Source of the DNA: Nannocystis pusilla
Lineage (GTDB): Bacteria > Myxococcota_A > Polyangia > Nannocystales > Nannocystaceae
DNA: 64,000 nt
Assembly (NCBI RefSeq): GCF_049337375.1
Contig: NZ_JBMPIV010000001.1
Direction: 5' to 3' (one strand)
Part shown: piece after piece, positions 1 to 64,000 of the stretch
Position numbering within the stretch: the first letter of the stretch is position 1
Layout of the letters: every line of letters starts with the position of its first letter
Program-made: the position numbers and the translations under genes
The notes under the pieces: model-generated
Seen by the model: only the letters and a program-made list of their open reading frames with translations
Database searches by the model: none
Told to the model about the DNA's origin: nothing

Positions 1-182
1 TCGGCGCCGATCAGCGCCTCGGGCGAGCGCGGCCCCGGGATGACGGTGCCGGCCAGCCACAGCGTCGCGCCGGCGTGGTCCAGCGCGAGGTTCCAGTCGG
101 CCTCGGGGGCGAGGCAGTGGTACAGCTCGAGCGAGGCGCTGCGGAAGGTCCAGGTGGTGTCGCCGATCCGGATCCGGCTCAT
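1..182 (-). CDS. hypothetical protein, N-terminal part only (gene runs off the window start)
   Basis: Minus-strand ATG at 180-182 opens a frame (MSRIRIGDTTWTFRSASLELYHC...) that stays open to position 1. No family recognised. Confidence 0.3.
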   Translation of the reverse strand, partial: MSRIRIGDTTWTFRSASLELYHCLAPEADWNLALDHAGATLWLAGTVIPGPRSPEALIGA

Positions 183-254
183 GCGCCTCCATACCACGGG
201 AGGCGGTCAGGCGCGGAACCTGGCTGAAGGGCCAGGTTCACGGCGCCGTGCGGC

Positions 255-1274
255 TCACTCCGGCTGGGAGCCGTCGCAGGCGCCCGGGTCGGACTGCCAC
301 AGGTCGCAGTAGCGATCGGCCAGAAGGCCGCCGCGGCCGCTGTCGAAGTCGCCGCAGGTCGGGATGTCGTCGAGGGCGTCGAAGCAGAGCGGGTACTCGT
401 AGGGGACGCCGGCGTCGTCGAGCATCTTGAGGCGCCGCTGAGCGCCGACACAGACCGCGCCGTCCGGGCCCCACTCGGCCTCGATGCCCCAGTTCTGCAG
501 GGTCAGGGTCGCGGGGCTCTGGATCGCCGGGCTGAGGCCGTCGAACACGTCGATCGGCGTGCCGGTGAAGGTGTGCGGGGTGCCGTCGCCGCAGTAGTCG
601 GCGCGGGCCAGCCGCGTGCACGCCTGGTGGTGGTCGGCGAGGGAGACGCCGCCGACGGTGGCCCAGGGGCGATAACCCCACTCGACGCACTTGGCCAGCA
701 CGGCGTCCCGGCAGGCGAAGGTGACGACGCTGGCGTCGTCGTGGCGGTCGCCGGTGGTGCCGTCCCACCAGTTGCCGATGGCGATCGCCTGGGTCGGCTG
801 ACCGAGGTGGTCGTAGCAGAGGCTGGACCAGGTGCCGGCCTCCACGTCCTGCACCGCGATGTCATAGAACCACACGTCGCCGTCGGGGTCGGCCGGGTCG
901 AGGAAGATGTCGTCGAAGCGCAGGACGTAGGTGTCGGTGCCGGCCTCGAGGGTGAGCAGGGAGCCGATGAGGTCGTCGCCGCTCACCTGAACCGGAGTGC
1001 CGTCGACGACCATGGTGGCCGAGAAGCTGCTGCCGTTGAGGTTGATCCCGTTGAGGTTGATCCCGTTCATGGTCCAACCGTTCATGCGCATCCCGTTGAG
1101 GTTGATCCCGTTCATGCGCATGCCGTTGAACTGCGTCCCGTTCATCTGGGCGGAGTTCAACTCGAGTCCGTTACCGACGTCGCTTCGCAGCGTAACCGCC
1201 GTTTGAACGTCGTTATCGACGACATCACAGGCCACAACCGAACAGACCAGTGCCAGCCAAATCCCTCGAGTCAT
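255..1274 (-). CDS. ADYC-domain lipoprotein with Asn-Gly-rich pentapeptide-like tandem repeats
   Basis: Signal peptide ending in a lipobox Cys (LALVCSVVAC). Tandem NGINL/NGMRM units (MNGINLNGMRMNGWTMNGINLNGINLNG). C-terminal ARADYCGDGTPHTFTG motif typical of the myxobacterial ADYC domain. Confidence 0.6.
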   Translation of the reverse strand: MTRGIWLALVCSVVACDVVDNDVQTAVTLRSDVGNGLELNSAQMNGTQFNGMRMNGINLNGMRMNGWTMNGINLNGINLNGSSFSATMVVDGTPVQVSGDDLIGSLLTLEAGTDTYVLRFDDIFLDPADPDGDVWFYDIAVQDVEAGTWSSLCYDHLGQPTQAIAIGNWWDGTTGDRHDDASVVTFACRDAVLAKCVEWGYRPWATVGGVSLADHHQACTRLARADYCGDGTPHTFTGTPIDVFDGLSPAIQSPATLTLQNWGIEAEWGPDGAVCVGAQRRLKMLDDAGVPYEYPLCFDALDDIPTCGDFDSGRGGLLADRYCDLWQSDPGACDGSQPE

Positions 1275-1602
1275 GGTCCCATCTTCTCCTGACCTCTCGG
1301 CATGATCGAGGTCCTTCGGGCGCGCAAGGTGACCGAAATCCGTGCGGACGGGCGGACCCAGCCGTCTCCGTGTGCGGCCCGTTCGATGGCTCCACGGTTC
1401 GTGCGTCCGTCACACACACCCGGACCGAACGAGCAATGCCACGCGGCGCCGTCGCGCGCGTGGCCGGAATCTCGAAAGGAAATCGCGGCAGTGTGACGCG
1501 GGCGATGGCCGTCACACTGCCGCGATGACCCGGGTCCCACATCTCCGCCGCCGCGACTTGCAGACGGAGGAATCACCGACCCCGATCGCCGACTCGGGCG
1601 AT

Positions 1603-2397
1603 TCAAGCGCCGGAGGCGATCGGCGTGGCGTCGGAGGGGATCGGCGCGGCGCGGCCGGGCACGATGCCGCGCTCCGCGAAGTCGGCGATGATCTTGTGGG
1701 CGCGCTCCATGACCTCGGCCAGCTCGGCGTCGGACAGGCCCTTCGTCTCGATCGGGGCGCCGACGTAGATCGTGATCTTGGTCGGGGTGAGCAGGTACGA
1801 GCCCTTGTGCATCAGATCGTACATGCCGTGCGTGGCCAGCGGAATGACCGGGAGGCCGGCGATGCGGGCCATCCAGAACACGCCGCGCTTGAACTCGGCG
1901 ACCTTGCCGTCGAGCGTGCGGTGGGCCTCCGGGAAGGCGAGGATCGAGATGCCCTTCTTGGCCCGGTCGCGCGCGGCCTCGGCGATGGCGCGGTAGCGGT
2001 TCTTGCCGCTCGGCACCGGGATGCCGTCGGCCAGCTTCATGATCCAGCCGTACATCGGGATCTTGAACTGCCAGGCGTTCATCAGGCCGCAGAAGGCGTG
2101 CGGGATCGAGGCGCAGGCGGCGTGGGCGTCGAGCAGGTTGACGTGATTCATCATGAACACGCCGCGCCGCTCGGGGTCGAAGTCGGGGTCGTAGATGATC
2201 TCGACCTTCGACAGGGTGATCTTGAGGACCGCGCCCATGCCGGGGCCGCCGATGTAGTTGTGGGTCTTGCGCGACGGGACCACCGTCGACACCGCGGCCC
2301 ACGTGACGGCGACGGCGCCCATCCACGCGAACGAGACGGTCCACACCGCGGCCGAGTAGACGACCTGAGCTGCCTTCTTGAGGATCTTGAACACCAT
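1603..2397 (-). CDS. 1-acyl-sn-glycerol-3-phosphate acyltransferase (PlsC/LPLAT family)
   Basis: NHVNLLD (HX4D acyltransferase motif) and FPEAHRT (FPEGTR-like) motifs. Two N-terminal TM helices. Starts 4 nt after the stop of the lipid-kinase gene. Confidence 0.75.
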   Translation of the reverse strand: MVFKILKKAAQVVYSAAVWTVSFAWMGAVAVTWAAVSTVVPSRKTHNYIGGPGMGAVLKITLSKVEIIYDPDFDPERRGVFMMNHVNLLDAHAACASIPHAFCGLMNAWQFKIPMYGWIMKLADGIPVPSGKNRYRAIAEAARDRAKKGISILAFPEAHRTLDGKVAEFKRGVFWMARIAGLPVIPLATHGMYDLMHKGSYLLTPTKITIYVGAPIETKGLSDAELAEVMERAHKIIADFAERGIVPGRAAPIPSDATPIASGA

Positions 2398-2401
2398 TAC
2401 A

Positions 2402-3310
2402 TCACGTCCGGACGTCGAGCGCGCCGGGGACGACCTCCAGCCGGCGCGGGTTTATCTTGATCATCTCGCCGTCGACCATGACGTCGATGTCCTCGGCGAG
2501 GCGGAGGTCGAGGCCGGGGGCCTGGTAGCAGCGCACGGCCGGGTGCTGCACGTGCGTGCCGCTGAAGATCTTGGGGAAGGTGCGCAGCAGGCCGACGCGG
2601 CCGAGGCGACCGACCCGGATGATGTCGAGCAGGCCGTCGCGCGTGTTGGCGTCGGGCGCCATCATCATCTTGCCGCCGGTGAAGCGGCTGTTGTTGAACG
2701 AGAGGAAGGTCAGCGGCTCGCGGTCCTCGGGGTGACCGTCGATCTGCATCGGGAAGGTGTAGGGCCGCAGCGCGGCCACCCGCAGCACGGTGCTCAGCGT
2801 GTAGCCGAACTCGCCCAGCGCCGAGAAGTTGCGGTTGCGGGTGGCGCCGACGTCGGCGACAAAGCCGATGCTGAAGATGTTGATGAAGTGCAGCGCGCCG
2901 CGGGTGTGCGTGCAACGAACGAGGTCGCACGGCCGGGTCTTGCCGGCGATGATCGCCTCGATCGCGTACTCGGCCCCCTGATCGGTGAAGTCGCGCAGGA
3001 AGGAGTTACCTGTCCCGAGGGGCAGCATGCCGAGCGACGGACGCTCGCCCGCCGGCAGCGCGCCGGAGAAGATGCCGTTTACCAGCTCGTAGCTGGTGCC
3101 GTCGCCGCCGACGGCGATAAAGTGGCGCCGGCCGGCCGCGACGGCCTCGCGCGCGAGCTCGGTGGCCTGACCGGCGGCCCGCGTCTCGACGACGTCGACC
3201 TTGATGCCCGACTGCCGCAGCCGGTCGACGACCGCGGGCGCCCGCTTGCCGCACACGCCGCCGCCGGCGGCTGGGTTGACGACTGCGAGGAGGGTGGCCG
3301 GATCGTGCAT
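2402..3310 (-). CDS. diacylglycerol/lipid kinase catalytic-domain protein (YegS/DAGK_cat family)
   Basis: GGDGT motif (FIAVGGDGTSYELVNG), N-terminal AVVNPAAGGG, overall DAGK_cat architecture. Confidence 0.75.
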   Translation of the reverse strand: MHDPATLLAVVNPAAGGGVCGKRAPAVVDRLRQSGIKVDVVETRAAGQATELAREAVAAGRRHFIAVGGDGTSYELVNGIFSGALPAGERPSLGMLPLGTGNSFLRDFTDQGAEYAIEAIIAGKTRPCDLVRCTHTRGALHFINIFSIGFVADVGATRNRNFSALGEFGYTLSTVLRVAALRPYTFPMQIDGHPEDREPLTFLSFNNSRFTGGKMMMAPDANTRDGLLDIIRVGRLGRVGLLRTFPKIFSGTHVQHPAVRCYQAPGLDLRLAEDIDVMVDGEMIKINPRRLEVVPGALDVRT

Positions 3311-3396
3311 GCGGGCATGCTATCAGGCCCCGGAGGGCCGTGGAGGGGCGGGTGGCCGCGGTTATGGGGCGTGAGCGGCGGTTGCCCCGCGGCGGT

Positions 3397-5112
3397 TCAC
3401 AGCTCGCGCAGGGCGACGTCGCGGCCGAGCGGCTTGAGCTCGCGGGCGAGCGGGTCGCGCTTGATCTTCTGCGAGGCGGTGCGCGGGAACTCGCGGTCCC
3501 ACAGCACGTAGGCGGAGATCCGCTTGTAGTCGGCGAGCCGGAGGTTGCGCTTGCGGAAGGCGTCGACGAGGTCGGCGCGGCCGGCCTCGTCGAGGCCCGA
3601 CTTGGGCCGCACGACGACGACGAGCTGCTCGTCGGTCATCTTGCCGGTCGGCCAGATGAAGTTGGCCGCGAACACGCAGAACTCCTCGCAGTCGTCGATG
3701 TCGCCGAAGGCGGCCTCGATGTCCTCGGGGTAGACGTTCTTGCCGCCCTCGGTGACGATCATGTTCTTGGTGCGGCCCAGCAGCTTGAGGTGCCCGGCGG
3801 CGTCGATGCTGCCGAGGTCGCCGGTGCGCAGCCAGCCGTCGACGATCGCCTCGCGCGTCAGCTCGGGCGCGTCGAGGTAGCCGAGCATGACCGTGGGCCC
3901 GCGCACCCACACCTCGCCGACGCCGGCCTCGTTGACGTCGCGCAGCTCGATCTCGGTGCCCTCGACCGCCTTGCCGACGCTGTCGCCGCGGAACGGCTTG
4001 AGGTCGTTGACGGTGAGGACGGTGCCGGCCTCGGTGAGGCCGTAGCCGATGGCGACCGGGAGGCCGAGGCGGTTGAAGTACTCGGCGCTCGTGCGGTCGA
4101 CGAAGGCGCCGCCGCAGAACATCAGCCGCAGCTTGCCCCCGAAGTACTCGTGGATCGGCGCGAGCAGGGTCTTGCTGAGCCGGTGGTCGGGCGCCTGGCG
4201 GGTGGCGTACTCGTTGAGGTCCATCAGGCCATCGAGCACGAGCCGCTGCCACTTCGGCAGCTCGGCGATCTTCTCCTTGATCTTCTTCTCGAGGGTCTTG
4301 AGGATCGTCGGCACCAGCGCCATGTGGGTGACGCCGTAGCGCTTCATGGTGCTGGCCAGGTAGGCCGGCCGCAGGGTGCGCTGGTGGACGACCGCGCCGC
4401 CCATCATCAGCGCGAGCAGGAAGCCGCACATGAAGTCGATGGCGTGGTTGGTGGGGAGGATCGAGAAGTAACGGTCGCCCTCGCTCAGCGGGTAGAGGTT
4501 GCCGAGGGTCTCGGCCTGGGCGAGGTAGTTGCCGTGGGTGAGCTGGCAGCCCTTGGCGGTCCCGCCGGTGCCCGAGGAGTAGACGATGCAGGCGACGTCC
4601 TCGCGGGCGCGGGCGTGGGAGGTGAAACCTGCTCCCTGGGGCAGGTCCTCCCAGCGCACGGCGCGGCCGATGCCGGCGCCCTCGGGGGCCTCGGTGACGA
4701 TGACGAGGGTGCGCTCGAAGATCGAGGGATCTTCGCGCTGCAGCTTGTCCCACGCCGGCCACTCGGCGAGGACGACGCGCGGGCGGCAGTGGGCCAGCAG
4801 GGCGTGCTGCTCGGGCGCGGTCAGCTTGTAGTCGATCGGGACCAGCACGGCGCCGGCCCACAGCGCTCCGGTCGCGCCGATCAGCCACTTCGACTGGTTC
4901 TGCATGACGATCGCGCAGCGATCGCCGGGGCCGAAGCCGTGGGCCTGAATCGCGCCGGCGAACCGCTCGGCCGCGGCCCGCAGCTCGGCGAAGGTGTGGC
5001 GCGAGTTCTCGCGGTGGCGATCGGCCTCGATCAGCGCGGTCCGGCTCTTGTACGTGATGGTGGCGTCACGCAGCGCCTCGCCGAGGCAGGACAGCTTTCC
5101 CAGGTCGAGCAT
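3397..5112 (-). CDS. AMP-dependent synthetase/ligase (long-chain fatty acid-CoA ligase-like)
   Basis: AMP-binding signature YSSGTGGTAKG. About 570 aa with TGDLG...GR.K C-terminal motifs. Confidence 0.8.
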   Translation of the reverse strand: MLDLGKLSCLGEALRDATITYKSRTALIEADRHRENSRHTFAELRAAAERFAGAIQAHGFGPGDRCAIVMQNQSKWLIGATGALWAGAVLVPIDYKLTAPEQHALLAHCRPRVVLAEWPAWDKLQREDPSIFERTLVIVTEAPEGAGIGRAVRWEDLPQGAGFTSHARAREDVACIVYSSGTGGTAKGCQLTHGNYLAQAETLGNLYPLSEGDRYFSILPTNHAIDFMCGFLLALMMGGAVVHQRTLRPAYLASTMKRYGVTHMALVPTILKTLEKKIKEKIAELPKWQRLVLDGLMDLNEYATRQAPDHRLSKTLLAPIHEYFGGKLRLMFCGGAFVDRTSAEYFNRLGLPVAIGYGLTEAGTVLTVNDLKPFRGDSVGKAVEGTEIELRDVNEAGVGEVWVRGPTVMLGYLDAPELTREAIVDGWLRTGDLGSIDAAGHLKLLGRTKNMIVTEGGKNVYPEDIEAAFGDIDDCEEFCVFAANFIWPTGKMTDEQLVVVVRPKSGLDEAGRADLVDAFRKRNLRLADYKRISAYVLWDREFPRTASQKIKRDPLARELKPLGRDVALREL

Positions 5113-5346
5113 CTAGCGCCTCGCGTCGATCTTCTGCGCCAGCGCGGCGAAGGTCTTGATCCCCTGGAGCTCGTAGTCGGGCAGCTCGACGTCGAACTCG
5201 TCCTCGACGTCCGAGATGAGCTCGACGGCCTGGAAGCTGTCGATGCCGAGGCGCTCGAACAGGTCGTCCTCGGCGCGGAGCTGGGCCGGGTCGGCGCCGA
5301 AGCGCTTGGCGGCGAGACGGATGAGGGTGTCGAGGGAGGTGCTCAT
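5113..5346 (-). CDS. acyl carrier protein (discrete ACP)
   Basis: 77-aa acidic protein with a GIDSFQAVEL phosphopantetheine-attachment motif. ATGA start/stop overlap with the upstream hydratase gene. Only the 3' 234 nt of the 496-aa ORF-track frame is the real gene. Confidence 0.7.
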   Translation of the reverse strand: MSTSLDTLIRLAAKRFGADPAQLRAEDDLFERLGIDSFQAVELISDVEDEFDVELPDYELQGIKTFAALAQKIDARR

Positions 5347-6116
5347 GGCAGGTACGGTCTCAGGTCGGTGGACTCGACGAAGCGCTTGAGGGCGGCCAGC
5401 AGCGCCGGGCCCTCGGCGAGGCGGACGAACAGCTCGCGCTCGGCGAGCAGCTCGTCCTTCGGGAGCTTCTTGATGAAGGCCTTGGCGGCCTTGCGCGCGG
5501 TCGGGTCGAACTTGGCGGTCTGGGCCGCGAGCGCGCGCGCGGCCGTGATGCCCTCGCCGGCGGCCAGGACCTGGCTGACGAGGCCGGCCGCCAGCGCCTT
5601 CTTGGCGTTGATGCTGCGGCCGCTCAGCAGGAGGTCGCGGATGAGGCCGTTGCCGACGTCGCGGCGCAGCCGCGGGATGCCGCCGAAGCCGGGGATGATG
5701 CCGAGGCGCAGCTCGGGGAAGCAGAAGCGCGCGGTCTTCTCGGCGATCAGGACGTCGCAGGTGAGCGCGAGCTCGAAGCCGCCGCCGAAGCAGACGCCGT
5801 GGACGACGCCGACGGTGGTCAGCGGCAGCATGTCGAGGTCGTCCATGACGCCGTGGATGGCGTCGATGAACTGGCGGATCTGCGGGCCGTGCTGGTCCTT
5901 CGGCGCGTCGGAGAGGCCGCGGTAGAGCTCGCGCAGGTCGGCGCCGGCGCAGAAGCCCTGGCGCAGGCCGCTGCGCAGGATCAGCGTGTGCGCGTCGCGA
6001 TCGATCTGGTCGAGGAAGCGGCGCAGATCGGCGAGCATGGCCGTGCCGATCTCGTTGCACGGCGGCGTGGCGAGGGTCAGCTCGTACACGCCTTCGCTGT
6101 AGGTCCAGTCGATCAT
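5343..6116 (-). CDS. enoyl-CoA hydratase/isomerase (crotonase family)
   Basis: Crotonase fold motifs (FCAGADL, GGGFELALTCD). Start taken at MIDWTYSEG, which gives ATGA coupling to the upstream ligase. The longer ORF-track N-terminus is Arg-rich and looks spurious. Confidence 0.75.
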   Translation of the reverse strand: MIDWTYSEGVYELTLATPPCNEIGTAMLADLRRFLDQIDRDAHTLILRSGLRQGFCAGADLRELYRGLSDAPKDQHGPQIRQFIDAIHGVMDDLDMLPLTTVGVVHGVCFGGGFELALTCDVLIAEKTARFCFPELRLGIIPGFGGIPRLRRDVGNGLIRDLLLSGRSINAKKALAAGLVSQVLAAGEGITAARALAAQTAKFDPTARKAAKAFIKKLPKDELLAERELFVRLAEGPALLAALKRFVESTDLRPYLP

Positions 6117-7747
6117 GACGCGTAGGCCTTGTCGATCTCGGCGCGGTAGCGCTGCTCGACGGCGCGGCGGCGCAGCTTCTGGTTGGCGGTGAGGAGGCCG
6201 TTCTCGATCGTGAACGGCTCGGCCACGCGGATGAAGGCGCGGACCTTCTTGTAGTGCGGGACGCTGGCGTTGACGACCTCGAGGGCGGCGTCGATGGCGT
6301 CCTTGGGCACGTCCCCGGGGACGATGATGCCGAGGAACGGCCGCGCGTGGCCGACCAGCATGCACTGCTCGGCCTTCGGGCAGGCGGCGAGGAACTTCTC
6401 CTCGATCGGCTCGGGGGCGATGTTGTGGCCCGACTCGGGGACGAGGATGTTCTTGACGCGGCCGATGATGCGGACGTTGCCGGTGGCGTCGAGGTCGCCC
6501 TGGTCGCCGGTGTGGAACCAGCCGTCCTTGATCGCCTCGGCGGTGGCCTGCTCGCGGCCCCAGTAGCCGGCGAAGATGCCCGGGCCGCGCACCAGCAGCT
6601 CACCCTCGTCGGAGATCTTGATCTCGCAGCCCTGGATGGCGTGACCGACGTAGCCGGGGCGCACGCCGCCGGGGATGTCCATGGTGACGATCGCGGTGGT
6701 CTCGGTCAGGCCGTAGACCTGGTAGACCTGCACGCCGACCAGCTCGAACCACCACTGCGTCTCCTCGGCCAGCGCCGCCGAGCCGCAGATCAGGAACTCG
6801 AGGCTGGGGCCGATCTGCTGCTTGATCTTGCTGAAGACCAGCTTCTTGGCGGCGGCCAGCGTGAGCCTGTCCAAAAGGCCAGCCTTGCCCTCGCGCTCGG
6901 CGCGGAAGGCGGCCTGGCCGCGGTTGTACAGCGCGAGGGCGAGGCCGCCGCGCTCCGCGATCTTCTTGCCGACGCCGTTCTTGATCCGCTCGAGCACCGC
7001 CGGCACGTTGAGGTAGTAGTGCGGGTCGGCGGCGCCCATCTCGGCGACGAGGTTCTGCAGGTCGGTCGACAGCAGCAGCGGGTTGCCGCGGTACAGCTGC
7101 GTCCACAGCATGACGCGCGAGCCGGCGAAGCAGAACGGCAGGAAGTGGAACACCTTGTCGGCCCGCTTGCCGCCGGTGATGCGGTCGACGCTGCCGCGGG
7201 TCTGCGGCAGCATGTAGTCGACGTTGGCGCGGGTGAGGACGACGCCCTTGGGCTCGCCGCTGGTGCCGGAGGTGTAGATGATGGTGACCGGGTCGGTCGG
7301 CGCGACGGGGCGCGGCGGCTCGTGCACGGGCTCGCCGGCGAGGACGTCGAGCATGTCCTCGATCGGGCAGTGCTCGGGCCAGGCGTTGCGCAGGCCGGCC
7401 GCGAGCTCGGAGCCGTCGGCGATCACGAGCACCGGCGTGCAGTCCTTGACCATGACCGCCAGCTCCTTCGGATCCTGGCGACTGTAGAGCGGGACGACGA
7501 TCGCGCCCTCGAACAGGATGGCGAGGTCGGCGGCGACCCAGCGGGCCGAGTTGGGGGCGAGCAGGGCGACGCGGTCGCCCGGCTTGACGCCGTGGCTGCG
7601 CAGAAAGCCGCGCGCGTGGGCCACGAGGTGCAGCAGCTGCGCGGCCGAGGTCGGCCGGCGGTCCTTGCCGTGGAGCTCGATGAGGAGCTGATCCTCGCGG
7701 GTCTTCTGGACCGCGGCGTGGATGACTTCGAGGAAGTTGTCGCTCAT
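6113..7747 (-). CDS. AMP-dependent synthetase/ligase (fatty acyl-AMP ligase / acyl-CoA synthetase)
   Basis: IIYTSGTSGEPKGV AMP-binding motif. Start chosen at MSDNFLEV (ATG 7745-7747), overlapping the upstream stop as ATGA. Confidence 0.8.
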   Translation of the reverse strand: MSDNFLEVIHAAVQKTREDQLLIELHGKDRRPTSAAQLLHLVAHARGFLRSHGVKPGDRVALLAPNSARWVAADLAILFEGAIVVPLYSRQDPKELAVMVKDCTPVLVIADGSELAAGLRNAWPEHCPIEDMLDVLAGEPVHEPPRPVAPTDPVTIIYTSGTSGEPKGVVLTRANVDYMLPQTRGSVDRITGGKRADKVFHFLPFCFAGSRVMLWTQLYRGNPLLLSTDLQNLVAEMGAADPHYYLNVPAVLERIKNGVGKKIAERGGLALALYNRGQAAFRAEREGKAGLLDRLTLAAAKKLVFSKIKQQIGPSLEFLICGSAALAEETQWWFELVGVQVYQVYGLTETTAIVTMDIPGGVRPGYVGHAIQGCEIKISDEGELLVRGPGIFAGYWGREQATAEAIKDGWFHTGDQGDLDATGNVRIIGRVKNILVPESGHNIAPEPIEEKFLAACPKAEQCMLVGHARPFLGIIVPGDVPKDAIDAALEVVNASVPHYKKVRAFIRVAEPFTIENGLLTANQKLRRRAVEQRYRAEIDKAYAS

Positions 7748-9225
7748 GCGTGGCGCTCCAGCAGGCGCTGCACGTTGGCCGGCAGCGGCGGCAGGTGGGC
7801 TTCCCAGGTGCGCGGGAGGTCGCGCCGCGGGAACTCGGGGTAGACGCGCACGACCTCGTCCATGAAGTCGATGCCCATCTGACCCATGAGCTTCAGCTGG
7901 GCCGGGACGGCGCGGGCGATGTCGGCGCTGATGCCCTCGGCGTCGCGCCACAGGCGGCGCAGGGTGTGCAGCAGCTTGTCGCCGAGGTCCTCCTCGTCGA
8001 CCTCGAAGAACATGTCCGGGTGGCCGCGATCGTTCATGAGGTTGCGGATCCGCTCGTCCATGGTGACGCCGGCGGAGGGCACGAGGCCGGGCATCGAGGT
8101 GACGATCGCGTGGAAGCGCGAGCTTATCATCATGCTGCAGTTACGCAGCACGCTGACGAGGTCGTACATGTCGTGCTCGTCGCTGACGAACAGCGCGCCG
8201 CCGCGGTCGAGCCGCGGCTGCAGGTCCTCGCAGGCGTGGCGGTCGAGCTGCTCCATGCCGACGAGGATGGTGAAGAACTCGCGCTCCGCCGCGAAGGCGT
8301 TGACGCCGTCGGCCAGGGCCTGGATGTACGCGTTGTACTTCTTGTCGGCCGCTTCGCTGTGGTGGTGGAAGTAGAAGGCGCTGTAGTGCTCGTGCTTGTA
8401 CTGCCCGCCGAGCTTGTAGGCGGCGTACTTGAGCAGGTCGGGCTTGACCGGCCACCAGAACGGGTTGATCGGGCAGACGACGAGGACCTTCTGGCGGCCG
8501 TCCCAGCCGGCCTCGCGCAACAGCTGAGCGCCGCGCGACAGCGGCGCGGGCTCGAAGGTCCAGGCGGTGTCGGCCCCGGAGGTGGTGCGGATGCCGAGCT
8601 CGCCGAGGACCTTGCGCGAGGGCTCGTTGCGGCAGATCACCAGCGACTTCTTGCAGGCGTCGCGCACGAAGTCGCGGAGCGCCGGGGTCATGTTGCCGGC
8701 CTCGGCGCCGTAGCCGACGCTGATCTTGTTCTCGGCGTTGGCGAGGCCGAGCGACCCGGCCATGAAGCAGGTCAGCGCGCTCGAGAACTTCGACTTGAAC
8801 ATCGAGCCCTCGCAAGCGATGACGCCGTGGTGCTTCGGGCACTCGGTGGCGATGAACTTGGGGAACACCGCCGGCAGCTCGATCTGGTGGACGGCGCGGA
8901 AGTAGCCGCGCGTCAACTTGGGATCGACGGTCATGATCGTCAGCTCGAGCTGGTCGTCGCCGACGACGTGGCGCAGCTGGCGGATCATCTCCTCGACGCG
9001 GACGTCGGCGCCGGTGTTGCGCGTGCCGACGTAGCCGGCCAGCAGCAGCTTGAGCGGCTTGCCCGGCTTCCACGTCTCGGGCGCCATGCCGAGGACGTTG
9101 CGGACGGCGACGCCCTCGATGGCGGCGGCGACGGTGGCCTGGAGGGCGCGGTCGGGGTCGACGACGTCCTTGACCTTGTCCCAGATCTTGCTGGTGGTCT
9201 TCTTGACGGGTGCGCTCTTGGACAT
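7744..9225 (-). CDS. polysaccharide pyruvyl transferase family-like protein (CsaB/WcaK-like)
   Basis: N-terminal LLAGYVGTRNTGADV resembles the GYYGxxNxGD motif. C-terminal SRFHAIVTSMPGLVPS resembles the R-x-H-x-x-I motif of PF04230. Motif-only assignment. Embedded in the lipid operon. Confidence 0.45.
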   Translation of the reverse strand: MSKSAPVKKTTSKIWDKVKDVVDPDRALQATVAAAIEGVAVRNVLGMAPETWKPGKPLKLLLAGYVGTRNTGADVRVEEMIRQLRHVVGDDQLELTIMTVDPKLTRGYFRAVHQIELPAVFPKFIATECPKHHGVIACEGSMFKSKFSSALTCFMAGSLGLANAENKISVGYGAEAGNMTPALRDFVRDACKKSLVICRNEPSRKVLGELGIRTTSGADTAWTFEPAPLSRGAQLLREAGWDGRQKVLVVCPINPFWWPVKPDLLKYAAYKLGGQYKHEHYSAFYFHHHSEAADKKYNAYIQALADGVNAFAAEREFFTILVGMEQLDRHACEDLQPRLDRGGALFVSDEHDMYDLVSVLRNCSMMISSRFHAIVTSMPGLVPSAGVTMDERIRNLMNDRGHPDMFFEVDEEDLGDKLLHTLRRLWRDAEGISADIARAVPAQLKLMGQMGIDFMDEVVRVYPEFPRRDLPRTWEAHLPPLPANVQRLLERHA

Positions 9226-9235
9226 GTTCGAAGGG

Positions 9236-10381
<1,146 letters not shown>

Positions 10382-10385
10382 GGTG

Positions 10386-12071
10386 TCAGACGACCTCGGC
10401 GTGGGGCGCGGGCGCGGCCTCGGGCGAGCGCAAGCGGAAGGGGTGGCGCGGGGCGTAGCTCTCGGGGGTCTTGTTCTCGAACAGCGGGAAGCACCACTTG
10501 CGAAGCCCGGGGATGTGGACGTCGATCCAGTAGTGGCGCCAGTCGATGCTGCGCGGGTCGCAGTCCCACTCGGGCTCGACGACGGGGTGCCGCAGCAGGT
10601 TGCGGGTGACGAACGCGAAGTAGTTGTCGTGGATGAACGGCAGGTAGAGCTCGCACATGCGCTCGATCTTGTCGATCGCCTCGAGCGCGTCCTCGGTGTG
10701 CTCGACGAGGTCGCCGAGCCGGCGGCGGATGAACTCCGGCCAGCCCTTCGGCGGGTCGCGCAGCCACTCGTCGACCGACTCGGTCATCTTGCGCACGTTC
10801 TCGATCCGCATCGGGTGGTCGGGCGTGACGGCGATCGCGTCCCAGCGCGACTTGACGACGCGGTCGAGGGTGGTGTCGCCGCGGGTGCGCAGGTGCTTGC
10901 GGTGGGCCAGCGCGACCAACTCGACGGCGCGGTCGATGGTGAGGAGGTTGAGGTCCGAGCTGCCGCACTGGTAGACCGGCGCGTGCTCGCCCCGCATCAG
11001 CGCGGCGCCGGCGACGGTCATGCCGCGGCAGACGTAGTCGACCGGGATGATGTCGAACGGGTTGCCCCGCTTGCACGGCAGGTGGCGGAACCAGCTGCCG
11101 AGCGCGTAGCTCAGCGGGCCGCAGGTGTTGAAGCCCTGGTTCCACCCGGGGAACGGGTAGCTCATGGCGCTCTCGACGATCGCGGGGCGGAACATGCTCC
11201 ACCGGCCGGGATCGAGGCGGCGGGCGATCCACGCCTCGGCCATGTTCTTGGTGTACGTGTAGATGTTGGTGAAGCCCCAGCGACCGGCGCGGCGCTGGCC
11301 CTCGGCGACCATCGCGTCCTTCAAGAGGTTGCGCTTGATCCGGCGGGCGGTGTTGCGCACCAGCATCGCGTTGGTCTCGTCGCCGCCCTTTTCGCGGATC
11401 TGCTTGACCGCGTCGTCGTGGGCGCGCTTGTCCATCTCCGGCGACTCGTGCTCGGCGAGGATGGCGTCGATGCTGACCTGGACCTCGGCGCACTCGACCT
11501 CGACGTCGAACGGCTGGCCGTCGGGCGAGAGGTCGGGGCGGATGTCCTCGGGGATGAGGCCGTTCTTCTTGCCGGTGACGTAGCAGGTCGAGATGTGCAG
11601 CAGCACCGCCTTGTCGCAGGCGGCGACGAAGTTGGCGGCGTTGCGGGCGCCCTCGACGTTGGTCGTCATGGCGTCGCGCAGGTCGGGGTCGAAGTCGACG
11701 AGGCCGGCGCAGTTGATCACGAGGTCGATGTCGCGGCGCAGGCGGGCCAGCACCGCCGGGTCCTCGACGCCCATGTCGGGCAGCGAGACGTCGCCGGAGA
11801 CGACCTCGATCCGCTCGCTGATGAAGCGGCTCATGTCGGCGCCGTACTTCTCGTGCAGCGGGCGGAAGCACGGCGAGGTCTGGACCTGGCGCTCGAACCG
11901 GTCAGCGGCGGGGCGCAGCGCCTTCTTGCGGGTGAGCACGTAGATCTTGCCGACGTCCGGCACGTGCTGCAGGACCATCGCCAGCCAGACCTTGCCGAGG
12001 AAGCCGGTGACCCCGGTGAGCAGGACGTGGCGGCCGGCGTAGCTGTGCTTGATCGAGATCGGCGTGTTCAC
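10386..12071 (-). CDS. fatty acyl-CoA/ACP reductase (FAR family, long form with C-terminal extension)
   Basis: [17 protein letters not shown]-type NAD(P)-binding motif. 561 aa. Starts 5 nt after the short reductase gene. Confidence 0.7.
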
Positions 12072-12113
12072 GGGTGTCCTCCGGTTCCTGTCCCCAAGGT
12101 CAGTCGCGTAGTC

Positions 12114-12791
12114 TCAGTCGCGGTAGTCGATGATCGGCCAGTCGGCGTCCTTGGCGCTGCGGCGCAGGACGAAGTCGGGGTTGACGGCGCACGGCTTGCC
12201 GACGCGCGAGAGCAGCAGCATGTCCGGGCCGTGGGCGCCGTAGGCGGCGCAGCGCGCGAGCTCGAGGTCGTGCGCGGCGGCGTAGTCGTCGAGCCAGCGG
12301 CCGCCGACGTTCGAGCCGATGACCGGGTCGAGCAGCTTGCCGGTGGCCTCGCCGTCCTCGAACTCGATCTTGTTGTAGACGAGCTCGTCGTAGTGCTTGA
12401 GGTGACGCGCGAGCGGCTTCATGATCGGCTCGATGCTGTCCGACAGCAGCACGACCCGCCGCCCCTCGGCCTGCAGGCGCTTGAGCAGCTCGAGGCCCTG
12501 ATCGAGGATCGTGTCCTTCAGGACATCCTCGGCGTACTCCTCGCAGAGGACCTCGACGCGGTCCTGGCTCATGCCGCGGATGGCGAGGTGGGCGAGGCGG
12601 TGGGCCAGCGCGCGGTCGGTCTGACCGAGCAGGCGGTGGACCGGGGCGGCGAGGCCGACGAGGCCGAGGCGGACGGCCCGCTCACCGAACTTCTTGGCGT
12701 TGCCGGCCAGATAGGCCGCCGCGCTGAGCACGCCGCGGGCGAGCAGGATGCCTTCGACGCGGACGAATGCTGCCGTGTTGGTTTGTGTCAT
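12114..12791 (-). CDS. HAD-superfamily (HAD-IB, phosphoserine-phosphatase-like) hydrolase
   Basis: HAD-IB-like core (VVLLSDSIEP, K...NKIEFEDGEATGK, GDS-like) in the C-terminal 225 aa. Start chosen at MTQTNTAAF (ATG 12789-12791). The upstream ORF-track extension is low-complexity. Confidence 0.6.
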   Translation of the reverse strand: MTQTNTAAFVRVEGILLARGVLSAAAYLAGNAKKFGERAVRLGLVGLAAPVHRLLGQTDRALAHRLAHLAIRGMSQDRVEVLCEEYAEDVLKDTILDQGLELLKRLQAEGRRVVLLSDSIEPIMKPLARHLKHYDELVYNKIEFEDGEATGKLLDPVIGSNVGGRWLDDYAAAHDLELARCAAYGAHGPDMLLLSRVGKPCAVNPDFVLRRSAKDADWPIIDYRD

Positions 12792-12984
12792 CGACCAGGC
12801 TCGCGGCCTAGTTAGCGCACCCGAGGCCGGCGTTACAAGCATTCGCGTGGCGTCTCGAATGCCTGCGAAGGCCGCTGCGCACGCCGTTTTACGCGTGCAG
12901 GGGGCTTCGCAGGACGGGGCGCAGAGGGGGCCTGGCGCCGCTCCGCGGGGCTTTGGTGCGATGCGTAGCGAGCGGACGAGATGT

Positions 12985-13000
12985 TTACTCGCGCGAGTAA
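12985..13000. promoter_or_regulatory. 16-bp perfect palindrome TTACTCGCGCGAGTAA in a divergent promoter region (candidate operator)
   Basis: Lies in the comparatively AT-rich 256-bp spacer between the divergent starts of the lipid operon (12791) and mqnB (~13048). Confidence 0.35.
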
Positions 13001-13047
13001 GTAGTTGGCGCGGACGATTGGTCGTGCGTTTAAGAAATTGCTCCCGC

Positions 13048-13737
13048 GTGAGACCGGTCGGGGCGTCACCGGTGGGACGCGCGGCGAGGTGCGCTATCGT
13101 TGCGTCCGTGACCGCGCCGCTGCTCGTCTGCGCCGCCGAGGTCGAGGGCCGCGGGCTGCCCTCGGCGCTGCGCCTCGGCGTCGGCAAGGTGGCGTCGGCG
13201 GTGAGCATGACGCAGGCGCTGATCGAGCGCCGGCCCGCGTGGGTGCTGCTGTTCGGGGTCTGCGGCGCCTATCCCGAAGGACATGGCCCGGGAGGCAGGC
13301 TCGACGTCGGCGACGTGTGCCTGGTCGGCGAGGACTGGCTGGGCGACGAGGGGGTGGCGGTCGACGACGGCTTCCTGCCGCTGGCGCAGCTGGGGCTCGG
13401 GTCGGTCGGGCCGTTCGCAGCCGACGCGGGACGCACCGCCGCGGCGGCGCGAGTGCTCGCGGCGCCGGTGGTGCGCGGGGCGACGGTCAGCACCTGCAGC
13501 GGGACGGACGCGCGCTCGCGTGAGCTGGCCAGCGGCACGGGGGCCACGGTGGAGACGATGGAGGGGGCAGCGGTGGCGTGGGCCTGTCGGGCGCTCGGGG
13601 TGCCGTGGGTGCAGCTGCGCTGCGTGAGCAATCGAACCGGCCGACGCGCCGCGGGCGGGTGGGACCTGCCGCGCGCGGTGGCCGGCGTGCAGGCGGCGCT
13701 GCTGCGAATGCAGGCCGCGGACTGGGGGAACGAATGA
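13048..13737 (+). CDS. mqnB: futalosine hydrolase (MTA/SAH-nucleosidase family)
   Basis: PNP_UDP_1 / nucleosidase-like sequence (AIVASVTAPL...VLLFGVCGAY...ETMEGAAVA). Directly precedes and ATGA-overlaps mqnD. No ATG available, so start assigned to GTG 13048 (alternative GTG at 13069). Confidence 0.6.
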   Translation: MRPVGASPVGRAARCAIVASVTAPLLVCAAEVEGRGLPSALRLGVGKVASAVSMTQALIERRPAWVLLFGVCGAYPEGHGPGGRLDVGDVCLVGEDWLGDEGVAVDDGFLPLAQLGLGSVGPFAADAGRTAAAARVLAAPVVRGATVSTCSGTDARSRELASGTGATVETMEGAAVAWACRALGVPWVQLRCVSNRTGRRAAGGWDLPRAVAGVQAALLRMQAADWGNE

Positions 13738-14552
13738 GCGAGCCGCTGCCTGTCGGGTTCTCGCCGTGTCCGAACGACACGTGGATGTTCGACGCGCTGG
13801 TGCGCGTGCCGGAGTTCGTGCCGGGGCTGCGGCCGCTGCCGTGGCTGGCCGACATCGAGGCGCTCAACGAGCGCGCGCTGGCCGGCGAGGCGCCGCTGCC
13901 GGTGACGAAGCTGAGCGCGCACGGGCTTTACTGGGTCGAGCGCGATTACCTGGTCTTGCGGACAGGTGCGGCGCTCGGCCGCGGGTGCGGGCCCCTGGTG
14001 GTCGCGCGCGAGGCGACGGAGCTCGCGGCGCTGGCGGGGCGGAAGATCGCCATCCCCGGCGCGTACACGACGGCGCACCTGCTGCTCCGCTGCTTCGCGC
14101 CGGCGTCGGTGACGGTGGTGCCGATGCGCTTCGATCGCATCATGCCGGCGGTGGCCGCGGGCGAGGTCGACGCGGGGCTGGTGATCCACGAGGCGCGGTT
14201 CGTGTTCCGCGACCACGGGCTTGAGCAGGTGGCGGACCTCGGCGAGGTGTGGGAGGCGGCGACAGGGCTGCCGCTGCCGCTCGGGGTGATCGCGGCCCAC
14301 CGCTCGCTGCCCGCGGGGCAGGTGCGGGCGGTGGAGGAGGGGATCGCGCGGTCGATCGCGGCGGCGGAGGCCGACCCGGCGGCGGCGTGGCCGTTCGTGA
14401 AGGCGCACTCGCAGGAGCTGAGCGACGAGGTGTGCCGGCAGCACATCGCGCTGTACGTCAACGAGTTCTCGCGCGACATGGGCGCGGAGGGGGCGGCGGC
14501 GCTGGCCGAGCTGCGGGCGCGCGGGCAAGCGGCGGGGCTGTTGCCGCGCTGA
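13734..14552 (+). CDS. mqnD: 1,4-dihydroxy-6-naphthoate synthase (futalosine pathway)
   Basis: N-terminal GFSPCPNDTWMF motif of the MqnA/MqnD (VitK2_biosynth) family. About 272 aa. Confidence 0.75.
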   Translation: MSEPLPVGFSPCPNDTWMFDALVRVPEFVPGLRPLPWLADIEALNERALAGEAPLPVTKLSAHGLYWVERDYLVLRTGAALGRGCGPLVVAREATELAALAGRKIAIPGAYTTAHLLLRCFAPASVTVVPMRFDRIMPAVAAGEVDAGLVIHEARFVFRDHGLEQVADLGEVWEAATGLPLPLGVIAAHRSLPAGQVRAVEEGIARSIAAAEADPAAAWPFVKAHSQELSDEVCRQHIALYVNEFSRDMGAEGAAALAELRARGQAAGLLPR

Positions 14553-14564
14553 GCGGGCGACGGT

Positions 14565-14690
14565 CCCCGCGTGTCCCGAGCGGACGTGCGGCCCGGCGGT
14601 CGATGGCCGCCAGGACATGTCCGTGAGGATATGCTCGATAGGACATGATCTCGAGAGCCTGTCCATGAGGACATGCTCGCGAGATCCTAT
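14565..14690. repeat. cluster of GGACATGTCC-type palindromic units (5 half-sites) in a convergent intergenic spacer
   Basis: caGGACATGTCCgtgagg, atatgctc, GGACATGATC, gtccatgaGGACATGCTC, all between the mqnD and ABC-ATPase stops. Confidence 0.6.
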
Positions 14691-14712
14691 AGCGATGGCG
14701 ACGGGGCGGACG

Positions 14713-15486
<774 letters not shown>

Positions 15487-15595
15487 GTCCGGCATTAATA
15501 GGAGAGAGCCGGGGGGGCGCCGCAAGCCCGCGGGCAAGAGGTGGCGCACGCGCAGGCACGGGCGCGCCGGCGCCGGATCGACTAGTGTTCGCCGC

Positions 15596-17539
15596 ATGTC
15601 GCTCGTCCAGCTCAGGGCCAGCAAGACGGCGCCGCCGCGGGACCTGCGGGCGTTCCTGCCGATGACCCGCGAGGAGATGGAGGCGCGCGGGTGGGACGAG
15701 CTCGACGTGCTCATCATCAACGGCGACGCGTACGTCGACCACCCGGCGTTCGGCGGGGCGCTGATCGGCCGGTTCCTCGAGGGCCGCGGGCTGCGGGTCG
15801 GGATGATCGCGCAGCCGCGCTGGGATGACCCGAAGGACATCTCGCGGCTGGGCCGGCCGCGGCTGTTCGTCGGCATCACCGCCGGCAACCTCGACTCGAT
15901 GCTCAACAAACTGACGGCGCAGAAGAAGATCCGCGGCGAGGATCAATACTCGCCCGACGGCGCGCTCGAGCAGCGGCCGAACCGCGCCAGCATCGTCTAC
16001 TCGAACCTCGCCCGGCAGGCGTTCCCGGGGCTGCCGGTGGTGCTCGGCGGCATCGAGGCGAGCCTGCGGCGGATCGCCCACTACGACTACTGGAGCGACC
16101 AGGTGCGCCGCAGCGTGCTGGTCGACAGCAAGGCCGACCTGCTGATCTTCGGCATGGGCGAGCGGCCGGTGTGGGAGGTCGCGCGGCGGCTCAAGGCCGG
16201 CGAAGACATCAGCACGATCCGCGACGTCCGCGGCACGGCGGTGATGCTGCCGAAGGGCCAGTGGGAGCACCTGCCGAAGAGCCGCTACGTGCGCGACGGG
16301 CTGCCGCTGCACCTGCCCAGCTACGAGGAGGCGAGCGCCGACAAGGACGCGTTCCTCGAGATGTCGCGGGCGTTCCAGCACGAGACGAACCCGGGCAACG
16401 GGCGGCCGCTGGTCCAGCCGCACGGCGACCGGGCGCTCTACTGCAACCCGCCGGCGCACCCGCTCGACATGCGCGACATGGACGCGCTGTACGACCTGCC
16501 GTTCGTGCGCCGGCCGCACTGGACGTACGCGGGCAGCAAGATCCCGGCGTTCGAGACGGTCAAGCACTCGATCGTGACGATGCGCGGCTGCTTCGGCGGC
16601 TGCACGTTCTGCTCGATCACCGAGCACGAGGGCCGCATCATCCAGTCGCGCTCGGCCGAGAGCGTGCTGCGGGAGATCCGGGCGCTGCGCCGCATGGACG
16701 ACTTCCGCGGCGTGATCTCGGACGTCGGCGGGCCGACGGCCAACATGTACCGCATGCGCTGCAAGAGCGAGCAGATCGAGAGCGCGTGCCGCAAGCTGTC
16801 GTGCGTCCACCCGGGCGTGTGCGAGAACCTCGACACCGACCACGGGCCGCTCGTCGACCTGCTGAAGAAGGTGCGCAAGGCCGAGGGCGTGCGGCGCGTG
16901 TTCATCGCTTCGGGCGTCCGCTACGACCTGGCAGAACGATCTCCGGCGTTCATCCGCGAGCTGGCGACGCATCACACCGGCGGACAATTGTCCGTGGCGC
17001 CCGAGCACGTGAAGGACGACGTGCTCGCCAAGATGAAGAAGCCCGGGGTCGCCAGCTACGAGCGCTTCGCCGAGCAGTTCACGTGCGCGAGCGAGGCCGC
17101 GGGCAAAGATCAGCATCTGGTGCCCTACTTCATTTCGGGGCACCCGGGCAGCACGCTGGACGACATGGTCGATCTCGCGCTGTGGCTGAAGGCGCGAGGC
17201 GTGCGGCCCAGGCAGGTGCAGGACTTCATCCCCACGCCGATGAGCATGGCGACCTGCATGTACTACACGGGTCGCGATCCGTTCACGCGCGAGCCGGTCT
17301 ACACGGCGAAGGAGCTGCGCGAGAAGAAGCTGCAGAAGTCGCTCCTCCTTTATTGGGATCCGGCGCAGCACCACCTCGCTCGCGAGGCGCTGCGCCGAGC
17401 CGGGCGCGCTGCGCTGATCGGTCACGGGCCGTCGTGTCTGGTGCCGCCGGAGGGAGGAGGAGCGACGCGCACACCTGGAGCGTCGCCTGTCCCGGGCGCC
17501 AGGCGGGCACGGCGCGGGCTCGGGGCCGCCGGACCGTGA
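15596..17539 (+). CDS. ygiQ: YgiQ family radical SAM protein (UPF0313)
   Basis: FLPMTREEMEARGWDELDVLIINGDAYVDHPAFG N-terminus characteristic of YgiQ. CFGGCTFCS radical-SAM Cys triad. Start at MSLVQ is uncertain (alternative MTREEM at 15662). Confidence 0.8.
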   Translation: MSLVQLRASKTAPPRDLRAFLPMTREEMEARGWDELDVLIINGDAYVDHPAFGGALIGRFLEGRGLRVGMIAQPRWDDPKDISRLGRPRLFVGITAGNLDSMLNKLTAQKKIRGEDQYSPDGALEQRPNRASIVYSNLARQAFPGLPVVLGGIEASLRRIAHYDYWSDQVRRSVLVDSKADLLIFGMGERPVWEVARRLKAGEDISTIRDVRGTAVMLPKGQWEHLPKSRYVRDGLPLHLPSYEEASADKDAFLEMSRAFQHETNPGNGRPLVQPHGDRALYCNPPAHPLDMRDMDALYDLPFVRRPHWTYAGSKIPAFETVKHSIVTMRGCFGGCTFCSITEHEGRIIQSRSAESVLREIRALRRMDDFRGVISDVGGPTANMYRMRCKSEQIESACRKLSCVHPGVCENLDTDHGPLVDLLKKVRKAEGVRRVFIASGVRYDLAERSPAFIRELATHHTGGQLSVAPEHVKDDVLAKMKKPGVASYERFAEQFTCASEAAGKDQHLVPYFISGHPGSTLDDMVDLALWLKARGVRPRQVQDFIPTPMSMATCMYYTGRDPFTREPVYTAKELREKKLQKSLLLYWDPAQHHLAREALRRAGRAALIGHGPSCLVPPEGGGATRTPGASPVPGARRARRGLGAAGP

Positions 17540-17690
17540 ACCGGTAGCACCGCCGAGCACCGGCGGCCGCGCCGATGGTCGCGCTCGCGTCGCCGGTGCA
17601 GGTTCGCCCTGCCACCATGCTAGCGCACGAGCTCGGGCGCGGACGGTAGTTCCGCGTCACAGCCATCTATGGATAAGATGCCCCAGCTTT

Positions 17691-18464
17691 ATGACGATGA
17701 TGCGGAGCGCGACGCGAGTGTTGGCGGCTGTCACTGTGATGTCGAGCCTGGCGGGCTGTGAGGCGCTGCTCGAGCCGAAGACGAAGCTCTCGCTGGCCAT
17801 CTCGCACCACGGTACGCGCGACGAGAAGGGGATCCTGCCGAACCTCGGCGAGGCCGACGCCGCCCGCGTGTTCGTCAACGACAAGGGCTGGCAGATCAAC
17901 CTGGCCGAGGGCGTGATCGTGATGACCGCGGCGCAGGTCGAGTCGTGCGCCGGCGAGAGCTTCGACTTCGACCTGCCGTACGGCCCGTTCCCCGAGTACC
18001 AGCTGGCGCAGGATCAGGACCTCGTCGACTTCGCCTCGGTCGAGCTGCCCGAAGGGACATATTGCAAGCTGCGCGTCGAGTACGGCCGCTACCAGTCGTC
18101 GCTGGCCGAGCAAGCGTTCGACACGCCGTACCAGCTCCACGGCCACGCGTCGGTCGAGGGCCTGACGGTCTACCTCGCCGGTACGGCGGTCGACCCGTCC
18201 GGCGCCCACGAGGGCGCCAACTGGAAGTTCCAGACCAATCAGACCACCATCGTCGAGCTCGACCTCAGCGCGGCCGAGGACGGACGCCCGCTCACGATCA
18301 CCGGCAAGGAGCCGGGCGGCAAGGCGCTGACGGTCGCCAAGACCTACGACGCGTTCTTCCGCGGCATCGACTTCTCGAACTACGACCCCGAGGCGATCAA
18401 CGACCGCCTGCTCGAGGTCCTCAGCGCCGAGACGTACGTGCGGGTCGGCGCCCAGATCTTCTGA
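17691..18464 (+). CDS. hypothetical lipoprotein
   Basis: Signal peptide with LAGC lipobox. No recognisable domain. Confidence 0.5.
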   Translation: MTMMRSATRVLAAVTVMSSLAGCEALLEPKTKLSLAISHHGTRDEKGILPNLGEADAARVFVNDKGWQINLAEGVIVMTAAQVESCAGESFDFDLPYGPFPEYQLAQDQDLVDFASVELPEGTYCKLRVEYGRYQSSLAEQAFDTPYQLHGHASVEGLTVYLAGTAVDPSGAHEGANWKFQTNQTTIVELDLSAAEDGRPLTITGKEPGGKALTVAKTYDAFFRGIDFSNYDPEAINDRLLEVLSAETYVRVGAQIF

Positions 18465-19338
18465 ACCCGGCCAGCGCCGTCAACACGACAAGGCCGAGCG
18501 AGCCGCCGGCGTCGCCCCCGGCAGCGCAGCCGCAGCCGTCGTCGCGGTTCGGCTCGGTCACCAGGCAGTCGCACGCCTCGCACGCGTCGGTGCGCAGGTC
18601 GACACCTGTCTCTTGGTTCAGCCAGCACAGCGCGGCGTAGGGGATGGCGTAGAAGCCGCCCTTGCCGCACGTGTAGCCGCGCGAGGTGACGCCGGCGAGC
18701 ACGACCTCGCCGGAGGAGAGGGTGACGAACGCAGGGCCGCCGGAGTCGCCCTGGCACGAGTCGTGGCCCTCGCCGCCGGCCTGGAACTCGAGGCCGCTCG
18801 GGCTGAAGCGGACGATCTCGACGTCGACCTGGCGCTTGAAGCCGTTGAGGCTCTTCTCGTCGTCGCCGAAGCCGACCACGGTGATCGGGGCGCCGATGTA
18901 CATGGCGGCGTCCCACTCGGCCTGGTCGCTGAGCGGCCGCGTCGGCTCGACGCCGACGAGCGGCTCCTCGAGCATGACGTAGCCGTAGTCCCAGATGTCG
19001 ACCTTGCACACCTCGGTGTCGGTGCCGCAAAAGTCGGGGTGCGAGCCGTGCGAGGCGACGGAGACGATGGTCCTGAACTCGGTCCACACGTCGTCGCCGA
19101 CGACGACGTGCATGAGCGCGGGCGAGGGGTTGTTGTCGAGGCAGTGCGCGGCGGTCAGCACGACCTTCGGACTGACGAGCGTGCCGGTGCACATGGTGTC
19201 GCCGATGAGGATCGCCACGGCGGTCGGCCACGCGCCCGGCTCGACCAACTCGCCGCCGTAGATCGGCGCGGGCGCGGGCGCGGGCGCGGTCCACGGGAGC
19301 GGCGAGGCGAGGAGGGCGACGAGGCCGAGCTGCAACAT
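18421..19338 (-). CDS. trypsin-like (S1 family) secreted serine protease with MYXO-CTERM sorting domain
   Basis: TAAHC (His) and GDSGGP (Ser) catalytic motifs. C-terminal DDGCGCAAGG...LGLVVLTALAGFRRSGRR matches the MYXO-CTERM pattern. Start taken at MLQLGLVALLA. Confidence 0.75.
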   Translation of the reverse strand: MLQLGLVALLASPLPWTAPAPAPAPIYGGELVEPGAWPTAVAILIGDTMCTGTLVSPKVVLTAAHCLDNNPSPALMHVVVGDDVWTEFRTIVSVASHGSHPDFCGTDTEVCKVDIWDYGYVMLEEPLVGVEPTRPLSDQAEWDAAMYIGAPITVVGFGDDEKSLNGFKRQVDVEIVRFSPSGLEFQAGGEGHDSCQGDSGGPAFVTLSSGEVVLAGVTSRGYTCGKGGFYAIPYAALCWLNQETGVDLRTDACEACDCLVTEPNRDDGCGCAAGGDAGGSLGLVVLTALAGFRRSGRRPARTSRR

Positions 19339-19498
19339 GCGAACAGAATAACCCCGATCGCCGGCGATCCGCGGCGATCCGACCCGCGTCCTGCGCACAC
19401 GGGGCGCGGATCGAAAATGCCCGAGGGAGCGCCCGCGGACCCAGGACAGCGCCCCTGCAATTTGGTACCGATCGCACGGGTCCGACCCGGGGAGGCGC

Positions 19499-20773
19499 GT
19501 GCCGACGAATACCTTCGCCTATCCTAACCTGGTCTCGGAGCCAGGTCCGCTCCCGCTCCGCTCGCAGCTCGACCACGACTTCACCGACGCGCTGGCCCAT
19601 ATCGCCCGGATCCGCACCCGCCGGCGCCTGGAGCGAGACCCGGTGTTCCGCACGATCCGCCCGCAGCTGGAGCGGGTCCTCCGCGGCTTCGAGTGGGACC
19701 TCGAGCCGACGCTCGGCCACTCGCTGGCGCCGCGACGCCCGGGGATCGTCCGCGCGGTCGCCTGGAACGTCGAGCGCGGCAAGCGCTTCGAGGGCCTCCA
19801 CGCGCTGCTGACGTCGGACCCCGAGCTGTCGGCGGCCGACCTGCTGCTGCTGACCGAGGTCGACATCGGCATGGGCCGCTCGGGCAACCGCAACGTGCCG
19901 AAGGAGCTCGCCCACGCGCTCGGCATGGGCTACGTGTTCGCCAACTACCACCTCGTGCTGGCCGAGGGCGACCGCGGCGAGCGCGGCCACGGCGTGCCCA
20001 ACACCAAGGCGATGCACGGCTGCGCCCTGCTGACCCGCTTCCCGGTGCTCCGCTTCGAGGCGGTCGAGCTGCAGGAGCGGCGCGACAAGTTCCACGCGAC
20101 CGAGAAGCGGATCGGCAACAAGCGCGCGCTGCTGTGCGAGCTGCTGCTGCCCGACGGGCCGCTGACGGTCGCGCTGGTCCACCTCGACCCGTTCGCCGGG
20201 CCCCGCGACCGCGCTCGCGACATCCGCGAGATCGTGACCCGCCTGCGCGAGTTCGGCGGCGAACGCATGCTCCTCGGCGGCGACCTCAACACCAACACGT
20301 ACGACCTCAGCAGCGGCCGCGGCCTCGCCTACAACTTCTTCTACAAGCTGACGCGCTTCGGCATCGAGGGCATGGCGGCCCAGTACATGAAGCCGGAGGA
20401 GCACTTCGAGCGGGCGGTGTTCGCGGCGATGCGCGACGGCGGGTTCGAGATCGACGGCTTCAACGACTTCACCCGCGGGACCATCTACTACGACATCTAC
20501 GACCCCGAGATCTTCCGCAAGGCGCTCGACTACATGCCCAAGGCGATGCGCCGGGTGATGTGGACGTACCTCGAGCGCCGGCTGGCGCCGTGGGGCGGGC
20601 GCGTGCCGCTGCGCGTCGACTGGTTCGCCGGCAAGGGCCTGCGCCCGCGCGAGCCGCAGGTGATCGAGCGCCCGGTCGCCGAGGGCAAGCTGGTGTCCGA
20701 CCACAACCCGATCCTCGTCGACCTCGAGCTCGGGACCGAGGCGCCGGACCCGGGCGAAGAGACCGACGAGTGA
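19499..20773 (+). CDS. endonuclease/exonuclease/phosphatase (EEP) family protein
   Basis: EEP-like motifs (AWNVERG, LLLTEVD, SDHNPILVDL). GTG start. Confidence 0.6.
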   Translation: MPTNTFAYPNLVSEPGPLPLRSQLDHDFTDALAHIARIRTRRRLERDPVFRTIRPQLERVLRGFEWDLEPTLGHSLAPRRPGIVRAVAWNVERGKRFEGLHALLTSDPELSAADLLLLTEVDIGMGRSGNRNVPKELAHALGMGYVFANYHLVLAEGDRGERGHGVPNTKAMHGCALLTRFPVLRFEAVELQERRDKFHATEKRIGNKRALLCELLLPDGPLTVALVHLDPFAGPRDRARDIREIVTRLREFGGERMLLGGDLNTNTYDLSSGRGLAYNFFYKLTRFGIEGMAAQYMKPEEHFERAVFAAMRDGGFEIDGFNDFTRGTIYYDIYDPEIFRKALDYMPKAMRRVMWTYLERRLAPWGGRVPLRVDWFAGKGLRPREPQVIERPVAEGKLVSDHNPILVDLELGTEAPDPGEETDE

Positions 20774-20784
20774 GCGGCGCTCGC

Positions 20785-20852
20785 GGGCATGCCCGATCGG
20801 GCATGTCTGTCAGGGCATGGCTGATGGGGCATGTGCTTCGCGACATGCCCTG
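20785..20852. repeat. four tandem ~14-bp GGGCATGKCY units (GGACATGTCC family) in a convergent spacer
   Basis: gggcatgtctgtca / gggcatggctgat / ggggcatgtgcttc / gcgacatgccctga. Confidence 0.6.
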
Positions 20853-20856
20853 AAGT

Positions 20857-21885
20857 TCATGGTGGGCGGTAGGCGCCGAGCCAGGCGCGGGCGTTGCCGC
20901 CGAGCACGCGGGAGACGACGGGCTCGGGGAGCGCGAGGCCGAAATAGACGCCGGGGGTGAGCGCGCCGATCCGGGCGGCGTGGCGCCAGAACTCGAACCG
21001 TTCGCGCTCGAGCAGGCCGAGGTTGGCGGCGAGCTGCAGGTCCCAGGCGCGCGCGGCGTCGAGGTCGCCGGGGGCACCGCGCGCGGTGACGAGGTCGGAG
21101 CCGAACAGGAACCGCTCGGGCTGGATCTCGATGAGGGCGCGCAGCCGGTCCCGATCCTCCTCGATGGCGGTGAAGCCGTCGACGCCGGGCAGGCCGGCGC
21201 CGTGGCTGGTGTCGACGCGCAGCCGCGGGAACTCGCGCAGGAGGCCGGCGAGGCGATCGAGGTCGGTGCGGCTGCCGCACAGGTGGGCGCAGACCAGCTC
21301 GAGGCGCGGGTGGGCCCGCAGCACGCGGGCGAGCTCGTCGCGGTAGCGCACGGTGTTGACGTGGACGAGCACGGGCACCGAGCGCTGCTCGAGCCACTCG
21401 AACAGGGAGGCGTGGGCCGGATCGTCGAGCGGGCGGGCGTGCAGCTTCTGGTGGCCGAAGTACAGCTTGACGCCGCGAGCCCCGCGTTGAAACCACTGCT
21501 CGAGCGCAGGGATGTCGACCTCGGCCGGCTCGACGGCGACGAACGGGAACAGGCGCGCGCGGTGGGCCGCGGTGGCGGCGAGCAAGGCGTCGTTGGCCTC
21601 GCGCCAGCCGTGCATGCGCGCGTCGAGGCCGGGAGCGAGGCCGAGCGCGGGATCGAGGTGCGGCGAGGCGATCACGACGGCGGCGGCGATGGCGTTGCGA
21701 TCGAGCGCGGCGAGCAGGTCGTCGACCGCGCCGCCGACGAGGTGGACGTGGACGTCGACGCGGTCGCGCGCGGCAGGTTCGTCGTCGATGCCGGTGGTGC
21801 CGTTCGGCGTCGGGACGCCGCAGGCGAGCGCCAGGCCGGCGAGCAGGAGGGCCGCGAGACGCCCCGCAGAGGCTTCAGCACTCAC
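20857..21885 (-). CDS. amidohydrolase-2 family (TIM-barrel metal-dependent hydrolase) lipoprotein
   Basis: Lipobox LALAC. HVHLVGG metal-binding His pair near the N-terminus. Amidohydrolase-like sequence. Confidence 0.6.
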   Translation of the reverse strand: MSAEASAGRLAALLLAGLALACGVPTPNGTTGIDDEPAARDRVDVHVHLVGGAVDDLLAALDRNAIAAAVVIASPHLDPALGLAPGLDARMHGWREANDALLAATAAHRARLFPFVAVEPAEVDIPALEQWFQRGARGVKLYFGHQKLHARPLDDPAHASLFEWLEQRSVPVLVHVNTVRYRDELARVLRAHPRLELVCAHLCGSRTDLDRLAGLLREFPRLRVDTSHGAGLPGVDGFTAIEEDRDRLRALIEIQPERFLFGSDLVTARGAPGDLDAARAWDLQLAANLGLLERERFEFWRHAARIGALTPGVYFGLALPEPVVSRVLGGNARAWLGAYRPP

Positions 21886-22504
21886 ACTCGTCCTCGCCTT
21901 CGTAGTTGCGGATCTCGACGCTCAGGCGATACGGGTACTCGGCGGTCGCGGTGTCGCTGTGGACGCGGACCAGGAGGGTGCCGGCGTAGTCGTCGCCGTA
22001 TCCACCGAGCGCGAGCACGCCACCGTCGGCCGTCTGCGCGGTCAAGGGCTCGTGGGTGTCGGCGCGGTAGACCTCGATGGTCATGGCGTGCTCGGGACCG
22101 GGCGCGAGCACCGGCTCCCCGCACGCGGCTCCGCACAGGCCGGCGTCATCCACCAGACCGCGCACGTAGAGGTAGTGGACGGCATAACCGAGGTCGGCGA
22201 CGTCGAAGCGGTACCAGTCGTCCTCGCCAGGGCAGAGGTAGGCGTCGGTGACCTCGTGGTAGGCGGACCACTCGCTGACGCCGCTCCAGGCGACGTCGGT
22301 CGCGTCGTCGGGCTCGTCGTTGGGCTCCCAGGCGTCGTTGAGCGGGCAGGCGGCGGCGCCGGTGGTCGAGGCGGCGGCGGAGGTGCCGGGATCGTCGCCG
22401 TCCCGCGACGCGAGGTCGCAGGCGGCGAGCGCGGAGAGGATGGCGACATGTCTCAAGAGACATGTCGAACGCGCGGCGGCCGAGGTCGGGACTGGCGTCG
22501 TCAT
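21875..22504 (-). CDS. lipoprotein with EPND-motif (pre-peptidase C-terminal-like) domain
   Basis: LSALAAC lipobox and WEPNDEPDDATDV motif. Part of the signal-peptide coding region is a perfect 24-bp GACATGTC palindrome. Confidence 0.5.
   Translation of the reverse strand: MTTPVPTSAAARSTCLLRHVAILSALAACDLASRDGDDPGTSAAASTTGAAACPLNDAWEPNDEPDDATDVAWSGVSEWSAYHEVTDAYLCPGEDDWYRFDVADLGYAVHYLYVRGLVDDAGLCGAACGEPVLAPGPEHAMTIEVYRADTHEPLTAQTADGGVLALGGYGDDYAGTLLVRVHSDTATAEYPYRLSVEIRNYEGEDECEC
22444..22467. repeat. perfect 24-bp palindrome CGACATGTCTCAAGAGACATGTCG inside the signal-peptide coding region
   Basis: Reverse complement is identical. Encodes STCLLRHV of the lipoprotein N-region. Confidence 0.7.
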
Positions 22505-23008
22505 CGGTGATCCGGAGGTCACGCAAACGTGGGCCCGCGATCGCGGCCGGCAATCGAGTCGGGTCGCGCAGACCGAGGCGAGGGGACAGTCGCAGATCCG
22601 GCGACGAAGGGACCGAGCGAGCCAAGAACACCGGCGCAGGCGCCGCCCCACGAGGCGCGGAGACGGGATGTCCGAAAGGCCAGGCAGCGAGCCGGCGCGC
22701 CGCGCTTCCCGGATGTCCGAAGGGGCAGGCGATCCATGTGGACGACGAGGGGTGGAGCTGCGGGATCGGGATGTTCCGGAGAGACAGGCGGACGCGGCGG
22801 CAGCCGGAGCAGGCGCAGGATGTCCCGAGCTACAGGTCGCAGCGGCCGCGGCCGGAGCGCGCGCGAGATGTCCGAAGAGGCAGGTCAGCGGGGGGAACTG
22901 CGAGGAAGGGCGCGAGGAGCGTCGGCCCGCGCCGTCTCGCTCCGAGCAGGGAACGGTGCGGGGCGTCGGCCGAGTGACGCCCCTCGCGGGCCGCGGCGGG
23001 GCCGTCGC

Positions 23009-24577
<1,569 letters not shown>

Positions 24578-24602
24578 CGTTCGACTCCTGCGCGAGAGGC
24601 CT

Positions 24603-24620
24603 TAGCAGCCGGCGTGCCAG
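24603..24620 (-). promoter_or_regulatory. candidate σ54 (-24/-12) promoter for the flotillin gene
   Basis: Minus strand reads cTGGCACgccggCTGCt, i.e. GG-N10-GC with correct spacing. About 28 nt upstream of the flotillin ATG and directly downstream of a σ54 activator gene. Confidence 0.5.
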
Positions 24621-24761
24621 GCGCCGTGGCGGGCCCGCCGCGGAGTCGTCACGCGGGTGAACGGCGGACGACGCGGTCGCGACACGAGCGGATATGCCTC
24701 AAATTGAGGCAGGTGGATCGTTACGATGCACCTGCAGCAAACGGCGCGGCGCGGCCCGAGG

Positions 24762-26312
24762 TCAGGCGCGGATCTTGAGGGTCTTGATCTTGCGCAGGAG
24801 GGTGGCGCGGCCGATGCCCATGGCCCGGGCGGCGCCGCTGCGGTTGCCGTCGTGGGCGGCCAGCACGGCCTCGATGTAGAGCTTCTCCATCTCGTTCCAC
24901 GACAGCCGGGCGAGGTCCGCCCCGCCGCGACCGGCCTTGCGGCCCGCGGCCGGCAGCTCGCGCGGGTCGGCGGGCAGCGGCAGATCGGCGACCTCGATGG
25001 CGTCGCCGACGCTGAGGACGACCGCGCCCTCGATGCAGTTCTCGAGCTCGCGGATGTTGCCGGGCCAGCTGTGGGCGTGCAGCCGCGCGAGCGCGGGCGG
25101 GGAGAAGCGCACGACCTGCTTGTTGTGGCGCTGGGCGAAGCCGGCGAGGAAGTGGTAGGCGAGCTGCTCGAGGTCCTCGGGGCCGCGCTCGCGCAGCGGC
25201 GGCATGGCCAGCGAGAGCACGCGCAGGCGGTAGTAGAGGTCCTCGCGGAAGCGCTGACGGGCGACCATGTCCTCGAGGTTGCGGTTGGTGGCGGCGAGGA
25301 TCCGGACGTCGACCTTGAGGGTCTTGCGGCCGCCGACCCGCTCGAACTCGCGGTCCTGCAGGACGCGCAGCAGCTTGCTCTGGAGCGTGAGCGGGACCTC
25401 GCCGAGCTCGTCGAGGAAGACGGTGCCGCCGTCGGCAGCCTCGAACTTGCCGACGCTGCGCTGGTCGGCCCCGGTGTACGCGCCGCGCTCGTGGCCGAAG
25501 AGCTCGTTTTCGATCAAGGTGGCGGGCAGCGAGGCGCAGTCGACGGCGACGAACGGCCGCCCGGCGCGCGGGCTGTTGTAGTGGATCGCCCGCGCGATCA
25601 GCCCCTTGCCGGTGCCGGTCTCGCCGGTGATGAGGACGGTCGCGTCGGTGCCGGCCGCCCGTGTCACGAGATCGTAGACGCGTCTCATCCGCGCGCCGCC
25701 GCCGACCACGCCGTTGAAGCGGTAGCGCAGCGGTCCGCCGGTGGGGGCCCGCAGCTGGCCGTAAAGACTGGTGCTCTCGACCAGCATGGCGACCTGGCTG
25801 GCGAGCGCGCGCAGCAAGGCCTCGTCGTCGTCGTCGAAGGCGGCGCCCTTCTTGTTGAGCAGCTGGAGGACGCCGAGGATCTCGCCGGCGCGATCGAGGA
25901 CCGGGACGCACAGCATCGAGCGCGTGGCGTAGTTGGTGGCGCGATCGATGGCGCCGTAAAACCGCGGGTCGCCCTCGGTGTGCGAGAGGTTGATGGCCTC
26001 GCCGGTGCGCGCGACGTGGCCGGCGATGCCCTGGCCGACCTTGAGCCGGATCTCGCGCAGCTCCGGCAAGTGCGCGGCCTTGCTGAACAGCTCGCCGCGG
26101 GCCCGGTCGACCAGGTAGAAGGTGCCGCGGTCGGCGTCCATGGCCTTCGTGACGGTGTCGATGACCTGCGCCAGCAAGGCGTCGAGGTCGACCTCGCGGC
26201 GCACCAGCTCGCCGAGCGCGAACAGCACGCTGTCGCGATCGACCCGCGTGCGCCGCGGCGGTGTCTCCCCGATGCTCGGCTTCGCCGCTCTCTTGCGCGC
26301 TGCTGGCTCCAT
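24762..26312 (-). CDS. σ54-dependent transcriptional activator (GAF sensor – AAA+ σ54-interaction – Fis-type HTH)
   Basis: GAF domain at the N-terminus. Walker A GETGTGKG, GAFTGA-like ESELFGHERGAYTGA, Walker B GTVFLDE. C-terminal HTH GIGRATLLRKIK. Confidence 0.85.
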   Translation of the reverse strand: MEPAARKRAAKPSIGETPPRRTRVDRDSVLFALGELVRREVDLDALLAQVIDTVTKAMDADRGTFYLVDRARGELFSKAAHLPELREIRLKVGQGIAGHVARTGEAINLSHTEGDPRFYGAIDRATNYATRSMLCVPVLDRAGEILGVLQLLNKKGAAFDDDDEALLRALASQVAMLVESTSLYGQLRAPTGGPLRYRFNGVVGGGARMRRVYDLVTRAAGTDATVLITGETGTGKGLIARAIHYNSPRAGRPFVAVDCASLPATLIENELFGHERGAYTGADQRSVGKFEAADGGTVFLDELGEVPLTLQSKLLRVLQDREFERVGGRKTLKVDVRILAATNRNLEDMVARQRFREDLYYRLRVLSLAMPPLRERGPEDLEQLAYHFLAGFAQRHNKQVVRFSPPALARLHAHSWPGNIRELENCIEGAVVLSVGDAIEVADLPLPADPRELPAAGRKAGRGGADLARLSWNEMEKLYIEAVLAAHDGNRSGAARAMGIGRATLLRKIKTLKIRA

Positions 26313-26469
26313 TCGGCCAGTGTATCAGAATGAGACGGTGGCTCAAACCGAGGCGTGCGTTCCCGCGCTGCGGTGAAGACAGCGCTGGAGCCGCGCGCGG
26401 CGGCCACGGAGCGGCTCGGCGCGGATGCAGGCGTTGACGCCCGAGCGCGCCGTTCGCGATAAAATCGCC

Positions 26470-27369
26470 ATGACGAAGTTGGGACGCGCGAAGGTGCTGG
26501 GAAGGACTGCGCTCGTCGGCGCGCTGCTGATCGCAGGCTGCAGCGACGACGGGATGGGGAAAGAGACCGAGACCGCTCCGACCACGGAGCCGACGACCAG
26601 CACCGGGACCGCCACCGGGACCGACAGCGAGACGAGCACCGGGACCGCCACCGAGACCGACAGCGAGGCGAGCACCGGTACGCCGACCACGACCGAGGGC
26701 GGCGAGAGCATGTGCAACCCGAAGATCCAGGACTGTCCCGAAGGCCAGAAGTGCGTGGCCTACGACTCGATGGGGACGAACTACTGGGACGCCAACAAGT
26801 GCGTCGACGAGCCGATGAACGCCGGCGTCGCCGGGGACCCGTGCAACATCAACATGGGCGAGTCGGTGTTCTCGGGGCTCGACAACTGCTCGAAGGGGAC
26901 GATCTGCCTGAACTTCGACTTCGCCACCGGGCAGGGCGGGACCTGCACGGCTTACTGCGGCGAAGGCAACACGTGCGGGGAGGGCGAGCTCTGCCTCGAG
27001 TCGGCGAACGAGGGCGTGCTGCCGGTGTGCCTGCAGTCGTGCGACCCACTGCTGCAAGACTGCGAAGACATGCAGGGCTGCTACGGCGACCCGTCGTTCG
27101 GCGGCTTCATCTGCTTCACGCCGGACCCGGGGGCGAACGTCGGCGACGACAACTCGCCGTGCGAGTACACCAACGCGTGCCTGGCCGGCTTCAGCTGCCA
27201 GGCCGCCGAGACGGTCGAAGGCTGCATGGGCGCGATGGGCTGCTGCACGCCCTACTGCTCGGTGTCCGGCGGCGACGCCGACTGCGCCCCGTCGGAAGAC
27301 TGCGTGCCGTTCTTCGCCGACCCACCGCCGGGCACCGCGGACGTCGGGGTGTGCGTGATCCCGGCGTGA
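26470..27369 (+). CDS. cysteine-rich secreted lipoprotein (Thr/Gly-rich linker plus Cys-rich repeat domain)
   Basis: LIAGCSDD lipobox, TGTATGTDSETS linker, more than 30 Cys in the C-terminal 200 aa. Start at MTKLGRAKV (ATG 26470). Confidence 0.6.
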   Translation: MTKLGRAKVLGRTALVGALLIAGCSDDGMGKETETAPTTEPTTSTGTATGTDSETSTGTATETDSEASTGTPTTTEGGESMCNPKIQDCPEGQKCVAYDSMGTNYWDANKCVDEPMNAGVAGDPCNINMGESVFSGLDNCSKGTICLNFDFATGQGGTCTAYCGEGNTCGEGELCLESANEGVLPVCLQSCDPLLQDCEDMQGCYGDPSFGGFICFTPDPGANVGDDNSPCEYTNACLAGFSCQAAETVEGCMGAMGCCTPYCSVSGGDADCAPSEDCVPFFADPPPGTADVGVCVIPA

Positions 27370-27659
27370 GCGAGAGGTGAGGGCGGCGACGCGGCGCCCT
27401 CGAAGCTGCACCTCGCGGGGCTCCGCGTCGATGGGCTGCCTCGCGAGCCTCCGCGCGTTCGCGGGATGACTCGAGCAGTGCGGAGACGTCGTGGGGTCGA
27501 GGCCGAGCGCTCGCTTGCCGGGTCGAGACGGCTCGAGTTTTTGGCGAGGTGAGCGGGCGGTTCTCGAGCTCGCGGCGAGAAGGTCGAGCGACCAACGCAA
27601 AGAGCCGCGACGAAGATCGTCGCGGCTCTCGGAGCGCGCGTCGTGACGCGGTGACGATC

Positions 27660-28043
27660 TCAGTTCGAGGTGCGCGCGGCCGGACGAGCGAAGATCCGGT
27701 CGAAGGCGTGCTGGACCTCCTCGGACATGTCGGTGAGGGCGCCGAAGCCGATGAGGTAGAAGGGGCGGTCACGGACGGTGACGCGCCAGACCTGCATCGG
27801 CTGGCCGTCGGTCAGCTCGTCGATCATCCCGGCGCGCAGGGTCGCGGGCTCCTCGACGAAGAGGGGAGCGACCGCGGCGACGCGGCTGCCGAGGTCCTCG
27901 TCACCCGTGCCGGAGAGGCGCAGGCCCTCGCGGGTGGCGAGCGTGAGATGCTCCAGGCCGGTCCGCTGGGCAACGGCCCGAAGGTAGAGATCCCCGGCGG
28001 TCCAGGGGTTTTCGCTGCGATCTTGGCGTCGTTCGTGCGTCAT
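27660..28043 (-). CDS. roadblock/LC7-like (MglB-like) small protein, tentative
   Basis: 127 aa with α/β roadblock-like hydrophobic pattern (FYLIGFGALTDMSEEV). Weak assignment. Confidence 0.35.
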   Translation of the reverse strand: MTHERRQDRSENPWTAGDLYLRAVAQRTGLEHLTLATREGLRLSGTGDEDLGSRVAAVAPLFVEEPATLRAGMIDELTDGQPMQVWRVTVRDRPFYLIGFGALTDMSEEVQHAFDRIFARPAARTSN

Positions 28044-28119
28044 CCGACAAAACTCCGGTGTGGGTGATGTAGGATAACCGCCGACTTCGACGGGGACAAA
28101 ATTTCGGCGGATCGCCGGC

Positions 28120-28323
28120 TCAACGCCCCCGACGCGCGGTGTTGCGCTTCTCGGCCTTCGAGGCAGGGCCGAAGATTTCGCGCAGCACCTGGTCCGCCGG
28201 GATGAGCTCGACCTCTTCGCGGTCGAGCTCCGCCATCCGCCGCTTCAGCGCCTTGCCCAGGGTGACCTCATCCGCGTCCGTGAGCATTCGCGGCGGGCGG
28301 TCTGCAAAAGAATCGCTCGTCAT
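28120..28323 (-). CDS. putative addiction-module antitoxin component (TIGR02574-like)
   Basis: 67 aa with ...LGKALKRRMAELDREEVELIPADQVLREIF, resembling the conserved L..R..E.D.G...LIPWEEV motif of TIGR02574. AT-richer codons than the surrounding genes. Confidence 0.4.
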   Translation of the reverse strand: MTSDSFADRPPRMLTDADEVTLGKALKRRMAELDREEVELIPADQVLREIFGPASKAEKRNTARRGR

Positions 28324-28337
28324 CTCGAATTCGTAGC

Positions 28338-28646
28338 ATGACGCGCGATGATGAGCTGGGAAAAAGAGTCGGGCTTCACCCGGAAGCCAGACGAGAGATT
28401 GAGGAGGCAAGCGCCTTCGCCGCCCGACTCGGGCCCACATACCTGCGCCGACTCGAGCAGGCCATCCGCGAGGGCTTCGAGGCCATGGCACGTTTCCCCC
28501 GCGCCTGGCCGCCGTATCTGTTCGGCACCCGGCGGTATTTCCTCGTCGGATTGCCGTACTTCTTCGTGTACCGCAAGCGGCGGCGGGTCGAGGTGGTGGC
28601 GCTTTGCCATCACCGGCAACGGCCGGGGCTGTGGCGGCGGCGGCTG
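28338..28646 (+). pseudogene. ParE/RelE-family toxin-like gene lacking an in-frame stop (reads through antisense to ung)
   Basis: RRYFLVGLPYFFVYRKRRRVEVVALCHHRQRP matches the ParE/RelE C-terminal R..v.Y.i.Yrv.d..v.I.rv.H.r.d pattern. No stop codon until 29474, i.e. across the whole ung gene. Low-GC codons. End coordinate is nominal. Confidence 0.35.
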
Positions 28647-29333
28647 TCAGAAGATTTGCCAGTCGATCGCCGGGTAGCCGAGGTCCTCGAGGGCGGCGTT
28701 GATGGCCGAGAACGGCCGGCTGCCGAGGAACTTCGGGCCCTTGCCGAGGATCGGCGAGGGGTGGGGGGCGACCAGGATGCGGTGGCGGCGCTCGTCGATG
28801 AGGGCGGCCTTCTTCCTGGCGAAGTCACCCCACAGCGCGAACACCACCGGCTCGCCGCGGTCGCTCAGGGCGCGGATGACGGCGTCGGTGAACTTCTCCC
28901 AGCCCTTGTTCTTGTGCGAGCCGGGGGTGTGGGCGCGGACGGTGAGGACCGTGTTGAGCAGGAGGACCCCCTGCTCGGCCCACGACTGCAGGTTGCCGTG
29001 GGGGGGGATGCCGTACCCGAGGTCGGCCGCGAGCTCCTTGAAGATGTTGGCCAGCGAGGCGGGCGGCTTGACCCCGGGCAGCACCGAGAAGCACAGGCCG
29101 TGGGCCTGACCCTCGTCGTGGTACGGGTCCTGGCCGAGGATCACGACCTTGACCTGCTCGAACGGGGTCAATTCGAAGGCGCGAAACACATCTTCTTCGG
29201 GTGGATAAACTGTATTGTTTTCGCGCTCATAGCCGACGAAGTCGACAAGGTCCTTGAAGTATGGCTTGGCCATCTCTTCGGCCAGCGCCGCGTGCCAGCT
29301 GCCGGGCAGGGTCCAGTTGCCGTAGCCGTACAT
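28647..29333 (-). CDS. ung: uracil-DNA glycosylase (family 1)
   Basis: GQDPYH active-site motif, HPSPLS-like HPSPIL motif. 228 aa. Confidence 0.85.
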   Translation of the reverse strand: MYGYGNWTLPGSWHAALAEEMAKPYFKDLVDFVGYERENNTVYPPEEDVFRAFELTPFEQVKVVILGQDPYHDEGQAHGLCFSVLPGVKPPASLANIFKELAADLGYGIPPHGNLQSWAEQGVLLLNTVLTVRAHTPGSHKNKGWEKFTDAVIRALSDRGEPVVFALWGDFARKKAALIDERRHRILVAPHPSPILGKGPKFLGSRPFSAINAALEDLGYPAIDWQIF

Positions 29334-29344
29334 GCAGCACCTCC

Positions 29345-30817
<1,473 letters not shown>

Positions 30818-30948
30818 GCCACAAGCCGTCGACCGCGTCGTCCTGCGCCTCTACGCGCGCGCCATTGCGGCGACTGCCGCCGGGTTTTGCCGAAGACGCG
30901 CAACACCGGGGGAAGGTGTGTTAACGTCACAGGGTCCCCCGAGAAGCC

Positions 30949-33024
30949 ATGAGCAAACCGGAAGACCAAGCACAAGCAGACCCCCTGCTGGGGACGACTT
31001 TCGCTCGGCGCTACTTGATCGAGCGCCGGCTCGGCCGCGGTGGGATGGGCGTCGTGTACCAGGCGACGCAGATCGACTTGAATCGCCCGGTGGTCCTCAA
31101 GGTGCTGGCGCCCGATTGGGTCGGCGACTCGGAGGCCCTGGCCCGCTTCGAACGCGAGGCCCGCGGGCTGTCCAGCCTGCAGCACCCGAACATCGTGACC
31201 ATCCACGACTTCGGCAAGGTCGACGGCCGGGCGTTCATCGTCATGGAGTACGTCCAGGGCGAGACGCTCGACCGCTTCGTCCGCCGCCGCAACCACCTCA
31301 CGCTGGCCGACTTCGTGCCGATCGCGGCGCAGGTGCTCAAAGGCCTCGGCGAGGCCCATTCGCGCGGGATCATCCACCGCGACATCAAGCCCGCCAACAT
31401 CATGCTGTGCGAGCGGCAGGGGCGGGCCAACTACGTCAAGATCCTCGATTTCGGGCTCGCCAAGCTGGTCTCCGGCTCGTCCGACATCACCAAGCAGAAC
31501 GTCCTCGGCACGCCCACCTGCCTGTCTCCCGAGCAGATCCTGGGCGAGAAGATCGACCAGCGGGTCGATGTTTACGCGGTCGGCATCCTGTTCTACTTCA
31601 TGCTGACCGGGGTGATGCCGTTCCAGGCCGACAACGACGCGTCGGTCCTGTACAAGCACGTCCACGAGAAGCCGCAGCCGATCCAGGAGCTGCTGCCGGC
31701 CGACAGCGGGGCGCCGGAGGGGGTGCTGGAGCTCATCAGCCGGTGCCTCGAGAAGAGCCGCGAGCGGCGCCCACGCGACGCCAACGAGGTCGTCGAGGGG
31801 CTCATCGATCAGGTGCCGTTCTCGATGTTCCGCCTGCCGCGGGCGCAGCCGCGGACCGAGCCGCTCGAGCCGGAAGAGCCGCAGAGCAGCACCGAGCACA
31901 GCAAGCCGATCCCGTCGCCGGAGAACATCGTGGTCGGCACGTTCGGCCGGCCGCGGTCGGCACCGGCGGTTGCCGCCGCGCCGCTTGCGCAGGGGATGCC
32001 GGGCGCGCCCGGCGGCTCGCAGACGATGCCGCCGTCGGTGATGCCCATCACGGCTCAGTTCCCGCAGGCGACGCTCGACCAGCTCAAGGCGCAGGGCATC
32101 CCGCTGGAGGGTGGGAGCCTGGTGCAGAGCCAGGACGGGCGCACGCTCCTAGTGGTCGGCCCGCAGGCGCAGGAGGCCGCGGCCCGGCAGCGCACGCTGA
32201 ACCTGGTCTACGGCGGGGTCGCGGCGCTCACGGTGATCGCGCTGCTGTTCTACGCGCTGAGCGGGAGCGGTCCGGCCGAGGCGGAGACCGAGCGGCCCGA
32301 GGTGGCGACCCGCGAGGAGGGCGGGCGCGAGCAGCTCGAGGGCAACCTCGACAAGATCGCGCAGCTCATCGACGAGGGCAAGCTGCCGCAGGCGGAGCGC
32401 AAGCTCGAGAGCGCCGAGGAGGAGTTCGCCCGCGACCCGGAGCTGTCCGACCGCGCCGACGAGCTGCGGTCCCGCCTCGAGGTCATGAAGGCGCTGGCCA
32501 GCGCGCGCAAGCACGAGCGCGACGGCGACCGCATCAGCGCGGTCAAGGGCTACCGCGACGTGCTGGCGCTCGACGCCGGCAACGAGGAGGCCAAGCAGCG
32601 CATCAAGGGGCTTTACCCCAACCTCAACCCGGACATGGGGTTTGCGATCATCACGATCCGCTCGGCCCCGGTGACCGCGGAGGTCACGCTGGACGGCGGA
32701 CCGCTCGGTTCGACCCCGATCGACGTGCCGCTGCACGCCGGCAAATACAACATCTCGCTGACCGCGCCCGGCTACGGGTCGATGCAGACCGCGCTGAGCG
32801 TCAGCGCCGCCAAGGACCAGCCCTACGACTACCTGCTGACCCGGACGGGGGCGCCGGCGAACCCGCAGCCGCCGGTCGAGCAGCCGAAGACGCCGACGGG
32901 CGGGGGCACCAAGCGGCCGCCCGGCGGCGGGACCAAAAAACCGCCCGACGGGCAGGTCAAGCCGAAGCCCAACCCCGCGCCTGAAGACGATTTGTTGCCG
33001 GTCGGTCCGAGCAAAAAGCGTTAG
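30949..33024 (+). CDS. Hanks-type Ser/Thr protein kinase with TM segment and C-terminal PEGA domain
   Basis: GRGGMGVVY, VLK, HRDIKPANIM, DFG, SPEQ motifs. C-terminal GKYNISLTAPGYGSMQTALSV PEGA-type β-sandwich. Confidence 0.85.
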   Translation: MSKPEDQAQADPLLGTTFARRYLIERRLGRGGMGVVYQATQIDLNRPVVLKVLAPDWVGDSEALARFEREARGLSSLQHPNIVTIHDFGKVDGRAFIVMEYVQGETLDRFVRRRNHLTLADFVPIAAQVLKGLGEAHSRGIIHRDIKPANIMLCERQGRANYVKILDFGLAKLVSGSSDITKQNVLGTPTCLSPEQILGEKIDQRVDVYAVGILFYFMLTGVMPFQADNDASVLYKHVHEKPQPIQELLPADSGAPEGVLELISRCLEKSRERRPRDANEVVEGLIDQVPFSMFRLPRAQPRTEPLEPEEPQSSTEHSKPIPSPENIVVGTFGRPRSAPAVAAAPLAQGMPGAPGGSQTMPPSVMPITAQFPQATLDQLKAQGIPLEGGSLVQSQDGRTLLVVGPQAQEAAARQRTLNLVYGGVAALTVIALLFYALSGSGPAEAETERPEVATREEGGREQLEGNLDKIAQLIDEGKLPQAERKLESAEEEFARDPELSDRADELRSRLEVMKALASARKHERDGDRISAVKGYRDVLALDAGNEEAKQRIKGLYPNLNPDMGFAIITIRSAPVTAEVTLDGGPLGSTPIDVPLHAGKYNISLTAPGYGSMQTALSVSAAKDQPYDYLLTRTGAPANPQPPVEQPKTPTGGGTKRPPGGGTKKPPDGQVKPKPNPAPEDDLLPVGPSKKR

Positions 33025-33081
33025 TCTCTAGCTCTCGGTTCGTGCGGGTCGCGCGTGACGACCCCGCCCTGAAGGCCCCCC

Positions 33082-33948
33082 ATGAAGAAGCCGATCGTCA
33101 CTCTCGTGGCCGCTGCGTTTCTCGCCTCGAGCATGCCCGCCCGCTCGGCGGCGGCCGCGGTGTACGTCCCGATCGCCGTGCGCGCGGCGCTGGCCCAGCC
33201 GCCGCCCACCGACGCGAACGGCGAGACCTTCGAGAGCCTGGCCGAGCAGGCGCGCGCCAAGTACCGCGAGAAGGACTACGCGGGCGCGGTGGCGCTGTTC
33301 GAGCGGGCCTACGCGCTGCAGCCCGACCCGGCGATCTTGTTCAACATCGGCCGCATTCAAGAGCAGGCCAACAACGTCGACGCGGCGATCGCCTACTACC
33401 AGAAGTTCATCGCCGACGAGTCGGTCGACATCGGCCTGCGCGACACGGCGCTGCAGCGGCTCGCCACGCTCGAGAAGATCGTCGAGATCCGCGAGAAGGA
33501 AGAGGCCAAGTCGAAGCCGAAGCAGCCCGAGCCGAACAAGCAGCCGGAGACGGGCCAGCAGGTTGGGCCGCAGCCGGGGCCGCAGCCGCCGCCCGGCGAC
33601 GACAAGTCGGGGCAGAACAAGGCAAAGATCATGCGGCCGATCGGCTACACCATGTTCGGCGTCGGCGCGGCGCTGCTGGTCAGCGGCGGCATCGCGGGCG
33701 GGCTGGCCAAGGGCCAGGAGAACAAGTTCGAGGCCGCGGAGACGCTCGACGACCAGCGCGAGGCCGGTCAGAAGGGCAAGTCGCTGGCGGCCACCGCCGA
33801 CGGCCTGTTCATCGCCGGCGGCGTGCTCGCGGTGGTCGGCATGGTGCTCTTGCTGGTGCCGAAGGCCCGCAAGTCGAAGGCCGTGCAGGCGATGCAGCCC
33901 AAGGTCTCGCCGAGCCAGCTCGGCCTCGGTTACGTCTACCGCTTCTGA
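33082..33948 (+). CDS. secreted TPR-like protein with C-terminal TM helix
   Basis: Signal peptide. TPR-like helical N-domain (YAGAVALFERAYALQPDPAILFNIGRIQEQANNVDAAIAYYQKF). Pro/Gln-rich linker. C-terminal TM segment. Confidence 0.5.
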   Translation: MKKPIVTLVAAAFLASSMPARSAAAAVYVPIAVRAALAQPPPTDANGETFESLAEQARAKYREKDYAGAVALFERAYALQPDPAILFNIGRIQEQANNVDAAIAYYQKFIADESVDIGLRDTALQRLATLEKIVEIREKEEAKSKPKQPEPNKQPETGQQVGPQPGPQPPPGDDKSGQNKAKIMRPIGYTMFGVGAALLVSGGIAGGLAKGQENKFEAAETLDDQREAGQKGKSLAATADGLFIAGGVLAVVGMVLLLVPKARKSKAVQAMQPKVSPSQLGLGYVYRF

Positions 33949-33974
33949 GCCGCGAACGCTGGAGCTTTGCGACC

Positions 33975-35555
33975 ATGTCGTCAGTCTTCTCGCATCTGCT
34001 TGTCCGGTTCTCTGTGTGCGGCGCTCTCGGGGTGACTCTCGGGGTGATCTTGGGCGCGTGCTCGGCGACCCTCGACTTCACCGAGTGCTACGAAGACGCC
34101 GACTGCGCGGCGTTCTTCGACGACAACAAGCCGATGTACTGCGCGGCCAACGTCTGCAAGATCCGCGAGAAGGGCTGTGACGCCAACTCGCAGTGCGCGG
34201 GCCTCGGCGAGTCGTACATCTGCGCGACCTCGAGTGCGCCGCGCGAGTGCGCCTCGACCGAGTCCGACGAGTGCGGCGCGCCCATCTACCCCGGCGGCGA
34301 GATCAGCGACGACGTCGCGTTCATCGGCGTGATGCTGCCGAAGACCGGCGCCGACGCCGACCTCGGGCTCGAGATGGAGAAGGGCGTGCTCGCGGCGGTC
34401 GAGGAGTTCAACGCCAGCGGCGAGCTGCCGAACGGCGACAAGATCGCGCTGGTGGTGTGCGACACCAAGAGCGAGGTCGCGTCGGCGACGTCGGCCGCGC
34501 GCCACCTCGGCGACACGCTGACGATCCCGGTGCTCATCGGTCCGGCCGACGACGTCGAGTTCACGGCGGTGGTCGACCAGGTGACGTTCGCCCAGGGCGT
34601 CAACGCGTTCACGATGGGGCCGATGATCACGGCCGACATGAGCGAGCTCGACACCTCGACCGGCAGCGGCCTGGTGTTCCAGGCGATGGCCGGCGCGAAG
34701 TTCCAGGGGCCGGCGCTGGGCGAGCGGATCGGGGCCGACTTCGCCGGCGACCCGACGGCCAACGCGATCCTGCTGCTGTCGGAGGACGCGTACGGGCTCA
34801 GCCTTTACAACGCGGTGGCGACCGAGGAGACGGGCGGGCCGAGCCAGATCCCGCAGGTCCCGGGCAGCCAGTTCATCGCCTCGTACCGCGGGCTCGACGA
34901 CGCCACCAAGGGCGCCAAGGCCAAGCTCGACACGGCGCTCAAGACCTTCGCGGAGCCGCCGATGCTGATCCTGCTCGGGCGGTCCGAGGTCGCCGAGATC
35001 ATCAAGCACTACAAGACCACCGGCGCCCCGCTGCCGCAGAAGATCTACGTGCCCAAGCGGGCGATGCCGGCGGTCTCGGCGCTCGAGGACCCCGATCTCG
35101 CGGGCATCGTCGTCGCCGTCACGCCCGACCTCGAGACGCCGCAGCTGGCCAAGCTGCGCACGCGCCTCGGGGAGGCGAACCTCGCGCCCGAGGGCGCGCT
35201 CGCCTACGACGCGACGATGGCGTCGCTGTTCGGCATGGCGGCCGTGAAGTCGGGCGACATCGTGGTCGGCCTGCGCGTCGCCGACGCGTTCAAGAAGCTG
35301 TCCGACAAGGCCGGCACGCCGATCGACTTCGGCGTCGGCCCGAAGATGTTCGTGCCCGCCGCGCTCACCGCCTTCCAGTCGAGCAAGACCATCGACCTCG
35401 TCGGCATCACCGGCCCGCTCGACTTCGACGCCAGCGGCGAGGTGTGCAGCCCGATCGCCGCCTACACGCTCGACGACAAGGGCGGGTGGACGAAGACCGC
35501 CGTGTACACGCCCGCCTGCCCGAGCGCGACCGGCACCTGGGCGCCCGTCCCCTGA
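33975..35555 (+). CDS. ABC-type substrate-binding lipoprotein (periplasmic binding protein, LivK/Peripla_BP_6-like)
   Basis: Lipobox LGAC. N-terminal Cys-rich module. Type-I PBP fold features (IGVMLPKTGADA...LVVCDTKS...). Confidence 0.6.
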   Translation: MSSVFSHLLVRFSVCGALGVTLGVILGACSATLDFTECYEDADCAAFFDDNKPMYCAANVCKIREKGCDANSQCAGLGESYICATSSAPRECASTESDECGAPIYPGGEISDDVAFIGVMLPKTGADADLGLEMEKGVLAAVEEFNASGELPNGDKIALVVCDTKSEVASATSAARHLGDTLTIPVLIGPADDVEFTAVVDQVTFAQGVNAFTMGPMITADMSELDTSTGSGLVFQAMAGAKFQGPALGERIGADFAGDPTANAILLLSEDAYGLSLYNAVATEETGGPSQIPQVPGSQFIASYRGLDDATKGAKAKLDTALKTFAEPPMLILLGRSEVAEIIKHYKTTGAPLPQKIYVPKRAMPAVSALEDPDLAGIVVAVTPDLETPQLAKLRTRLGEANLAPEGALAYDATMASLFGMAAVKSGDIVVGLRVADAFKKLSDKAGTPIDFGVGPKMFVPAALTAFQSSKTIDLVGITGPLDFDASGEVCSPIAAYTLDDKGGWTKTAVYTPACPSATGTWAPVP

Positions 35556-35584
35556 GCCGCGCCCGTAGGTGAGAGATGGCGTGA

Positions 35585-35615
35585 CCGCCAGGACATGTCC
35601 TGGCGGTCATGCTGC
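35585..35615. repeat. 24-bp perfect palindrome ACCGCCAGGACATGTCCTGGCGGT (GGACATGTCC family)
   Basis: Sits 30 nt downstream of the PBP stop in a convergent spacer. Confidence 0.7.
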
Positions 35616-35839
35616 TTTCGGGGCGCGCGCCGAGCTCCCGAACGGAGGCCCGGGAGCGCCGCGGTCGACAGTCGTTCCGCGGATGCGAGCGCGGGCGTGG
35701 ATGCACCCGCCGGCGTGACGATCGCGAGCCGGGGCGCGAGAGCCGAGCGGGCGACCGAGCGCCCGCACGGCAGCGCGGCATGGCGAAGGGCCGGACACGC
35801 GAGCTCGCTCGTGGACGTCCCGCGGCGCGTCGCCGAAGC

Positions 35840-35910
35840 AACAGGGCCGTTCGGACATGTCCGAGCGGCCCTGCGTGAACGGGCATGTCCGCCGGGACAT
35901 GCCGTAAAGG
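35840..35910. repeat. cluster of GGACATGTCC-family palindromes (GGGCCGTTCGGACATGTCCGAGCGGCCC plus two half-sites)
   Basis: 28-bp near-perfect palindrome, then GGGCATGTCC and GGGACATGCC, just downstream of the fadE stop. Confidence 0.65.
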
Positions 35911-37719
35911 TCAGACGAACAGCGCGGGGTCGAGGGCGCTCTCGTCGTTCGACTGGATGCTCTTGCCGAGGGCGATCGCCTGCGGGAGGATCGCGGCGAC
36001 GAAGAACTCGAGGTTGCGCTGCTTGCCGACGAGCAGCGGCTCGTCGCCGCGGGTCTGGCGGAGGCGGGCGGCGACCAGCGCCTGCTCGACGCACTCGATG
36101 GCGAGCAGGACCAGGCCGAACATGCGCGTGAAGGGGACGGCCTGGATCATCGCCGCCTCGACCTTGCGCGCCTTGCCGAGGCCCGCGAGGTGCATCGCGC
36201 TGGCGGCGAGCAGCTGCACCGCCTTGCCGATCGCCTCGGCGGGGCCGCCGAGCCCGGCCTCCGCGGCGGCGGCGAGCCGGCTCTGGGCCTCCTGCATCCA
36301 CTCGATGAACAGCGCGCCGCCGCCGACCCGCAGCTTGCGGCCGACCAGGTCCATGGCCTGGATGCCGTTGGTGCCCTCGTAGATCGAGCAGATCTTGACG
36401 TCGCGGACGAGCTGCTCGACGGGGTACTCGCCGATGTATCCGTAGCCGCCGTAGACCTGGACCGCGCCGACGGCGACCTCGAAGCCGAGGTCGGTGCAGG
36501 TGGCCTTGAGGATCGGCGTGAGCAGGTCGACGCGGCCGCGCAGGCGCTCGCGCTCGGCCGGGTCCTCGGTGGCGTGCTCGCGGTCGACGACCAGCGCCGT
36601 GCGCAGCAGCAGCGACCGCATCGCCTCGGCGTAGACCTTCTGCGTCATCAGCATGCGGCGGACGTCGGGGTGCTGGACGATCGCCACGCTGGGCGCGTCC
36701 TGGCTGCGGGCCTCGCGGATCGACTGGCCCTGGATCCGCTCCTTCGCGTAGCCGCGGGCGTAGTTGTAGGCCGCGGCCGCCATCGCGTGGCCCTGCACGG
36801 CGACGCCGATCCGCGCCTCGTTCATCATCAGGAACATCAGCTCGATGCCCTGGTTCTCCTGGCCGAGCAGGACGCCGCGACACGGGAGGTCGCCGCCGAG
36901 GCCGAGGACGCAGGTCGAGGAGCCGTGGATGCCCATCTTCTCCTCGATGCGCAGCACCTTGGCGCCGTTGCGGGCCCCGAGCGCGCCGCCGGCGTCGAAC
37001 TCGTACTTCGGGACCATGAACAGCGACAGGCCCTTGGTGCCCTTGCCGGCGTTCGGGGTGCGGGCGAGCACCAGGTGGACGATGTTGGCGGTCAGGTCCT
37101 GGTCGCCGCCGCTGATGAAGATCTTCTCGCCCTCGAGCAGATAGACGCCGGGCTCATCCGTGGGGGTGGCGCGGCAGCGGTTGTCGCCGACCGAGCTGCC
37201 GGCGCCGGCCTCGGTGAGGCACATGGTCCCGCCCCACTCGCCGGTGAACATCTTGCGGGCGATCATCTCCCGCGTGGCCTCCGGGCCGTGGCCCAGGATC
37301 ACGCGCGCGGCGCCGACGGTCAGGCCGGCGTACATCATGAACGCCATGCAGGCGCCGCACAGCATCTCGCTCAGGCTGACGTGGATCGCGAAGGGCAGGC
37401 CGCTGCCGCCGAGCTCGCTGGGCGCCGAGGGCGCGAGCCAGCCGCCCTCGCGCAGGACCTCCCAGGCCTCGCGATAGCCCTTCGGGGTCGTGACGTTGCC
37501 CTGGCCGTCGAAGCTGCAGCCCTCGAGATCGCCGGGCGCATTGATCGGGGCCAGGACCTCCCGCGCCAGGCGCTCGCCCTCCGCGAGCGTGGCCTCGTAG
37601 ACCTCGCGGTCGAGCTCGGCGAAGCGCGGGATCGCGGCGAGCTGCTCGTGTGCGGCGAGCTGGTCGAAGAGGACGAAGTGGAGATCGCGGAGGTCGACGG
37701 AGAAGCTGGTGGTGCTCAC
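35911..37719 (-). CDS. fadE: acyl-CoA dehydrogenase (long FadE-type with C-terminal extension)
   Basis: ACAD N/M/C domains ([12 protein letters not shown]..., [21 protein letters not shown]). About 600 aa. GTG start at 37719. Confidence 0.8.
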
Positions 37720-37919
37720 GATTCCTCGCTTTGGGCCGCGGCGCGCAGGCGCCGTCGCACTGTGGTACTTCCTCGAACCGAGGGCGTCCAGGCCACAGGC
37801 ACGGGCTCGCGCCGACGTCCGGGGGACCCGGCCCCCAGCGGGCGCCGGCGTCGCTTCTGCCTGTTCGTGAGGATGCAATCGTCGGCCACGCGCCCCCGCG
37901 AGCGACGAGGCGGCCACAC

Positions 37920-38522
37920 TTGGCCGGCGTGGCGCAGGTGCTCCTGTTCAACAAGCCCTACGGGGTGCTGACGCAATTCACCGACCGGGAGGGCCGGCCG
38001 ACGCTGGCGAACTTCATCGACGTCCCCGGCGTGTACGCCGCCGGACGCCTGGACTTCGACAGCGAGGGCCTGGTGGTGCTGACCGACGATGGGGCCCTGC
38101 AGCACCAACTCAGCGATCCGCGCCACAAGCTGGCCAAGACGTATTGGGTGCAAGTCGAGGGGACGGCCCAGGAAGCGGCGCTGGAGCGCCTGCGGGCCGG
38201 TTTGGTCCTCCGTGACGGCCCGACCGCACCCGCCGAGGTGAGGCTCGTCGGCCCTCCGCCGCTGTGGGAGCGAACGCCGCCGATTCGCACGCGCCTGTCG
38301 ATCCCGACCTGCTGGTTGGAGCTCGTCCTGCGCGAGGGCCGAAACCGCCAGGTGCGGCGCATGACGGCCGCGGTCGGGTTGCCGACGCTGCGTCTGGTCC
38401 GCTGGGCGATCGGACCCTGGACCCTCGAGGGCCTCGCGCCCGGACAATGGCGGGCGCTGACGGCCGACGAAGCGCGGCCCCGGGGTCAGCGCCAGCTTTT
38501 CCGCCCGCGGCGGCCGTGCTAG
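37920..38522 (+). CDS. rluE: rRNA pseudouridine synthase (RsuA/RluE family)
   Basis: [14 protein letters not shown] and [17 protein letters not shown] (catalytic Asp) motifs. Start uncertain (TTG 37920 / GTG 37929). Confidence 0.65.
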
Positions 38523-38537
38523 CGTCCAACGAGCGCG

Positions 38538-40595
38538 ATGGCGACGAACGAAGGGAGCCGCGACTCCGGCCAGGCTGGCGAGGATCGATCGGTGCCGCGG
38601 TTGACCGCGGTCATCGTGGATCCTCCGGACTCGCTCCCGTCGACGCCCGTGGTCTCGCACGAGCTGGGCGCCGACGACGACCTCGCAGAGGAGTATGAGG
38701 CAGCGCTCGAGAACCAGGTCTCGGCGGCCCACTTCTCGATCGAGCTCGGACGCCCGTCCGGCGAGGTCGAGCTCGACGGGCAGCCGACCAGCGTGGACGG
38801 CGAGCCCCAGGCCGAAGACGAGGACACCGTCGAGCGTACCGCCGCCAAGAGCCTCAAGGCCAAGGCGACGGCGGCCAAGCGCGACGCGCTGTTCGGCCAG
38901 GTGCTGGCCGACCGCTACCGGATCCTCGACCTCATCGGCAAGGGCGGGATGGGCAAGGTCTACCTCGCCGAGCACGTGGCGCTCGGCAAGAAGGTGGCCG
39001 TCAAGGTCCTGAACCCGGCCTACACCAACCGCCCCGACCAGGTGAAGCGGTTCCTCCGCGAGGCCCGGGCGGCGTCGACGATCGGCCACGAGAACGTCAT
39101 CGACATCACCGACTTCGGCGCGATGCCCAACGGCCAGGTGTTCTTCGCCATGGAGCACCTGCAAGGCGAGGACCTCGGCAAGATCCTCAAGAAGGGGCCG
39201 ATGGCGTGGGCGCGGGCCCGCCGGGTGCTGCTGCAGATCTGCCGCGCGCTGCAGGCCGCCCACGCGCACGGGATCATCCACCGGGACATGAAGCCGGAGA
39301 ACGTCTTCCTGATCCAGCGCAACGGGATTCGCGACTTCGTCAAGGTGCTCGACTTCGGGATCGCCAAGTTCCTCGAGGAGAACCGCGACGGCGGCACGAA
39401 CCCGCTGACGCAGGTGGGCGCGCTGATCGGCACGCCCGAGTACATGGCGCCGGAGCAGATCCACGGCGACCCGGCCGACCAGCGCATGGACATCTATGCG
39501 GTCGGCTGCATCCTTTATCAGCTGCTCACCGGCAACCTCCCGTTCACCGACAAGACGATGTACGGGGTGCTGTCGCAGCAGGTGAACGCCAAGCCGGTGC
39601 CGCCGCGGCAGCTGGCGCCCGAGGCCGACATCCCGGTCGAGGTCGAGGCGGTCATCCTGAAGGCGATGGAGAAGGACAAGACGCAGCGTTACCAGACGAT
39701 GGGCGAGCTGATCGAAGCCATCGTCGCGACGCCGCGCGGGGCCGCCGGGGACGTCGGGCGGACCACCACGACCAATCTCGAGGCGGCGGCCCAGGCGGCG
39801 CGCCTGGCCGTCGGGGTCAGCATGCCGGCGGGCGTGGCCGTGCCCAACCCCGTGACGCCGGACGACTCGTTGCTGACGCAAGGACTCAGCAGCGCGTCGG
39901 GGCTGCGGCCGACGTCGCTGTCGCTGCCGTGGCGCGGCGGGACGATGGACGCGCAGATGTTGACGCGCCTGGTGATCGGCCTCGGCGCGGCGGTGCTGGT
40001 GCTGGTGGTCGGCCTGGTGTGCGCGCTCAGCCGCAGCGACGATCCGAAGCCGCAGCCGGTCGACAAGCCGAGCGAGGTCGCGGCGGTCACGGCCGGCTCG
40101 CCCGAGGCGCCGAAGCCGGTCGAGACGCCGGAGACCAAGATCGAGGCGCCGCCGGAGACGAAGGTCGAGCCGACGCCGGAGCCGAAGAAGGCCGACGACG
40201 TGCCGATCGTGGTCGAAGACGAGGCGAAGAAGGACGCGGGCAAGAAGGCCACCGAGCCCAAGAAGACGACCACGGTCAAGAAGAGCGAGCCGGCCGCGCC
40301 GAAGGGCGAAGAGGCGTCGGCCAACTGGCCCGAGGTGCTGGGGCCGATGGAGCGCTCGCAGGCGCTGAAGAGCTACCGCGCCGATTTCGAGACCTGCCGG
40401 ACGATCAGCACGCCGAAGGGCAAGACCTACAAGCTGCGGCTCAAGGTCGACGGCCCGAAGGGGCGCGTGACCGAGGCGACGTCCGACGACACGAGCGCGG
40501 AGGCGAAGTGCCTGGCGCGGGCCTTCAAGACCAAGGTCCGGTTCGTCAACACCCGCAAGTCGCCGCAAGAGTTCACGATCGTCGTGCCGCTCTGA
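38538..40595 (+). CDS. Hanks-type Ser/Thr protein kinase with TM and C-terminal periplasmic domain
   Basis: GKGGMGKVY, AVKVL, HRDMKPENVF, DFG, APEQ motifs. TM helix LVIGLGAAVLVLVVGLV. Lys/Pro/Glu-rich linker. Confidence 0.85.
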   Translation: MATNEGSRDSGQAGEDRSVPRLTAVIVDPPDSLPSTPVVSHELGADDDLAEEYEAALENQVSAAHFSIELGRPSGEVELDGQPTSVDGEPQAEDEDTVERTAAKSLKAKATAAKRDALFGQVLADRYRILDLIGKGGMGKVYLAEHVALGKKVAVKVLNPAYTNRPDQVKRFLREARAASTIGHENVIDITDFGAMPNGQVFFAMEHLQGEDLGKILKKGPMAWARARRVLLQICRALQAAHAHGIIHRDMKPENVFLIQRNGIRDFVKVLDFGIAKFLEENRDGGTNPLTQVGALIGTPEYMAPEQIHGDPADQRMDIYAVGCILYQLLTGNLPFTDKTMYGVLSQQVNAKPVPPRQLAPEADIPVEVEAVILKAMEKDKTQRYQTMGELIEAIVATPRGAAGDVGRTTTTNLEAAAQAARLAVGVSMPAGVAVPNPVTPDDSLLTQGLSSASGLRPTSLSLPWRGGTMDAQMLTRLVIGLGAAVLVLVVGLVCALSRSDDPKPQPVDKPSEVAAVTAGSPEAPKPVETPETKIEAPPETKVEPTPEPKKADDVPIVVEDEAKKDAGKKATEPKKTTTVKKSEPAAPKGEEASANWPEVLGPMERSQALKSYRADFETCRTISTPKGKTYKLRLKVDGPKGRVTEATSDDTSAEAKCLARAFKTKVRFVNTRKSPQEFTIVVPL

Positions 40596-41902
40596 TGCGC
40601 GTCGCGTTCAGCACGCTCGGCTGTCGTCTCAACCAGTTCGAGTCCGACGCCCTCGAGCAGATGGCCCGCGCGGCCGGCCACACCGTGGTCGACGCCGAGG
40701 CCGCGCCCGAGGTCGTGATCGTCAACACCTGCACGATCACCCACGAGGCCGACGCCGACGCGCGCCAACACGTGCGCCGGGCCGCGCGCGCCGGGGCGAA
40801 GGTGGTGGTCACCGGCTGCTGGGCGACGGCCGCCCCCGCGGAGGCGGCGGCGCTGCCGGGGGTGACGCTGGTGGTCGGCAACCGCGAGAAGGAGCGGCTG
40901 TTCGAGGTGCTCGGAGAGACATGTTCGGAGGGACATGTCCCGGAGATCCACGTGGCCCCGGTCGACCTGCTGCGGCGCGTCCGGGCGGCCCGCCTGCGCC
41001 CGGCCGCCGACCCGCGGCGCAGCCGGGCGTACCTGAAGATCCAGGACGGCTGCGACTACCGCTGCAGCTTCTGCATCGTGCCGCAGGTGCGCGGGCGCAG
41101 CGTGAGCGTGGCGCCCGCGGAGGTGCGGGCGCAGCTGGACGAGCTGGTCGCCGCGGGGGTGCCCGAGGTGGTGCTCACCGGGGTCCACCTCGGGATCTAC
41201 GGCCGCGACCTGCGGCCGCGCAGCTCGTTGTCGTCGCTGATCGCGGAGCTGCTGCCGCAGCTCGGGCCGGCGCGGCTGCGCCTCGGTTCGGTCGATCCGC
41301 ACGAGGTCGACGATCACCTGGTGACGCTGCTGGCGACGGATCCGCGGCTGTGTCCGTACCTCCACTTGCCGGTGCAGAGCGGCGACGACGACACGCTGCG
41401 GCGCATGCGGCGGGCGCACACGGCCGCCGACCTGCAGGCGCTGGTGCCTCGGCTGGCCGCGGCGGTGCCGGGGATCGGCATCGGCACCGACGTGATCGTC
41501 GGCTTCCCCGGCGAGTCGGACGAGGCGTTCGCGGCCACGCACGCGCTGCTGGCCGCGCTGCCGCTGGCCTACCTGCACGTGTTCGCCTATTCGCCGCGCG
41601 CGGGCACCGACGCCGCCTGTCTCTCGGGGCAGGTCGACGCGGCGGTCAAGCAGCGGCGCGGCGCGAAGTTGCGGGCGCTGTCGGCGGCGAAGCAGGAGGC
41701 GTTCGCGGCGGCGCAGATCGGGCGCACCCTGCCGGTGGTGATGCACCGGTCGCGTCACCGGCGGACGGGGCTGCTGGTCGGTCGGGCCGGCAACGGCTTG
41801 ACGGTGCTGGCGGCCGGCGACGACGCGCTGCTGGGCCGGGCCGGCCAGATCGAGGTCGAGCGCGCCGAGGGGCCGCTCGCGGTCGGTCGGCTGGTCGCGT
41901 GA
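40595..41902 (+). CDS. mtaB: radical-SAM methylthiotransferase (MiaB/RimO/MtaB family; MtaB-like)
   Basis: MTTase N-domain Cys (GCRLNQFES...NTCTIT...TGCWA). Radical-SAM CDYRCSFC. TRAM-like C-terminus. Start overlaps the kinase stop (TGATG). Confidence 0.8.
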   Translation: MRVAFSTLGCRLNQFESDALEQMARAAGHTVVDAEAAPEVVIVNTCTITHEADADARQHVRRAARAGAKVVVTGCWATAAPAEAAALPGVTLVVGNREKERLFEVLGETCSEGHVPEIHVAPVDLLRRVRAARLRPAADPRRSRAYLKIQDGCDYRCSFCIVPQVRGRSVSVAPAEVRAQLDELVAAGVPEVVLTGVHLGIYGRDLRPRSSLSSLIAELLPQLGPARLRLGSVDPHEVDDHLVTLLATDPRLCPYLHLPVQSGDDDTLRRMRRAHTAADLQALVPRLAAAVPGIGIGTDVIVGFPGESDEAFAATHALLAALPLAYLHVFAYSPRAGTDAACLSGQVDAAVKQRRGAKLRALSAAKQEAFAAAQIGRTLPVVMHRSRHRRTGLLVGRAGNGLTVLAAGDDALLGRAGQIEVERAEGPLAVGRLVA

Positions 41903-42044
41903 CGCAGGCCGTGACTCGCTACGGAGGAGCCGCGGGCCAGGGCGGACCAGCCCGAGCGAGCGAGTCGGCCTGAACTTCGGGACAGGGAGGCGCCGCGAGC
42001 GCACCTCCGCCGGTCACCTCGCGAGACCGGCGAGGCGGATCGAC

Positions 42045-42082
42045 GTCGGCGCCGAGCTGGCCGCGAGGACATGTCCTGGCGG
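42045..42082. repeat. GGACATGTCC-centred extended palindrome in a convergent spacer
   Basis: gccgcgaGGACATGTCCtggcggc lies between the mtaB stop and the MBL-hydrolase stop. Confidence 0.65.
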
Positions 42083-42091
42083 CCAGTCGGC

Positions 42092-42907
42092 TCAGAGCTT
42101 CAGCTTCATGCCGTCGCGGGCGGCGACGGTGCCGGGGTAGGCTTCCTGGGCGGCCGCCTCGATCTTGCGCAGCATCTCGTCGTCGTGGGCCGGGTCGTGG
42201 CTGTAGAGGACGAGCTTGCCGACGCGGGCGGCGCGGGCCAGCTTGACGGCCTCGGCGAAGGTGCTGTGGCCCCAGCCCTGCTTGCCGGCGCTGTACTCCT
42301 CGGAGGTGTACTGGGCGTCGTAGATCAGGACGTCTGCCCCTTCGGCCAGGTCGCGCAGGGTCTCGTTGATGTGGTCGGGCGCGTGCTCGGTGTCGGTGGC
42401 GAACACGACCGACTTGCCGCGCTCGTCGACGCGGAACGCGGTGCTCTCCTGCGGGTGCGGCAGCGGGATGTGCCGCAGCGTCGCCTCGGCGATCGTCGTG
42501 ACCTCCTGCGGCAGCAGGTGATGGAAGAGCTTGGTGGAGCCCATCACGTCGAGGCCGACCGGGAAGAACGGCGTCGACATCTGCCGGTCGAGGACGGCGC
42601 GCGCGTCCTTGGTGCAGTAGATGTGGAGGCGGAAGTCCGGCATGAAGGCCGGCGGGAAGAACGGGAAGCCCTGGATGTGATCCCAGTGAGCGTGGGTCAG
42701 AAACAGGTGGATGACCCGCGAGTGCGCGGCTCGAGTCTGCACGAGGCGGATCCCGAGCTCACGGATGCCCGAGCCCGAGTCGAGGATGACGGTGTCCGTC
42801 GTGCTCTCGAGCGAAATCTGAAGGCAGGGCGTGTTGCCGCCGAACTCTGCGTACCGCGGCCCGGAAACTGGAATGCTGCCCCGGGTGCCCCAGAAAGTCA
42901 CTTCCAT
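42092..42907 (-). CDS. MBL-fold metallo-hydrolase
   Basis: HAHWDH metal-binding motif, D..SG, overall β-lactamase-like fold signature. Confidence 0.75.
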   Translation of the reverse strand: MEVTFWGTRGSIPVSGPRYAEFGGNTPCLQISLESTTDTVILDSGSGIRELGIRLVQTRAAHSRVIHLFLTHAHWDHIQGFPFFPPAFMPDFRLHIYCTKDARAVLDRQMSTPFFPVGLDVMGSTKLFHHLLPQEVTTIAEATLRHIPLPHPQESTAFRVDERGKSVVFATDTEHAPDHINETLRDLAEGADVLIYDAQYTSEEYSAGKQGWGHSTFAEAVKLARAARVGKLVLYSHDPAHDDEMLRKIEAAAQEAYPGTVAARDGMKLKL

Positions 42908-43294
42908 GGGGCGCTATCCTTCGCTGGCTGCATGTTTCGCCGATGATAGGGCAGAACAAATTCGGCTGGCAAGCACGGGCCCATGGCACCTCGGAGGTCG
43001 GACGGAGATGATATCGCAGTCCGGCCGCCGAGGGGCACGCGCACCAGGCGGTCGCAACCCGGTTCGTGGGGCGCTGGACGGCCGGCGGGGAGTCGGGAAT
43101 CGCCGGGGTTTTTCGCCGCCAATCGCCCCGAAGCCGCGGCGGAGCGGCATCAGACCCGCCGCGGAGCCGACCCTGGCGGGGGCGACCCGGGCCCACATGG
43201 CGCAGGGCGCGTGAGGCGGCGCCGCCGAATTCGCGCGTGGCTACCGGTTCATGGCGAGGCGCACGGGTTTATTTGCGGGGCCGATCCCGGCGAG

Positions 43295-44506
43295 TCAGCC
43301 GATGATCATGTCCTCGCGGCGGGCGACGCCCCCGGCGGCGAAGCGACCCGGGGACCAGCGCGCCAGCATCGGGTGGGCCTCGCCGAGGGCGAGCCAGCGC
43401 GCGAGCAGCCGACCCACCGCGGGCGCCATCATGAAGCCGTGCCCGGTGAAGCCGCACACCTGGATGAAGTCGGGGTGGCCGGGGCTGGGGCCGACGATCG
43501 CGTCGCCGTCGGGCGAGACGTCGTAAGGACCGACCCACTGCCGCAGGACCTTCATCGCCGCGGTGATCGGCATCAGGCGCGTGAGCGTGGCGCTGAGGTG
43601 GGTGAGGAAGCTGAGGCTGGAGTGGAGGGTGAGGCTCTCGTCGCTGCCGTCGGGCGCGTCGGGCAGGCTGATGCCGGTGACGAGCTCGCCGCGGGTGCTC
43701 TGGGAGAAGTAGAGGCCGCTCGAGAGGTCGACGACCAGCGGATCGAGGAACGGCTTGAGCGGCTCGCTCGAGAGGATCTCGTGGCGGTGCGGGCGGTTGG
43801 GCAGGTCGATGCCGAGCTGGCGGTTGAGCGCGCCCGACCACGCGCCGGTGGCGTTGACGACCCGGCGCGCGCGCACGACCTCGCCGGTGTGCAGGTGCAG
43901 CGCGAAGCCCTGGGCCAGCGGCTCGACGCGGACGACGCTGGTGTGCGTGCGCAGGACGACGCCGCGCTCGACGGCCTTGGCGGCGTAGCCCCACACGAAG
44001 GCCCACGGGAACACGACGCCGTCTTCGGGGTTGAAGGTGGCGAGCCGGACCTCGGCGACGTCGAGCTGGGGGACGATCGCCTGCGCCTCGGCGGCGGTGA
44101 GCAGGCGGGTCGGCGCCCCGACCTCGCCGTGCAGCTGGACGTTGCGCTCGAGCCGACGCTCGCCGGCCTCGGTGCGGGCGAGGAACAGGTAGCCGCCCTG
44201 GCGGAACCACAAGTTGATGCCGAGCTGCTGCGCGAGGTCCTTGCACAGCTCGATGCTGTCCATCATCAGGCGGACGTTGCCGGCGTCGCCCCACTGCATG
44301 CGCACGCCGCCGCCGTTGCGGCCGGAGGCGCCGCTGACGAGGTAGCTGCGCTCGATGACGGCGACCGACAGCGGCGGCTTGCCCTTGCCGCCCGACAGCA
44401 GGGCCAGGTGGTAGGCGAGGCCCAGGCCCATGATGCCGCCGCCGATCACCGCGACGTCGACGTCGGCCGGCAGCGGGGTGTCGGCGCGGCCCATCGCGAC
44501 GGTCAT
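43295..44506 (-). CDS. FAD-dependent oxidoreductase (HcnC / opine-oxidase β / sarcosine-oxidase β-like subunit)
   Basis: DVAVIGGGIMG dinucleotide-binding motif. DAO-family body. Overlaps the upstream [2Fe-2S] gene as ATGA. Confidence 0.75.
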   Translation of the reverse strand: MTVAMGRADTPLPADVDVAVIGGGIMGLGLAYHLALLSGGKGKPPLSVAVIERSYLVSGASGRNGGGVRMQWGDAGNVRLMMDSIELCKDLAQQLGINLWFRQGGYLFLARTEAGERRLERNVQLHGEVGAPTRLLTAAEAQAIVPQLDVAEVRLATFNPEDGVVFPWAFVWGYAAKAVERGVVLRTHTSVVRVEPLAQGFALHLHTGEVVRARRVVNATGAWSGALNRQLGIDLPNRPHRHEILSSEPLKPFLDPLVVDLSSGLYFSQSTRGELVTGISLPDAPDGSDESLTLHSSLSFLTHLSATLTRLMPITAAMKVLRQWVGPYDVSPDGDAIVGPSPGHPDFIQVCGFTGHGFMMAPAVGRLLARWLALGEAHPMLARWSPGRFAAGGVARREDMIIG

Positions 44507-44796
44507 GGCGACGGCTCCTCCGGGTGGTCGGTCGCGCCGGCCGCGAGGGCGCCGAAGGTGACGGGCTCGACCGGCGGGCGGGCGGTGAACGGGCGCAGGG
44601 CGGCGGGCGCGATGAGGTTGCGGGCGACGAGCAGCCGCCCCAGCGCCGACAGGCACTCCTTGCCCTGGCACGGCCCGGTGCCGAGGCCGGTGTAGCGCTT
44701 GATCTCCTCGACGTCGGTCAGACCGGCGGCGATGGCCCGCTCGATCTCCGTCAGAGTGACGTCCTCGCAGCGACAGACGAAGGTGCGCGCGGTCAT
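44503..44796 (-). CDS. (2Fe-2S)-binding BFD-like small subunit (HcnA-like)
   Basis: 97 aa with C.C...C...C spacing (CRCEDVT...GTGPCQGKEC) typical of BFD-like [2Fe-2S] domains. Confidence 0.65.
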   Translation of the reverse strand: MTARTFVCRCEDVTLTEIERAIAAGLTDVEEIKRYTGLGTGPCQGKECLSALGRLLVARNLIAPAALRPFTARPPVEPVTFGALAAGATDHPEEPSP

Positions 44797-45308
44797 GGCA
44801 GGCCTCGCGGGGGCAGAAGAGAGGGCGACGGCGTCCGGGGAGGCGAGAGCCGATGAGATGTCCGCAAGGACAGGTCGCGGGCACCTGGCCCGGGGGACAG
44901 GCGAGCGGGCTCGGCCGTCGCGGGCTCGGCGAGCTCGGCGGTGGACGACGAGGGCTCCGAGCCTGTGAGCTCGGCCGTCGCGGACCGGGCGAGCTCGGCG
45001 GGGGAAGACGAGGGCTCCGGGCCTGTGAGCTCGGCCGTCGCGGACTGGGCGGGCTCGGCGGTGGAAGACGAGGGCTCCGGGCCTGTGAGCTCGGCCGTCG
45101 CGGACTGGGCGGGCTCGGCGGTGAACGACGATGGCTCGGCGGTCGGGCCTGTGAGCTCGGCCGTCGCGGGCTGTGCGGTGGACGGCTCGCTAGCGGTCGC
45201 GCCTGCGAGCTGGGCGGCGAGCTCGGCCGTTGCCGACGACTCGCGCGCGGGAGCGGCCGGGCCTGTCCCGGGGGACAGCTCGCGGGCGCGGGGTTCAGGC
45301 GCGGGCAT
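44793..45308 (-). CDS. putative acidic Ser/Pro/Thr-rich protein with 4.5 tandem 20-aa repeats (TAELTGPEPSSSTAEPAQSA)
   Basis: Minus-strand frame over the 60-bp tandem repeat has very high GC3. ATGA-coupled to the downstream hcnA-like start. Overlaps the upstream ooxA-like stop by 14 nt. Could alternatively be a non-coding repeat. Confidence 0.3.
   Translation of the reverse strand: MPAPEPRARELSPGTGPAAPARESSATAELAAQLAGATASEPSTAQPATAELTGPTAEPSSFTAEPAQSATAELTGPEPSSSTAEPAQSATAELTGPEPSSSPAELARSATAELTGSEPSSSTAELAEPATAEPARLSPGPGARDLSLRTSHRLSPPRTPSPSLLPPRGLP
44901..45180. repeat. 60-bp tandem direct repeat, ~4.5 copies
   Basis: gagctcggcggtggaMgacgagggctccgRgcctgtgagctcggccgtcgcggacYgggc repeated head-to-tail from ~44901 to 45180. 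Flanked by ctgtccc-gg-gggacag inverted repeats at 44886-44902 and 45263-45280. Confidence 0.8.
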
Positions 45309-46632
45309 GGCTGTCCTTCGGGTCAGGTGACTCGGCGAGCGCGCGCACCAGGGCGGCGGCGCAGCGGTCGACGGTGCCGCGGATCTCAGCGGGCGTGGTG
45401 GCGCCGGCCAGCTCGCCGACGGCCCACAGCGTCCACGGCGGGGGCGGGGCGGTCTGGGCGCCTTCGGCCTCGAGCGGGTGCGCGGCCGGGCCGGCGGCGA
45501 TCCGGCCGTCGGCGTCGACGACGGGGGCGAAGCCGGCCCCGGTGAAGTGGATCGGGGCGCCGGCCTGGGCGGCCAGCTCGAAGGCGGGGGCGGGGTCGGG
45601 GGCGAGGGCGACGAGGTCGCAGCGGAGGATCTTGCCGTCCTCGAGCTGGACGCCCTTGACCCGGCGCGCGCCGATCAGCTTGCGCACGCGTGCCGGCGGG
45701 ACCCGCTCGGCGGCGAGGGTGCTAGCGAGCAGCTCGGCGCGGGCGCCCTCGCCGATGACGACGACGCGCGCGCTCGACTTGCGACCTGTCTGTTCGAGCA
45801 TGTCCGCGAGGCCACGTGCGGACACGACCCCGGGGAGGTCGTTGTTGGCCAGCGGGATGGTCGGCTCGTGGGCGCCGACGGCCAGGACGACGTGGCGCGG
45901 GCGCAGGCGATGGAGCACCGGCGGCTGCTCGGAGGCGGCGGCCCACAGCCGCTCCTGCGGGTAGCAGGCGAACACGCCGACGCCGGCGAGGAGCCGCGCC
46001 GGGAGGTCGCTGCCGCCGAGGGCGGCGGCGGGGCGGCGCTCGACGACCAGCGGCGGGTGGCCGGCGGCGGTCAGGGCGGCCGCGAGCGCGCGGCCGGAGC
46101 GACCTGCCCCGATGACCAGGACCTCGGGGGCATGGTCGACGACGGCGGCGACGTCTTCGGGCGGCGCGTCGGGCAGCTCGCCGAAGCCGGCCAGCTCGCG
46201 GGCGACGCCCTGCATCATCTGGTTGGCGATCCGCGGGTAGACGACGAGGTGGTGGTGATCGATGCCGCGGCGGAACACCTGGTCGACGAGGGCGGTCGGG
46301 TCGAGGCCGCCGTAGGTGTTCTGCGGCTCGACGCACATGTCCTCGCGGACAGGCGTGAGGCAGGCCCGCTGGTTGGGCCGGCCGTCGACGCGCACGAGGC
46401 AGGTGCCGCAGCCGCCGTGCAGGCAGGCGGGGCCGCGCAGCCGGCGGTACTTGGCGCTACGGCTGGTGGCGAGCTCGCCGGCGGCGATCAGCGCGGAGGC
46501 GACGGTGTCGCCGGGACAGGCGGCGACCGGGGCGCCGTCCCAGCGGAAGGAGATCGTCGGGGGCCCGGGCGGTGCGAGCAGGGGTGCCTTGGGCACGCGC
46601 CTGCGATAGCACGCCGCGCCGCGCGGGGACAT
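45295..46632 (-). CDS. FAD/NAD(P)-binding oxidoreductase with N-terminal [2Fe-2S] domain (HcnB / opine-oxidase α-like subunit)
   Basis: N-terminal Fer2_4-like CPGDTVASAL...CLHGGCGTC. Pyridine-nucleotide-disulfide oxidoreductase motif VLVIGAGRSG. Confidence 0.75.
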   Translation of the reverse strand: MSPRGAACYRRRVPKAPLLAPPGPPTISFRWDGAPVAACPGDTVASALIAAGELATSRSAKYRRLRGPACLHGGCGTCLVRVDGRPNQRACLTPVREDMCVEPQNTYGGLDPTALVDQVFRRGIDHHHLVVYPRIANQMMQGVARELAGFGELPDAPPEDVAAVVDHAPEVLVIGAGRSGRALAAALTAAGHPPLVVERRPAAALGGSDLPARLLAGVGVFACYPQERLWAAASEQPPVLHRLRPRHVVLAVGAHEPTIPLANNDLPGVVSARGLADMLEQTGRKSSARVVVIGEGARAELLASTLAAERVPPARVRKLIGARRVKGVQLEDGKILRCDLVALAPDPAPAFELAAQAGAPIHFTGAGFAPVVDADGRIAAGPAAHPLEAEGAQTAPPPPWTLWAVGELAGATTPAEIRGTVDRCAAALVRALAESPDPKDSHARA

Positions 46633-46941
46633 GGGCGCCCGCGGGCGCGCCGCTTGCCCTCGGTCACGAGCCCTGGCGGGGCGCGAGATTCCCGACGCGG
46701 TCGAACTTCATCACCCGAGCGGTGCGTGGTCGAAGTCGCGGCGCGAGGCGGCCAGCGGATCGGGGGCGGCGCGGCTCGGTCGACGCGGGGCGAAATCACT
46801 TCACGGCGGGCTGAACGGCCGCGGATGGCCTGGCGGCGAGGAGCACGGGTGGCGGGCTGAACGGTCGCGGCGACGCGGGCCTGGCAGGGTCGCGGACGGC
46901 GAGGAACCTCGTGCGACGGGTCGAGGCTCTCGTCGCGCTCG

Positions 46942-47673
46942 TCAGGCGCGCGCCGGTCGGGCGCCGAAGATGGCGGTGCCGACCCGGACCATGGTCGCGC
47001 CCTCTTCGATCGCGACCTCGAAGTCGGCGCTCATGCCCATGGAGAGGTGGACCAGCTCGACGCCGGGGCGCGCGATCGCGGCTTCACGGCGCAGCAGCTC
47101 GCGCAGGCGGGCGAAGTACGGGCGAGTCTGCTCCGGCTCGCCTTCGGGGGGGATCGCCATGAGGCCGACGCAGCGCAGCTGGGGACGGGCGGCGATCTGG
47201 TCGAGCAGCGCGGGCAGGTCGGTGGTGGCGACGCCGGCCTTCTGGGCCTCGTCGCCGACGTTGACCTCGACGAGCAGCTCGAGCGGGGTGGTGGCGCCTC
47301 GACCCGCGCGCAGGCGCTCGACCTCGCGGGCGAGCTCGTCGACGAGCCCCGGGCGATCGACGGTGTGGACGAGGGCGCCGACGGCGACGACCTTGCGCAC
47401 CTTGTTGGTCTGCAGCGGGCCGATGAAGTGCCAGCGCGGCGGGGTGACCTCCGCCGCGACGAGCTCGGCCTTGGCCACCAGCTCCTGGGCGTAGTTCTCG
47501 CCGAGGTCGCCGAGGCCGGCCCGGCAGGCGGCGATCACGGCCTCGGCGGGCTGCTTCTTGCTGACGCCGATGAGGGTGGGCACGGGGCCGGGGCCGCGGC
47601 GGGCGACGGCGGCAGCGATCCGGGCGCGGACGGCGGCGAGGTTGGCGGCGATGTCGTCTGGCGTCAAGGACAT
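46942..47673 (-). CDS. yggS: YggS-family pyridoxal-phosphate homeostasis protein
   Basis: Ala-racemase N-domain fold. LIGVSKKQ (PLP Lys) and HFIGPLQTNK motifs. 243 aa. Confidence 0.85.
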   Translation of the reverse strand: MSLTPDDIAANLAAVRARIAAAVARRGPGPVPTLIGVSKKQPAEAVIAACRAGLGDLGENYAQELVAKAELVAAEVTPPRWHFIGPLQTNKVRKVVAVGALVHTVDRPGLVDELAREVERLRAGRGATTPLELLVEVNVGDEAQKAGVATTDLPALLDQIAARPQLRCVGLMAIPPEGEPEQTRPYFARLRELLRREAAIARPGVELVHLSMGMSADFEVAIEEGATMVRVGTAIFGARPARA

Positions 47674-47726
47674 GTTCTAAAGGGCCTGCGCGAAGAGACA
47701 GGCAGAGTCGGCGTCGAGGGGCGGGG

Positions 47727-48740
47727 TCACTGCGGCAGGCAGGCGCTCGGGGCGGCGGCGCCGGCGAAGGTCGGGCCCATGTCGCGGTAGGTGTGGGCGC
47801 GCCAGAAGTCGCGCGGGTCCTCGGCGAGCTGGAGGGTGCGGTCGTCGCCGCTGCCGCTGACGAGGATCGCGGTCTCGAGTCCGTCGTGGCGCAGCGGGAA
47901 CGACAGGGCCAGGCGATCGCCGCGCTGGCGGTAGGTCAGGGTCTCGGTGGTCCACTCGTCGTAGTCGCCGCGGTGGTGCCAGCCGACGCCGCGGCCGTCG
48001 ATCGCCTGCGGCTGGAGCTGGTAGATCGAGAAGCCCATGCCGCCGGTGGCGTAACGGACCTCCTCGCCCCACAGGCGCCCGCCGATCCGCTCGGCGGCGG
48101 CGAGGGGCGCGGGGGCACCTGGCTCTCGGGGCAGGTCGGCGGCGAGGAGCGCGGGCGCGGGGGTACCTGGCTCTCGGGGCAGGTCGGCGACGGCGGCGAG
48201 GGCACCCGTCACCCGCGACGAGTCGCCGGCGAAGGACCCGGGGGTGGAGGCTCCTGGCTTTTGGGGCAGGTCGCCGGCCGGGTCGAAGCAGGGCGCGCCG
48301 GTGGCGGCCGCCGGGGCCTTGAAGTAGCGGGCGCCGCCGGGCTCGCGCGGGTCGTCGTCGAGGACCAGCCAGGTGCGACCGCCCTGCTCCTCGAGGCGAT
48401 AGGGGACGCGGCGCCGCTCGCCGGTCTTGCGGAAGGTGAGCTCGAGGTGGCCGCCGTCGGCGCGGTAGTCGAAGCTGTGGGTGTTGGTGAGGCCGACCTT
48501 GCCGTAGCGGTAGAGGCCGAAGCCGCCCTCGTGGAAGAAGTAGAAGCGCATGCGGTCGCCCTCGGCGAGGGCGTCCCAGCGGTGCCAGACGCCCAGCAGG
48601 TCGGGGTCGACGGCGTCGGCGTCGCAGGTGTCCTCGGGGACAGGCTCGCCGGCGTCGGGCGCCCAGGCGGCGATGAACGGGGCCGACAGCGCGAGGACCG
48701 CGAGGAGGTAGACGCTCGAGAGGCAGAAGGGGCGCCGCAT
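47727..48740 (-). CDS. hypothetical secreted protein with internal LAADLPREPG(T/A)PAP duplication
   Basis: Signal peptide (MRRPFCLSSVYLLAVLALSAPFIAAWA). No recognisable domain. Start at ATG 48738-48740. Confidence 0.45.
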   Translation of the reverse strand: MRRPFCLSSVYLLAVLALSAPFIAAWAPDAGEPVPEDTCDADAVDPDLLGVWHRWDALAEGDRMRFYFFHEGGFGLYRYGKVGLTNTHSFDYRADGGHLELTFRKTGERRRVPYRLEEQGGRTWLVLDDDPREPGGARYFKAPAAATGAPCFDPAGDLPQKPGASTPGSFAGDSSRVTGALAAVADLPREPGTPAPALLAADLPREPGAPAPLAAAERIGGRLWGEEVRYATGGMGFSIYQLQPQAIDGRGVGWHHRGDYDEWTTETLTYRQRGDRLALSFPLRHDGLETAILVSGSGDDRTLQLAEDPRDFWRAHTYRDMGPTFAGAAAPSACLPQ

Positions 48741-49046
48741 GGCGAGATGGTAGCACGCACCGCCGCCGGGCCCGCCGGGCCGGGCCGGGCTCGCCGTCGC
48801 GGCCGGGGGCGCGTCGGACCGGGCGCCGGGCGTCGGGCGCGAGGGCTGCGCGAGCGAGGTGAAGCGCACGAACTCTCGGGCTCGCAAGGGACGCGGCGGC
48901 GACCTCGGGGCCGTCGCGCAGGCGTTCGCGTCGATGTCCGAAGGGGGCCTCGAGACGCGCACGTTTGTGACCGGGCCGAGCCTCGTCGCACCCGCGGGAG
49001 GGGCGGCGAGGTTGCGCGCGCGGTCGCTTTCCGGCAAAAGCCGGCC

Positions 49047-49646
49047 ATGACCGAGCTCGCCCCGCAGACCCCGCCTGTCCTCGTCCTCGCGTCGGCGTCG
49101 CCGCGGCGGGCCGAACTGCTGCGCTCGGCGGGGATCGCGTGTACGCGCGCGCCGGTCGACGCCGACGAGACGTGGCTGCCCGGCGAGCCGCCGCCGGTGT
49201 ACGTCGAGCGGGTGGCGCGGGCCAAGGCCGACCTGGCCTTGCGGCCAGGTGCGGTGGTGCTGGCGGCCGACACCACGGTCTGGCTCGAAGGACAGGTCGA
49301 ACCGCTGGCGAAGGCGGCCGACCGCGCGGAGGCGGCGGCGATGCTGACGCGGCTGGCGGGCCGCTCCCACTTCACGACGACGGCGGTGGCGATCGCGGAC
49401 CTCCGCGGGTCCCAGGTCCGCTGGCACCCGTTCGCGGTGACGACGACGGTGTGGTTCCGGCCGCTGACGCCGGCGCAGATCGATCATTACCTCGACACGG
49501 AGGAGTGGCGCGACAAGGCCGGGGCCTACGGGATCCAGGGCGCCGCGGCCGGGCTGGTGCGCAAGATCGAGGGTAGCTACACGAACGTGGTCGGTCTGCC
49601 GCTCGCGGAGGTGGTGGAGCTGCTGGAGTCGCTCGGGGTCGCCTGA
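49047..49646 (+). CDS. maf: Maf-like nucleoside-triphosphate pyrophosphatase / septum-formation protein
   Basis: LVLASASPRRAELL, ADTTV, GLPL motifs. 199 aa. Confidence 0.8.
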   Translation: MTELAPQTPPVLVLASASPRRAELLRSAGIACTRAPVDADETWLPGEPPPVYVERVARAKADLALRPGAVVLAADTTVWLEGQVEPLAKAADRAEAAAMLTRLAGRSHFTTTAVAIADLRGSQVRWHPFAVTTTVWFRPLTPAQIDHYLDTEEWRDKAGAYGIQGAAAGLVRKIEGSYTNVVGLPLAEVVELLESLGVA

Positions 49647-49724
49647 GCGAGGCGTGCGGACGGCACGCGCCCGCAGACGAGGGGAACGGCCAGGCTGAAC
49701 GGTCGCTGCGGGCGTGCGGGCGGT

Positions 49725-49790
49725 CCGACGAACAGGTGTCCTCGAGGACAGGTGCGCGAGGACATGGCCGATGGGGCAGGTGTCAACCCT
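49725..49790. repeat. GACAGGTG/GGACATGG half-site cluster (GGACATGTCC family) in a convergent spacer
   Basis: gaacaggtgtcctcgaggacaggtgcgcgaggacatggccgatggggcaggtgtcaacc between the maf stop and the lipoprotein stop. Confidence 0.55.
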
Positions 49791-51015
49791 CGGGCGCGCC
49801 GAGCTTGTCGCCGACCTCGCACAGGAAGTGCGGGCTGCTCGCGCCTGTGTTCAACGCGAAGTAGCCGGTCAGGACGGGCGGCTGGACCTGAAGGTTCCAG
49901 TCATAGAGGAGCGAGCAGCCGGCGCAGTTGCCTGTGCCCGGCTGGCCGATGAAGATCTTGTCGGTGACCCAGTAGGGCATTACGACGTCGGGGGCCTGCG
50001 GATCGGGCTTCGCGGCCCACTGCGGGCAGTCCTCGCTGTTGAGCGGCTTGCTCTCGCAGCTGAGGCCGGGAGTGACCGGATAGATGCCCATGATCGACAG
50101 GTAGCCGGCGGCGTCGCTGTCGGCGGCGACGGTCGGGGGATAGTCGCCGTTGACGTGGACCGGGGCGAACTCGGCGGCGCTCGCGGCGGTGACCGCGGCC
50201 CGCAGGTGCTGCTGGGTGCGCGGGGAGAACAGGCGCAGGCCCCATGAGGCGCACTTTTCCTCGGCTTGCGCCGCGGTGAGCGGCTCGCCGATGAACTTGT
50301 CCGGCTCCGGCGGGTTCGGGACCAGCGTGCCCGAGGCGTACTTCAAAAAAGTGTAGCCGCCGCCGTCGGCCTGCATGTCGCACCAGACGGTCAGCTGCCT
50401 GTCCAGACGACGGATCGAGTAGAGGCCGGTCTCGGCCGCGTCGCCCCAGCCGGTCCGGATGTCGAGGCACGAGGTCGCCTGCGTGCAGTCGGGGAGGCAG
50501 CCGTACATCGGCTCGGGGTCGTCGCAGACCTCGCCGTCGGCCGCCTGCAACGTGCCGTCGCCGCAGTGGGGGGAGAAGTCCTTGCAGTACTTGCCGCAGT
50601 GGCCGTAGGTGCCGTTCTTGCCCTTGCCGTCGTCGCAGACTTCGTCGCCGGTCTCGATCAGGCCGTCGCCGCAGATGTTCCAGCGGCACGAAGAGGTGCA
50701 CGTGCGATCGTCGCCGTTGGCGTCGCCCTCGTCGCACTGCTCGGGCACGTCGATCTTGCCGTTGCCGCACGGCGCGGGCGTCGGGTCGCCGGTCGAGCCG
50801 CTGTCGCCGTCGCTGCCGCCCGGATCGACGGTGGTGGTCATGATGCCGGGAAAAGTGGTGCCGCTGCTGCTGCCGTCGCCGCCGCCGGTCGACGCCTCGA
50901 CCGCGGTCGGATCGATCTGCCCGCCGTTGCGATCGAGACAGCCCGCCAGCATCAGAGCAACAGCGACGCGCCAGTCGACGCCCACCCGGATGCGAAGAGG
51001 GATGCGTGCGTGCAT
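49783..51015 (-). CDS. lipoprotein with Myxococcus-type cysteine-rich repeats and a possible fibrinogen-like C-terminal domain
   Basis: LMLAGC lipobox. Three or more CGNG/CGDG...CDDG units (TIGR02232-like). WCDMQADGGGYTFLKY resembles the fibrinogen C-terminal motif. Confidence 0.55.
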   Translation of the reverse strand: MHARIPLRIRVGVDWRVAVALMLAGCLDRNGGQIDPTAVEASTGGGDGSSSGTTFPGIMTTTVDPGGSDGDSGSTGDPTPAPCGNGKIDVPEQCDEGDANGDDRTCTSSCRWNICGDGLIETGDEVCDDGKGKNGTYGHCGKYCKDFSPHCGDGTLQAADGEVCDDPEPMYGCLPDCTQATSCLDIRTGWGDAAETGLYSIRRLDRQLTVWCDMQADGGGYTFLKYASGTLVPNPPEPDKFIGEPLTAAQAEEKCASWGLRLFSPRTQQHLRAAVTAASAAEFAPVHVNGDYPPTVAADSDAAGYLSIMGIYPVTPGLSCESKPLNSEDCPQWAAKPDPQAPDVVMPYWVTDKIFIGQPGTGNCAGCSLLYDWNLQVQPPVLTGYFALNTGASSPHFLCEVGDKLGAPEG

Positions 51016-51145
51016 GCGACTCGTTCCCGCTGCCGCTGAGGGAACAATGGGAGCGGGCAAATTGCAACGTTGCACACGCAACCACCCGGCGCCGGCCTCG
51101 GCCGCGCGATTGACTAAAGTGCAAGCTGGATTACAAAGCTTGCAG

Positions 51146-52345
51146 TCACTCGCTCGGCGCGGTGACCCGCTGCGGCTGCACGCGAGAGCTCCGCAGCATG
51201 TCCTGGAACGGGTTGTCGTCGCGCCAGACGTCGCCCGCGAGCATGCTGATGAGGCCGCGCCGCAGCTGGGGGTCGGGCGTGCGGGCGAAGAACAGGTGCG
51301 ACACGAGGCGCGTGTGGTAAAAGCGGCGGATCAGCTGCTCGAAGCTGTCGTAGGCGACCTGCATGGTGGCGTGGACCGGGGCCATGAGATCGGCCGCGGC
51401 CTCGCGGCCCTCGGCGAGCGCCGGGACGAGGAGGTCGACGGTGCGCTCGGCGCCCAGCATCGCCAGCGAGACGCCCGACGAGAACACGGGGTCGAGGAAT
51501 GCGCAGGCGTCGCCGACGCAGGCCCAGCGCGGGCCGGAGGGGCGGGTGTTCTTGTAGCTCCAGTTGCGGATCGTCCGCGTGGCGCTGCGCGTGGCCCCGG
51601 CGGTGAGCCGGCGGCACAGCGGCGAGGCGGCCAGGGCGGCCTCGAAGGCGTCGTCGTCGAGCTTGCCCCGCCACTTCACGAGGCCGACGCTGAGCCGACC
51701 GCCGTGCATGGGGATGAGCCAGTGCCAGCCGTCCTCGACGATCAGCACCTTGATGTTGCCCTGCTCGCCGAGCTCGGCGCGGACCTCGGGCGAGAGATCG
51801 TCGAAGTGGCAGAAGACGGCGGCGCGCCCGAGCTCGTGCAGCGGGGCGATCGTGCGGGCGCCGCGGCCGAGCATGGCGTCCTGGCCGGTGCAGTCGAGGA
51901 GGAAGCGGGCCCGGTGCTCCTCGCGGTCGGTGACGACGCGGACGTGATCGGCGGCGAACTCGATGTCGCGCACGCGCTCGCCGAAGCGGATGTCGGCGCC
52001 GCGGCTCGTGGCGACGTCGCACAGCATGGTGTCGAAGGTGGCGCGGTCGACCTGCCAGGCGTGCGAGGGCGTGCCCTCGAGGCCGTCGGCGAAGCTGAAG
52101 AAGGCGAACTCGCCGGTGCGCTCGTCGATGAACTCGGCGCCCTGCTTGAACTGCCAGCGCGCGCGATCCATGGCGACGCCGAGGCGGGCGAAGATCGGCA
52201 GGTCGATCGGCAGCAGCGACTCGCCGATGTGGAAGCGCGGGAACACGTCCTTGTCGAGCGTGACGGCCCGGACGCCCGCCTGCGCGAGCAAGTTGGCGGC
52301 GGTCGATCCGGCCGGGCCGGCCCCGACGATCAGGACGTCGTGCAT
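51146..52345 (-). CDS. flavin-dependent halogenase-like FAD monooxygenase
   Basis: GAGPAGS FAD-binding motif. GWHWLIP (GWxWxIP) and FLDPVFSSGVS (FxxPxxSxG) motifs, both characteristic of flavin-dependent halogenases. Confidence 0.6.
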   Translation of the reverse strand: MHDVLIVGAGPAGSTAANLLAQAGVRAVTLDKDVFPRFHIGESLLPIDLPIFARLGVAMDRARWQFKQGAEFIDERTGEFAFFSFADGLEGTPSHAWQVDRATFDTMLCDVATSRGADIRFGERVRDIEFAADHVRVVTDREEHRARFLLDCTGQDAMLGRGARTIAPLHELGRAAVFCHFDDLSPEVRAELGEQGNIKVLIVEDGWHWLIPMHGGRLSVGLVKWRGKLDDDAFEAALAASPLCRRLTAGATRSATRTIRNWSYKNTRPSGPRWACVGDACAFLDPVFSSGVSLAMLGAERTVDLLVPALAEGREAAADLMAPVHATMQVAYDSFEQLIRRFYHTRLVSHLFFARTPDPQLRRGLISMLAGDVWRDDNPFQDMLRSSRVQPQRVTAPSE

Positions 52346-52352
52346 GACCGGG

Positions 52353-53075
52353 TCATACCATGCCGCCGTTGATGCCGATCACCTGACCGGTGATGTACGC
52401 GGCGGCGTCGCTGGCCAGGAAGGCGACCAGCGCGGCGACCTCGGGGGCGGTGCCGAGCCGCTGCGCGGGGATCCGCGGCATCACGTGGTCGAGCGGGACG
52501 TCCTTGATCATGTCGGTGTCGACGAGGCCGGGCGAGACCGCGTTGACGGTGACGCCCTTGCGGGCGAGCTCGAGCGCCAGCGATTTGGTCGCGCCGATGA
52601 CGCCGGCCTTGGCCGCGGCGTAGGCGACCTGCCCGCGATTGCCGAGCTGGGCCGAGACGGAGCTCATGGTGATGATCCGGCCCCACTTGCGCCGCACCAT
52701 CGGCATGATCACCGGGCGGGTCACGTTGTAGAAGCCGCCCAGGCTGGTCCGAAGGACAGCTTCCCAGTCGGCCCGCTCGAGCGCGGGGAACGGGGCGTCG
52801 CGGGCGATCCCGGCGTTGTTGACGAGGACCCCGAGCGGCCGCGGGTCGGCGAGGATGGCGTTCATCGCCGCGTCGGCGGCCGCGTCGTCGCCGACGTCGA
52901 AGCGGCTGAGGACGACCTCGCCGCCGGCGGCGCGGATCCGGGCGGCGACGGCCTCGGCGGCGGCGTCGTCGCTGCGGTAGTTGAGGATGATGGGGTGACC
53001 GGCGGCCGCGAGGGCCTCGGCGATCGCGGCGCCGATCCCTCGACTGGCGCCGGTGACGAGCGCGCGTGGCTTCAT
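52353..53075 (-). CDS. fabG: 3-oxoacyl-[ACP] reductase (SDR)
   Basis: TGASRGIG, NNAG, S...Y...K catalytic triad (SSVSAQLGNRGQVAYAAAKAG). 240 aa. Confidence 0.85.
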   Translation of the reverse strand: MKPRALVTGASRGIGAAIAEALAAAGHPIILNYRSDDAAAEAVAARIRAAGGEVVLSRFDVGDDAAADAAMNAILADPRPLGVLVNNAGIARDAPFPALERADWEAVLRTSLGGFYNVTRPVIMPMVRRKWGRIITMSSVSAQLGNRGQVAYAAAKAGVIGATKSLALELARKGVTVNAVSPGLVDTDMIKDVPLDHVMPRIPAQRLGTAPEVAALVAFLASDAAAYITGQVIGINGGMV

Positions 53076-53521
53076 GCGGGGCTCCCTGCGGAGGTGCTGG
53101 GTGGGGCGGTGGAGACGACGGAGAGCACGGCCTCGGCCAGCGGCTGGCCGCGGCGCGTGACGGCGGCGCGGTACTCGGCCATGGCGCCGGCGAACACGCG
53201 GGTGGCGACGATCTGCAGCGGGTCGCCGACGGCGAGGTGCTCGGCGTGCAGGTCGAAGTTGCGGCAGGCGGCGATGAGGCCGAGCGCCGGCGGCTGATGG
53301 TCGGCGCGCGCGCGCAGGCCGGCGAACGCGGCGATCGCCTGGGCCATGTACTCGAGCAGGACCGAGGCGTGGACCCGGCCGTCGACGACGAACAGGTTGT
53401 CGGGGCGGACCTGCGCGGCGCAGGTGATGTCGTCGGCGCCGGCGGCCACGACCTCGTCGAGCAGCAGCATCGGCGGGCGCTGCGGGACCAGCTCGGCTAC
53501 CGGCGGGAAGGCGGCGGTCAT
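53072..53521 (-). CDS. hotdog-fold 3-hydroxyacyl-ACP dehydratase-like protein
   Basis: 149 aa. Pattern typical of FabZ/ApeI-like dehydratases (PPMLLLDEV...H..VLLEYMAQ). ATGA coupling on both sides. Confidence 0.6.
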   Translation of the reverse strand: MTAAFPPVAELVPQRPPMLLLDEVVAAGADDITCAAQVRPDNLFVVDGRVHASVLLEYMAQAIAAFAGLRARADHQPPALGLIAACRNFDLHAEHLAVGDPLQIVATRVFAGAMAEYRAAVTRRGQPLAEAVLSVVSTAPPSTSAGSPA

Positions 53522-54321
53522 GCCCCGGCTCCGAGCGTGCACTGCCAGCCGACCGCGAGGTGCGGCTCGAGGGCGACGCGCGCCGGGGCGCCGGCGGCCA
53601 GCGCCTCGACCAGGGCGAGCGCGGCGGCGCACGGGTTCTGGGCCAGGGCGGCCGGGATCGGGCGCGGCGCGGCGAGCATGTCGCTGGGGCCATGTTCGAG
53701 GCGACATGTCCTCGCGGGCATGTTGCCGGGGCCAGGCGCCGACAGGGCGAAGGCGGCGGCGAACGGGTCCCAGCGGCGGCCGGCGGCCAGCGGCTCGGGC
53801 AGCGGCTCCTCGGCGATCACGAGCACCACGTCGCCCTCTCCGGCGGCCACGAGGGCGGCGCACTCGACGAGGCCCATGGCGAGGGTGCTGCGGCCGGCCG
53901 ACAGCGCGGCGTTGCCGGCCCGGTTGCCGGTGGCGATCGAGACGTAGCCGGCGGCCGTGTTGTGGACGCTGTTGTGGAACTTGGTCGGCGACAGCGGCTC
54001 GCCGGCGACGAGCAGGGCGCCGAGGAGGTCGAGGGTGGTGCGGATCTCGCCGTAGACGGAGCCGTAGACGAGGGTGGCGGCGGTTCGGTCGACGCCGCCG
54101 TCCTGCAGCGCCTGGGCCGCGACCTCGGCGGCCATGCGGGTGAGCAGGCTGGTGCGCCGGCGCATCATCGGCGGCAGCAGCTCGGCTCTGGGGGCGGAGG
54201 GCTCGGTCGGCGACGCCTGTCCTTCGGGCCAGGTGTCGGGCCGGGCCCGCCAGGCGGCGAGGTCGGGGTAGCCTGGCGTCCAGAAGCCGAGGCCGCGGAC
54301 GGTGAAGGCGAGCGCGCTCAT
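53518..54321 (-). CDS. β-ketoacyl synthase-like chain-length-factor protein (no active-site Cys)
   Basis: KS N-terminal-domain-like sequence lacking the TACSSS Cys. Position directly after a bona fide KAS. Contains a GGACATGTCC-type element in frame. Confidence 0.6.
   Translation of the reverse strand: MSALAFTVRGLGFWTPGYPDLAAWRARPDTWPEGQASPTEPSAPRAELLPPMMRRRTSLLTRMAAEVAAQALQDGGVDRTAATLVYGSVYGEIRTTLDLLGALLVAGEPLSPTKFHNSVHNTAAGYVSIATGNRAGNAALSAGRSTLAMGLVECAALVAAGEGDVVLVIAEEPLPEPLAAGRRWDPFAAAFALSAPGPGNMPARTCRLEHGPSDMLAAPRPIPAALAQNPCAAALALVEALAAGAPARVALEPHLAVGWQCTLGAGA
53686..53760. repeat. GGACATGTCC-family element lying inside the CLF-like coding sequence (in frame)
   Basis: catgttcgaggcGACATGTCCtcgcgggcatgttgcc encodes ...GNMPARTCRLEHGPSDML... 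within the protein. Confidence 0.5.
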
Positions 54322-54354
54322 GCCGGGCCTCGGACGAGGCGTGGGGCCGGAGCT

Positions 54355-54500
54355 GAACTTTTGGACATGGCCCGGAAGACCTGCCCGAAAGCGCAGCCGA
54401 CCGGACCCGATGTACGACCCGTGGCGGTCGGGCCGCAGAGGCGCAGCCGGGGAGGTGTCGTGGGGGACATGTCCCGGGAGACCTGTCGGAAGGTGCTCAT
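54355..54500. repeat. GGACATGTCC-family cluster in the 176-bp KS-CLF spacer
   Basis: ttGGACATGGCCcggaaGACCTGCCcgaa ... gggGGACATGTCCcgggaGACCTGTCggaagg. Confidence 0.65.
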
Positions 54501-55678
54501 GCGGGGCCTCCGACGAGGACGCTGCAGTTGCTGCCGCCGAACGCGAACGAGTTGCTGAGCGCGGCGCGGGTGCGGACGTCGCGGCGGGCGGTGACCACGT
54601 CGACCGCGAGGGTGTCGTCGAGCGGGTCGGCGCCGACGCTGGCGGGCAGGTAGCGGCCGGCGATGGCGTCGATCACGAAGGCGACCTCGGTGGCGCCCGC
54701 GGCCCCGAGCATGTGGCCGGTGTAGCCCTTGGTGGCGACCACCGCGGGCGCGGGGGCGCCGGCGAACACGGCCCGGATCGCCGCGCTCTCCATGCTGTCG
54801 TTCTGCTTGGTGCCGGTGCCGTGGGCGTTGACGTGGTCGACGTCGGCGGCGGAAAGGCCCGCGTGCCGGAGCGCGCGCTCCATCGCCAGGCGCGCGCCGA
54901 GGCCCTCGGGGTGCGGGCTCGTCATGTGGTAGGCGTCGGAGCTCTCGCCGACCCCGAGCAGGCGGGCCGGGCCGTCACCTGTCCGTTCGACCAGGAGCAG
55001 CGCGGCGCCCTCGCCGATGTTGATGCCGGCGCGCTCGCTCGAGAACGGGCGACATGGCCGCGAGGACAGGACCTCGAGCCCGGCGAAGCCGCGCACGGTG
55101 AGGCGGCACAGGCTGTCGACGCCGCCGACCAACACCGCGTCGCACAGGCCGGCGGCGAGCAGACGCTGGGCCGAGGCGAACACCTTGGCGGACGAGGAGC
55201 AGGCGGTCGAGACGACGTAGGCCGGGCCGCCGAGGCCGCCGCCGAGGACGCGGGCGACGTGCAGGACGGCGTCGAGGGCGTGCGAGGTCTCGACGTCGTA
55301 GTCGGCCGGGAGGGCGCCGCCGTGGGCCTGCGCGTGGGCGTAGGCGGTCTCGCTGGCCTCGATGCCGCCGGTGCTGGTGCCGAGGACGACGGCGACGCGG
55401 TCCGAGCCCCAGCGGGCGCGCGCGCGGTCCAGCGGGGCCTGCAGCTCGGCCAGCGCGACGGCGGCGATCCGCGTCTGCCGGGTGTCGCGGACCGGGCCGA
55501 GGAAGCCGGGCAGCGGCGGCAGCGGGGTCGGGATGGCGCCGACGACCGCGTCGAGCTCGAACTCGGCGGGGCACGGGCCGAGGCCGGAGCGACCGGCACG
55601 CAAGGCCGCGAGCACCGCGGCGGTGCTGTCGCCCATGCCGTTGCACAGGGCCATGGCGGTGATGGGGTACGGCTGCAT
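54497..55678 (-). CDS. β-ketoacyl-[ACP] synthase (KAS I/II-like)
   Basis: Active-site Cys motif VSTACSSS. His motifs (HMTSP, NAHGTGT). C-terminal FAFGGSN. Confidence 0.85.
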   Translation of the reverse strand: MQPYPITAMALCNGMGDSTAAVLAALRAGRSGLGPCPAEFELDAVVGAIPTPLPPLPGFLGPVRDTRQTRIAAVALAELQAPLDRARARWGSDRVAVVLGTSTGGIEASETAYAHAQAHGGALPADYDVETSHALDAVLHVARVLGGGLGGPAYVVSTACSSSAKVFASAQRLLAAGLCDAVLVGGVDSLCRLTVRGFAGLEVLSSRPCRPFSSERAGINIGEGAALLLVERTGDGPARLLGVGESSDAYHMTSPHPEGLGARLAMERALRHAGLSAADVDHVNAHGTGTKQNDSMESAAIRAVFAGAPAPAVVATKGYTGHMLGAAGATEVAFVIDAIAGRYLPASVGADPLDDTLAVDVVTARRDVRTRAALSNSFAFGGSNCSVLVGGPA

Positions 55679-55703
55679 GACGGCGAGGGCGGGACGCGGC
55701 CGA

Positions 55704-56963
55704 TCAGAGGCCGGGGGCCGGGAAGGCGCGCAGGAACTCGCGCACGCGGCCGCGGTGGACCTCGCAGCGAGCGTCGTCGGCGTTCTCGACGGCGAGGGCG
55801 ATGCCGTCGGCGATCAGGTCGGCGACGACCGGCATGTGATGCGCCTGGATGCCGCGCGAGGTGATGGCGGCCAGGCCGATGCGCAGGCCCGAGGGGTCGA
55901 ACGGCTTGCGCGGGTCGAACGGGATGGCGTTGGCGTTGAGCTCGATGCCGCAGCGGTTGAGCACGCGCGCGACGTGGCGGCCGCCCTGGCCGGTGGGCGT
56001 CAGATCGAGGAGCAACAAGTGGTTGTCGGTGCCGCCCGACACGAGGACGTGGCCGCGGGCGATCAGGGCCTCGGCGAGGGCCTGGGCGTTGGCGACGATC
56101 TGATGCGCGTAGTCGCGGAAGCTCGGCTGCAGCGCCTCGCGGAAGGCGACGGCCTTGGCGGCGGTGGTGTGGCAGTGCGGGCCGCCCTGCAGGCCGGGGA
56201 ACACGGCCTTGTCGATCGCGGCCGCGTGCTCGGCCTTGCTGAGGATGAGGCCGCCGCGCGGGCCGCGGAGCGTCTTGTGCGTGGTGGTGGTGACGACGTC
56301 GGCGTGCGGCACGGGGCTCGGGTGCGCGCCGCCGGCGACGAGGCCGGCGATGTGCGCGATGTCGGCCGCGAGGTAGGCCCCGACCTCGCGCGCGATCGCG
56401 GCGAAGCCGGCGAAGTCGAGCTGGCGCGGGTAGGCCGAGTGACCGACCCAGATGAGCTTGGGGCGGTTGGCGAGCGCGAGGCTGCGGACCTCGTCGAGGT
56501 CGATGCGGTGGTCGTCGCGGCGGACGCCGTACTGGACGGCCTTGTAGTAGATGCCGGTGGCGCTGACCTTCCAGCCGTGGGTGAGGTGACCGCCCGCGGG
56601 GAGGGCCAGCCCCATGATGGTGTCGCCGGTCTGGCACAGGGCGAGCAGCGCGGCGAGGTTGGCCGGCGATCCGCTGTAGGGCTGGACGTTGGCGTGATCG
56701 GCCCCGAACAGCTCGCGCGCGCGGGCGATGGCGAGGGACTCGATCGGGTCGACGAAGTCCATGCCCTCGTAGTAGCGCTTGCCCGGGTAGCCCTCGGCGT
56801 ACTTGTTGGTGAGGCTGGTGCCGGTCGCGGCGAGCACGGCCTTCGACACGTAATTCTCGCTGGCGATGAGGCGCAGGCTGTCGCGCTGGCGCGCGTCCTC
56901 CTGCTCGATCAGCGCGAAGATCTCGGGGTCGGCGGCGGAGAGCTCGGGATCGCGGGCGTGCAC
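55704..56963 (-). CDS. glyA: serine hydroxymethyltransferase
   Basis: [19 protein letters not shown]-Lys motif. Full-length SHMT conservation. 419 aa. Confidence 0.9.
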
Positions 56964-57174
56964 GCCCGAGGTTTTCCTGCTCGAAGGGCCGCGGAGTCAA
57001 GCCCGGCGCGCCGCGTCGGCGAAGGTCCCGACGCGGCCCCGAGTTCGCCGCAGGCCCGGACGGCGAATGCCGTTTCGCGTCCCGCCGCGGCGGCGCTGCG
57101 GCCGCTCCCCTGCAAACAGGGGCGCCGCGCGCCTCCAGGCCCACAACGCCGCCGGCCCTTGATACCATGCAGGC

Positions 57175-60147
<2,973 letters not shown>

Positions 60148-60170
60148 GCCGACGCGGCCGCGCCCGGGTC

Positions 60171-60225
60171 CTGTCTCGAGATGACTGTTTGGACATGCTC
60201 ATACGGACATGTCCAAAGAGGCTCC
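60171..60225. repeat. GGACATGTCC-family interrupted palindrome downstream of the kinase gene
   Basis: tttGGACATGctcatacGGACATGTCCaaagagg. Confidence 0.6.
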
Positions 60226-60391
60226 TTACATCGTCGCCAGCGGGCGCACCCGCGCGAGCGATCCTGGCCGGCGCGCCGACGCGCGCGGGCGATGTAACGT
60301 GTTTGTATGTACCTGCGACTGATCCATGAGGGGGTCGGGCTACGCTCATTCGGCTGGGGACCGGGCGTGATGGGCCCGGGGACAGAAGGCA

Positions 60392-61027
60392 ATGCCGACA
60401 CCGAAGATGAAGCGAGATCTGGTCCTGAAGACGGGGGTCGCGGCGGGGCCCGTGGCCAACCTCGACATCGACCTGAACGCGTCGTTCACGACCGCGCTGA
60501 CCGGGACGACGATCGTATGGGAGGACGAGAGCTCGAGCGATCCCGAGGAGCAGACCAAGTTCAAGATGTCCTTCCTCAACGTCGGCGGCGCGAACGTCGG
60601 CGCCCTCACCATCAAGCTGGTCGGCAACCCGAGCCCCGACGTGCCGGCGACGGTGACCAAGACGGCCCGCCAGATCACCGATCCGACGGCCACCACCGGC
60701 ACCGTGACCCTGCTCGACCCGGCCGACGACACCTTCGAGCGGGTGTGGCGGCAGGCGGTCAACAACTCGCGGGTCCAGGTGGTCGACAACGTGGCCAAGG
60801 TCGACATCCGCGCCAAGGCCGAGGCCGGCTACGTCGTGAATCAGGCCGTCGGCACGGCGACCGACAACAGCCTGATCGTCAACTACGCCTTCGTCGACGC
60901 CACCGGCACCGCGGTGGTGTCGGGCAGCGTCCGCTTCGACACCACGACGACGGTGTCCGCGGGGTACACGCTCGGCAACGTCCGGGTGGTCGACACCGAC
61001 TCCGGCGCGGGCCGCCGGCGCCGCTAG
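60392..61027 (+). CDS. hypothetical Thr/Val-rich protein (lower-GC codons)
   Basis: 211 aa, β-rich, no signal peptide, C-terminal Arg tail. Preceded by a comparatively AT-rich region (tgtaacgtgtttgtatgtacctgcgactgatcc). No family recognised. Confidence 0.45.
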   Translation: MPTPKMKRDLVLKTGVAAGPVANLDIDLNASFTTALTGTTIVWEDESSSDPEEQTKFKMSFLNVGGANVGALTIKLVGNPSPDVPATVTKTARQITDPTATTGTVTLLDPADDTFERVWRQAVNNSRVQVVDNVAKVDIRAKAEAGYVVNQAVGTATDNSLIVNYAFVDATGTAVVSGSVRFDTTTTVSAGYTLGNVRVVDTDSGAGRRRR

Positions 61028-61180
61028 CGTCGGCGCGGGCGGACCTCGGCGGCTGCGCGATCGGACAGGCTCCGATGCGCGGCCGCGCGGCGCGTCCCCG
61101 CCGGGGCGGACGCGTGTCCTACCTCGGAGCTCGATCTGCGCCGTCGATCGCGTCGGCCGTCGCGGTGTATCCTTGACGGC

Positions 61181-62794
61181 ATGATCGCGGGCCCGCCTTT
61201 GATTGAGCCGGCGTCGCCGCGGCTGGTGCCGGTGTGGCGCGAGCTGCTGTGCGACGGCATCACCCCCGTCGAGGTCTACGCCCGCTTGCGGGCCTACGCG
61301 CGCGGCGGCGGCTCGGGGCCGCCCGACCTGCCCGGCGTCAGCTTCCTGCTCGAGAGCGCGGGCGGGGCCGGCGAGCGGTGGGCCCGCTACAGCGTGGTCG
61401 GCGTCGGCGCGCGGGCCCACGTGCGCGGGGTATGGAACGGCTACGACCTCGACGTGACGATCACCCCGGGGCCCGGCTTCTCGCTGCCGCCCGGGGTCGA
61501 GAACAAGAGCCGCGGGCTGGCCGGCATCGCCGCGCTGCAGCGGGCCTACGAGAGCCCGCCGCGGCCCGATCTGCCGCGCTTCTGGGGGGGCCTGGTCGGC
61601 GTGTGGGGCCACGACGCGGCGCGGGTGTTCGATCCCATCCCGGCCGTACCCGGCCTCTCGGTCATGTCGAGCGATCTGCCGGCGGTCGAGCTGGTGGCGA
61701 GCGACACGCTGGTGGTGTTCGACAACTTCTCGAACCGCGTGCGCGTGCTGGCGACCGCGTGCGCCGAGAGCGAGGGCGGGGCGGAGGCGGCGGAGGCGGC
61801 CGCGCGGGCCCGCGTCGACGCCGTGGCGCGGGCGCTGCACGGGCCGTCGGTGCTGGGGCCGCGGCGGGTGCCCGACGTCGCGCCGCCGGCGACCGAGGTG
61901 GCGGCGCCGTGGTCGCGCGAGAAGTACCGGGCGTCGATCGCGGCCGCGCGCGAGCACATCATGGCCGGCGACATCTTCCAGGTCGTGCTGTCGCAGCGGT
62001 TCGTGAGCCGGCGCGACGGGGTCGACCTGCTCGACGTCTACCGCATGCTGCGGGTCGGCAACCCGGCGCCGTACATGTACCTGTTCGACCTGCCGGCGGC
62101 GGCGCTGACGGGCGCGTCGCCGGAGGTGCTGGTCCGCTGCGACCGCGACGCGCTGGCGCCGGCGGTGACGGGGGCCTCGAGCAGCGAGGTGGCCCCGCAG
62201 TCCGGCCTGCGCGTGACGGTGCGGCCGATCGCGGGCACGCGGCGGCGCGGGGTCGATGCGGTCGAGGACGAGGCGCTGGCCAGCGAGCTGCTGGCGGATC
62301 CGAAGGAGCGCGCCGAGCACCTCATGTTGGTCGACCTCGGGCGCAACGACCTCGGCCGCGTCAGCGTGGCCGGCAGCGTGCGCGTGTCGGAGTCGTTCTC
62401 GATCGAGCGCTACAGCCGGGTGATGCACATCGTCAGCGAGGTGCAAGGCGAGCTGCGGCCGGAGCTGACGGCGCTCGACGCCCTGCGCGCGACGTTCCCG
62501 GCCGGGACGCTGAGCGGGGCGCCGAAGATCCGCGCGCTGCAGATCATCGACGCCCTCGAGCCGGCGCCGCGCGGCTGGTACGGCGGCGCGGTCGGCTACC
62601 TCGGCTACGACGGCGCCGCCGACTTCGCCATCTGCATCCGCTCGCTGGTCGCCGTCGGCGACGAGTTCCGGGTCCAGGCCGGCGCGGGGGTCGTGTACGA
62701 CTCGTCGCCGGAGGGCGAGGACAACGAGTGCCACGTCAAGGCGAGCGCGGTGCTGCGCGCGATCGCGGCGGCGGCCGAAGGAGGTGCAGCGTGA
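61181..62794 (+). CDS. trpE: anthranilate synthase component I
   Basis: Chorismate-binding-enzyme C-terminal motifs (LMLVDLGRNDLGRV, GTLSGAPKIRA, GGAVGY). 537 aa. Confidence 0.9.
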   Translation: MIAGPPLIEPASPRLVPVWRELLCDGITPVEVYARLRAYARGGGSGPPDLPGVSFLLESAGGAGERWARYSVVGVGARAHVRGVWNGYDLDVTITPGPGFSLPPGVENKSRGLAGIAALQRAYESPPRPDLPRFWGGLVGVWGHDAARVFDPIPAVPGLSVMSSDLPAVELVASDTLVVFDNFSNRVRVLATACAESEGGAEAAEAAARARVDAVARALHGPSVLGPRRVPDVAPPATEVAAPWSREKYRASIAAAREHIMAGDIFQVVLSQRFVSRRDGVDLLDVYRMLRVGNPAPYMYLFDLPAAALTGASPEVLVRCDRDALAPAVTGASSSEVAPQSGLRVTVRPIAGTRRRGVDAVEDEALASELLADPKERAEHLMLVDLGRNDLGRVSVAGSVRVSESFSIERYSRVMHIVSEVQGELRPELTALDALRATFPAGTLSGAPKIRALQIIDALEPAPRGWYGGAVGYLGYDGAADFAICIRSLVAVGDEFRVQAGAGVVYDSSPEGEDNECHVKASAVLRAIAAAAEGGAA

Positions 62795-63501
62795 GCGCGA
62801 ACGACAACCCCGCGGTCACGGCCGTCGACACGGCCGCCCCGCCGCTGCCGGGCGGCCAGCGCCTGCGGCCCGCCGGCGCGTCGCGGCCGGGCTGCCGCGT
62901 GCTGGTGATCGACAACTACGACTCGTTCACCTTCAACCTGGTGCAGTACCTGCTGCAGCTCGGCGCGGTGGTCGACGTCCACCGCAACGACGCGGTCAAG
63001 CTCGAGCAGGTGCTGGCCGACGCGCCGAGCCACATCGTCCTGTCCCCGGGGCCAGGTACGCCGGCCGACAGCGGGGTGTGCCAGGACCTGTGCCGCCGGC
63101 TGGCCGAGGCCGACGCGCCGGCGATCCCGGTGCTCGGGGTGTGCCTCGGCCACCAGACGCTGTGCGAGGTGCTGGGCGCGCGGGTCGAGCGGGCCGGGCG
63201 CATCATGCACGGCAAGCTGTCGCCGATGCTGCACGACGCCACCGGGGTGTTCGCCGGGCTGCCGTCGCCGTTCATGGCCACGCGCTACCACAGCCTGGTC
63301 GCGGTCGAGAGCACGCTGCCGGCCGCGCTGATCCCCAACGCGCGCACCGACGCCGGCGAGCTGATGGGCGTGCGCCACGCGACGCGGCCGCTGCACGGGG
63401 TCCAGTTCCACCCCGAGTCGGTGCTCAGCGAGCACGGCCACGCGATGCTGCGCAACTTCCTCGAGATGCATGTCCCTTCGAACATGGCGGTGACGACATG
63501 A
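62791..63501 (+). CDS. trpG: anthranilate synthase component II (glutamine amidotransferase)
   Basis: GATase-1 catalytic triad (VLGVCLGHQ, HPES). GTGA overlap with the trpE stop. Confidence 0.85.
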   Translation: MSANDNPAVTAVDTAAPPLPGGQRLRPAGASRPGCRVLVIDNYDSFTFNLVQYLLQLGAVVDVHRNDAVKLEQVLADAPSHIVLSPGPGTPADSGVCQDLCRRLAEADAPAIPVLGVCLGHQTLCEVLGARVERAGRIMHGKLSPMLHDATGVFAGLPSPFMATRYHSLVAVESTLPAALIPNARTDAGELMGVRHATRPLHGVQFHPESVLSEHGHAMLRNFLEMHVPSNMAVTT

Positions 63502-64000
63502 CCGAAGGGACAGCCGACGGGGCGCTGCGGCGCGGGCTGGGCCGGCTGGTCCGCGGCGAGGCGTTAGGCGAGGGCGAGGCGCTGGCGATCTTCCGCGAGA
63601 TCGTGGCCGGGGCGGCCGACCCGGCGCAGATCGGCGGGCTTTTGGTCGCGCTGGCGATCCGCGGCGAGACTGCGCCGGTGATCGCCGGGGCGGTGCGGGC
63701 GATGCGAGAGGCGGTGGTGCCGGTGCCGCTGCGCGAGAGCGGGGCGATCGACACCTGCGGGACCGGCGGCAGCGGGGTGGCCCGGCGCAACGTGTCGACG
63801 GCGGTGGCGATCGCGGCGGCGGCCTGCGGGGCGCGGGTGGCCAAGCACGGCAACCGCGGGATCTCGAGCCCGTGCGGCTCGGCCGACGTGCTGGCCGCGC
63901 TCGGGGTCGACATCACGGCGCCGCCCGAGCGCGTCGGACAGTGCGTCGACGAGGTCGGCGTCGGCTTCATGTTCGCGCCCAGCCTGCACCCGGCGATGCG
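63498..64000 (+). CDS. trpD: anthranilate phosphoribosyltransferase, N-terminal part (runs off the window end)
   Basis: DTCGTGGSG, KHGNR and GSADVL motifs. ATGA overlap with the trpG stop. Confidence 0.8.
   Translation, partial: MTEGTADGALRRGLGRLVRGEALGEGEALAIFREIVAGAADPAQIGGLLVALAIRGETAPVIAGAVRAMREAVVPVPLRESGAIDTCGTGGSGVARRNVSTAVAIAAAACGARVAKHGNRGISSPCGSADVLAALGVDITAPPERVGQCVDEVGVGFMFAPSLHPAM

Follow-up and report, generated by a model that had tools for sequence, protein, structure and literature searches.

We propose, at roughly even odds (a probability of about 0.5), that a ten-gene operon of Nannocystis pusilla directs the biosynthesis of a fatty-alcohol-derived, most likely alkyl-ether, glycerolipid and is a disaggregated and remodeled relative of the elb system of myxobacteria such as Myxococcus xanthus. 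The product is probably a membrane lipid made by a route that nobody has described, and we found no description of this ten-gene cluster in the literature. The operon occupies positions 1603 to 12791 of our window, the 64,000-nucleotide stretch of DNA that was analyzed, and all ten genes are on the minus strand. The genes and the region upstream of them are as follows.

G1, 12114..12791, minus strand: HAD-IB-fold protein, 225 aa (242 aa with an ATG start at 12842)
G2, 10386..12071, minus strand: FAR1-type fatty acyl reductase, 561 aa; GTG start with GGAGG ahead
G3, 9236..10381, minus strand: stand-alone thioester reductase (TR type), 381 aa
G4, 7744..9225, minus strand: GT-B-fold protein of the polysaccharide pyruvyl transferase family, 493 aa
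G5, 6113..7747, minus strand: acyl-CoA-synthetase-like adenylating enzyme, 544 aa; accessory
G6, 5343..6116, minus strand: crotonase-fold enoyl-thioester hydratase, 257 aa
G7, 5113..5346, minus strand: discrete acyl carrier protein (ACP), 77 aa
G8, 3397..5112, minus strand: adenylating enzyme, 571 aa; directly 3' of the ACP gene
G9, 2402..3310, minus strand: soluble lipid kinase, YegS/DgkB type, 302 aa
G10, 1603..2397, minus strand: PlsC/AGPAT-type acyltransferase, 264 aa
Upstream region, 12792..13733, no strand: between the operon and divergent futalosine-pathway genes; presumed promoter region

A preliminary description of this DNA had named the same ten genes, and Pfam matches bore out both the gene set and the domain names. 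The reading-frame GC3 of each gene was 0.94 to 0.99, and start codons were mapped too. Catalytic motifs are intact in G2, G3, and G5 through G10. That description had also put the junctions at 4 nt or 1 to 5 nt throughout. We found this to be true of most of them: ATGA overlaps join G4/G5, G5/G6, and G6/G7 (three in all), the G7/G8 junction is 0 nt, and the gaps are 4 nt at G2-G3 and G9-G10 and 10 nt at G3-G4. "Throughout" was an overstatement, as gaps of 42 nt (G1-G2) and 86 nt (G8-G9) are present. We found no terminator-like site on the minus strand within the operon and no sigma-70-type consensus in 12792..13733. The operon is flanked upstream by a divergent futalosine/menaquinone gene pair (plus-strand open reading frames 12748-13737, with a PNP_UDP_1 domain, and 13578-14552, VitK2_biosynth) and downstream by an ADYC-domain gene.

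Most of the 80 loci that we compared, which span at least three phyla, share the order of nine to ten genes. The carriers are Myxococcota, Bradymonadia, Bdellovibrionota, and many Acidobacteriota, including soil members, at 35 to 60% identity. The arrangement is far beyond chance, and a fixed order across phyla at such identities points to one selected pathway. Housekeeping relatives exist for the ECH, the acyl-CoA ligases, PlsC, and the DAG kinase, which would fit a chance cluster of ordinary phospholipid turnover or fatty-acid degradation genes. We consider such a cluster very improbable. The kinase subfamily is the only match in the operon that passes an NCBIfam cut-off; enzymes of turnover do not include a discrete ACP, G4, or a pair of dedicated thioester reductases; and the translational coupling and fixed order argue for one pathway. 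The only cultured carriers that we identified are N. pusilla, Nannocystis sp. RBIL2, and Paraliomyxa miuraensis, and we found no lipid data tied to these three in the literature. Many carriers are Terriglobia-class MAGs. The papers that we consulted describe elb clusters, agps homologs, and prominent ether-bound iso-diabolic acid in subdivision 4 Acidobacteria rather than in Terriglobia.

M. xanthus needs ElbD to make alkyl and vinyl ether lipids, and in vitro work has confirmed that the enzyme has ACS and ACP activities (review PMC9131029). The preliminary description had drawn a parallel between the operon and ElbD (MXAN_1528). We compared the operon proteins with 34 ElbD-type proteins (1250 to 1700 aa; architecture NAD_binding_4/Sterile, AMP-binding, PP-binding, Acyltransferase) and found that the parallel goes beyond domain names and is supported by sequence, domain by domain, for G2, G8, G7, and G10. 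G2 matched the N-terminal domain over its full length at 31 to 37% identity. G8 matched the A domain mostly at 30 to 36% identity, with a few down to 23% (mostly E = 1e-65 to 1e-85), and this domain was consistently closer to G8 than to G5. Four of the 34 proteins have an ACP domain that matched G7 (35 to 40% identity), and 30 have an acyltransferase domain that matched G10 (21 to 38%). Each ElbD domain of the M. xanthus elbA-elbE cluster (MIBiG BGC0000871) has a homolog in the operon, and both systems occur in Myxococcota and Acidobacteriota.

Reading the operon as ElbD functions in discrete genes holds for these four proteins, but the operon amounts to more than a divided ElbD. The four functions are separate genes in a different order, and G3, G4, G5, G6 (the hydratase), and G9 (the kinase) have no elb counterpart. 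We found only one split ElbD variant in the literature, with the reductase apart from A-ACP-AT. A Lar_N (LarA-like) protein, which holds the ElbC position, and ElbA/ElbE-type epimerases are absent from the operon; the Lar_N protein and ElbA/ElbE-type epimerases are present in the elb-type operons L087 and L086. Since ElbE has been reported to matter for ether lipids (PMC9131029), the chemistry of the operon may differ from that of elb. We rejected G3 as an ElbE ortholog after comparison with elb-type operon proteins.

The elb likeness extends to G1 and G2, as a HAD-like gene precedes a FAR-type reductase gene in both systems. G1 (Pfam HAD, 1.2e-18) is 32 to 35% identical to the HAD proteins at the ElbB position of two elb-type operons. 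The L087 protein (35%, E = 6e-40) keeps DxDGTL. In contrast, motif I of G1 reads F-[FW]-R-[VA]-E-G-x-L in about 60 orthologs, with few variants and with the Arg and Glu always kept. RxEG thus replaces the catalytic DxDG in every ortholog, and the HAD nucleophile is lost. The protein had been called a HAD phosphatase; the fold stands, whereas with the catalytic aspartates missing from all orthologs a canonical phosphatase is unlikely. Natural G1-G2 fusions also occur (e.g., P0261, 798 aa). Because the nucleophile is lost and G1 is often fused to G2, G1 is probably a noncatalytic or repurposed partner of the reductase. G2 matches NAD_binding_4 (6e-49), with a weak Sterile match, and carries the motifs GVTGFLG and YTYTK. 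Among solved structures, the fatty acyl-CoA reductase 7eoz is its best match (4.6e-33). FAR and HAD-IB are linked independently in a Streptomyces plasmid locus (L081), where a FAR-HAD-IB fusion neighbors an AGPS-like FAD oxidase, a PlsC acyltransferase, and an SDR.

G3 is the second of the two genes that had been called FARs. It matches NAD_binding_4 (1.6e-43) and the thioester-reductase domain TIGR01746 (2e-38), and the solved structures nearest to it are those of the MxaA terminal reductase (1.3e-17), a polyketide-synthase reductase domain, and carboxylic acid reductase. The YARTK motif is present, and residues that never vary across 35 loci make up 18% of the protein. With 7eoz and MxaA as best structural relatives, G2 and G3 are both acyl-thioester reductases, not sugar epimerases, the outcome that would have counted against the preliminary description. 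G8 (AMP-binding, 5e-71) and G5 (AMP-binding, 5e-63, plus AMP-binding_C_3; adenylation motifs intact) are adenylating enzymes, as had been described. The FAAL part of that label is unsupported: the closest solved structures are CoA ligases (for G8, MenE, feruloyl-, oxalate-, and malonyl-CoA ligases, and FadD13), not fatty acyl-AMP ligases, and the best NCBIfam match of G5 is FadD11, under its cut-off. G7 (PP-binding, 9e-14) conserves the phosphopantetheine-site serine (IDS37F). G6 (ECH_1, 9e-38) has both catalytic glutamates (GGGFE115 and PE135LRLG, at least 97% conserved) and the highest fraction of strictly invariant residues in the operon, 22.6%.

G8, G7, and G3 form the same unit as NRPS-like carboxylic acid reductase systems (A-T-R; CAR; MxaA-type reductive release). 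Unlike in those systems, the parts are discrete, a crotonase acts between loading and release, and the unit lies amid glycerolipid enzymes. The placement of a canonical hydratase between the adenylation-ACP pair and the reductase that releases the product implies that the carrier bears an enoyl or 3-hydroxyacyl intermediate, and in Blastocatellia a FabH-type ketosynthase gene is inserted between the ECH and ACP genes. Both observations would suit a non-ether lipid from reduced fatty acids, which we regard as a doubtful possibility: either a glycerol-free (phospho)lipid based on a 3-hydroxy-aldehyde or 1,3-diol, or wax-type or acylated fatty-alcohol lipids. The ECH and thioester reductase would act on long-chain enoyl- or 3-hydroxyacyl-ACP, and the kinase would phosphorylate and the AGPAT acylate the diol, as suits any lipid diol. 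However, this leaves the conserved core gene G4 and the FAR/HAD-like pair unexplained, the operon has no wax synthase/DGAT gene, and elb, the nearest homologous system, has been linked to ether lipids.

G4 is the distinctive component of the operon. It matches PS_pyruv_trans (PF04230) at 1.7e-11, with 45 bits against a Pfam gathering score of 25.3, and aligns to nearly the whole CsaB model, yet falls far under the CsaB equivalog cut-off. PDB sequence searches with G4 found nothing. The protein has a GT-B-like two-domain fold, as in CsaB, Pvg1p, and WcaK, and its fold comes nearest to those of GT-B enzymes that act on lipids, such as PimA. It differs from those three family members in its 493-aa length, with N- and C-terminal extensions, and in its context of lipid and thioester metabolism rather than polysaccharide synthesis. 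G4 forms its own highly conserved group, with >50% identity between phyla. Its conserved R199, R370-x-H372, and R392 (spacings of 171 and 20 residues) resemble the PEP-site residues R148, R306-x-H308, and K328 of CsaB, known from mutagenesis and 158 and 20 residues apart (PMC10435577), in a mapping by motif spacing rather than by explicit alignment or a docked model. G4 is the strongest candidate for forming the ether bond, since the operon contains no Lar_N protein of the ElbC position, no ElbE-type epimerase, and no AGPS-like enzyme.

These residues also suit a more specific alkylglycerol route, in which the three-carbon backbone is built from PEP. Here G5 and G2 would give a fatty alcohol, to which G4 would add the enolpyruvyl of PEP, MurA-like but on a GT-B scaffold, to yield a 2-alkoxyacrylate. 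G8 would load this acid onto G7, G6 would hydrate the alpha-alkoxy-enoyl thioester to 2-O-alkyl-glyceroyl-ACP, G3 would release the alkylglycerol reductively, and G9 and G10 would phosphorylate and acylate it. Each otherwise unexplained enzyme gains a chemically natural substrate: G6 retains its hydratase glutamates, and enzymes of the G3 type release thioesters bound to a carrier. Constraint is strongest in G8, G7, G6, G3, and G4 (17 to 23% strictly invariant residues, versus 4 to 10% for G2, G10, and G1), which fits a fixed small substrate and variable lipid chains. G5 is absent from the operon in nine Myxococcota/Bradymonadia loci, where G4 abuts and still overlaps G6. We nevertheless think this entirely inferred route unlikely. 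G8 is homologous to the A domain of ElbD, that domain activates long-chain fatty acids, and we know of no enzyme of the G4 family that acts on a fatty alcohol. The route also predicts an sn-2 ether, whereas the monoethers known from myxobacteria and acidobacteria are sn-1.

The family and PimA-like fold of G4 might instead indicate the lipid anchor of a cell-envelope glycoconjugate, with G4 as a true saccharide ketal-pyruvyl transferase or a glycosyl-type transferase that acts on the head group of a glycolipid. In Paraliomyxa (L010), the operon includes a GT87 (PimE-like) gene; in a Terriglobia locus (L057), such a gene follows just downstream. These are the only two such loci among those with extra genes annotated, and GT87 is absent from the Nannocystis operon. 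The genes conserved with the operon include none for sugar nucleotides, a flippase, or a polymerase, and G4, besides its low CsaB score, is translationally coupled to the thioester-handling enzymes among which it sits. We judge such an anchor quite unlikely.

The last two genes encode a kinase and an acyltransferase. G9 matches DAGK_cat (3e-27) and YegS_C (2e-31), contains the GGDG motif, and scores 152 bits against the TIGR00147 lipid kinase (cut-off, 119). It was found wherever the contig extends far enough. G10 (Acyltransferase, 3e-15; HX4D motif HVNLLD) is the least conserved member, with a median identity of 36%. By tblastn (E = 1e-8), it adjoins the operon in 26 loci and was not found next to it in 15 loci (14 Acidobacteriota and one Sandaracinaceae) with >3.9 kb available downstream. 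In L057, VKOR and esterase genes stand at the G10 position.

We return to the alkyl-ether glycerolipid. The preliminary description had suggested a glycerol-backbone lipid from a fatty alcohol or aldehyde; the enzyme set agrees, and we infer the ether-lipid product and its chemistry. The role of ElbD in M. xanthus, the ten confirmed domains, the ElbD domain homologs, the resemblance of G1 to the ElbB-position HAD, the FAR/HAD-IB linkage elsewhere, the intact motifs, the conserved order, and two parallels given below, from mammals and from sponge symbionts, support this reading. By analogy with the ElbD A-ACP pair, G8 and G7 would charge the carrier with a carboxylic acid. G2, with substrate from either G5 or a housekeeping ligase, would supply the fatty alcohol, and G8-G7-G6-G3-G4 would build or modify the moiety to which it is joined. 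G9 would phosphorylate the resulting lipid alcohol, like an alkylglycerol or diacylglycerol kinase, and G10 would acylate the G9 product to an ether analog of phosphatidic acid that could enter phospholipid synthesis. The many Terriglobia MAG carriers, the loci without an adjoining AGPAT, and the missing elb components weaken the ether reading. To our knowledge, neither a hydratase nor a pyruvyl-transferase-family enzyme has a place in any established ether-lipid route, which also counts against it.

The operon also shares features with the AGPS-type pathway (FAR1, GNPAT, AGPS, alkyl-DHAP reductase, AGPAT, and alkylglycerol kinase/phosphatase [ACAD10]), of which MXAN_1676-1674 and L081 are bacterial versions. 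It has a FAR1-type reductase with a Sterile domain, a PlsC-type acyltransferase, and a HAD-fold FAR partner (fused to FAR in L081). It lacks the FAD-dependent AGPS-like oxidase. In mammals, ether-lipid synthesis depends on an alkylglycerol kinase and a HAD phosphatase (PMC13596139). G9 could serve as the former, although it is of the DAGK_cat type and the ACAD10 kinase of the APH type; G1 lacks the nucleophile. In sponge symbionts, DAG kinases and G3P acyltransferases have been reported beside elbD homologs (bioRxiv 10.64898/2026.06.23.733905).

Third-position GC content (0.94 to 0.99) picked out a single coding frame at a time from 1603 to 12791, on the minus strand throughout, in a window with a GC content of about 70%. 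Together with start mapping, this bore out the preliminary description of ten lipid-type genes on one strand, and a Pfam search of the ten proteins gave the same domains that it had named.

Genes of the operon in transcription order, with protein length and Pfam domains
G1, 12791..12114, minus strand, 225 aa (242 aa from an alternative ATG at 12842, by start mapping): HAD
G2, 12071..10386, minus strand, 561 aa: NAD_binding_4 and a weak Sterile match
G3, 10381..9236, minus strand, 381 aa: NAD_binding_4
G4, 9225..7744, minus strand, 493 aa: PS_pyruv_trans
G5, 7747..6113, minus strand, 544 aa: AMP-binding
G6, 6116..5343, minus strand, 257 aa: ECH_1
G7, 5346..5113, minus strand, 77 aa: PP-binding
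G8, 5112..3397, minus strand, 571 aa: AMP-binding
G9, 3310..2402, minus strand, 302 aa: DAGK_cat and YegS_C
G10, 2397..1603, minus strand, 264 aa: Acyltransferase

Reading the junctions from the sequence, we found ATGA overlaps at three of them (G4/G5, G5/G6, and G6/G7), 0 nt at G7/G8, 4 nt at G2-G3 and G9-G10, and 10 nt at G3-G4. The earlier statement that junctions are tight throughout is thus only partly true, because 42 nt separate G1 from G2 and 86 nt separate G8 from G9. A promoter and terminator scan, which is uninformative in a genome of 70% GC, found no terminator-like hairpin on the minus strand within the operon.

The flanks were unrelated to the operon. Upstream lie divergent futalosine-pathway genes: window 12748-14552 (+) carries a futalosine-hydrolase-like ORF (PNP_UDP_1) and an MqnA/MqnD-type gene (VitK2_biosynth), a pair that points to the futalosine route to menaquinone. 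Since the PNP_UDP_1 ORF in its long form would run into the 5' end of G1, it probably starts further downstream. The YgiQ-type radical SAM protein encoded 2.7 kb upstream of the operon (15485-17539, +) has 684 aa with Radical_SAM_N and DUF3362 domains, and the remaining window from 14 to 38 kb holds housekeeping and regulatory genes, likewise unrelated. Directly downstream is a gene for an ADYC-domain protein (255-1274, -; PF20032, 1.7e-60).

The elb operon of Myxococcus xanthus encodes a NAD-epimerase-type protein (elbA), a HAD protein (elbB), a protein of unknown function (elbC), a FAR-ACS-ACP-AGPAT fusion (elbD), and a second epimerase-type protein (elbE) (PMC9131029). M. xanthus needs ElbD to make ether lipids, and both the ACS and the ACP activity of this protein have been shown in vitro (PMC9131029). 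We compared the operon not with M. xanthus ElbD itself but with 34 ElbD-type proteins of 1250 to 1700 aa found among the best 150 matches of an exhaustive HMMER search with G2; a Pfam search of 4 of the 34 gave the full ElbD architecture in 3 and just an adenylation-domain fragment in the fourth. We found that G2 aligned over its full length with the 34 proteins at 31 to 37% identity. G8 aligned mostly at 30 to 36% (E values of 1e-65 to 1e-85 for most), consistently above G5. G7 had a match in 4 of the 34 (35 to 40% identity) and G10 in 30 (21 to 38%). The likeness to ElbD that the preliminary description drew is therefore real, with sequence homology to each ElbD domain. Its further point, that the functions are discrete here, also held: whereas ElbD joins reductase, adenylation, ACP, and acyltransferase parts in a single polypeptide, the operon has four separate ORFs with other genes between them. 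The only split elbD variant that we met in the elb literature has the reductase apart from A-ACP-AT (bioRxiv 10.64898/2026.06.23.733905).

Genomic context showed the full elb order at one retrieved locus, L087 (epimerase, HAD, 533-aa LarA-like Lar_N protein, ElbD-like protein, epimerase), and a similar order at another, L086. The Lar_N (lactate-racemase N-terminal) proteins, of 533 to 546 aa, lie between the HAD and ElbD-like genes (L087:3588-5189 and L086:5371-7011). Because this position matches the elbA-E order (PMC9131029), we take ElbC to be a Lar_N protein, unrelated by sequence to G4. Mechanistically, a hydride-shuttling enzyme of the nickel-pincer type could be of interest in an operon for ether lipids. 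Pfam found no Lar_N domain in G1 to G10, none of these ten proteins matched the Lar_N proteins by blastp, and G4 as an ElbC homologue was ruled out, the protein at the ElbC position being the Lar_N protein. G1 aligned with the HAD proteins at the ElbB position at 32 to 35% identity (E value of 6e-40). G3 is of the thioester-reductase type and not an ElbA- or ElbE-type epimerase: its sole match was to an ElbA-like protein (26% identity, E value of 2e-7), and it had none to ElbE-like proteins, which ruled it out as ElbE. From the alignments of G1 and of the ElbD domains, we concluded that the operon shares homology with elb in its ElbB and ElbD parts. The Lar_N and epimerase parts are replaced here by G3, G4, G5, G6, and G9.

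We could not uphold the label of HAD phosphatase that G1 had been given. G1 has a HAD-IB fold whose motif I reads RVEGIL in the window and not DxDGTL; about 60 G1 orthologues carry the same RxEGxL form, in place of the HAD signature DxDx[TV], whereas the HAD proteins at the ElbB position keep DxDGTL. Judged by this motif, G1 is very unlikely to act as a phosphatase of the conventional kind. We also considered an active phosphatase opposing the kinase, which is unlikely because motif I lacks the nucleophilic aspartate. Natural G1-G2 fusion proteins occur (P0261, with the motif FWRVEGSL, P0304, P0287, P0356, and P0259), and a Streptomyces plasmid gene fuses a FAR with a HAD-IB domain and adjoins genes for an AGPS-like FAD oxidase, a PlsC acyltransferase, and an SDR. 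These fusions reinforce the link between the reductase and the HAD-like protein. The plasmid locus (L081:4081-12071; Streptomyces sp. NBC_01562 plasmid NZ_CP109358.1) resembles an AGPS-type ether-lipid cluster. Its FAD-linked oxidase has 556 aa, and divergent from the oxidase, acyltransferase, and SDR genes are those for a hypothetical protein, the 771-aa FAR-Sterile-HAD-IB fusion, which bears no annotation beyond "HAD-IB family hydrolase," and a ferritin-like protein.

G2 has the features of an alcohol-forming, FAR1-type reductase: a NAD_binding_4 domain, GxxGxxG and YxxxK motifs (GVTGFLG and YTYTK), and, as its best solved relative, fatty acyl-CoA reductase 7eoz (4.6e-33). Its Sterile match is weak (20 bits against a cutoff of 35.4). 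G3 matched TIGR01746 (2e-38) and, among solved structures, is closest to MxaA, a PKS reductase domain, and a carboxylic acid reductase; by this homology, G3 is a thioester reductase of the type that releases carrier-bound acyl groups. The adenylation motifs of G5 and G8 are intact, and the best relatives of both, among solved structures and in NCBIfam, are CoA ligases rather than FAALs, which is indirect evidence against the earlier FAAL label. That earlier interpretation is partly supported as a whole: the ElbD parallel stands, and the phosphatase, the FAALs, and the unbroken run of tight junctions are not upheld. The phosphopantetheinylation serine is present in G7 and the HX4D motif in G10, and G9 scored above the YegS/Rv2252/BmrU lipid-kinase threshold; apart from this generic lipid-kinase subfamily, none of the ten proteins reached an NCBIfam cutoff.

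Both crotonase catalytic glutamates, E115 and E135, are present in G6 and at least 97% conserved. G6 ends in P-Y-L-P (window 5343-5357), four residues that are conserved across phyla, and its stop codon overlaps the start of the ACP gene G7 (ATGA). A conserved extreme C terminus is unusual in crotonases, and this one might mark an interaction with the ACP.

We counted strictly invariant residues over a common set of 35 loci. The proportion was highest in G6 (22.6%), followed by G3 (18.4%), G8 (18.0%), G7 (16.9%), and G4 (16.8%), and was lower in G2 (9.6%), G10 (8.0%), and G1 (4.1%). This suggests that the adenylation, ACP, hydratase, thioester reductase, and G4 proteins handle a fixed substrate and that the FAR and AGPAT handle variable chains.

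By homology, the operon encodes a loading pair (adenylation enzyme and ACP), one acyl-thioester reductase of each of two types, a true hydratase, a GT-B transferase with a PEP-site-like motif set (G4), a lipid kinase (G9), and an AGPAT (G10). We infer that the product is a glycerolipid derived from a fatty alcohol, with an alkyl ether analogue of phosphatidic acid as its most likely form; an ether-lipid product class, as the preliminary description had suggested, is plausible. On this reading, the alkyl(acyl)glycerol kinase would be G9, and acylation would fall to G10. In sponge symbionts, elbD homologues adjoin genes for DAG kinases and G3P acyltransferases (bioRxiv 10.64898/2026.06.23.733905), and in mammals the ether-lipid pathway depends on a HAD phosphatase as well as on an alkylglycerol kinase (PMC13596139); by analogy, both would support the glycerolipid reading. 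That this set comprises ordinary turnover genes is very unlikely. A diol- or hydroxyaldehyde-based lipid is an unlikely product but deserves more weight than that.

G4 exceeded the cutoff for PF04230, the polysaccharide pyruvyl transferase family of CsaB, Pvg1p, and WcaK (45 bits against 25.3), and fell far below that of the CsaB equivalog TIGR03609 (73.5 bits against 213), in an alignment that spans nearly the whole CsaB model. It has a GT-B-like fold resembling that of Pvg1p. Foldseek against the PDB gave generic GT-B matches only (TM of about 0.5), and sequence searches of the PDB with G4 alone or with a 50-sequence profile gave chance-level matches and no relative. The conserved G4 residues R199, R370-F-H372, and R392 have spacings of 171 and 20 residues, and the PEP-site residues of CsaB defined by mutagenesis, R148, R306-x-H308, and K328, have spacings of 158 and 20 (PMC10435577). 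Since motifs and spacing are its basis, the mapping of one set onto the other is provisional. With its GT-B fold, G4 might instead modify a saccharide and the product be a glycolipid anchor, which we regard as improbable.

For the ether-linked glycerolipid, the constraint pattern and a hydratase in need of a substrate led us to propose a route from PEP, in which G4 would be a new ether-bond-forming enzyme. G4 would join fatty alcohol and PEP in an enolpyruvyl transfer to give an alkoxyacrylate, G8 would load this acid on the ACP G7, G6 would hydrate the ACP-bound alkoxyacrylate, and G3 would release alkylglycerol reductively. The glycerol backbone would thus be derived from PEP and built around a preformed ether bond, without AGPS, ElbC, or PlsAR/Ger. 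Against this, the ElbD A domain, the nearest relative of G8, activates fatty acids. The route also predicts sn-2 ethers, which to our knowledge are not among known products. For these reasons, and because its basis is prediction, we give it about one chance in ten.

We found no literature description of the cluster or of a lipid role for a G4-type pyruvyl-transferase-family protein, and literature pairing a pyruvyl transferase with an ether lipid, FAR, DAG kinase, or ECH did not describe the cluster. Neither a pyruvyl transferase nor ElbC is mentioned in the supplements of the sponge-symbiont study (bioRxiv 10.64898/2026.06.23.733905). The operon matters because how aerobic bacteria form the alkyl ether bond is still unresolved; in M. 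xanthus elb, no enzyme has been assigned to the ether-forming step (PMC9131029). Related to elb and widely distributed, the operon is a second system of this kind, with different accessory enzymes. It also brings together a small number of candidates suited to cloning and testing, among them the strongly conserved G4, without an assigned lipid function, and a conserved HAD-fold protein without a nucleophile that some lineages have as a fusion with the reductase. BLAST screens with whole ElbD could count the split genes as partial "ElbD homologues," and knowing the operon would sharpen such surveys.

Acidobacteria are suspected producers of the brGDGT palaeoclimate biomarkers; in papers of that field, elb or agps is reported from only some subdivision 4 genomes, and the pathway is called unclear. 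We found the operon to be very common in soil Acidobacteriota and in marine and soil Myxococcota metagenome bins. Given its abundance in soil Acidobacteriota, the operon would, if the PEP route were true, be a candidate for the aerobic supply of alkyl-glycerol precursors to branched GDGT-type lipids.

More than 7000 G4 homologues are present in the protein collection, the closest from Nannocystaceae and other Myxococcota; a tblastn search of plasmids with G4 gave no match. Aimed at cultured Acidobacteria whose lipids are known, searches with G4 orthologues of Terriglobia and Blastocatellia returned thousands of soil-metagenome proteins, with only MAG names and no cultured organism. Among species-representative genomes, the window matched Nannocystis pusilla Na p29 and Nannocystis sp. 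RBIL2 at 98 to 99%. We compared the ten window proteins by tblastn with 80 loci retrieved with G4 and found the order G1-G2-G3-G4-G5-G6-G7-G8-G9(-G10) kept whole, typically at 35 to 60% identity, in Nannocystaceae, Sandaracinaceae, Polyangiales, Bradymonadia, Bdellovibrionota, and many Acidobacteriota, including Terriglobia, "Ca. Sulfotelmatobacter," Acidiferrales, and Blastocatellia. Incomplete patterns among the 80 were mostly due to contig ends. Nine Myxococcota/Bradymonadia loci are without G5, and there G4 overlaps G6. In 14 Acidobacteriota loci and 1 Sandaracinaceae locus, no G10 adjoining the operon was detected (tblastn, E value of 1e-8).

Several loci carry additional genes. Blastocatellia loci have a FabH-type ketosynthase gene between G6 and G7; in L033 this FabH/KAS III-type gene (15227-16279) separates the crotonase and ACP genes, and at the same position four other acidobacterial loci, L053, L055, L059, and L070 (three of them titled Blastocatellia), have a gap with an unannotated ORF of 333 to 351 aa. 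A gene for a GT87 (PimE-like, GT-C) protein lies between G8 and G9 in Paraliomyxa miuraensis (L010:16861-18597). Another lies just downstream of the operon in a Terriglobia MAG (L057:18977-20233, -), where VKOR-family protein and esterase genes also follow G9. This placement hints that the operon lipid may be glycosylated in some lineages. In a Terriglobales MAG (L075:13090-19425), the G6-G7-G8-G9 half is inverted relative to G1-G5, with an EamA-type transporter gene between the halves. Two loci have large insertions inside the cluster, which we treated as unrelated to it: SIR2-like, solute-binding, and Ser/Thr kinase matches in L011 and ORFs without Pfam matches in L007. In N. pusilla Na p29 (L001), the G3 (8847-9987) and G6 (13110-13878) orthologues each align as two overlapping pieces. 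Neither gene is broken in the window or in Nannocystis sp. RBIL2, and these frameshift-like breaks are probably assembly indels, not pseudogenes.

What the first reader, a model, noticed from the sequence alone, without database searches (positions are those of the whole stretch)
22505..23008. 500-bp intergenic array of GGATGTCCGAAGRGGCAGGY repeats between flotillin and lipoprotein genes
Six or more copies of a ~20-bp unit occur in one unusually long spacer. Each unit is a half palindrome ATGTCCGAAG plus GGCAGGY, with irregular 43-66-bp spacing. This looks like an iterated protein-binding site array (enhancer or nucleoid-protein landing pad) or a decayed tandem of the GGACATGTCC element. It is the only place in the window where the units are co-oriented in series.
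Basis: seen in the sequence. Interest (0 to 1): 0.55.

Follow-up and report, generated by a model that had tools for sequence, protein, structure and literature searches.

The report
Variable cluster of genus-specific palindromic repeats
The spacer holds five co-oriented, partly decayed copies of a short palindromic repeat (core TGTCC-N4-GGACA) that is scattered through Nannocystis genomes, mostly just after genes, and whose copy number here differs between strains; it is a REP-like repeat cluster, not an enhancer for the neighbouring sigma-54 activator.

Summary
The 504-nt non-coding spacer 22505-23008 has five co-oriented ~18-nt units. A sixth sits in the last codons of the upstream gene. 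This is far above chance (6 matches against 0.09 expected).

Read on the minus strand, which is the sense strand of both flanking genes, the unit is CCTGTCYCTYCGGACATC. Its core is TGTCC-N4-GGACA.

That core, and its head-to-head form GGACATGTCC, is hugely over-represented in the whole window. It is present in other Nannocystis genomes and absent from other myxobacterial loci. It is about 7 times denser between genes than within them. It occurs in convergent but not divergent spacers, and sometimes in frame inside genes.

At this locus the copy number varies between six Nannocystis genomes, from 3 to 8. One strain has a 42-nt tandem array.

The adjacent GAF-sigma-54 activator already has a conserved -24/-12 promoter and upstream palindromes in front of the flotillin-like gene. 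The repeat array is therefore not its enhancer.

Best reading: a tandemly amplified, partly decayed cluster of an apparently undescribed REP-like dispersed palindrome. It lies in the 3' region of the flotillin-like transcript. Its molecular role is not resolved: RNA or transcription boundary, protein landing site, or selfish DNA.

The parts
23024..23041 (-). Unit 0: TCTGTCCCTTCGGACAGC, a perfect 6-bp hairpin with a 4-nt loop. It lies inside the last codons (SVPSDS) of the flotillin-like gene, 13 nt before its stop codon.
   Evidence: (-8.6 kcal/mol on the minus strand, -11.9 on the plus strand). The arms are kept and the loop varies in all six orthologues.
22867..22884 (-). Unit 1: CCTGCCTCTTCGGACATC. 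Its left arm has decayed from TGTCC to TGCCT.
   Evidence: It is a weak hairpin (-1 to -2.2 kcal/mol on the sense strand). The unit plus its 3' spacer CGGACATCTCGCGCGCGCTCCGGCCGCGGCC matches the 42-nt repeat of N. pusilla exactly.
22819..22836 (-). Unit 2: CCTGTAGCTCGGGACATC, strongly degenerate (4 mismatches).
   Evidence: (family D3, 48-nt spacing).
22770..22788 (-). Unit 3: CCTGTCTCTCCGGAACATC, with a 1-nt insertion in the right arm.
22728..22761 (-). Remnant of a GATCCAC...GTGGATC hairpin between units 3 and 4. It is strong in N. exedens (12-bp stem) and RBIL2 and decayed in this window.
   Evidence: Read from the sequences and the alignment. Coordinates. No separate fold was run.
22712..22729 (-). 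Unit 4: CCTGCCCCTTCGGACATC.
   Evidence: It folds better on the + strand (-9.6 kcal/mol, using a G-U pair) than on the sense strand (-3.1). Identical unit aligned at this position in N. pusilla and RBIL2 only.
22667..22684 (-). Unit 5: CCTGGCCTTTCGGACATC, the unit nearest the lipoprotein gene. A unit occupies this position in all six genomes.
   Evidence: unit f: pairwise identity 0.81.
22598..22649 (-). Conserved non-repeat block, GGGCGGCGCCTGCGC...GGCTCGCYCGG..CCTTC. It includes the only terminator-like hairpin in the spacer (22632-22645, CGGCGCCTGCGCCG followed by GTGTTCTTGG).
   Evidence: 33 of 54 columns invariant.
22525..22553 (-). Conserved promoter-like element TTGMCN-N17-ACGTTT, about 20 nt upstream of the lipoprotein ATG. 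It is not a sigma-54 promoter.
   Evidence: The consensus sigma-70 scan found nothing here, so this is inferred from conservation only.
22445..22466 (-). A 22-nt perfect palindrome GACATGTCTCTTGAGACATGTC of the same family. It lies inside the lipoprotein signal-peptide codons (STCLLRHV) and is written with rare A/T-ending codons.
   Evidence: -14 kcal/mol; a motif copy is kept at this position in five orthologues.
24604..24619 (-). Context, not part of the array: the sigma-54 -24/-12 promoter of the flotillin-like gene. It would drive transcription into the array.
24695..24732 (-). Context: two palindromes (GGTGCATCGTAACGATCCACC and TGCCTCAATTTGAGGCA) placed where the activator's UAS is expected.
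   Evidence: The UAS function is inferred.

Best explanation
The array is a locus-specific tandem cluster of a short dispersed palindromic repeat peculiar to Nannocystis.

Shown:
- The family core is the 14-mer TGTCC-N4-GGACA.
- Copies abutted head to tail give GGACATGTCC and a 14-nt period.
- The oriented 18-mer form is (A)CCTGTCCCTTCGGACATC(CC).
- Here five such units sit in a C-rich, G-poor spacer (on the sense strand), each followed by 27-40 nt of spacer. The cluster lies downstream of the sigma-54-driven flotillin-like gene and upstream of the lipoprotein gene's own conserved promoter-like element.
- Copy number differs between strains.
- In this strain most copies have decayed. The left arm is mutated while CGGACATC is kept.

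Inferred:
- The cluster arose and changes size by duplication and loss of whole unit-plus-spacer blocks, through slippage or unequal recombination.
- The family behaves like REP or other small interspersed palindromes. It is kept or spread by sequence-specific recognition of its arms and is tolerated mainly just past gene ends.
- Where intact, it forms a small stem-loop in the sense transcript.
- Its most likely local effect is a modest boundary at the 3' end of the flotillin-like transcript. The boundary would combine hairpins with a C-rich tract, giving 3'-end protection or Rho-type termination. This would separate the flotillin-like gene from the independently promoted lipoprotein gene.
For: Reality of the array and the family:
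- The unit gives 6 matches against 0.09 expected.
- TGTC-N6-GACA occurs at 12 sites against about 0.35 expected. There are only 2 sites at N5 and none at N4, N7 or N8.
- TGTCC is the only A/T-containing arm enriched among 5-N4-5 palindromes.
- GGACATGTCC is the most over-represented 10-mer, 8 against 0.05 expected.
- The sequence around GGACAT has a 14-nt periodic consensus.

Lineage:
- The window is Nannocystis: the flotillin-like protein is 99% identical to that of N. pusilla Na p29.
- The motif is present in most Nannocystis-assigned loci and absent, bar one locus, from the non-Nannocystis myxobacterial loci.

Copy-number variation at this locus:
- Units between the flotillin stop and the conserved block: 5 in the window, 8 in N. 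pusilla, 5 in RBIL2, 4 in N. exedens, 3 in N. punicea, 3 in N. radixulma.
- TRF finds a 42-nt period with 5.5 copies at 90% matches in N. pusilla, and a 48-nt period with 2.3 copies in N. exedens.
- The alignment shows whole-unit indels.
- Unit cores have 0.71-0.83 pairwise identity, against 0.49-0.54 for the DNA between units.

Placement:
- Site density is 3.57 per kb in intergenic DNA and 0.51 per kb in coding DNA.
- Three of 5 convergent spacers carry sites, and a fourth holds a variant array. None of 7 divergent spacers does.
- Most intergenic sites lie within roughly 110 nt of a stop codon.
- Strong family hairpins sit just past stops at 35578-35612 (-30 kcal/mol), 20782-20856 (-45) and 42054-42088 (-26).

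Independent metagenome sample:
- At least 120 contigs carry the 18-mer.
- In the high-GC contigs, 35 copies are intergenic, 18 are in genes on the sense strand and 7 are antisense.
- Similar co-oriented arrays with 34-55-nt periods lie between co-directional genes, for example in L096, L083 and L139.
- About 2:1 of copies share the strand of neighbouring genes.
- The flanks are A-unit-CC, with C 0.46 and G 0.30. The window spacer has C 0.437 and G 0.306 on the sense strand.

Transcription context:
- A conserved sigma-54 promoter lies in front of the flotillin-like gene.
Against: - The hairpins are weak. The canonical unit folds at only -5.8 kcal/mol and the window's units at -1 to -4 on the sense strand.
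- The whole spacer folds no better than shuffled sequence on either strand (z -0.26 and +0.46).
- There is no covariation in the arms. Paired cells are 80.5% against 81.0% in shuffles, and compensated double changes are no more frequent than in shuffled DNA. Pairing as such is therefore not shown to be selected. Sequence identity is what is kept.
- Several decayed units would pair better on the antisense strand.
- The family also occurs inside real genes. Classical REPs do not.
- The orientation bias is only about 2:1 and rests on crude gene calls.
- The higher conservation of unit cores is partly an alignment artefact, because repeats align with each other.
- There are no expression data, and no partner protein such as a RAYT was sought or found.
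Confidence: 0.55

Rival explanations
1. The repeats are DNA-level landing sites for an abundant sequence-specific DNA-binding protein of Nannocystis. This could be a nucleoid-associated or architectural protein, or a methyltransferase-linked 'highly iterated palindrome' in the manner of cyanobacterial HIP1. The array would then be a high-occupancy patch that may loop or insulate the lipoprotein promoter, which has family sites on both sides.
For: - The arm sequence is fixed, the spacing is strict (N4 or 0) and the centre is free to vary. This is the pattern of a dimer binding site.
- There is no compensatory change in the arms.
- The hairpins are weak.
- Half-sites alternate in orientation with a 14-bp period.
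- The motif is kept inside genes at the cost of rare codons. Examples are the MtaB linker ETCSEGHVPEIH and the signal-peptide palindrome at 22445-22466.
- In decayed units the right half CGGACATC is kept better than the left.
- HIP1 is likewise a lineage-specific palindrome that is 15-300-fold over-represented within and between genes (PMC5861425).
Against: - A pure DNA site should not care about transcription direction. Yet the asymmetric 18-mer tends to share the strand of its neighbouring genes, and sites avoid divergent promoter-bearing spacers.
- No candidate protein has been identified.
- Some family members are extended into long perfect hairpins. That points to structure.
Confidence: 0.25
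2. The array is an upstream activating sequence (enhancer) bound by the adjacent GAF-sigma-54 activator.
For: - The activator gene lies two genes upstream, at 24762-26312(-).
- The units are repeated and partly palindromic, and they lie about 110-370 nt upstream of the lipoprotein start.
Against: - The lipoprotein gene has no -24/-12 element.
- The only good sigma-54 match in this neighbourhood precedes the flotillin-like gene. It is conserved across Nannocystis and has different palindromes at UAS distance.
- The motif is genome-wide, lies in promoterless convergent spacers and inside genes, and is absent from all 7 divergent spacers.
- Copy number varies from 3 to 8 between close strains.
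Confidence: 0.03
3. The array is a decayed coding repeat. It would be the remnant of a proline-rich (PVxxDI-type) tail or of a small ORF. The same 18-mer encodes PVPSDI in frame in many Nannocystis-like genes.
For: - In high-GC metagenome contigs, 17 of 18 sense-strand copies inside genes lie in the frame that reads PVPSDI. They often form repeats with 21-, 36-, 39- or 48-nt periods, as in L138, L098, L073 and L082.
- The flotillin-like protein itself ends ...SVPSDSQAER, using unit 0.
- The 42-nt unit of N. pusilla would read PVSPDIPRALRPRP.
Against: - There is no GC3 signal across the spacer.
- The spacings of 45, 58, 49 and 48 nt here, and 42, 40, 42, 42 and 43 nt in N. pusilla, break any reading frame.
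- The flotillin stop codon is conserved in five genomes.
- The family's 14-nt-period arrays and the long palindromes in convergent spacers cannot be coding.
Confidence: 0.07
4. The array is a structured cis-regulatory RNA or small RNA, for example a 5' leader of the lipoprotein mRNA or an antisense RNA from the purine-rich + strand.
For: - The spacer is long.
- It has strong strand asymmetry, with AT skew up to +0.5 on the + strand.
- Two decayed units fold better on the + strand.
Against: - There are no Rfam matches, even at E up to 1.
- The fold energy equals that of shuffled sequence on both strands.
- The conserved promoter-like element lies downstream of the array.
- The array length is not conserved between strains.
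- There is no promoter-like site on either strand.
Confidence: 0.05
5. The motif is a DNA-uptake-type signal, like DUS or USS, enriched for uptake of DNA from the same genus. Inverted pairs downstream of genes would arise as a side effect.
For: - The short motif is genus-specific and highly over-represented, and it occurs both in and between genes.
- Inverted pairs lie just downstream of genes.
- From general knowledge, the same holds for Neisseria DUS.
Against: - The strict N4 or 0 spacing of half-sites, the 14-nt tandem arrays and the strand tendency are not features of DUS or USS.
- Sequence-specific DNA uptake has not, to my knowledge, been reported for myxobacteria.
- Nothing here tests it.
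Confidence: 0.05

Closest known systems
REP / BIME elements (repetitive extragenic palindromes of enterobacteria and pseudomonads)
   Same: - Short palindromic units specific to a lineage and present in many copies.
- Concentrated just past gene ends, between convergent genes and within operons.
- Found singly or in clusters whose copy number differs between strains.
- Half-sites alternate in orientation within arrays.
   Different: - The core is only 14-18 nt, against 20-40 nt for REPs, and forms a 5-bp stem of about -6 kcal/mol.
- There is no GTAG or CGTC head.
- Arrays include a head-to-tail 14-nt period and co-oriented 34-58-nt periods.
- Copies also occur in frame inside genes.
- No RAYT transposase has been linked to it.
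HIP1 (highly iterated palindrome GCGATCGC of cyanobacteria; PMC5861425)
   Same: - A lineage-specific palindrome over-represented by one to two orders of magnitude.
- It occurs within and between genes and is apparently kept at the DNA level irrespective of codon preference.
- Its function is unresolved.
   Different: - HIP1 is a single octamer with no fixed-spacing partner, no tandem arrays and no reported preference for gene 3' ends.
- The Nannocystis motif is about 7 times denser between genes and forms arrays.
MIRU-type intergenic minisatellites (VNTR) of mycobacteria (from general knowledge)
   Same: - Tandem repeats of 40-50 nt in the spacers of co-directional genes.
- Oriented with the genes.
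- Copy number differs between strains.
   Different: - MIRUs are not built around a dispersed 14-nt palindrome.
- They typically carry small ORFs that overlap the neighbouring genes. The spacings here break any frame.
Rickettsia palindromic elements (RPE) (from general knowledge)
   Same: Palindromic repeats that are also found in frame inside protein-coding genes, adding tolerated peptide segments.
   Different: - RPEs are about 100-150 nt and are clear insertions.
- In the one case tested here (MtaB linker), the motif coincides with a variable linker and only a 4-residue length difference.
Sigma-54 enhancer (UAS) arrays for bacterial enhancer-binding proteins
   Same: Repeated, partly palindromic sites near an activator gene.
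   Different: - There is no -24/-12 promoter downstream of the array.
- The real sigma-54 promoter and its candidate UAS lie in front of the flotillin-like gene and have an unrelated sequence.
- The motif is genome-wide.

Membership tests
REP/BIME | Imperfect palindrome repeated many times in one genome | tested here: met
   There are 12 perfect TGTC-N6-GACA sites in 64 kb against about 0.35 expected. GGACATGTCC occurs 8 times against 0.05 expected. The motif is present in other Nannocystis loci.
REP/BIME | Strictly extragenic location, mostly at gene 3' ends | tested here: inconclusive
   The motif is 7-fold enriched between genes. It occurs in convergent but not divergent spacers. However, 29 sites with at most one mismatch lie in real coding sequence.
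REP/BIME | Unit length of 20-40 nt with a stable stem-loop | tested here: not met
   The core is 14-18 nt with a 5-bp stem of -5.8 kcal/mol. Only some loci extend it to 13-15-bp stems.
REP/BIME | Conserved GTAG or CGTC tetranucleotide at one end (PMC3733652) | tested here: not met
   The flank consensus is A-CCTGTCC...GGACATC-CC, with no GTAG or CGTC.
REP/BIME | Associated RAYT (Y1 transposase) gene flanked by the repeats | not tested
Sigma-54 UAS / enhancer | A -24/-12 (TGGCAC-N5-TTGC) promoter downstream of the sites | tested here: not met
   No match at 2 or fewer mismatches precedes the lipoprotein gene. The match at 24604-24619 precedes the flotillin-like gene.
Sigma-54 UAS / enhancer | Sites restricted to the activator's target promoters | tested here: not met
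   The motif is dispersed through the window, in convergent spacers and in genes.
Sigma-54 UAS / enhancer | Binding by the cognate activator | not testable with these tools
   This needs EMSA or footprinting.
Intergenic minisatellite / VNTR | Head-to-tail repeats of tens of nucleotides | tested here: met
   TRF finds a 48-nt period with 2.4 copies in the window, a 42-nt period with 5.5 copies at 90% matches in N. pusilla, and a 48-nt period with 2.3 copies in N. exedens.
Intergenic minisatellite / VNTR | Copy number differs between strains at the same locus | tested here: met
   There are 3 to 8 units across six genomes, with whole-unit indels.
HIP-like highly iterated palindrome | Over-representation both within and between genes, beyond what codon usage gives | tested here: met
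   Five perfect sites lie in coding sequence, where a rough codon-frequency estimate of mine (not a tool result) gives about 0.03. They use rare T/A-ending codons.
HIP-like highly iterated palindrome | Cognate methyltransferase or other recognising protein | not testable with these tools
   This needs a methylome or pull-down.
Intrinsic terminator | G+C-rich stem followed by a T run | tested here: not met
   None of the units qualifies. The only terminator-like site in the spacer is the non-repeat hairpin at 22632-22645.
Known RNA family (Rfam) | Match to a covariance model | tested here: not met
   There were no matches at the gathering thresholds in the window or at E up to 1 in 22300-23200.

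The most novel reading that the evidence does not exclude
TGTCC-N4-GGACA / GGACATGTCC is a genus-wide 'highly iterated palindrome' system in Nannocystis, maintained by selection.
- It is kept in spacers and also in genes, at the cost of rare codons.
- It is biased to the transcribed strand and to gene ends.
- It is able to grow into 14-nt and 34-58-nt arrays.

This would imply a dedicated, still unidentified recognition protein acting on DNA or RNA. It would also imply a function in transcript boundaries or nucleoid organisation, comparable in scope to HIP1 or REP/RAYT but mechanistically distinct.
Probability: 0.25. Interest if true: 0.65.

Novelty: new variant of a known kind. Interest (0 to 1): 0.4.

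Why it matters
- Locally, it corrects the regulatory picture. The GAF-sigma-54 activator most likely drives the flotillin-like gene from a conserved -24/-12 promoter. The repeat array is not its enhancer.
- More broadly, Nannocystis genomes (11-13 Mb) appear to carry a dense repeat family. Searches of the paper library found no description of it.
- The family marks gene ends, varies in copy number between close strains and also turns up in frame in protein linkers.
- It could serve as a strain-typing marker (VNTR).
- It is a source of assembly and annotation errors.
- It gives an entry point to how transcripts end in high-GC myxobacteria, where canonical terminators are scarce.
- It is a second test case for the unresolved question of why some bacterial lineages keep highly iterated palindromes.

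Tried and rejected
- **Rfam.** Searches at the gathering thresholds over the whole window and at E up to 1 over the region found nothing.
- **Whole-spacer RNA folding.** Both strands fold like shuffled sequence.
- **Sigma-70 promoter scan of the spacer.** No hit. One terminator-like hairpin was found, and it is not a repeat unit.
- **Exact-protein look-up of the flotillin-like protein.** The protein is not on record.
- **Covariation tests.**
  - Double-mismatch sites are no more often compensated than in shuffled DNA.
  - Pair counts on 29 units equal the shuffles. A first run used a mis-registered structure string.
- **General hairpin enrichment (any 5-N4-5 palindrome).** Rejected. Only the TGTCC arms stand out.
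- **Viral contigs.** One match to the double decamer, which is uninformative.
- **Start-codon idea.** I considered that GGACATGTCC marks start codons, because some copies have SD-like sequences upstream. The gene map places most of these copies just after stop codons, so I dropped it.
- **In-frame mobile insertion.** For MtaB, homologues show a variable linker with only a 4-residue length difference. This is not a clean 14-residue insertion.
- **Literature.** Searches for a described Nannocystis or myxobacterial REP-like family found nothing relevant.
- **PadR-type (ATGT-N8-ACAT), LexA-type (CTGT-N8-ACAG) and FNR-type (5-4-5) operators.** These came from memory only. I set them aside because the site density is far too high for a specific regulator.
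Full report
**1. What is at the locus**

The window is 72% G+C. The protein encoded at 23009-24577(-) is 99% identical to its orthologue in Nannocystis pusilla Na p29. It is 89-98% identical in five other Nannocystis genomes.

A GC3 frame plot shows strong coding signal on both sides and none between about 22470 and 22950.

The flanking genes are as follows.
- Left gene, 21875-22504(-): a lipoprotein with an MTTP...RSTCLLRHVAILSALAAC signal peptide.
- Right gene: an SPFH/flotillin-like protein. This rests only on a weak match to E. coli QmcA (E 7e-4), with no Pfam hit.
- Next gene upstream, 24762-26312(-): a GAF-sigma-54 activator.

All three genes are on the minus strand. The spacer 22505-23008 therefore lies downstream of the flotillin-like gene and upstream of the lipoprotein gene.

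**2. The observation**

Four of them fall in 22667-23042.

Direct-repeat and tandem-repeat tools recover the same copies and a 48-nt period at 22770-22886.

On the minus strand the units read as follows.
- CCTGCCTCTTCGGACATC (22867-22884)
- CCTGTAGCTCGGGACATC (22819-22836)
- CCTGTCTCTCCGGAACATC (22770-22788)
- CCTGCCCCTTCGGACATC (22712-22729)
- CCTGGCCTTTCGGACATC (22667-22684)
- TCTGTCCCTTCGGACAGC (23024-23041), which lies inside the last codons of the flotillin-like gene

Start-to-start spacings are 157, 48, 49, 58 and 45 nt. The array is real, but only two copies are clean.

**3. The unit belongs to a genome-wide family**

- The core is TGTCC-N4-GGACA. TGTC-N6-GACA occurs at 12 sites in the window against about 0.35 expected. 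There are only 2 sites at N5 and none at N4, N7 or N8.
- Among all 5-N4-5 palindromes, TGTCC is the only A/T-containing arm that stands out.
- GGACATGTCC is the most over-represented 10-mer in the window, 8 against 0.05 expected.
- The average sequence around every GGACAT shows TG(T)CC five positions upstream and G(T)CC directly downstream. This is a chain with a 14-nt period.
- Such chains are visible at 14604-14690, 20784-20850 (a GGGCATGCCC variant), 40911-40952, 49737-49781 and 53672-53735.
- The motif is present in most Nannocystis-assigned loci. All but one of the fetched loci from Myxococcus, Corallococcus, Pyxidicoccus and other non-Nannocystis Myxococcota lack it. The exception, L034 (Pyxidicoccus fallax), has two.

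**4. Where the family sits**

I built a GC3-based gene map.
- Sites with at most one mismatch occur at 3.57 per kb between genes and 0.51 per kb within genes.
- Three of five convergent spacers carry sites, and a fourth carries the variant array.
- None of seven divergent spacers does (Fisher p 0.045, small numbers).
- Most intergenic sites lie within roughly 110 nt of a stop codon.
- Some members are extended into strong stem-loops immediately after stops: 35578-35612 at -30 kcal/mol, 20782-20856 at -45 and 42054-42088 at -26.

This placement fits elements tolerated or used at gene ends. It does not fit promoter-proximal regulator sites.

**5. The same locus in relatives**

Downstream of the orthologous flotillin-like stop codon, units are co-oriented in every genome but differ in number.

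| Genome | Units |
|---|---|
| N. pusilla Na p29 | 8 |
| Window | 5 |
| Nannocystis sp. RBIL2 | 5 |
| N. exedens | 4 |
| N. punicea | 3 |
| N. radixulma | 3 |

- N. pusilla has a 42-nt tandem array of 5.5 copies at 90% matches. N. exedens has a 48-nt array of 2.3 copies.
- N. bainbridge has 14-nt-spaced units and a different downstream gene.
- More distant Nannocystis genomes have neither the array nor the same neighbouring gene.
- The alignment shows insertions and deletions of whole unit-plus-spacer blocks.
- Unit cores have 0.71-0.83 mean pairwise identity. The DNA between units has 0.49-0.54. The adjacent coding sequence and a conserved non-repeat block (22598-22649) both have 0.81. Part of the unit-core figure is an alignment effect, because repeats align to each other.
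- Next to the lipoprotein gene, the conserved block and a TTGMCN-N17-ACGTTT element (22525-22553) are kept in all six genomes. This suggests the lipoprotein gene has its own promoter. That is inferred, and the sigma-70 consensus scan found nothing.

**6. The enhancer idea**

- The only good -24/-12 match near this locus is TGGCACGCCGGCTGCT at 24604-24619(-), 27 nt before the flotillin-like ATG.
- The motif search finds it in the seven closest loci. TGGCAC-type -24 elements are visible by eye in more distant ones, L007, L008, L012 and L013, with a TGGCGC variant in L009.
- Two unrelated palindromes lie 75-130 nt upstream of it, where an activator's binding sites are expected.
- Nothing comparable precedes the lipoprotein gene.

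Together with the genome-wide spread of the motif, this leaves very little room for the array being the activator's enhancer.

**7. Independent sample**

Roughly half are low-GC and probably chance matches. I did not test that.
- In the contigs with at least 68% G+C, 35 non-redundant copies are intergenic, 18 lie in genes on the sense strand and 7 are antisense.
- Several contigs show co-oriented arrays with 34-55-nt periods between co-directional genes. Examples are L096, L083 and L139. They look like the array studied here.
- About two-thirds of intergenic copies share the strand of their neighbours (18 of 27 and 18 of 26). Within genes the count is 18 sense against 7 antisense. This is suggestive, not decisive.
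- The flanks add A before the unit and CC after it. The surrounding 40 nt are C-rich and G-poor on the unit's strand (C 0.46, G 0.30). The window spacer is the same (C 0.437, G 0.306).
- Seventeen of the 18 sense-strand copies inside genes are in the frame that reads PVPSDI. They often form proline-rich linker repeats, as in L138, L098 and L073.
- In the window, sites inside genes also use one frame (xxT GTC Cxx xxG GAC Axx). They fall in a kinase activation-loop insert, an MtaB inter-domain linker and similar places.
- In MtaB the motif is written with four rare A/T-ending codons. It coincides with a variable linker that is 4 residues longer in this clade. It is not a clean insertion.

**8. 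Structure or sequence?**

- The canonical unit folds into a 5-bp hairpin of only -5.8 kcal/mol (z -2.95). The window's units fold at -1 to -4 kcal/mol on the sense strand, and one reaches -9.6 on the antisense strand.
- The spacer as a whole folds like shuffled sequence.
- The arms do not covary. On 29 distinct units, 80.5% of cells pair, against 81.0% after shuffling.
- Compensated double changes in 420 kb of Nannocystis-like DNA are no commoner than in shuffled DNA.
- Specific arm sequences with a strict spacing are therefore what is conserved. This points to sequence-specific recognition by a protein that binds, copies or protects the element. Pairing for its own sake is not what is selected.
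- The long perfect hairpins at some loci show that structure is also used.

**9. Conclusion and mechanism**

Shown:
- The array is a tandemly amplified, partly decayed, strain-variable cluster.
- Its units belong to a short dispersed palindromic repeat found across Nannocystis loci.
- It lies downstream of a gene with a sigma-54-type promoter.

Inferred:
- It changes size by slippage or unequal recombination.
- Where intact, the units form small sense-strand hairpins in a C-rich, G-poor tract.
- The most likely local consequence is a modest transcript boundary between the flotillin-like gene and the separately promoted lipoprotein gene, through 3'-end protection or Rho-type termination.

The main rival is a DNA-level landing site for an abundant protein, as proposed for HIP1. 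A purely selfish, functionless repeat cannot be excluded for this decayed copy.

Searches of the paper library found no description of such a family in Nannocystis or other myxobacteria.

Noticed in passing
window 24604-24619(-) and 24695-24732(-): A sigma-54 -24/-12 promoter (TGGCACGCCGGCTGCT) lies 27 nt upstream of the flotillin-like gene and is conserved across Nannocystis loci. Two palindromes (GGTGCATCGTAACGATCCACC, TGCCTCAATTTGAGGCA) sit at UAS distance. The adjacent GAF-sigma-54 activator probably controls the flotillin-like gene.
   Followed up: partly
window 22445-22466: A perfect 22-nt palindrome GACATGTCTCAAGAGACATGTC lies inside the lipoprotein signal-peptide codons. It is written with rare A/T-ending codons (ACA, TGT, TTG, AGA, CAT). 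A motif copy is kept at this position in five orthologues.
   Followed up: partly
window 14604-14690, 20784-20850, 49737-49781: Head-to-tail arrays with a 14-nt period, of the form (TGTCC-N4-GGACA)n or the variant (TGCCC-N4-GGGCA)n. They lie in spacers just past stop codons and fold to between -20 and -45 kcal/mol.
   Followed up: partly
window 35578-35612 and 42054-42088: Near-perfect palindromes of 28-30 nt, GACCGCCAGGACATGTCCTGGCGGTC, with GGACATGTCC at the apex. They lie 6-26 nt past stop codons in convergent spacers and appear to be a longer subfamily of the same element.
   Followed up: partly
window 57826-57848 (in gene 57175-60147+): The motif lies inside a Ser/Thr kinase gene, at the start of a low-complexity insert after DFG. 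The Pfam kinase match breaks at residue 215. It encodes AVPRDMSE.
   Followed up: partly
window 40911-40952 (in MtaB gene 40595-41902+): Three 14-nt motif periods lie in the linker between the UPF0004 and radical-SAM domains. They encode ETCSEGHVPEIH with four rare codons. The linker is 4 residues longer than in more distant homologues.
   Followed up: yes
window 53672-53735 (in gene 53518-54321-): About four degenerate motif periods lie inside a ketoacyl-synthase-like gene, with a local dip in GC3.
   Followed up: no
window 22598-22649(-): A strongly conserved non-repeat block (GGGCGGCGCCTGCGC...GGCTCGCYCGG..CCTTC) lies between the array and the lipoprotein promoter-like element. It contains the only terminator-like hairpin of the spacer. 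It could be the real flotillin terminator or a regulator site.
   Followed up: partly
window 44909-45177: A 60-nt tandem repeat (4.4 copies, 90% matches) lies in a 638-nt spacer that also has family units at both ends (44857-44875, 45264-45277).
   Followed up: no
metagenome loci L138 (about 6000-6220), L098 (about 460-620), L073, L082: The 18-mer is repeated in frame in proline-rich linkers (PVPSDI / PVPSDTSPAPPTR and similar) of Nannocystis-like proteins. Periods are 21-48 nt, and the rare codon CCT is kept.
   Followed up: partly
locus L025 (Myxococcales MAG): Five TGCC-N6-GGCA sites occur in 13 kb, with none of the Nannocystis motif. This may be a different lineage-specific palindrome with the same geometry.
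   Followed up: no
locus L007 7450-7495: A heptamer tandem repeat (CCATGAC / GCCGTGAC) overlaps the flotillin-like stop codon in a more distant Nannocystis, where the array is absent.
   Followed up: no
window 23571-23735: A 66-nt tandem repeat (2.5 copies, 82% matches) lies inside the flotillin-like gene, corresponding to its Ala/Glu-rich repeat region (presumably coiled coil).
   Followed up: no

Follow-up and report, generated by a model that had tools for sequence, protein, structure and literature searches.

The locus raises the question of how a set of chain-building genes with a halogenase can make a product when no carrier protein, ligase or exporter is encoded beside it. In the window, that is, the whole 64-kb stretch of Nannocystis pusilla DNA that was analyzed, five genes form such a set. 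They probably represent one half, the polyketide core, of an aryl-polyene (APE) cluster of the flexirubin/xanthomonadin type that has been split in two. The preliminary description spoke of a compact, small pathway; the cassette would rather be a core half separated from an APE cluster that is canonical in other respects.

All five open reading frames were found, co-directional as first described and on the minus strand throughout: an ApeO-like elongating ketosynthase (KS; 54497-55678, 393 aa), an ApeC-like truncated chain-length factor (CLF; 53518-54321, 267 aa), an ApeP-like hot-dog 3-hydroxyacyl-ACP dehydratase subunit (DH; 53072-53521, 149 aa), an ApeQ-like FabG-type 3-ketoacyl-ACP reductase (KR; 52353-53075, 240 aa), and a flavin-dependent halogenase of the clade of aryl-polyene clusters (51146-52345, 399 aa). 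The ATGA-coupled trio proposed earlier exists, but its place is not the 3' end: the coupled genes are the middle ones, CLF-DH-KR, in which the CLF stop overlaps the DH start and the DH stop overlaps the KR start. The described gap of 7 nt (52346-52352) between the KR stop and the halogenase start was also present in the sequence. On the same strand, glyA (serine hydroxymethyltransferase; 55704-56963, Pfam SHMT, E=4e-150) ends 25 nt upstream of the cassette, an arrangement also seen in two related loci (L001 and L089), and from this context transcription may read through into the cassette. Downstream lies a minus-strand gene for a DUF4215 cysteine-rich lipoprotein with a fibrinogen-like GGGW domain (49783-51015).

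The KS contains the N and C ketoacyl-synt domains of Pfam and scored 442 bits against NCBIfam PRK09185 (cutoff 407), versus 223 bits against fabF TIGR03150 (cutoff 494). Its best PDB match is ApeO (6QSP_A, 256 bits), the best FabF reaching 170 bits, and the triad Cys159-His286-His321 is intact within ACSS, HGTGT and GHM motifs. The CLF matches Pfam PF13723, Ketoacyl-synt_2 (E=7e-41), and its best PDB matches are the ApeC chains 7F28_A and 6QSP_B, partners of ApeO-type KS. Grouping of the KS/CLF pair with housekeeping FabF/FabB, which would have spoken against the first interpretation, was thus not found. The DH matches Pfam PF22817, ApeP-like (40 bits; cutoff 27), with 6QSR_B as best PDB match; the Glu of its (L/I)E.MAQ helix is kept in 29 of 29 aligned homologues, among which no His is conserved. 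For the KR, PRK05653.1-5 gave 326 bits (above its cutoff of 273), followed by FabG2 TIGR01831 and, third-best in NCBIfam, flexirubin FlxB (273 bits, cutoff 340), both under their own cutoffs; TGASRGIG, NNAG, S138 and Y152xxxK156 are present. KS, CLF and DH are closest to ApeO, ApeC and ApeP, and each enzyme of the cassette matches an APE type II polyketide synthase, not housekeeping fatty-acid synthesis.

The halogenase exceeds the Pfam Trp_halogenase cutoff of 21 with 102 bits. Its best solved relative is 3NIX, from Cytophaga hutchinsonii; 8ZOP (a halogenase), CndH (3E1T) and PltA were also matched. Both motifs named in the preliminary description were located, WxWxIP as WHWLIP (207-212) and FxxPxxSxG as FLDPVFSSG (283-291). 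The GxGxxG motif reads GAGPAG, and the catalytic lysine, whose loss had been considered, is present as K67, aligning to K76 of CndH. These four features are invariant across 15 homologues. The enzyme is predicted to chlorinate or brominate its substrate. In the tree, the halogenases of compact cassettes group as a single clade within those found in APE contexts in Myxococcota; the halogenases of Enhygromyxa salina and Nannocystaceae strain ST9, 53% identical to the present one, adjoin this clade. More distant homologues (36-41% identity) come from Rhodanobacteraceae and Luteimonas, some lying near APE genes (L045, L048, L062, L064). The five enzyme identities and the intact catalytic motifs are observed directly, and with them the aryl-polyene-like interpretation first offered has held.

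A profile built from four ACPs placed the sole ACP of the window in the lipid operon, as had been noted, inside an open reading frame at 5116-6705 on the minus strand. At seven related compact loci, the same profile detected no ACP up to 10 kb away. In Enhygromyxa salina (L012, L013) and strain ST9 (L009), the genes occur in one run, TAL-LolA-MMPL-DUF3261-KS-CLF-DH-KR-KS2(ApeR)-halogenase. A Myxococcaceae MAG (L004) carries a full cluster in which ACP, AMP-ligase/ApeI, GT2, LPLAT, TAL, LolA, MMPL and DUF3261 genes adjoin KS-CLF-DH-KR-KS2-halogenase. Two genomes with a compact cassette, N. bainbridge and a distant Myxococcales MAG (GCA_020633335.1), were searched for ACP, adenylation and ammonia-lyase genes, and exactly those genes were found to form a second locus. 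In N. bainbridge the cassette lies on contig JAQNDL010000004.1. Contig JAQNDL010000002.1 carries genes for an ACP, a 196-aa protein, an AMP-ligase/ApeI fusion, GT2 and LPLAT, then an aromatic lyase, a 4HBT thioesterase, LolA, MMPL and DUF3261, followed by unrelated genes; no KS was found at this second locus. A matching pair of cassette and complementary half occupies contigs 10 and 4 of GCA_020633335.1. In both genomes the second locus contains ACP, AMP-ligase, glycosyltransferase, acyltransferase, ammonia-lyase, thioesterase, LolA, MMPL and DUF3261 genes, and stops exactly at the ancestral DUF3261|KS junction, where the cassette would start. Because complementary halves occur in both N. bainbridge and this distant MAG, the split is old and both halves have been kept.

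The downstream DUF4215 lipoprotein gene is shared by the compact cassettes. In L001-L003, L005-L008 and L089 a homologue immediately follows the halogenase gene, and the lipoprotein gene comes after the cassette in all compact-cassette loci; strain ST9 has none after its full cluster. It evolves fast, with 67% amino acid identity to N. bainbridge versus 91-97% for its neighbours, and matches the NCBIfam models GGGWT_bact and myxo_disulf_rpt weakly. The single halogenase clade of the compact loci and their common DUF4215 neighbour point to one ancestral split event. The contiguous ancestral order and the second locus in two genomes are direct observations. No such locus was found within the 64-kb window; by extrapolation from N. 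bainbridge (91% halogenase identity) and the one distant MAG, the N. pusilla genome probably has it too.

Gene content and known families suggest how the two halves might work together. The aromatic ammonia-lyase of the second locus would supply a hydroxycinnamate starter, which the AMP-ligase (in N. bainbridge fused to an ApeI-like hot-dog domain) would load onto the dedicated ACP. The KS/CLF heterodimer of the cassette would then extend the starter with malonyl units, and after each extension the KR and the DH, the latter probably partnered by the ApeI-like domain of the second locus, would turn the beta-keto group into a trans double bond, giving an aryl polyene bound to the ACP. The halogenase may chlorinate or brominate the phenolic ring while the substrate is probably still carrier-bound. 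Release of the product, its attachment to a lipid anchor and its transport to the outer membrane would finally fall to second-locus proteins: the thioesterase, the acyltransferase, the glycosyltransferase and LolA/MMPL/DUF3261.

Alternatively, the cassette may be self-contained, producing a halogenated unsaturated fatty acyl chain or short polyene with a housekeeping fatty-acid ACP, or the lipid-operon ACP 46 kb away, and without any APE accessory locus. Eight compact loci, this window included, lack ACP, ligase and export genes within 10 kb, and have retained their own neighbourhood with the DUF4215 lipoprotein across long evolutionary distances; AcpP has also been suggested as a partial substitute for one APE ACP in E. 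coli (PMC8253772). This explanation is nevertheless unlikely, given an exactly complementary second locus in both checkable genomes, ending at the DUF3261|KS junction. Moreover, the DH without a conserved histidine has as its solved relative one chain of 6QSR, a two-chain ApeI/ApeP complex, and N. bainbridge encodes its ApeI-like domain at the second locus. None of the lipid-operon genes resembles an APE accessory gene.

The repeats reported in the KS-CLF spacer are present, although its length is 175 nt (54322-54496), not 176. Comparison with N. bainbridge and a related MAG shows a 179-bp insertion that was not seen in these two Nannocystis relatives. KS and CLF overlap as ATGA in L001, and gene coordinates give the same 4-nt overlap in L089; this ancestral translational coupling is broken here by the insertion. 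The 24-nt junction is duplicated at both spacer ends (54316-54339 and 54495-54518, 92% identical), and because of this duplication the contexts of the KS stop and the CLF start are both preserved. Inside the spacer lie two 21-nt direct copies of CAGGTCTYCCGGGMCATGTCC, and an open frame of 60 codons connects the ATGA of the KS stop with that of the CLF start, with a GC3 of 0.75 versus 0.95-0.98 in the genes. Rfam returned no match for the spacer. Relative to N. bainbridge, dN/dS is 0.19 for KS, 0.08 for KR and 0.27 for the halogenase, a purifying selection comparable to that on glyA (0.12); CLF and DH, at 0.5-0.55, have been less constrained. An ApeR-type initiating KS was found in neither half, that is, neither in the cassette nor in the two second loci. 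Among the APE genes of E. coli, only apeR is possibly dispensable (PMC8253772); ApeR is reported necessary for initiation in vitro in work cited in that article. The missing ApeR, the uncoupled KS and CLF, and the CLF and DH ratios were counted against the split-cluster interpretation.

The same features, a broken cluster without ApeR, a KS-CLF pair separated by the insertion and relaxed CLF and DH, together with a Gln in place of the His in the N-terminal LPH motif of the DH, could mean that the cassette is a decaying APE remnant with no product in this strain. We regard this as improbable, and somewhat more so than self-sufficiency. All five open reading frames are full length with their catalytic residues intact, and each lineage sampled has all five genes in intact form, at halogenase identities of 56-93%. 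KS, KR and halogenase remain under selection on a par with glyA, the insertion spared the junction contexts, and the Gln also occurs at the LPH position in contiguous clusters (L027, L028). That the genes are spare housekeeping FabF/FabB, FabZ and FabG copies beside a non-halogenating FAD monooxygenase or reductase is hardly credible and is contradicted by the family tests: although "FabG" is the name that PGAP-style models would give the KR, the N. bainbridge halogenase orthologue is named merely "NAD(P)/FAD-dependent oxidoreductase", and the geranylgeranyl reductase family appears among the weaker halogenase matches, the KS falls far below the fabF and FabB equivalog cutoffs and above that of PRK09185, the CLF belongs to the truncated PF13723 family outside the FabF/FabB set, whose solved members here are ApeC partner chains, WxWxIP and the catalytic Lys are both invariant, and homologues lie within complete APE clusters.

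Aryl-polyene pathways are already known and very widespread; the split layout is the peculiarity here. With the APE clusters (ApeA-ApeS) of E. coli CFT073, Xenorhabdus doucetiae and Acinetobacter baumannii, the cassette has its chain-building set in common: ApeO-type KS, truncated ApeC-type CLF, ApeP-type DH and ApeQ-type KR. The contiguous relatives also share their local order, LolA-MMPL-DUF3261-KS-...-DH-KR-KS, which is the L-M-N-O-P-Q-R order of E. coli (PMC8253772). Unlike in those three species, the genes of the Nannocystis lineage occupy two distant loci, the CLF directly follows the KS instead of standing at the cluster start, the gene set includes a flavin-dependent halogenase, no ApeR-type second KS was found in either half, and an aromatic ammonia-lyase, in place of 4-hydroxybenzoate, is the probable source of the starter. 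The fusion of the ApeI-like domain to the ligase in N. bainbridge is a further difference.

The xanthomonadin genes of Xanthomonas likewise specify a type II polyketide synthase aryl-polyene pathway with a halogenase gene, although they are described as a gene cluster and not as two loci, and the halogenases are only about 40% identical. Xanthomonas pigments are brominated, whereas Lysobacter, without a halogenase gene, has a pigment without the bromine isotope pattern (PMC3691225). According to PMC3949708, the xanthomonadin starter is 3- or 4-hydroxybenzoate from a XanB2-type enzyme, in place of which the second locus of the Nannocystis relatives has an ammonia-lyase. That locus matches flexirubin initiation by a tyrosine ammonia-lyase (TAL) and a ligase, as given for Chitinophaga pinensis and other Bacteroidetes in PMC3992019. 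The KR match to FlxB, though below the 340-bit cutoff, is a second likeness, and the halogenase match to 3NIX is a third; unlike in flexirubin systems, no dialkylresorcinol genes (DarA/DarB) were seen in either half, and the host is a myxobacterium, not a member of Bacteroidetes. The clusters of Enhygromyxa salina and strain ST9 come from the same bacterial family, with KS-CLF-DH-KR-(KS2)-halogenase directly after DUF3261. In contrast to the cassette, they form an unbroken run in which the ApeR-type KS still stands between KR and halogenase, and that of ST9 has no downstream DUF4215 lipoprotein. APE clusters were reported in E. salina on the basis of antiSMASH (PMC6226438).

All five genes proposed at 51146-55678 of the window, which has a G+C content of about 72%, exist as open reading frames on one strand. 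They lie on the minus strand and encode a ketosynthase (KS, 54497-55678, 393 aa), a CLF-like protein (53518-54321, 267 aa), a dehydratase (DH, 53072-53521, 149 aa), a FabG-type ketoreductase (KR, 52353-53075, 240 aa), and a halogenase (51146-52345, 399 aa). When the junctions were read from the sequence, ATGA overlaps were found at CLF/DH and DH/KR, followed by a gap of 7 nt between KR and the halogenase. The preliminary description of these junctions stands apart from small details: the strand, the distance from the KS stop to the CLF start (175 nt, not 176 nt), and the ATGA-coupled trio, which is formed by the middle genes.

The chain-building enzymes are most similar to those of aryl-polyene (APE) clusters. 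In the KS, both ketoacyl-synthase domains were found by Pfam, and the Cys-His-His triad is intact (C159, H286, H321). It passed NCBIfam model PRK09185 (442 bits, cutoff 407) and fell below both fabF TIGR03150 (223 bits vs cutoff 494) and FabB PRK07967 (127 bits vs cutoff 630); a housekeeping FabF/FabB identity was rejected because both equivalog models failed. The best solved relative of the KS is 6QSP_A, at 256 bits, compared with 170 bits for the best FabF. The 6QSP structure is the Xenorhabdus doucetiae ApeO:ApeC complex, and its Acinetobacter baumannii counterpart is 7F28. The CLF-like protein is truncated (Pfam PF13723, E=7e-41), and its best solved matches, 7F28_A and 6QSP_B, are the chains that partner the KS in these structures. 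It is encoded with the KS as an ApeC-type truncated partner and is predicted to form a heterodimer with it; the ApeO-ApeC heterodimer of A. baumannii has been described (PMC8358021).

The dehydratase belongs to the ApeP-like family PF22817 (40 bits vs cutoff 27), with 6QSR_B as its best solved match. An alignment of 29 ApeP-like sequences shows a conserved glutamate in the (L/I)E.MAQ helix and no conserved histidine. The 6QSR structure is a two-chain ApeI:ApeP complex, and we infer that the subunit encoded here needs an ApeI-like partner; an ApeI-like domain is fused to the ligase at a second, separate locus of Nannocystis bainbridge. At residue 13 of the dehydratase, the 'LPH' motif of ApeP-like proteins reads 'VPQ' in the Nannocystis clade. 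This His-to-Gln change was rejected as an inactivation because the Gln is shared with some contiguous clusters of Planctomycetota, and it is probably non-inactivating. The KR scored above the cutoff of the FabG model, with FabG2 (TIGR01831) and the flexirubin FlxB next and both below cutoff (NCBIfam), and its catalytic residues are present (S138, Y152, K156). The core of an APE-type type II PKS is found in the cassette: an elongating ApeO-type KS, an ApeC-type CLF, an ApeP-like DH, and a FabG-like KR.

The halogenase passed Pfam Trp_halogenase (PF04820; 102 bits, cutoff 21), and its solved relatives are 3NIX, 8ZOP (a halogenase), CndH (3E1T), PltA, ChlB4, and CmlS. Both of the motifs that had been claimed for it, GWxWxIP and FxxPxxSxG, were located, as WHWLIP at 207-212 (WxWxIP) and FLDPVFSSG at 283-291, together with GAGPAG at 8-13 (GxGxxG). 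Residue K67, within 'WQFKQGAEF', aligned to residue 76 of CndH chain 3E1T_A; K76 is the catalytic lysine of CndH, corresponding to K79 in PrnA/RebH, after the GES(L/A) strand. GAGPAG, K67, WHWLIP, and FLDPVFSSG do not vary among 15 aligned homologues with identities as low as 54%. The preliminary description had named the lack of a catalytic Lys and a KS of FabF/FabB type as grounds against its reading; the KS is not FabF/FabB, and the Lys is present as K67, which together with the halogenase motifs is invariant in the 15 homologues, so neither ground applies. Judged from its sequence, the protein is a predicted flavin-dependent halogenase of the CndH/PltA/CmlS-like branch.

Relatives with contiguous clusters place this halogenase in an APE context. 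The comparison set comprised at least 80 loci from a scan of one genome per species, with no Nannocystis among the loci listed. A homologue of 57% identity was found within the complete APE cluster of a Myxococcaceae MAG, in the order KS-CLF-ApeP-KR-KS2-halogenase, DUF3261, MMPL, LolA, aromatic ammonia-lyase, LPLAT, GT2, AMP-ligase/ApeI fusion, and ACP, where KS2 is a second, homodimeric ketosynthase of the ApeR type. In Enhygromyxa salina SWB005 and DSM 15201 and in Nannocystaceae strain ST9, the genes follow one another in a single run of (TAL)-LolA-MMPL-DUF3261-KS-CLF-DH-KR-KS2-halogenase, where TAL is an aromatic (tyrosine) ammonia-lyase; this order agrees with the ApeL-M-N-O-P-Q-R order of E. 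coli (PMC8253772). The halogenases of the compact cassettes fall into a single clade of a neighbour-joining tree, nested among the APE-context halogenases. The aryl-polyene-like pathway suggested earlier is thus supported both by the ApeO/ApeC/ApeP-type matches and by the relatives in APE context. In three MAGs of Planctomycetota, Polyangiales, and Deltaproteobacteria (L010, L011, and L017), only KS-CLF-(DH)-KS2-halogenase was detected, with no KR or export genes found in the flanks by local annotation; their content implies that halogenase-bearing APE clusters may also occur in further incomplete or rearranged forms.

Several features of a complete APE cluster are absent at the cassette, namely ACP/ligase, the export and lipid-attachment genes, and ApeR. 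The window was searched for APE accessory genes by tblastn and phmmer with the full Myxococcaceae cluster as query. Neither a dedicated ACP nor an ApeH-type aryl-acid ligase was found in the 64 kb, and the LolA-like/MMPL/DUF3261 export module, LPLAT, and GT2 were also absent from the window. The 10-kb surroundings of seven related compact loci contain no ACP, ligase, or exporter either. An ACP profile matched nothing in these seven loci and, in the window, only the ACP of a lipid-type operon, in agreement with the earlier remark that no other discrete ACP is encoded there. This operon, read from ORF translations at 1600-13200 on the minus strand, putatively encodes an AMP-ligase (3397-5112, minus), the discrete ACP (about 5113-5345, minus), possible acyltransferase, diacylglycerol-kinase-like, and crotonase-like products, a second AMP-ligase, a 493-aa protein, and two NAD-dependent reductase-like proteins, and it may represent an ether-lipid or fatty-alcohol pathway. 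Lying 46 kb away, with its pair of AMP-ligases, its crotonase, its ACP, and its reductases, it was considered as the missing half and rejected because it has no similarity to APE accessory genes.

The accessory genes were found apart from the cassette in relatives. When second loci were sought with the MMPL exporter of E. salina, orthologues of about 52% identity were found in N. bainbridge, N. punicea, N. pusilla, and Nannocystis sp. RBIL2. The N. bainbridge orthologue is located on contig JAQNDL010000002.1 and the cassette of that genome on contig JAQNDL010000004.1. The second locus of N. bainbridge begins with ACP, a 196-aa protein, AMP-ligase/ApeI-like, GT2, and LPLAT, and ends with aromatic lyase, 4HBT thioesterase, LolA, MMPL, and DUF3261, after which unrelated genes follow on the opposite strand; no KS, CLF, DH, KR, or halogenase was found there. 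The same division is present in the distant Myxococcales MAG GCA_020633335.1, with the accessory half on contig 4 and the cassette (L006), whose halogenase is 61-62% identical to the window copy, on contig 10. Its accessory half has the content and the end point after DUF3261 seen in N. bainbridge, and no ApeI-like domain was found on its ligase by Pfam. A third accessory half ending at DUF3261 belongs to a Nannocystis-like MAG (L090). Because the accessory halves end right after DUF3261, comparison of gene order indicates that the APE cluster was cut exactly at the DUF3261-KS junction in the ancestor of the clade. The longest contig listed measures 106,299 bp both for halogenase P0008 and for exporter P0196 of the Nannocystis-like MAG (L089/L090; ENA assemblies ERZ1066136 and ERZ1066137), and P0196 is located at the end of NODE_61_length_106299; in this MAG a single contig may carry both halves, separated by more than 10 kb but by less than about 100 kb.

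The position occupied by KS2 between KR and the halogenase in contiguous relatives is reduced in the window to the 7-nt gap. No KS2 was found in either half in N. bainbridge, no KS was found at locus L100 of GCA_020633335.1, and the accessory halves are without ApeR. With E. salina ApeR as query, no Nannocystis-named protein appeared among the best 120 matches, which extend down to about 58% identity and include many unnamed proteins. ApeR has apparently been lost in the Nannocystaceae clade. Of the genes deleted in E. coli, apeR is the one without which the main APE lipid was still made (PMC8253772), so its loss is compatible with a working pathway. If ApeR is lacking, the lineage would provide a natural in vivo test of the dispensability of the initiating KS, as hinted by the E. 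coli deletion study.

The compact cassette recurs in related loci. Among named homologues, the halogenase is closest to that of N. bainbridge (91% identity), and the N. bainbridge locus (L001) is collinear with the window through trpE, kinase, glyA, KS, CLF, DH, KR, halogenase, DUF4215 protein, and maf. In L002/L003, L005, L006, L007, L008, and L089, one or two genes for DUF4215/GGGW lipoproteins come after the five genes, and the halogenases are 56-81% identical to the window copy. The dN/dS ratios against N. bainbridge, which are inflated by the compression of synonymous divergence at 97% GC3, were 0.12 for glyA, 0.19 for KS, 0.50 for CLF, 0.55 for DH, 0.08 for KR, 0.27 for the halogenase, and 0.65 for the DUF4215 protein; this pattern points to maintained genes. 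The cysteine-rich DUF4215/fibrinogen-like GGGW lipoprotein (49783-51015, minus), encoded directly downstream of the halogenase, is found downstream of every compact cassette (the window, L001-L003, L005-L008, and L089), sometimes as a tandem pair; no such gene follows the contiguous cluster of strain ST9. The protein diverges far more rapidly than its neighbours, with 67% amino acid identity to N. bainbridge compared with 91-97% for the neighbours.

A role of its own, gained by the cassette after the separation, could be proposed from the loss of ApeR and the permanent link with this fast-evolving lipoprotein. The cassette would then make a halogenated polyenoic acyl chain on the housekeeping ACP, to serve as a free lipid or as a modification or ligand of the lipoprotein, and the product would be other than the classical outer-membrane aryl-polyene pigment. 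This reading is very improbable.

The two pieces complement each other in gene content and both have been retained, which is the chief reason to believe that they still function together. A joint aryl-polyene pathway, with putative substrates, halide, and timing, may be proposed. A hydroxycinnamate derived from the ammonia-lyase would be loaded by the ligase onto the ACP of the second locus, a step for which flexirubin initiation offers a parallel (PMC3992019). The KS/CLF, KR, and DH of the cassette would build the polyene, the halogenase would halogenate the phenol ring, and the thioesterase, LPLAT, GT2, and LolA/MMPL/DUF3261 would release, anchor, and export the product.

The small compact pathway envisaged in the preliminary description is therefore not upheld: the cassette is part of the very widespread and well-studied APE family and not a new compact PKS. 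Three traits are unusual: the stable two-locus split across this clade of Nannocystaceae, an ApeR that has apparently been lost, and a DUF4215 neighbour that is always present. The literature examples consulted describe APE clusters as single contiguous units; this clade keeps two distant pieces. A mining tool that treats each locus separately could rate the cassette as an odd, incomplete 'arylpolyene' cluster and overlook the other half. Recognition of the split prevents over-interpretation of the cassette as a new mini-PKS, identifies both loci to be cloned for heterologous production, and leads to the prediction that Nannocystis makes an aryl-polyene pigment carrying chlorine or bromine, of which no report was found in the literature searched.

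The stop of glyA (55704-56963, minus) lies 25 nt upstream of the KS start (gap 55679-55703), and this close spacing is also found in N. bainbridge and a related MAG; transcription of the cassette may thus start at the glyA promoter. Relatives at a greater evolutionary distance also have glyA near the cassette, but downstream of it and on the opposite strand. A promoter and terminator scan of this 72% GC DNA gave nothing usable. The halogenase and the lipoprotein gene are about 65 nt apart if the open frame is taken from its first start codon, or about 130 nt if the ATG matching the N. bainbridge start is used. Just past the halogenase stop, an unusually AT-rich hairpin is located at 51110-51145 (minus), TGCAAGCT-N9-AGCTTGCA, then CTTTAGTC; it is kept only in part in N. 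bainbridge and might act as a weak terminator that ends the operon ahead of the lipoprotein gene.

At the KS/CLF junction, where the end of KS and the beginning of CLF share an ATGA in N. bainbridge and the related MAG L089, the window carries a 179-bp insertion (54316-54518, minus). The insertion is probably recent, since it is missing from both relatives compared at this junction. The 24-nt ATGA junction is duplicated at both insertion ends, so that the contexts of the KS stop and of the CLF start are both kept. A 60-codon open frame linking the two ATGA sites was rejected as a new gene on account of its GC3 of 0.75, compared with 0.95-0.98 in real genes. The spacer has no Rfam match, and its RNA fold is mildly stable (z = -2.4). 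Inside the insertion are two direct copies of a 21-nt motif, CAGGTCTYCCGGGMCATGTCC. No second copy of the 155-bp insert was found in the window or the comparison loci, and in a metagenome scan only the core motif of 21-30 nt was recovered elsewhere, in nine high-GC metagenome contigs. L091, L093, and L097 (about 70% GC) share a longer context around the core motif, a hint of a small repeat family.

Follow-up and report, generated by a model that had tools for sequence, protein, structure and literature searches.

The REP and BIME sequences of enterobacteria and pseudomonads are imperfect palindromes of short length that fold into stable hairpins and often occur in clusters. They are present in hundreds of copies per genome, sit in 3′ untranslated and convergent intergenic regions, are absent from promoters, and carry a GTAG-type head with an associated RAYT (IS200/IS605-like) transposase. 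Cis-elements can also be embedded in bacterial coding sequences, as exemplified by the intragenic cre/CcpA roadblock sites. Among mobile repeats that are translated, Rickettsia palindromic elements (RPEs; ∼150 bp, with a range of 100–150 bp) insert into genes and add a peptide, mostly surface-exposed, that orthologues lack (PMC10969869). Several MITEs, including ERIC, BOX, Correia, and Nezha, fuse in frame with host ORFs (reviewed in PMC10969869). Finally, the canonical operator of PadR-family repressors is an ATGT/ACAT inverted repeat with an 8–10-nt spacer (PMC3506622). Here we describe a repeat located inside a Nannocystis gene, analyzed within a contiguous stretch of 64 kb (the window), and compare it with these systems.

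The host gene encodes an ApeC-type chain-length factor (CLF). The protein matches PF13723 (“Ketoacyl-synt_2,” E = 6.6e-41), its homologues carry the NCBI name “beta-ketoacyl synthase chain length factor,” and the top structural match of its AlphaFold model (pLDDT 86.5) in Foldseek is ApeC (chain 6qsp_B, E = 7.5e-12), the chain-length factor of the Xenorhabdus aryl-polyene ApeO:ApeC pair. It is thus a half-size KS-like protein of the PF13723 family with the ApeC fold, and it adjoins an ApeO-type ketosynthase (KS). The operon comprises the KS, the CLF, an ApeP-like dehydratase, FabG, and a flavin halogenase. The CLF stop codon overlaps the start of the next gene as ATGA, and a scan of the operon for sigma-70 promoters and intrinsic terminators returned nothing. 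The nearest named CLF homologues are from Nannocystis radixulma (86% identity) and N. pusilla (83% identity). Given the PF13723 and ApeC matches and the Nannocystis homologues, the initial annotation was right to call the gene CLF-like and its host a myxobacterium.

That annotation described a palindromic element lying in frame within the gene. The string it singled out is present at 53691–53727, inside the minus-strand CLF ORF, and the frame is indeed uninterrupted: the peptide read in frame, GNMPARTCRLEHGPSDML (residues 198–215, nt 53677–53730), contains no stop codon. The word “palindromic” applies to only part of the element. The sole perfect palindrome is the 8-mer GACATGTC at 53703–53710, which has short complementary flanks (cgagg/cctcg), and in place of a long palindrome we found tandem 14-nt units, each with a self-complementary GACATGTC-like core. 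On the sense strand, the units are A (AACATGCCcgcgag), B (GACATGTCgcctcg), C (AACATGGCcccagc), and D (GACATGCTcgccgc), giving an array of ∼56 nt. The array has four units and, arguably, a fifth, degenerate one located sense-upstream of unit A (Table 1).

Table 1. Host genes, repeat copies, and inserted sequence in the 64-kb window
Feature	Position	Strand	Details
CLF gene (ApeC-type chain-length factor)	53518..54321	minus	267 aa, PF13723
Partner ketosynthase (KS) gene	54497..55678	minus	393 aa, NF006618 beta-ketoacyl-ACP synthase
Four tandem 14-nt palindromic-core units in CLF coding sequence	53675..53730	minus	encode N199–L215 (NMPARTCRLEHGPSDML)
Degenerate fifth unit, sense-upstream of unit A (tgtcggcgCCTGGc)	53731..53744	minus	holds Pro196, rare codon CCT
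Degenerate second site near CLF 5′ end (GACACCTGGCCCGAAGGACAGGCG)	54214..54237	minus	residues D29–A36; rare codons GAA, GGA
Two-unit site in KS gene (sense GTCCTGTCCtcgcGGCCATGTCGC)	55051..55072	minus	peptide VLSSRPCR; rare codons CCA, TGT
Inserted sequence between KS and CLF, 155 nt	54340..54494		two 2–3-unit modules at 54364–54385 and 54452–54487
Five-unit array	14614..14683		convergent intergenic; RNA fold z = −5.6
Five-unit array	20786..20849		almost fills 83-nt convergent intergenic region; z = −3.7
Single unit centring perfect 28-nt palindrome	35582..35609		convergent intergenic; z = −6.6
Further array	35854–35903		z = −3.7
Intragenic two-unit site	40918–40939		radical-SAM methylthiotransferase-like gene
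Single unit centring 30-nt near-perfect palindrome	42057..42086		convergent, just past stop codon of minus-strand gene; z = −5.5
Two-unit site in Fer2_4 oxidoreductase gene	45783..45804	minus	kept in three Nannocystis species
Three-unit array	60178..60213	+	directly downstream of Ser/Thr kinase gene; kept in N. radixulma and N. pusilla
Three-unit array	63467..63502	+	across GATase (trpG-like)/glycosyl-transferase-3 (trpD-like) overlap; kept in three Nannocystis species; z = −4.3

The same annotation proposed that the element is an RPE-like insertion of ∼20–25 residues that homologues lack, and suggested two ways of looking at this: an alignment with homologous proteins, and the placement of the segment in a surface loop of a structural model. 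Neither bore the proposal out. We aligned 121 CLF homologues and measured the distance between the conserved anchors P177 and P230. The median was 54 residues in proteins with the motif and ∼51 residues in those without it, with loop/strand/loop lengths of 9/9/17 and 9/9/14, respectively; only the loop that follows the strand differs. Where the Nannocystis clade has MSLRTCRLRQ, distant myxobacterial homologues have SRARLSGLRQ or RTLAALSDLRR. A 49%-identical homologue from a Nannocystis-like genome (L162) has DRSGARLVRI aligned to DMSGRTCRLR, and its DNA at the motif position reads GAT CGG TCT GGT GCT CGC CTG GTG CGG. In the AlphaFold model, RTCRLEHGP forms a beta-strand (204–212) paired with strand 187–194. 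Unit B would accordingly encode a core beta-strand and units A and D would fall in loops, with NMPA and SDML the only predicted loop parts of the motif-encoded peptide. The insertion reading therefore fails, because homologues that lack the motif carry a segment of the same length: the CLF motif overlays an ancestral loop/beta-strand/loop of the protein and is not a length-adding insertion. Moreover, the motif is found at identical codons in 20/20 orthologues recovered from the Nannocystis clade (58%–86% identity), and since it adds no length, we conclude that the copy is ancient and in place, and not a recent mobile insertion.

What does look inserted is the element between KS and CLF, not the copy inside CLF. 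In the window, the two genes are separated by 179 nt, of which 155 nt are new sequence and 24 nt are a duplication of the KS-stop/CLF-start junction. The two junction copies bracket the insert (54316–54339 and 54495–54518), one retaining the KS stop and the other the CLF start. A 99%-identical strain has the insert as well. N. radixulma, N. pusilla, and a 62% relative (L083) lack it, and their KS stop codon runs into the CLF start codon in an ATGA overlap. Apart from short units, the body of the 155-nt insert has no second copy in the window. This lineage-specific insertion, which carries the same units, shows that the family can insert. Together with a second expansion specific to this lineage (44797–45294), the uninterrupted CLF frame, and the modeled placement of units A and D in loops, it speaks for an RPE-like mobile palindromic element that entered the CLF gene in frame and added ∼20–25 residues to a surface loop. 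We nevertheless consider that account very unlikely: the motif-free homologues have the alignable segment at the same length, unit B encodes a core beta-strand according to the model, the same codons are occupied in 10 divergent clusters, and the element is ∼56 nt long, not ∼150 bp, with neither a peptide nor flanks conserved across the family. More generally, an in-frame palindrome within a gene is no proof of insertion when taken alone.

We turned to the DNA of CLF orthologues. Sequences were obtained from contigs encoding homologues and by searching metagenomes with a clade-specific DNA pattern; a profile scan of genome contigs gave only distant homologues (≤49%) and no Nannocystis among the matches listed. 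The window copy and 19 others, drawn from metagenome contigs and two Nannocystis genomes, made a set of 20, and clustering at ≤80% identity gave 10 clusters. All 20 orthologues preserve units A and B at the nucleotide level. The consensus, GAC ATG TCC nnn CGG ACA TGT CGC TTG nnn CAG GG, spells the exact family core twice, with an offset of 14 nt. Units C and D are confined to the genus Nannocystis and one further orthologue (L116).

Third positions of the CLF gene are ∼93% G/C, and the codons that spell the motif depart from this pattern at several residues. Cys206 is encoded by TGT in 19/20 orthologues, with TGT present in all 10 clusters, and the other two conserved Cys columns of the protein are TGC in 18/18 and 20/20. 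Thr205 is ACA in 13 of 16, Leu208 is TTG in 14 of 20, and Pro196 is CCT in 11 of the 14 orthologues that have Pro there. Context-matched baselines taken from neighboring genes were 27% for TGT before CG, 1.7% for ACA before TG, 3.7% for TTG after CGN, and 5% for CCT before GG. With the 10 clusters taken as independent, the chance of the TGT pattern alone is ∼2e-6, and ACA and TTG give even lower values; the orthologues were sampled from metagenome contigs, and relatedness was handled by the cluster-level correction only. These genomes in general use TGT more often when a C follows, which weakens the TGT statistic without removing it. A general TGT-CGN codon-pair bias was considered as the cause of the TGT preference and set aside, being real in part (the 27% baseline) but insufficient. 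The CLF motif is therefore under nucleotide-level constraint across ∼10 related lineages, and its DNA or RNA seems to have a function of its own.

Could this constraint arise with no function of the nucleic acid at all? The peptide DMSxRTCRL might be kept for protein reasons, its likeness to the repeat being coincidental, or the rare codons might serve to slow translation. Cys206, Arg, and Leu are conserved clade-wide, the strand is structural, and the commonness of TGT before C fits the same account. However, selection on the protein does not fix synonymous choices, a translational pause needs no particular sequence, and three or four disfavored codons together spell two exact cores at a 14-nt period. 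The motif also recurs in two other frames, over unrelated peptides (RHV and PCR), which makes a protein-only explanation highly improbable in our judgment. We give similarly little credence to mutational upkeep, either by templated “correction” of a quasi-palindrome or by gene conversion from other family copies. Adjacent units are complementary, so template switching could homogenize them, and the family is multicopy in Nannocystis. On the other hand, two relatives at ∼60% identity keep the CLF site with its exact core and have no other GACATGTC in the sampled 20-kb neighborhood, so gene conversion from other copies is unlikely. Quasi-palindrome correction would preserve complementarity and not one fixed sequence across 10 lineages, and unit A often differs from unit B, left “uncorrected.”

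The recurrence in other frames can be seen at two further sites of the operon. Near the 5′ end of CLF, where the window has a degenerate site, 11 orthologues have a clear two-unit element, CGA CAT GTC Cnn GGG GAC AGG TC, which lies in a different frame and is read R-H-V-x-G-D-R-S. The His of this site is CAT in 11/11, compared with 6/70 elsewhere in the gene and 5/63 before GT in neighboring genes. The two-unit site in the KS gene follows the pattern GTC CTG TCC nnn nnG CCA TGT CGY, and its TGT is kept in 16 of 26 sequences (the window and 25 orthologues), including those of the deeper relatives L162 and L002. Depending on the site, the core is read as GAC-ATG-TC, G-ACA-TGT-C, or GA-CAT-GTC. 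Since one motif is held in three frames over unrelated peptides, selection appears to act on the nucleic acid; the retention of disfavored codons, taken together with the three frames, therefore points to a cis-acting nucleic-acid element embedded in coding sequence.

Such an element could be read as a hairpin or, through its sequence, by a protein. Adjacent units are mutually complementary, and in several orthologues, units A and B pair perfectly over 9 bp around a 4-nt loop; in the genus Nannocystis, unit B pairs with unit D instead of A. A hairpin role at the CLF site is nonetheless not supported, because the 81-nt CLF segment folds as RNA no better than shuffled sequence (z = −0.78), RNAalifold returned no consensus structure for the site, and several orthologous copies fold at the level of shuffles (z from +0.3 to −1.3). 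When A–B pairing was tested over the orthologues, 85.8% of cells paired, with 0 compensatory changes and no better than column shuffles. Substitutions in the CLF motif break pairs without compensation, and the sense strand was not favored when G-U and A-C mismatches were counted. The KS copy, too, folds no better than shuffles (z = −0.61). Ad hoc outer stems (CCTGG/CCAGG and CGAG/CTTG), checked by eye, were inconsistent across lineages. The uncompensated substitutions at the CLF site speak for sequence-specific reading rather than bare pairing. It is not obvious what a gene would gain from a stable hairpin or terminator partway along its coding sequence, and this counts against the embedded-element reading.

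The CLF copy is a member of a repeat family, as the initial annotation had supposed; cores and chains of units both exceed chance. We surveyed the 64 kb of the host genome and two 20-kb stretches of relatives. In the window, exact GACATGTC occurs 12 times against 0.82 expected, and 0 of 100 shuffles reached 12; there are 20 chains of at least two units at 13–15-nt spacing (3.2 expected) and five of at least three units (0.03 expected). This amounts to a density of ∼0.3 loci per kilobase, with the longest arrays consisting of five or six units (14614–14683 and 20786–20849). Similarity among copies is limited to the 14-nt unit. Some members are single units centered in long palindromes whose arms are unrelated in sequence yet complementary. 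An Rfam search of the window matched no family, and we found no description of a palindromic repeat of this kind in Nannocystis or other myxobacteria among the open-access PMC and bioRxiv papers searched. Full-text matches to GACATGTC in the literature were mostly p53 half-sites and primers. We also noted the second lineage-specific expansion of the family, at 44797–45294.

The 20 loci are unevenly distributed with respect to genes. On a gene map built from GC3, elements occupied 5/7 convergent, 0/8 divergent, and 4/38 tandem intergenic regions, and eight loci were intragenic; in terms of density, the 6.8 kb that lie between genes hold 12 loci, and the 57 kb that are coding hold eight. The folds of the intergenic members are much more stable than those of shuffled sequence (z = −3.7 to −6.6), and the flanking stem of the array at 60178–60213 has compensatory changes between species (CTTCA/TGAAG versus TTTGG/CCAAA). 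The intergenic copies form stable hairpins at gene 3′ ends, most of them in the gap between two convergent genes, and they behave as REP-like or terminator-like hairpins and not as promoter operators.

This distribution bears on the possibility that the units are double-stranded DNA operators for a dimeric helix-turn-helix regulator (PadR-like), with the KS and CLF sites acting as intragenic roadblock or regulatory sites. Adjacent units form the dyad ATGT-N8-ACAT (equivalently, TGTCC-N4-GGACA), as expected for PadR-family repressors; specific bases are conserved with no compensatory changes; the 14-bp register is strict even in odd-numbered arrays; and the CLF-start site is best preserved in its inner dyad, TGTCC-N4-GGACA. 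Against this, arrays are found in none of the eight divergent, promoter-containing regions and in five of the seven convergent ones, the motif is absent upstream of the operon in every locus examined, and the match to the PadR operator rests on 8 bases only. A Pfam scan of 30 window proteins identified no PadR-family protein and, more broadly, no candidate motif-binding protein. For a protein-binding site, arrays at 3′ ends and not at promoters would be unusual, and we regard the operator explanation as rather unlikely. Promoter readings of the motif, made by eye, were rejected as well: for sigma-54 (GG-N10-GC) and an ECF-type promoter (GGAAC-N16-GTC), the spacing or the −24 element did not fit.

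The copy in CLF belongs to a REP-like family and is embedded in coding sequence. We think it probable, on the whole, that it is a cis-acting element maintained by selection on nucleotides, whose putative trans-acting reader tunes the operon. In such a scenario, an array of 14-nt units with a GACATGTC-type core would have been written over the ancestral loop/strand/loop of the CLF in the Nannocystis clade, and selection on nucleotides would keep the motif at the same codons in every member of the clade. A putative trans-acting factor would recognize the unit by its sequence, whether presented as duplex DNA or exposed at the apex of a hairpin made from adjacent units. The three sites in KS and CLF would then most probably tune how the KS-CLF-dehydratase-reductase-halogenase operon is transcribed or its mRNA processed. 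A wider proposal, which we offer as tentative and on balance doubtful, is that Nannocystaceae possess a hitherto undescribed REP-like system made up of the 14-nt unit and a dedicated trans-acting factor, in which the intragenic copies would be an overlapping code that tunes a halogenated aryl-polyene-type lipid operon. Just as tentatively, such a system might mark convergent gene ends and retain its copies (the three KS/CLF sites, the trpG/trpD junction hairpin, and others) over family-level timescales.

If the embedded-element reading is true, the locus would be a clean case of bacterial dual coding, in which intragenic repeat copies have been under purifying selection at synonymous sites for the span of the gene family in the clade. 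The intragenic copies would then not be tolerated accidents, unlike RPEs or MITE fusions. The motif offers a small and defined target (∼30 nt) that can be recoded synonymously, in a polyene/fatty-acid-type biosynthetic operon of an under-studied and pharmaceutically relevant group, the myxobacteria. There is also a practical warning, as codon optimization for heterologous expression would erase the element.

We compared the family with each of the described systems. It is like RPEs in being a palindromic repeat family with copies that lie in frame in functional genes and are translated. The CLF array differs in consisting of ∼56 nt of 14-nt units, adding no length, and covering what is a core beta-strand in the model; it is also found at the same codons clade-wide, held there by synonymous-site constraint. 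The added peptide of RPEs, their full-length similarity over ∼100–150 bp with a conserved peptide, and, going by the structural model, their surface-loop placement are all missing from the CLF copy. The resemblance to MITEs lies in the 179-nt KS/CLF insertion, which has a repeat module toward either end and a duplicated target; however, target-site duplications are usually much shorter than the 24 nt seen here, and the intragenic CLF copy has no sign of insertion. With PadR operators, adjacent units share exactly the ATGT-N8-ACAT arrangement, a likeness of low information content, whereas the sites here are at 3′ ends and in coding sequence and not at promoters, form arrays of up to five or six units, and have no adjacent PadR gene. 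Like intragenic cre/CcpA sites, the motif is laid over a reading frame and conserved beyond the need of the protein; unlike them, it comes from a dispersed, hairpin-forming repeat family. As for REP/BIME sequences, the intergenic members share with them stable hairpins (z = −3.7 to −6.6), and the family as a whole fits a bias toward 3′ ends and convergent regions, although the CLF copy itself lies within a gene. The units lack a GTAG head, and the 30 window proteins scanned with Pfam include no RAYT/Y1 transposase. Further differences are that units are arranged head to tail every 14 nt around a self-complementary 8-mer, and not in alternating orientation; that the CLF and KS copies fold without stability (z = −0.78 and −0.61); and that some copies lie inside genes and show deep conservation, a trait that REPs do not have. 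The family is thus REP/BIME-like in its behavior, and different in its architecture and in having intragenic copies under synonymous constraint.

The ketosynthase (KS) and its partner chain-length-factor (CLF) gene overlap as ATGA in N. radixulma, N. pusilla and L083, a relative at 62% identity. In the window the KS stop and the CLF start are separated by a lineage-specific insertion (see the table), which consists of 155 new nucleotides and a 24-nt junction duplication (GCTCATGCSGGGCCTCSGACGAGG). The new sequence carries two modules of the GACATGTC type, this being the palindromic core of the 14-nt units in the window's REP-like repeat family. The insertion is also present, with a few substitutions, in L164, a strain 99% identical to that of the window.

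A second two-unit element (CGA CAT GTC Cnn GGG GAC AGG TC) is conserved near the CLF 5' end, at codons ∼24–34 of the orthologues L144, L083, L155, L089, L099, L134, L110, L113, L124 and L142; the window has it in degenerate form. The element includes the rare codons CGA and CAT, and its position in the protein falls in a variable, low-confidence loop.

Units also occur at another gene junction, between the trpG-like and trpD-like genes, where a three-unit array is kept in three Nannocystis species (counterparts at L158:1051 and L159:1039). The array may influence the translational coupling of the two genes.

Repeat-bearing and related features of the window and of two relatives
Feature	Position	Setting	Detail
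Lineage-specific insertion	54316-54518	between KS stop and CLF start	179 nt
CLF 5'-end element, degenerate form	54214-54237	CLF	CCTGGCC-CGAA-GGACAGG
Three-unit array	63467-63502	across ATGA overlap, trpG-like (GATase)/trpD-like genes	strong hairpin (z = -4.3)
60-nt tandem repeat	44909-45177	SoxA3-like/Fer2_4 spacer	4.4 copies, 90% matches
Palindromic sites of two units each (n = 2)	44855 and 45260	SoxA3-like/Fer2_4 spacer	
48-nt tandem repeat	22770-22886	stretch 22457-23008, no gene assigned	2.4 copies
Perfect pair GACATGTCtcaagaGACATGTC	22445-22466		
GGCCTGTCC-CGCG-GGACAGGCC-type hairpins	L160:14595-14616; L161:216, 3899, 3934	60%-identity relatives	

Two further stretches of the window bear repeats. 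The SoxA3-like and Fer2_4 genes are set apart by ∼500 nt (44797-45294), compared with ∼170 nt in N. radixulma, and ∼550 nt at 22457-23008 have no gene assigned; the unit of the 48-nt repeat in the latter contains a two-unit module (GATGTCCGGAGAGACAGGTC), and the perfect pair GACATGTCtcaagaGACATGTC belongs to this stretch as well.

Within genes, the rare Cys codon TGT showed strong context dependence, both in the window generally and in the relatives' contigs L158–L162. The next base was C (TGTC) for 12 of the window's 19 TGT codons, and the TGT share was ∼27%–60% before CC or CG versus ∼3%–10% otherwise. Scattered CTGTCC/ATGTCG motif fragments may account for part of this effect.

The operon (51146-55678) combines the ApeO/ApeC-type KS:CLF pair with an ApeP-like dehydratase, FabG and a CmlS/tryptophan-halogenase-like flavin halogenase; judging by this gene content, the predicted product is a halogenated aryl-polyene or xanthomonadin-like lipid. 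In all Nannocystis-clade loci the operon is flanked by genes for a serine hydroxymethyltransferase (SHMT) and a large TPR Ser/Thr kinase.

The sole viral-contig match to the two-unit pattern (L163:8926-8953, from IMG/VR) is a tandem duplication (GGACATGTCCTCTC x2) in an apparent coding region. The high-GC3 frame shifts by 14 nt across it, the pattern expected had one unit arisen through a duplication that broke the frame or through misassembly. No further exact GACATGTC cores occurred in the 60%-identity relatives, but these carried GGCCTGTCC-CGCG-GGACAGGCC-type hairpins, one of them in the convergent region adjoining the SHMT gene. This suggests that CTGTCC-N4-GGACAG hairpins form an older, more degenerate class and that the GACATGTC arrays may represent an expansion of it specific to Nannocystis.
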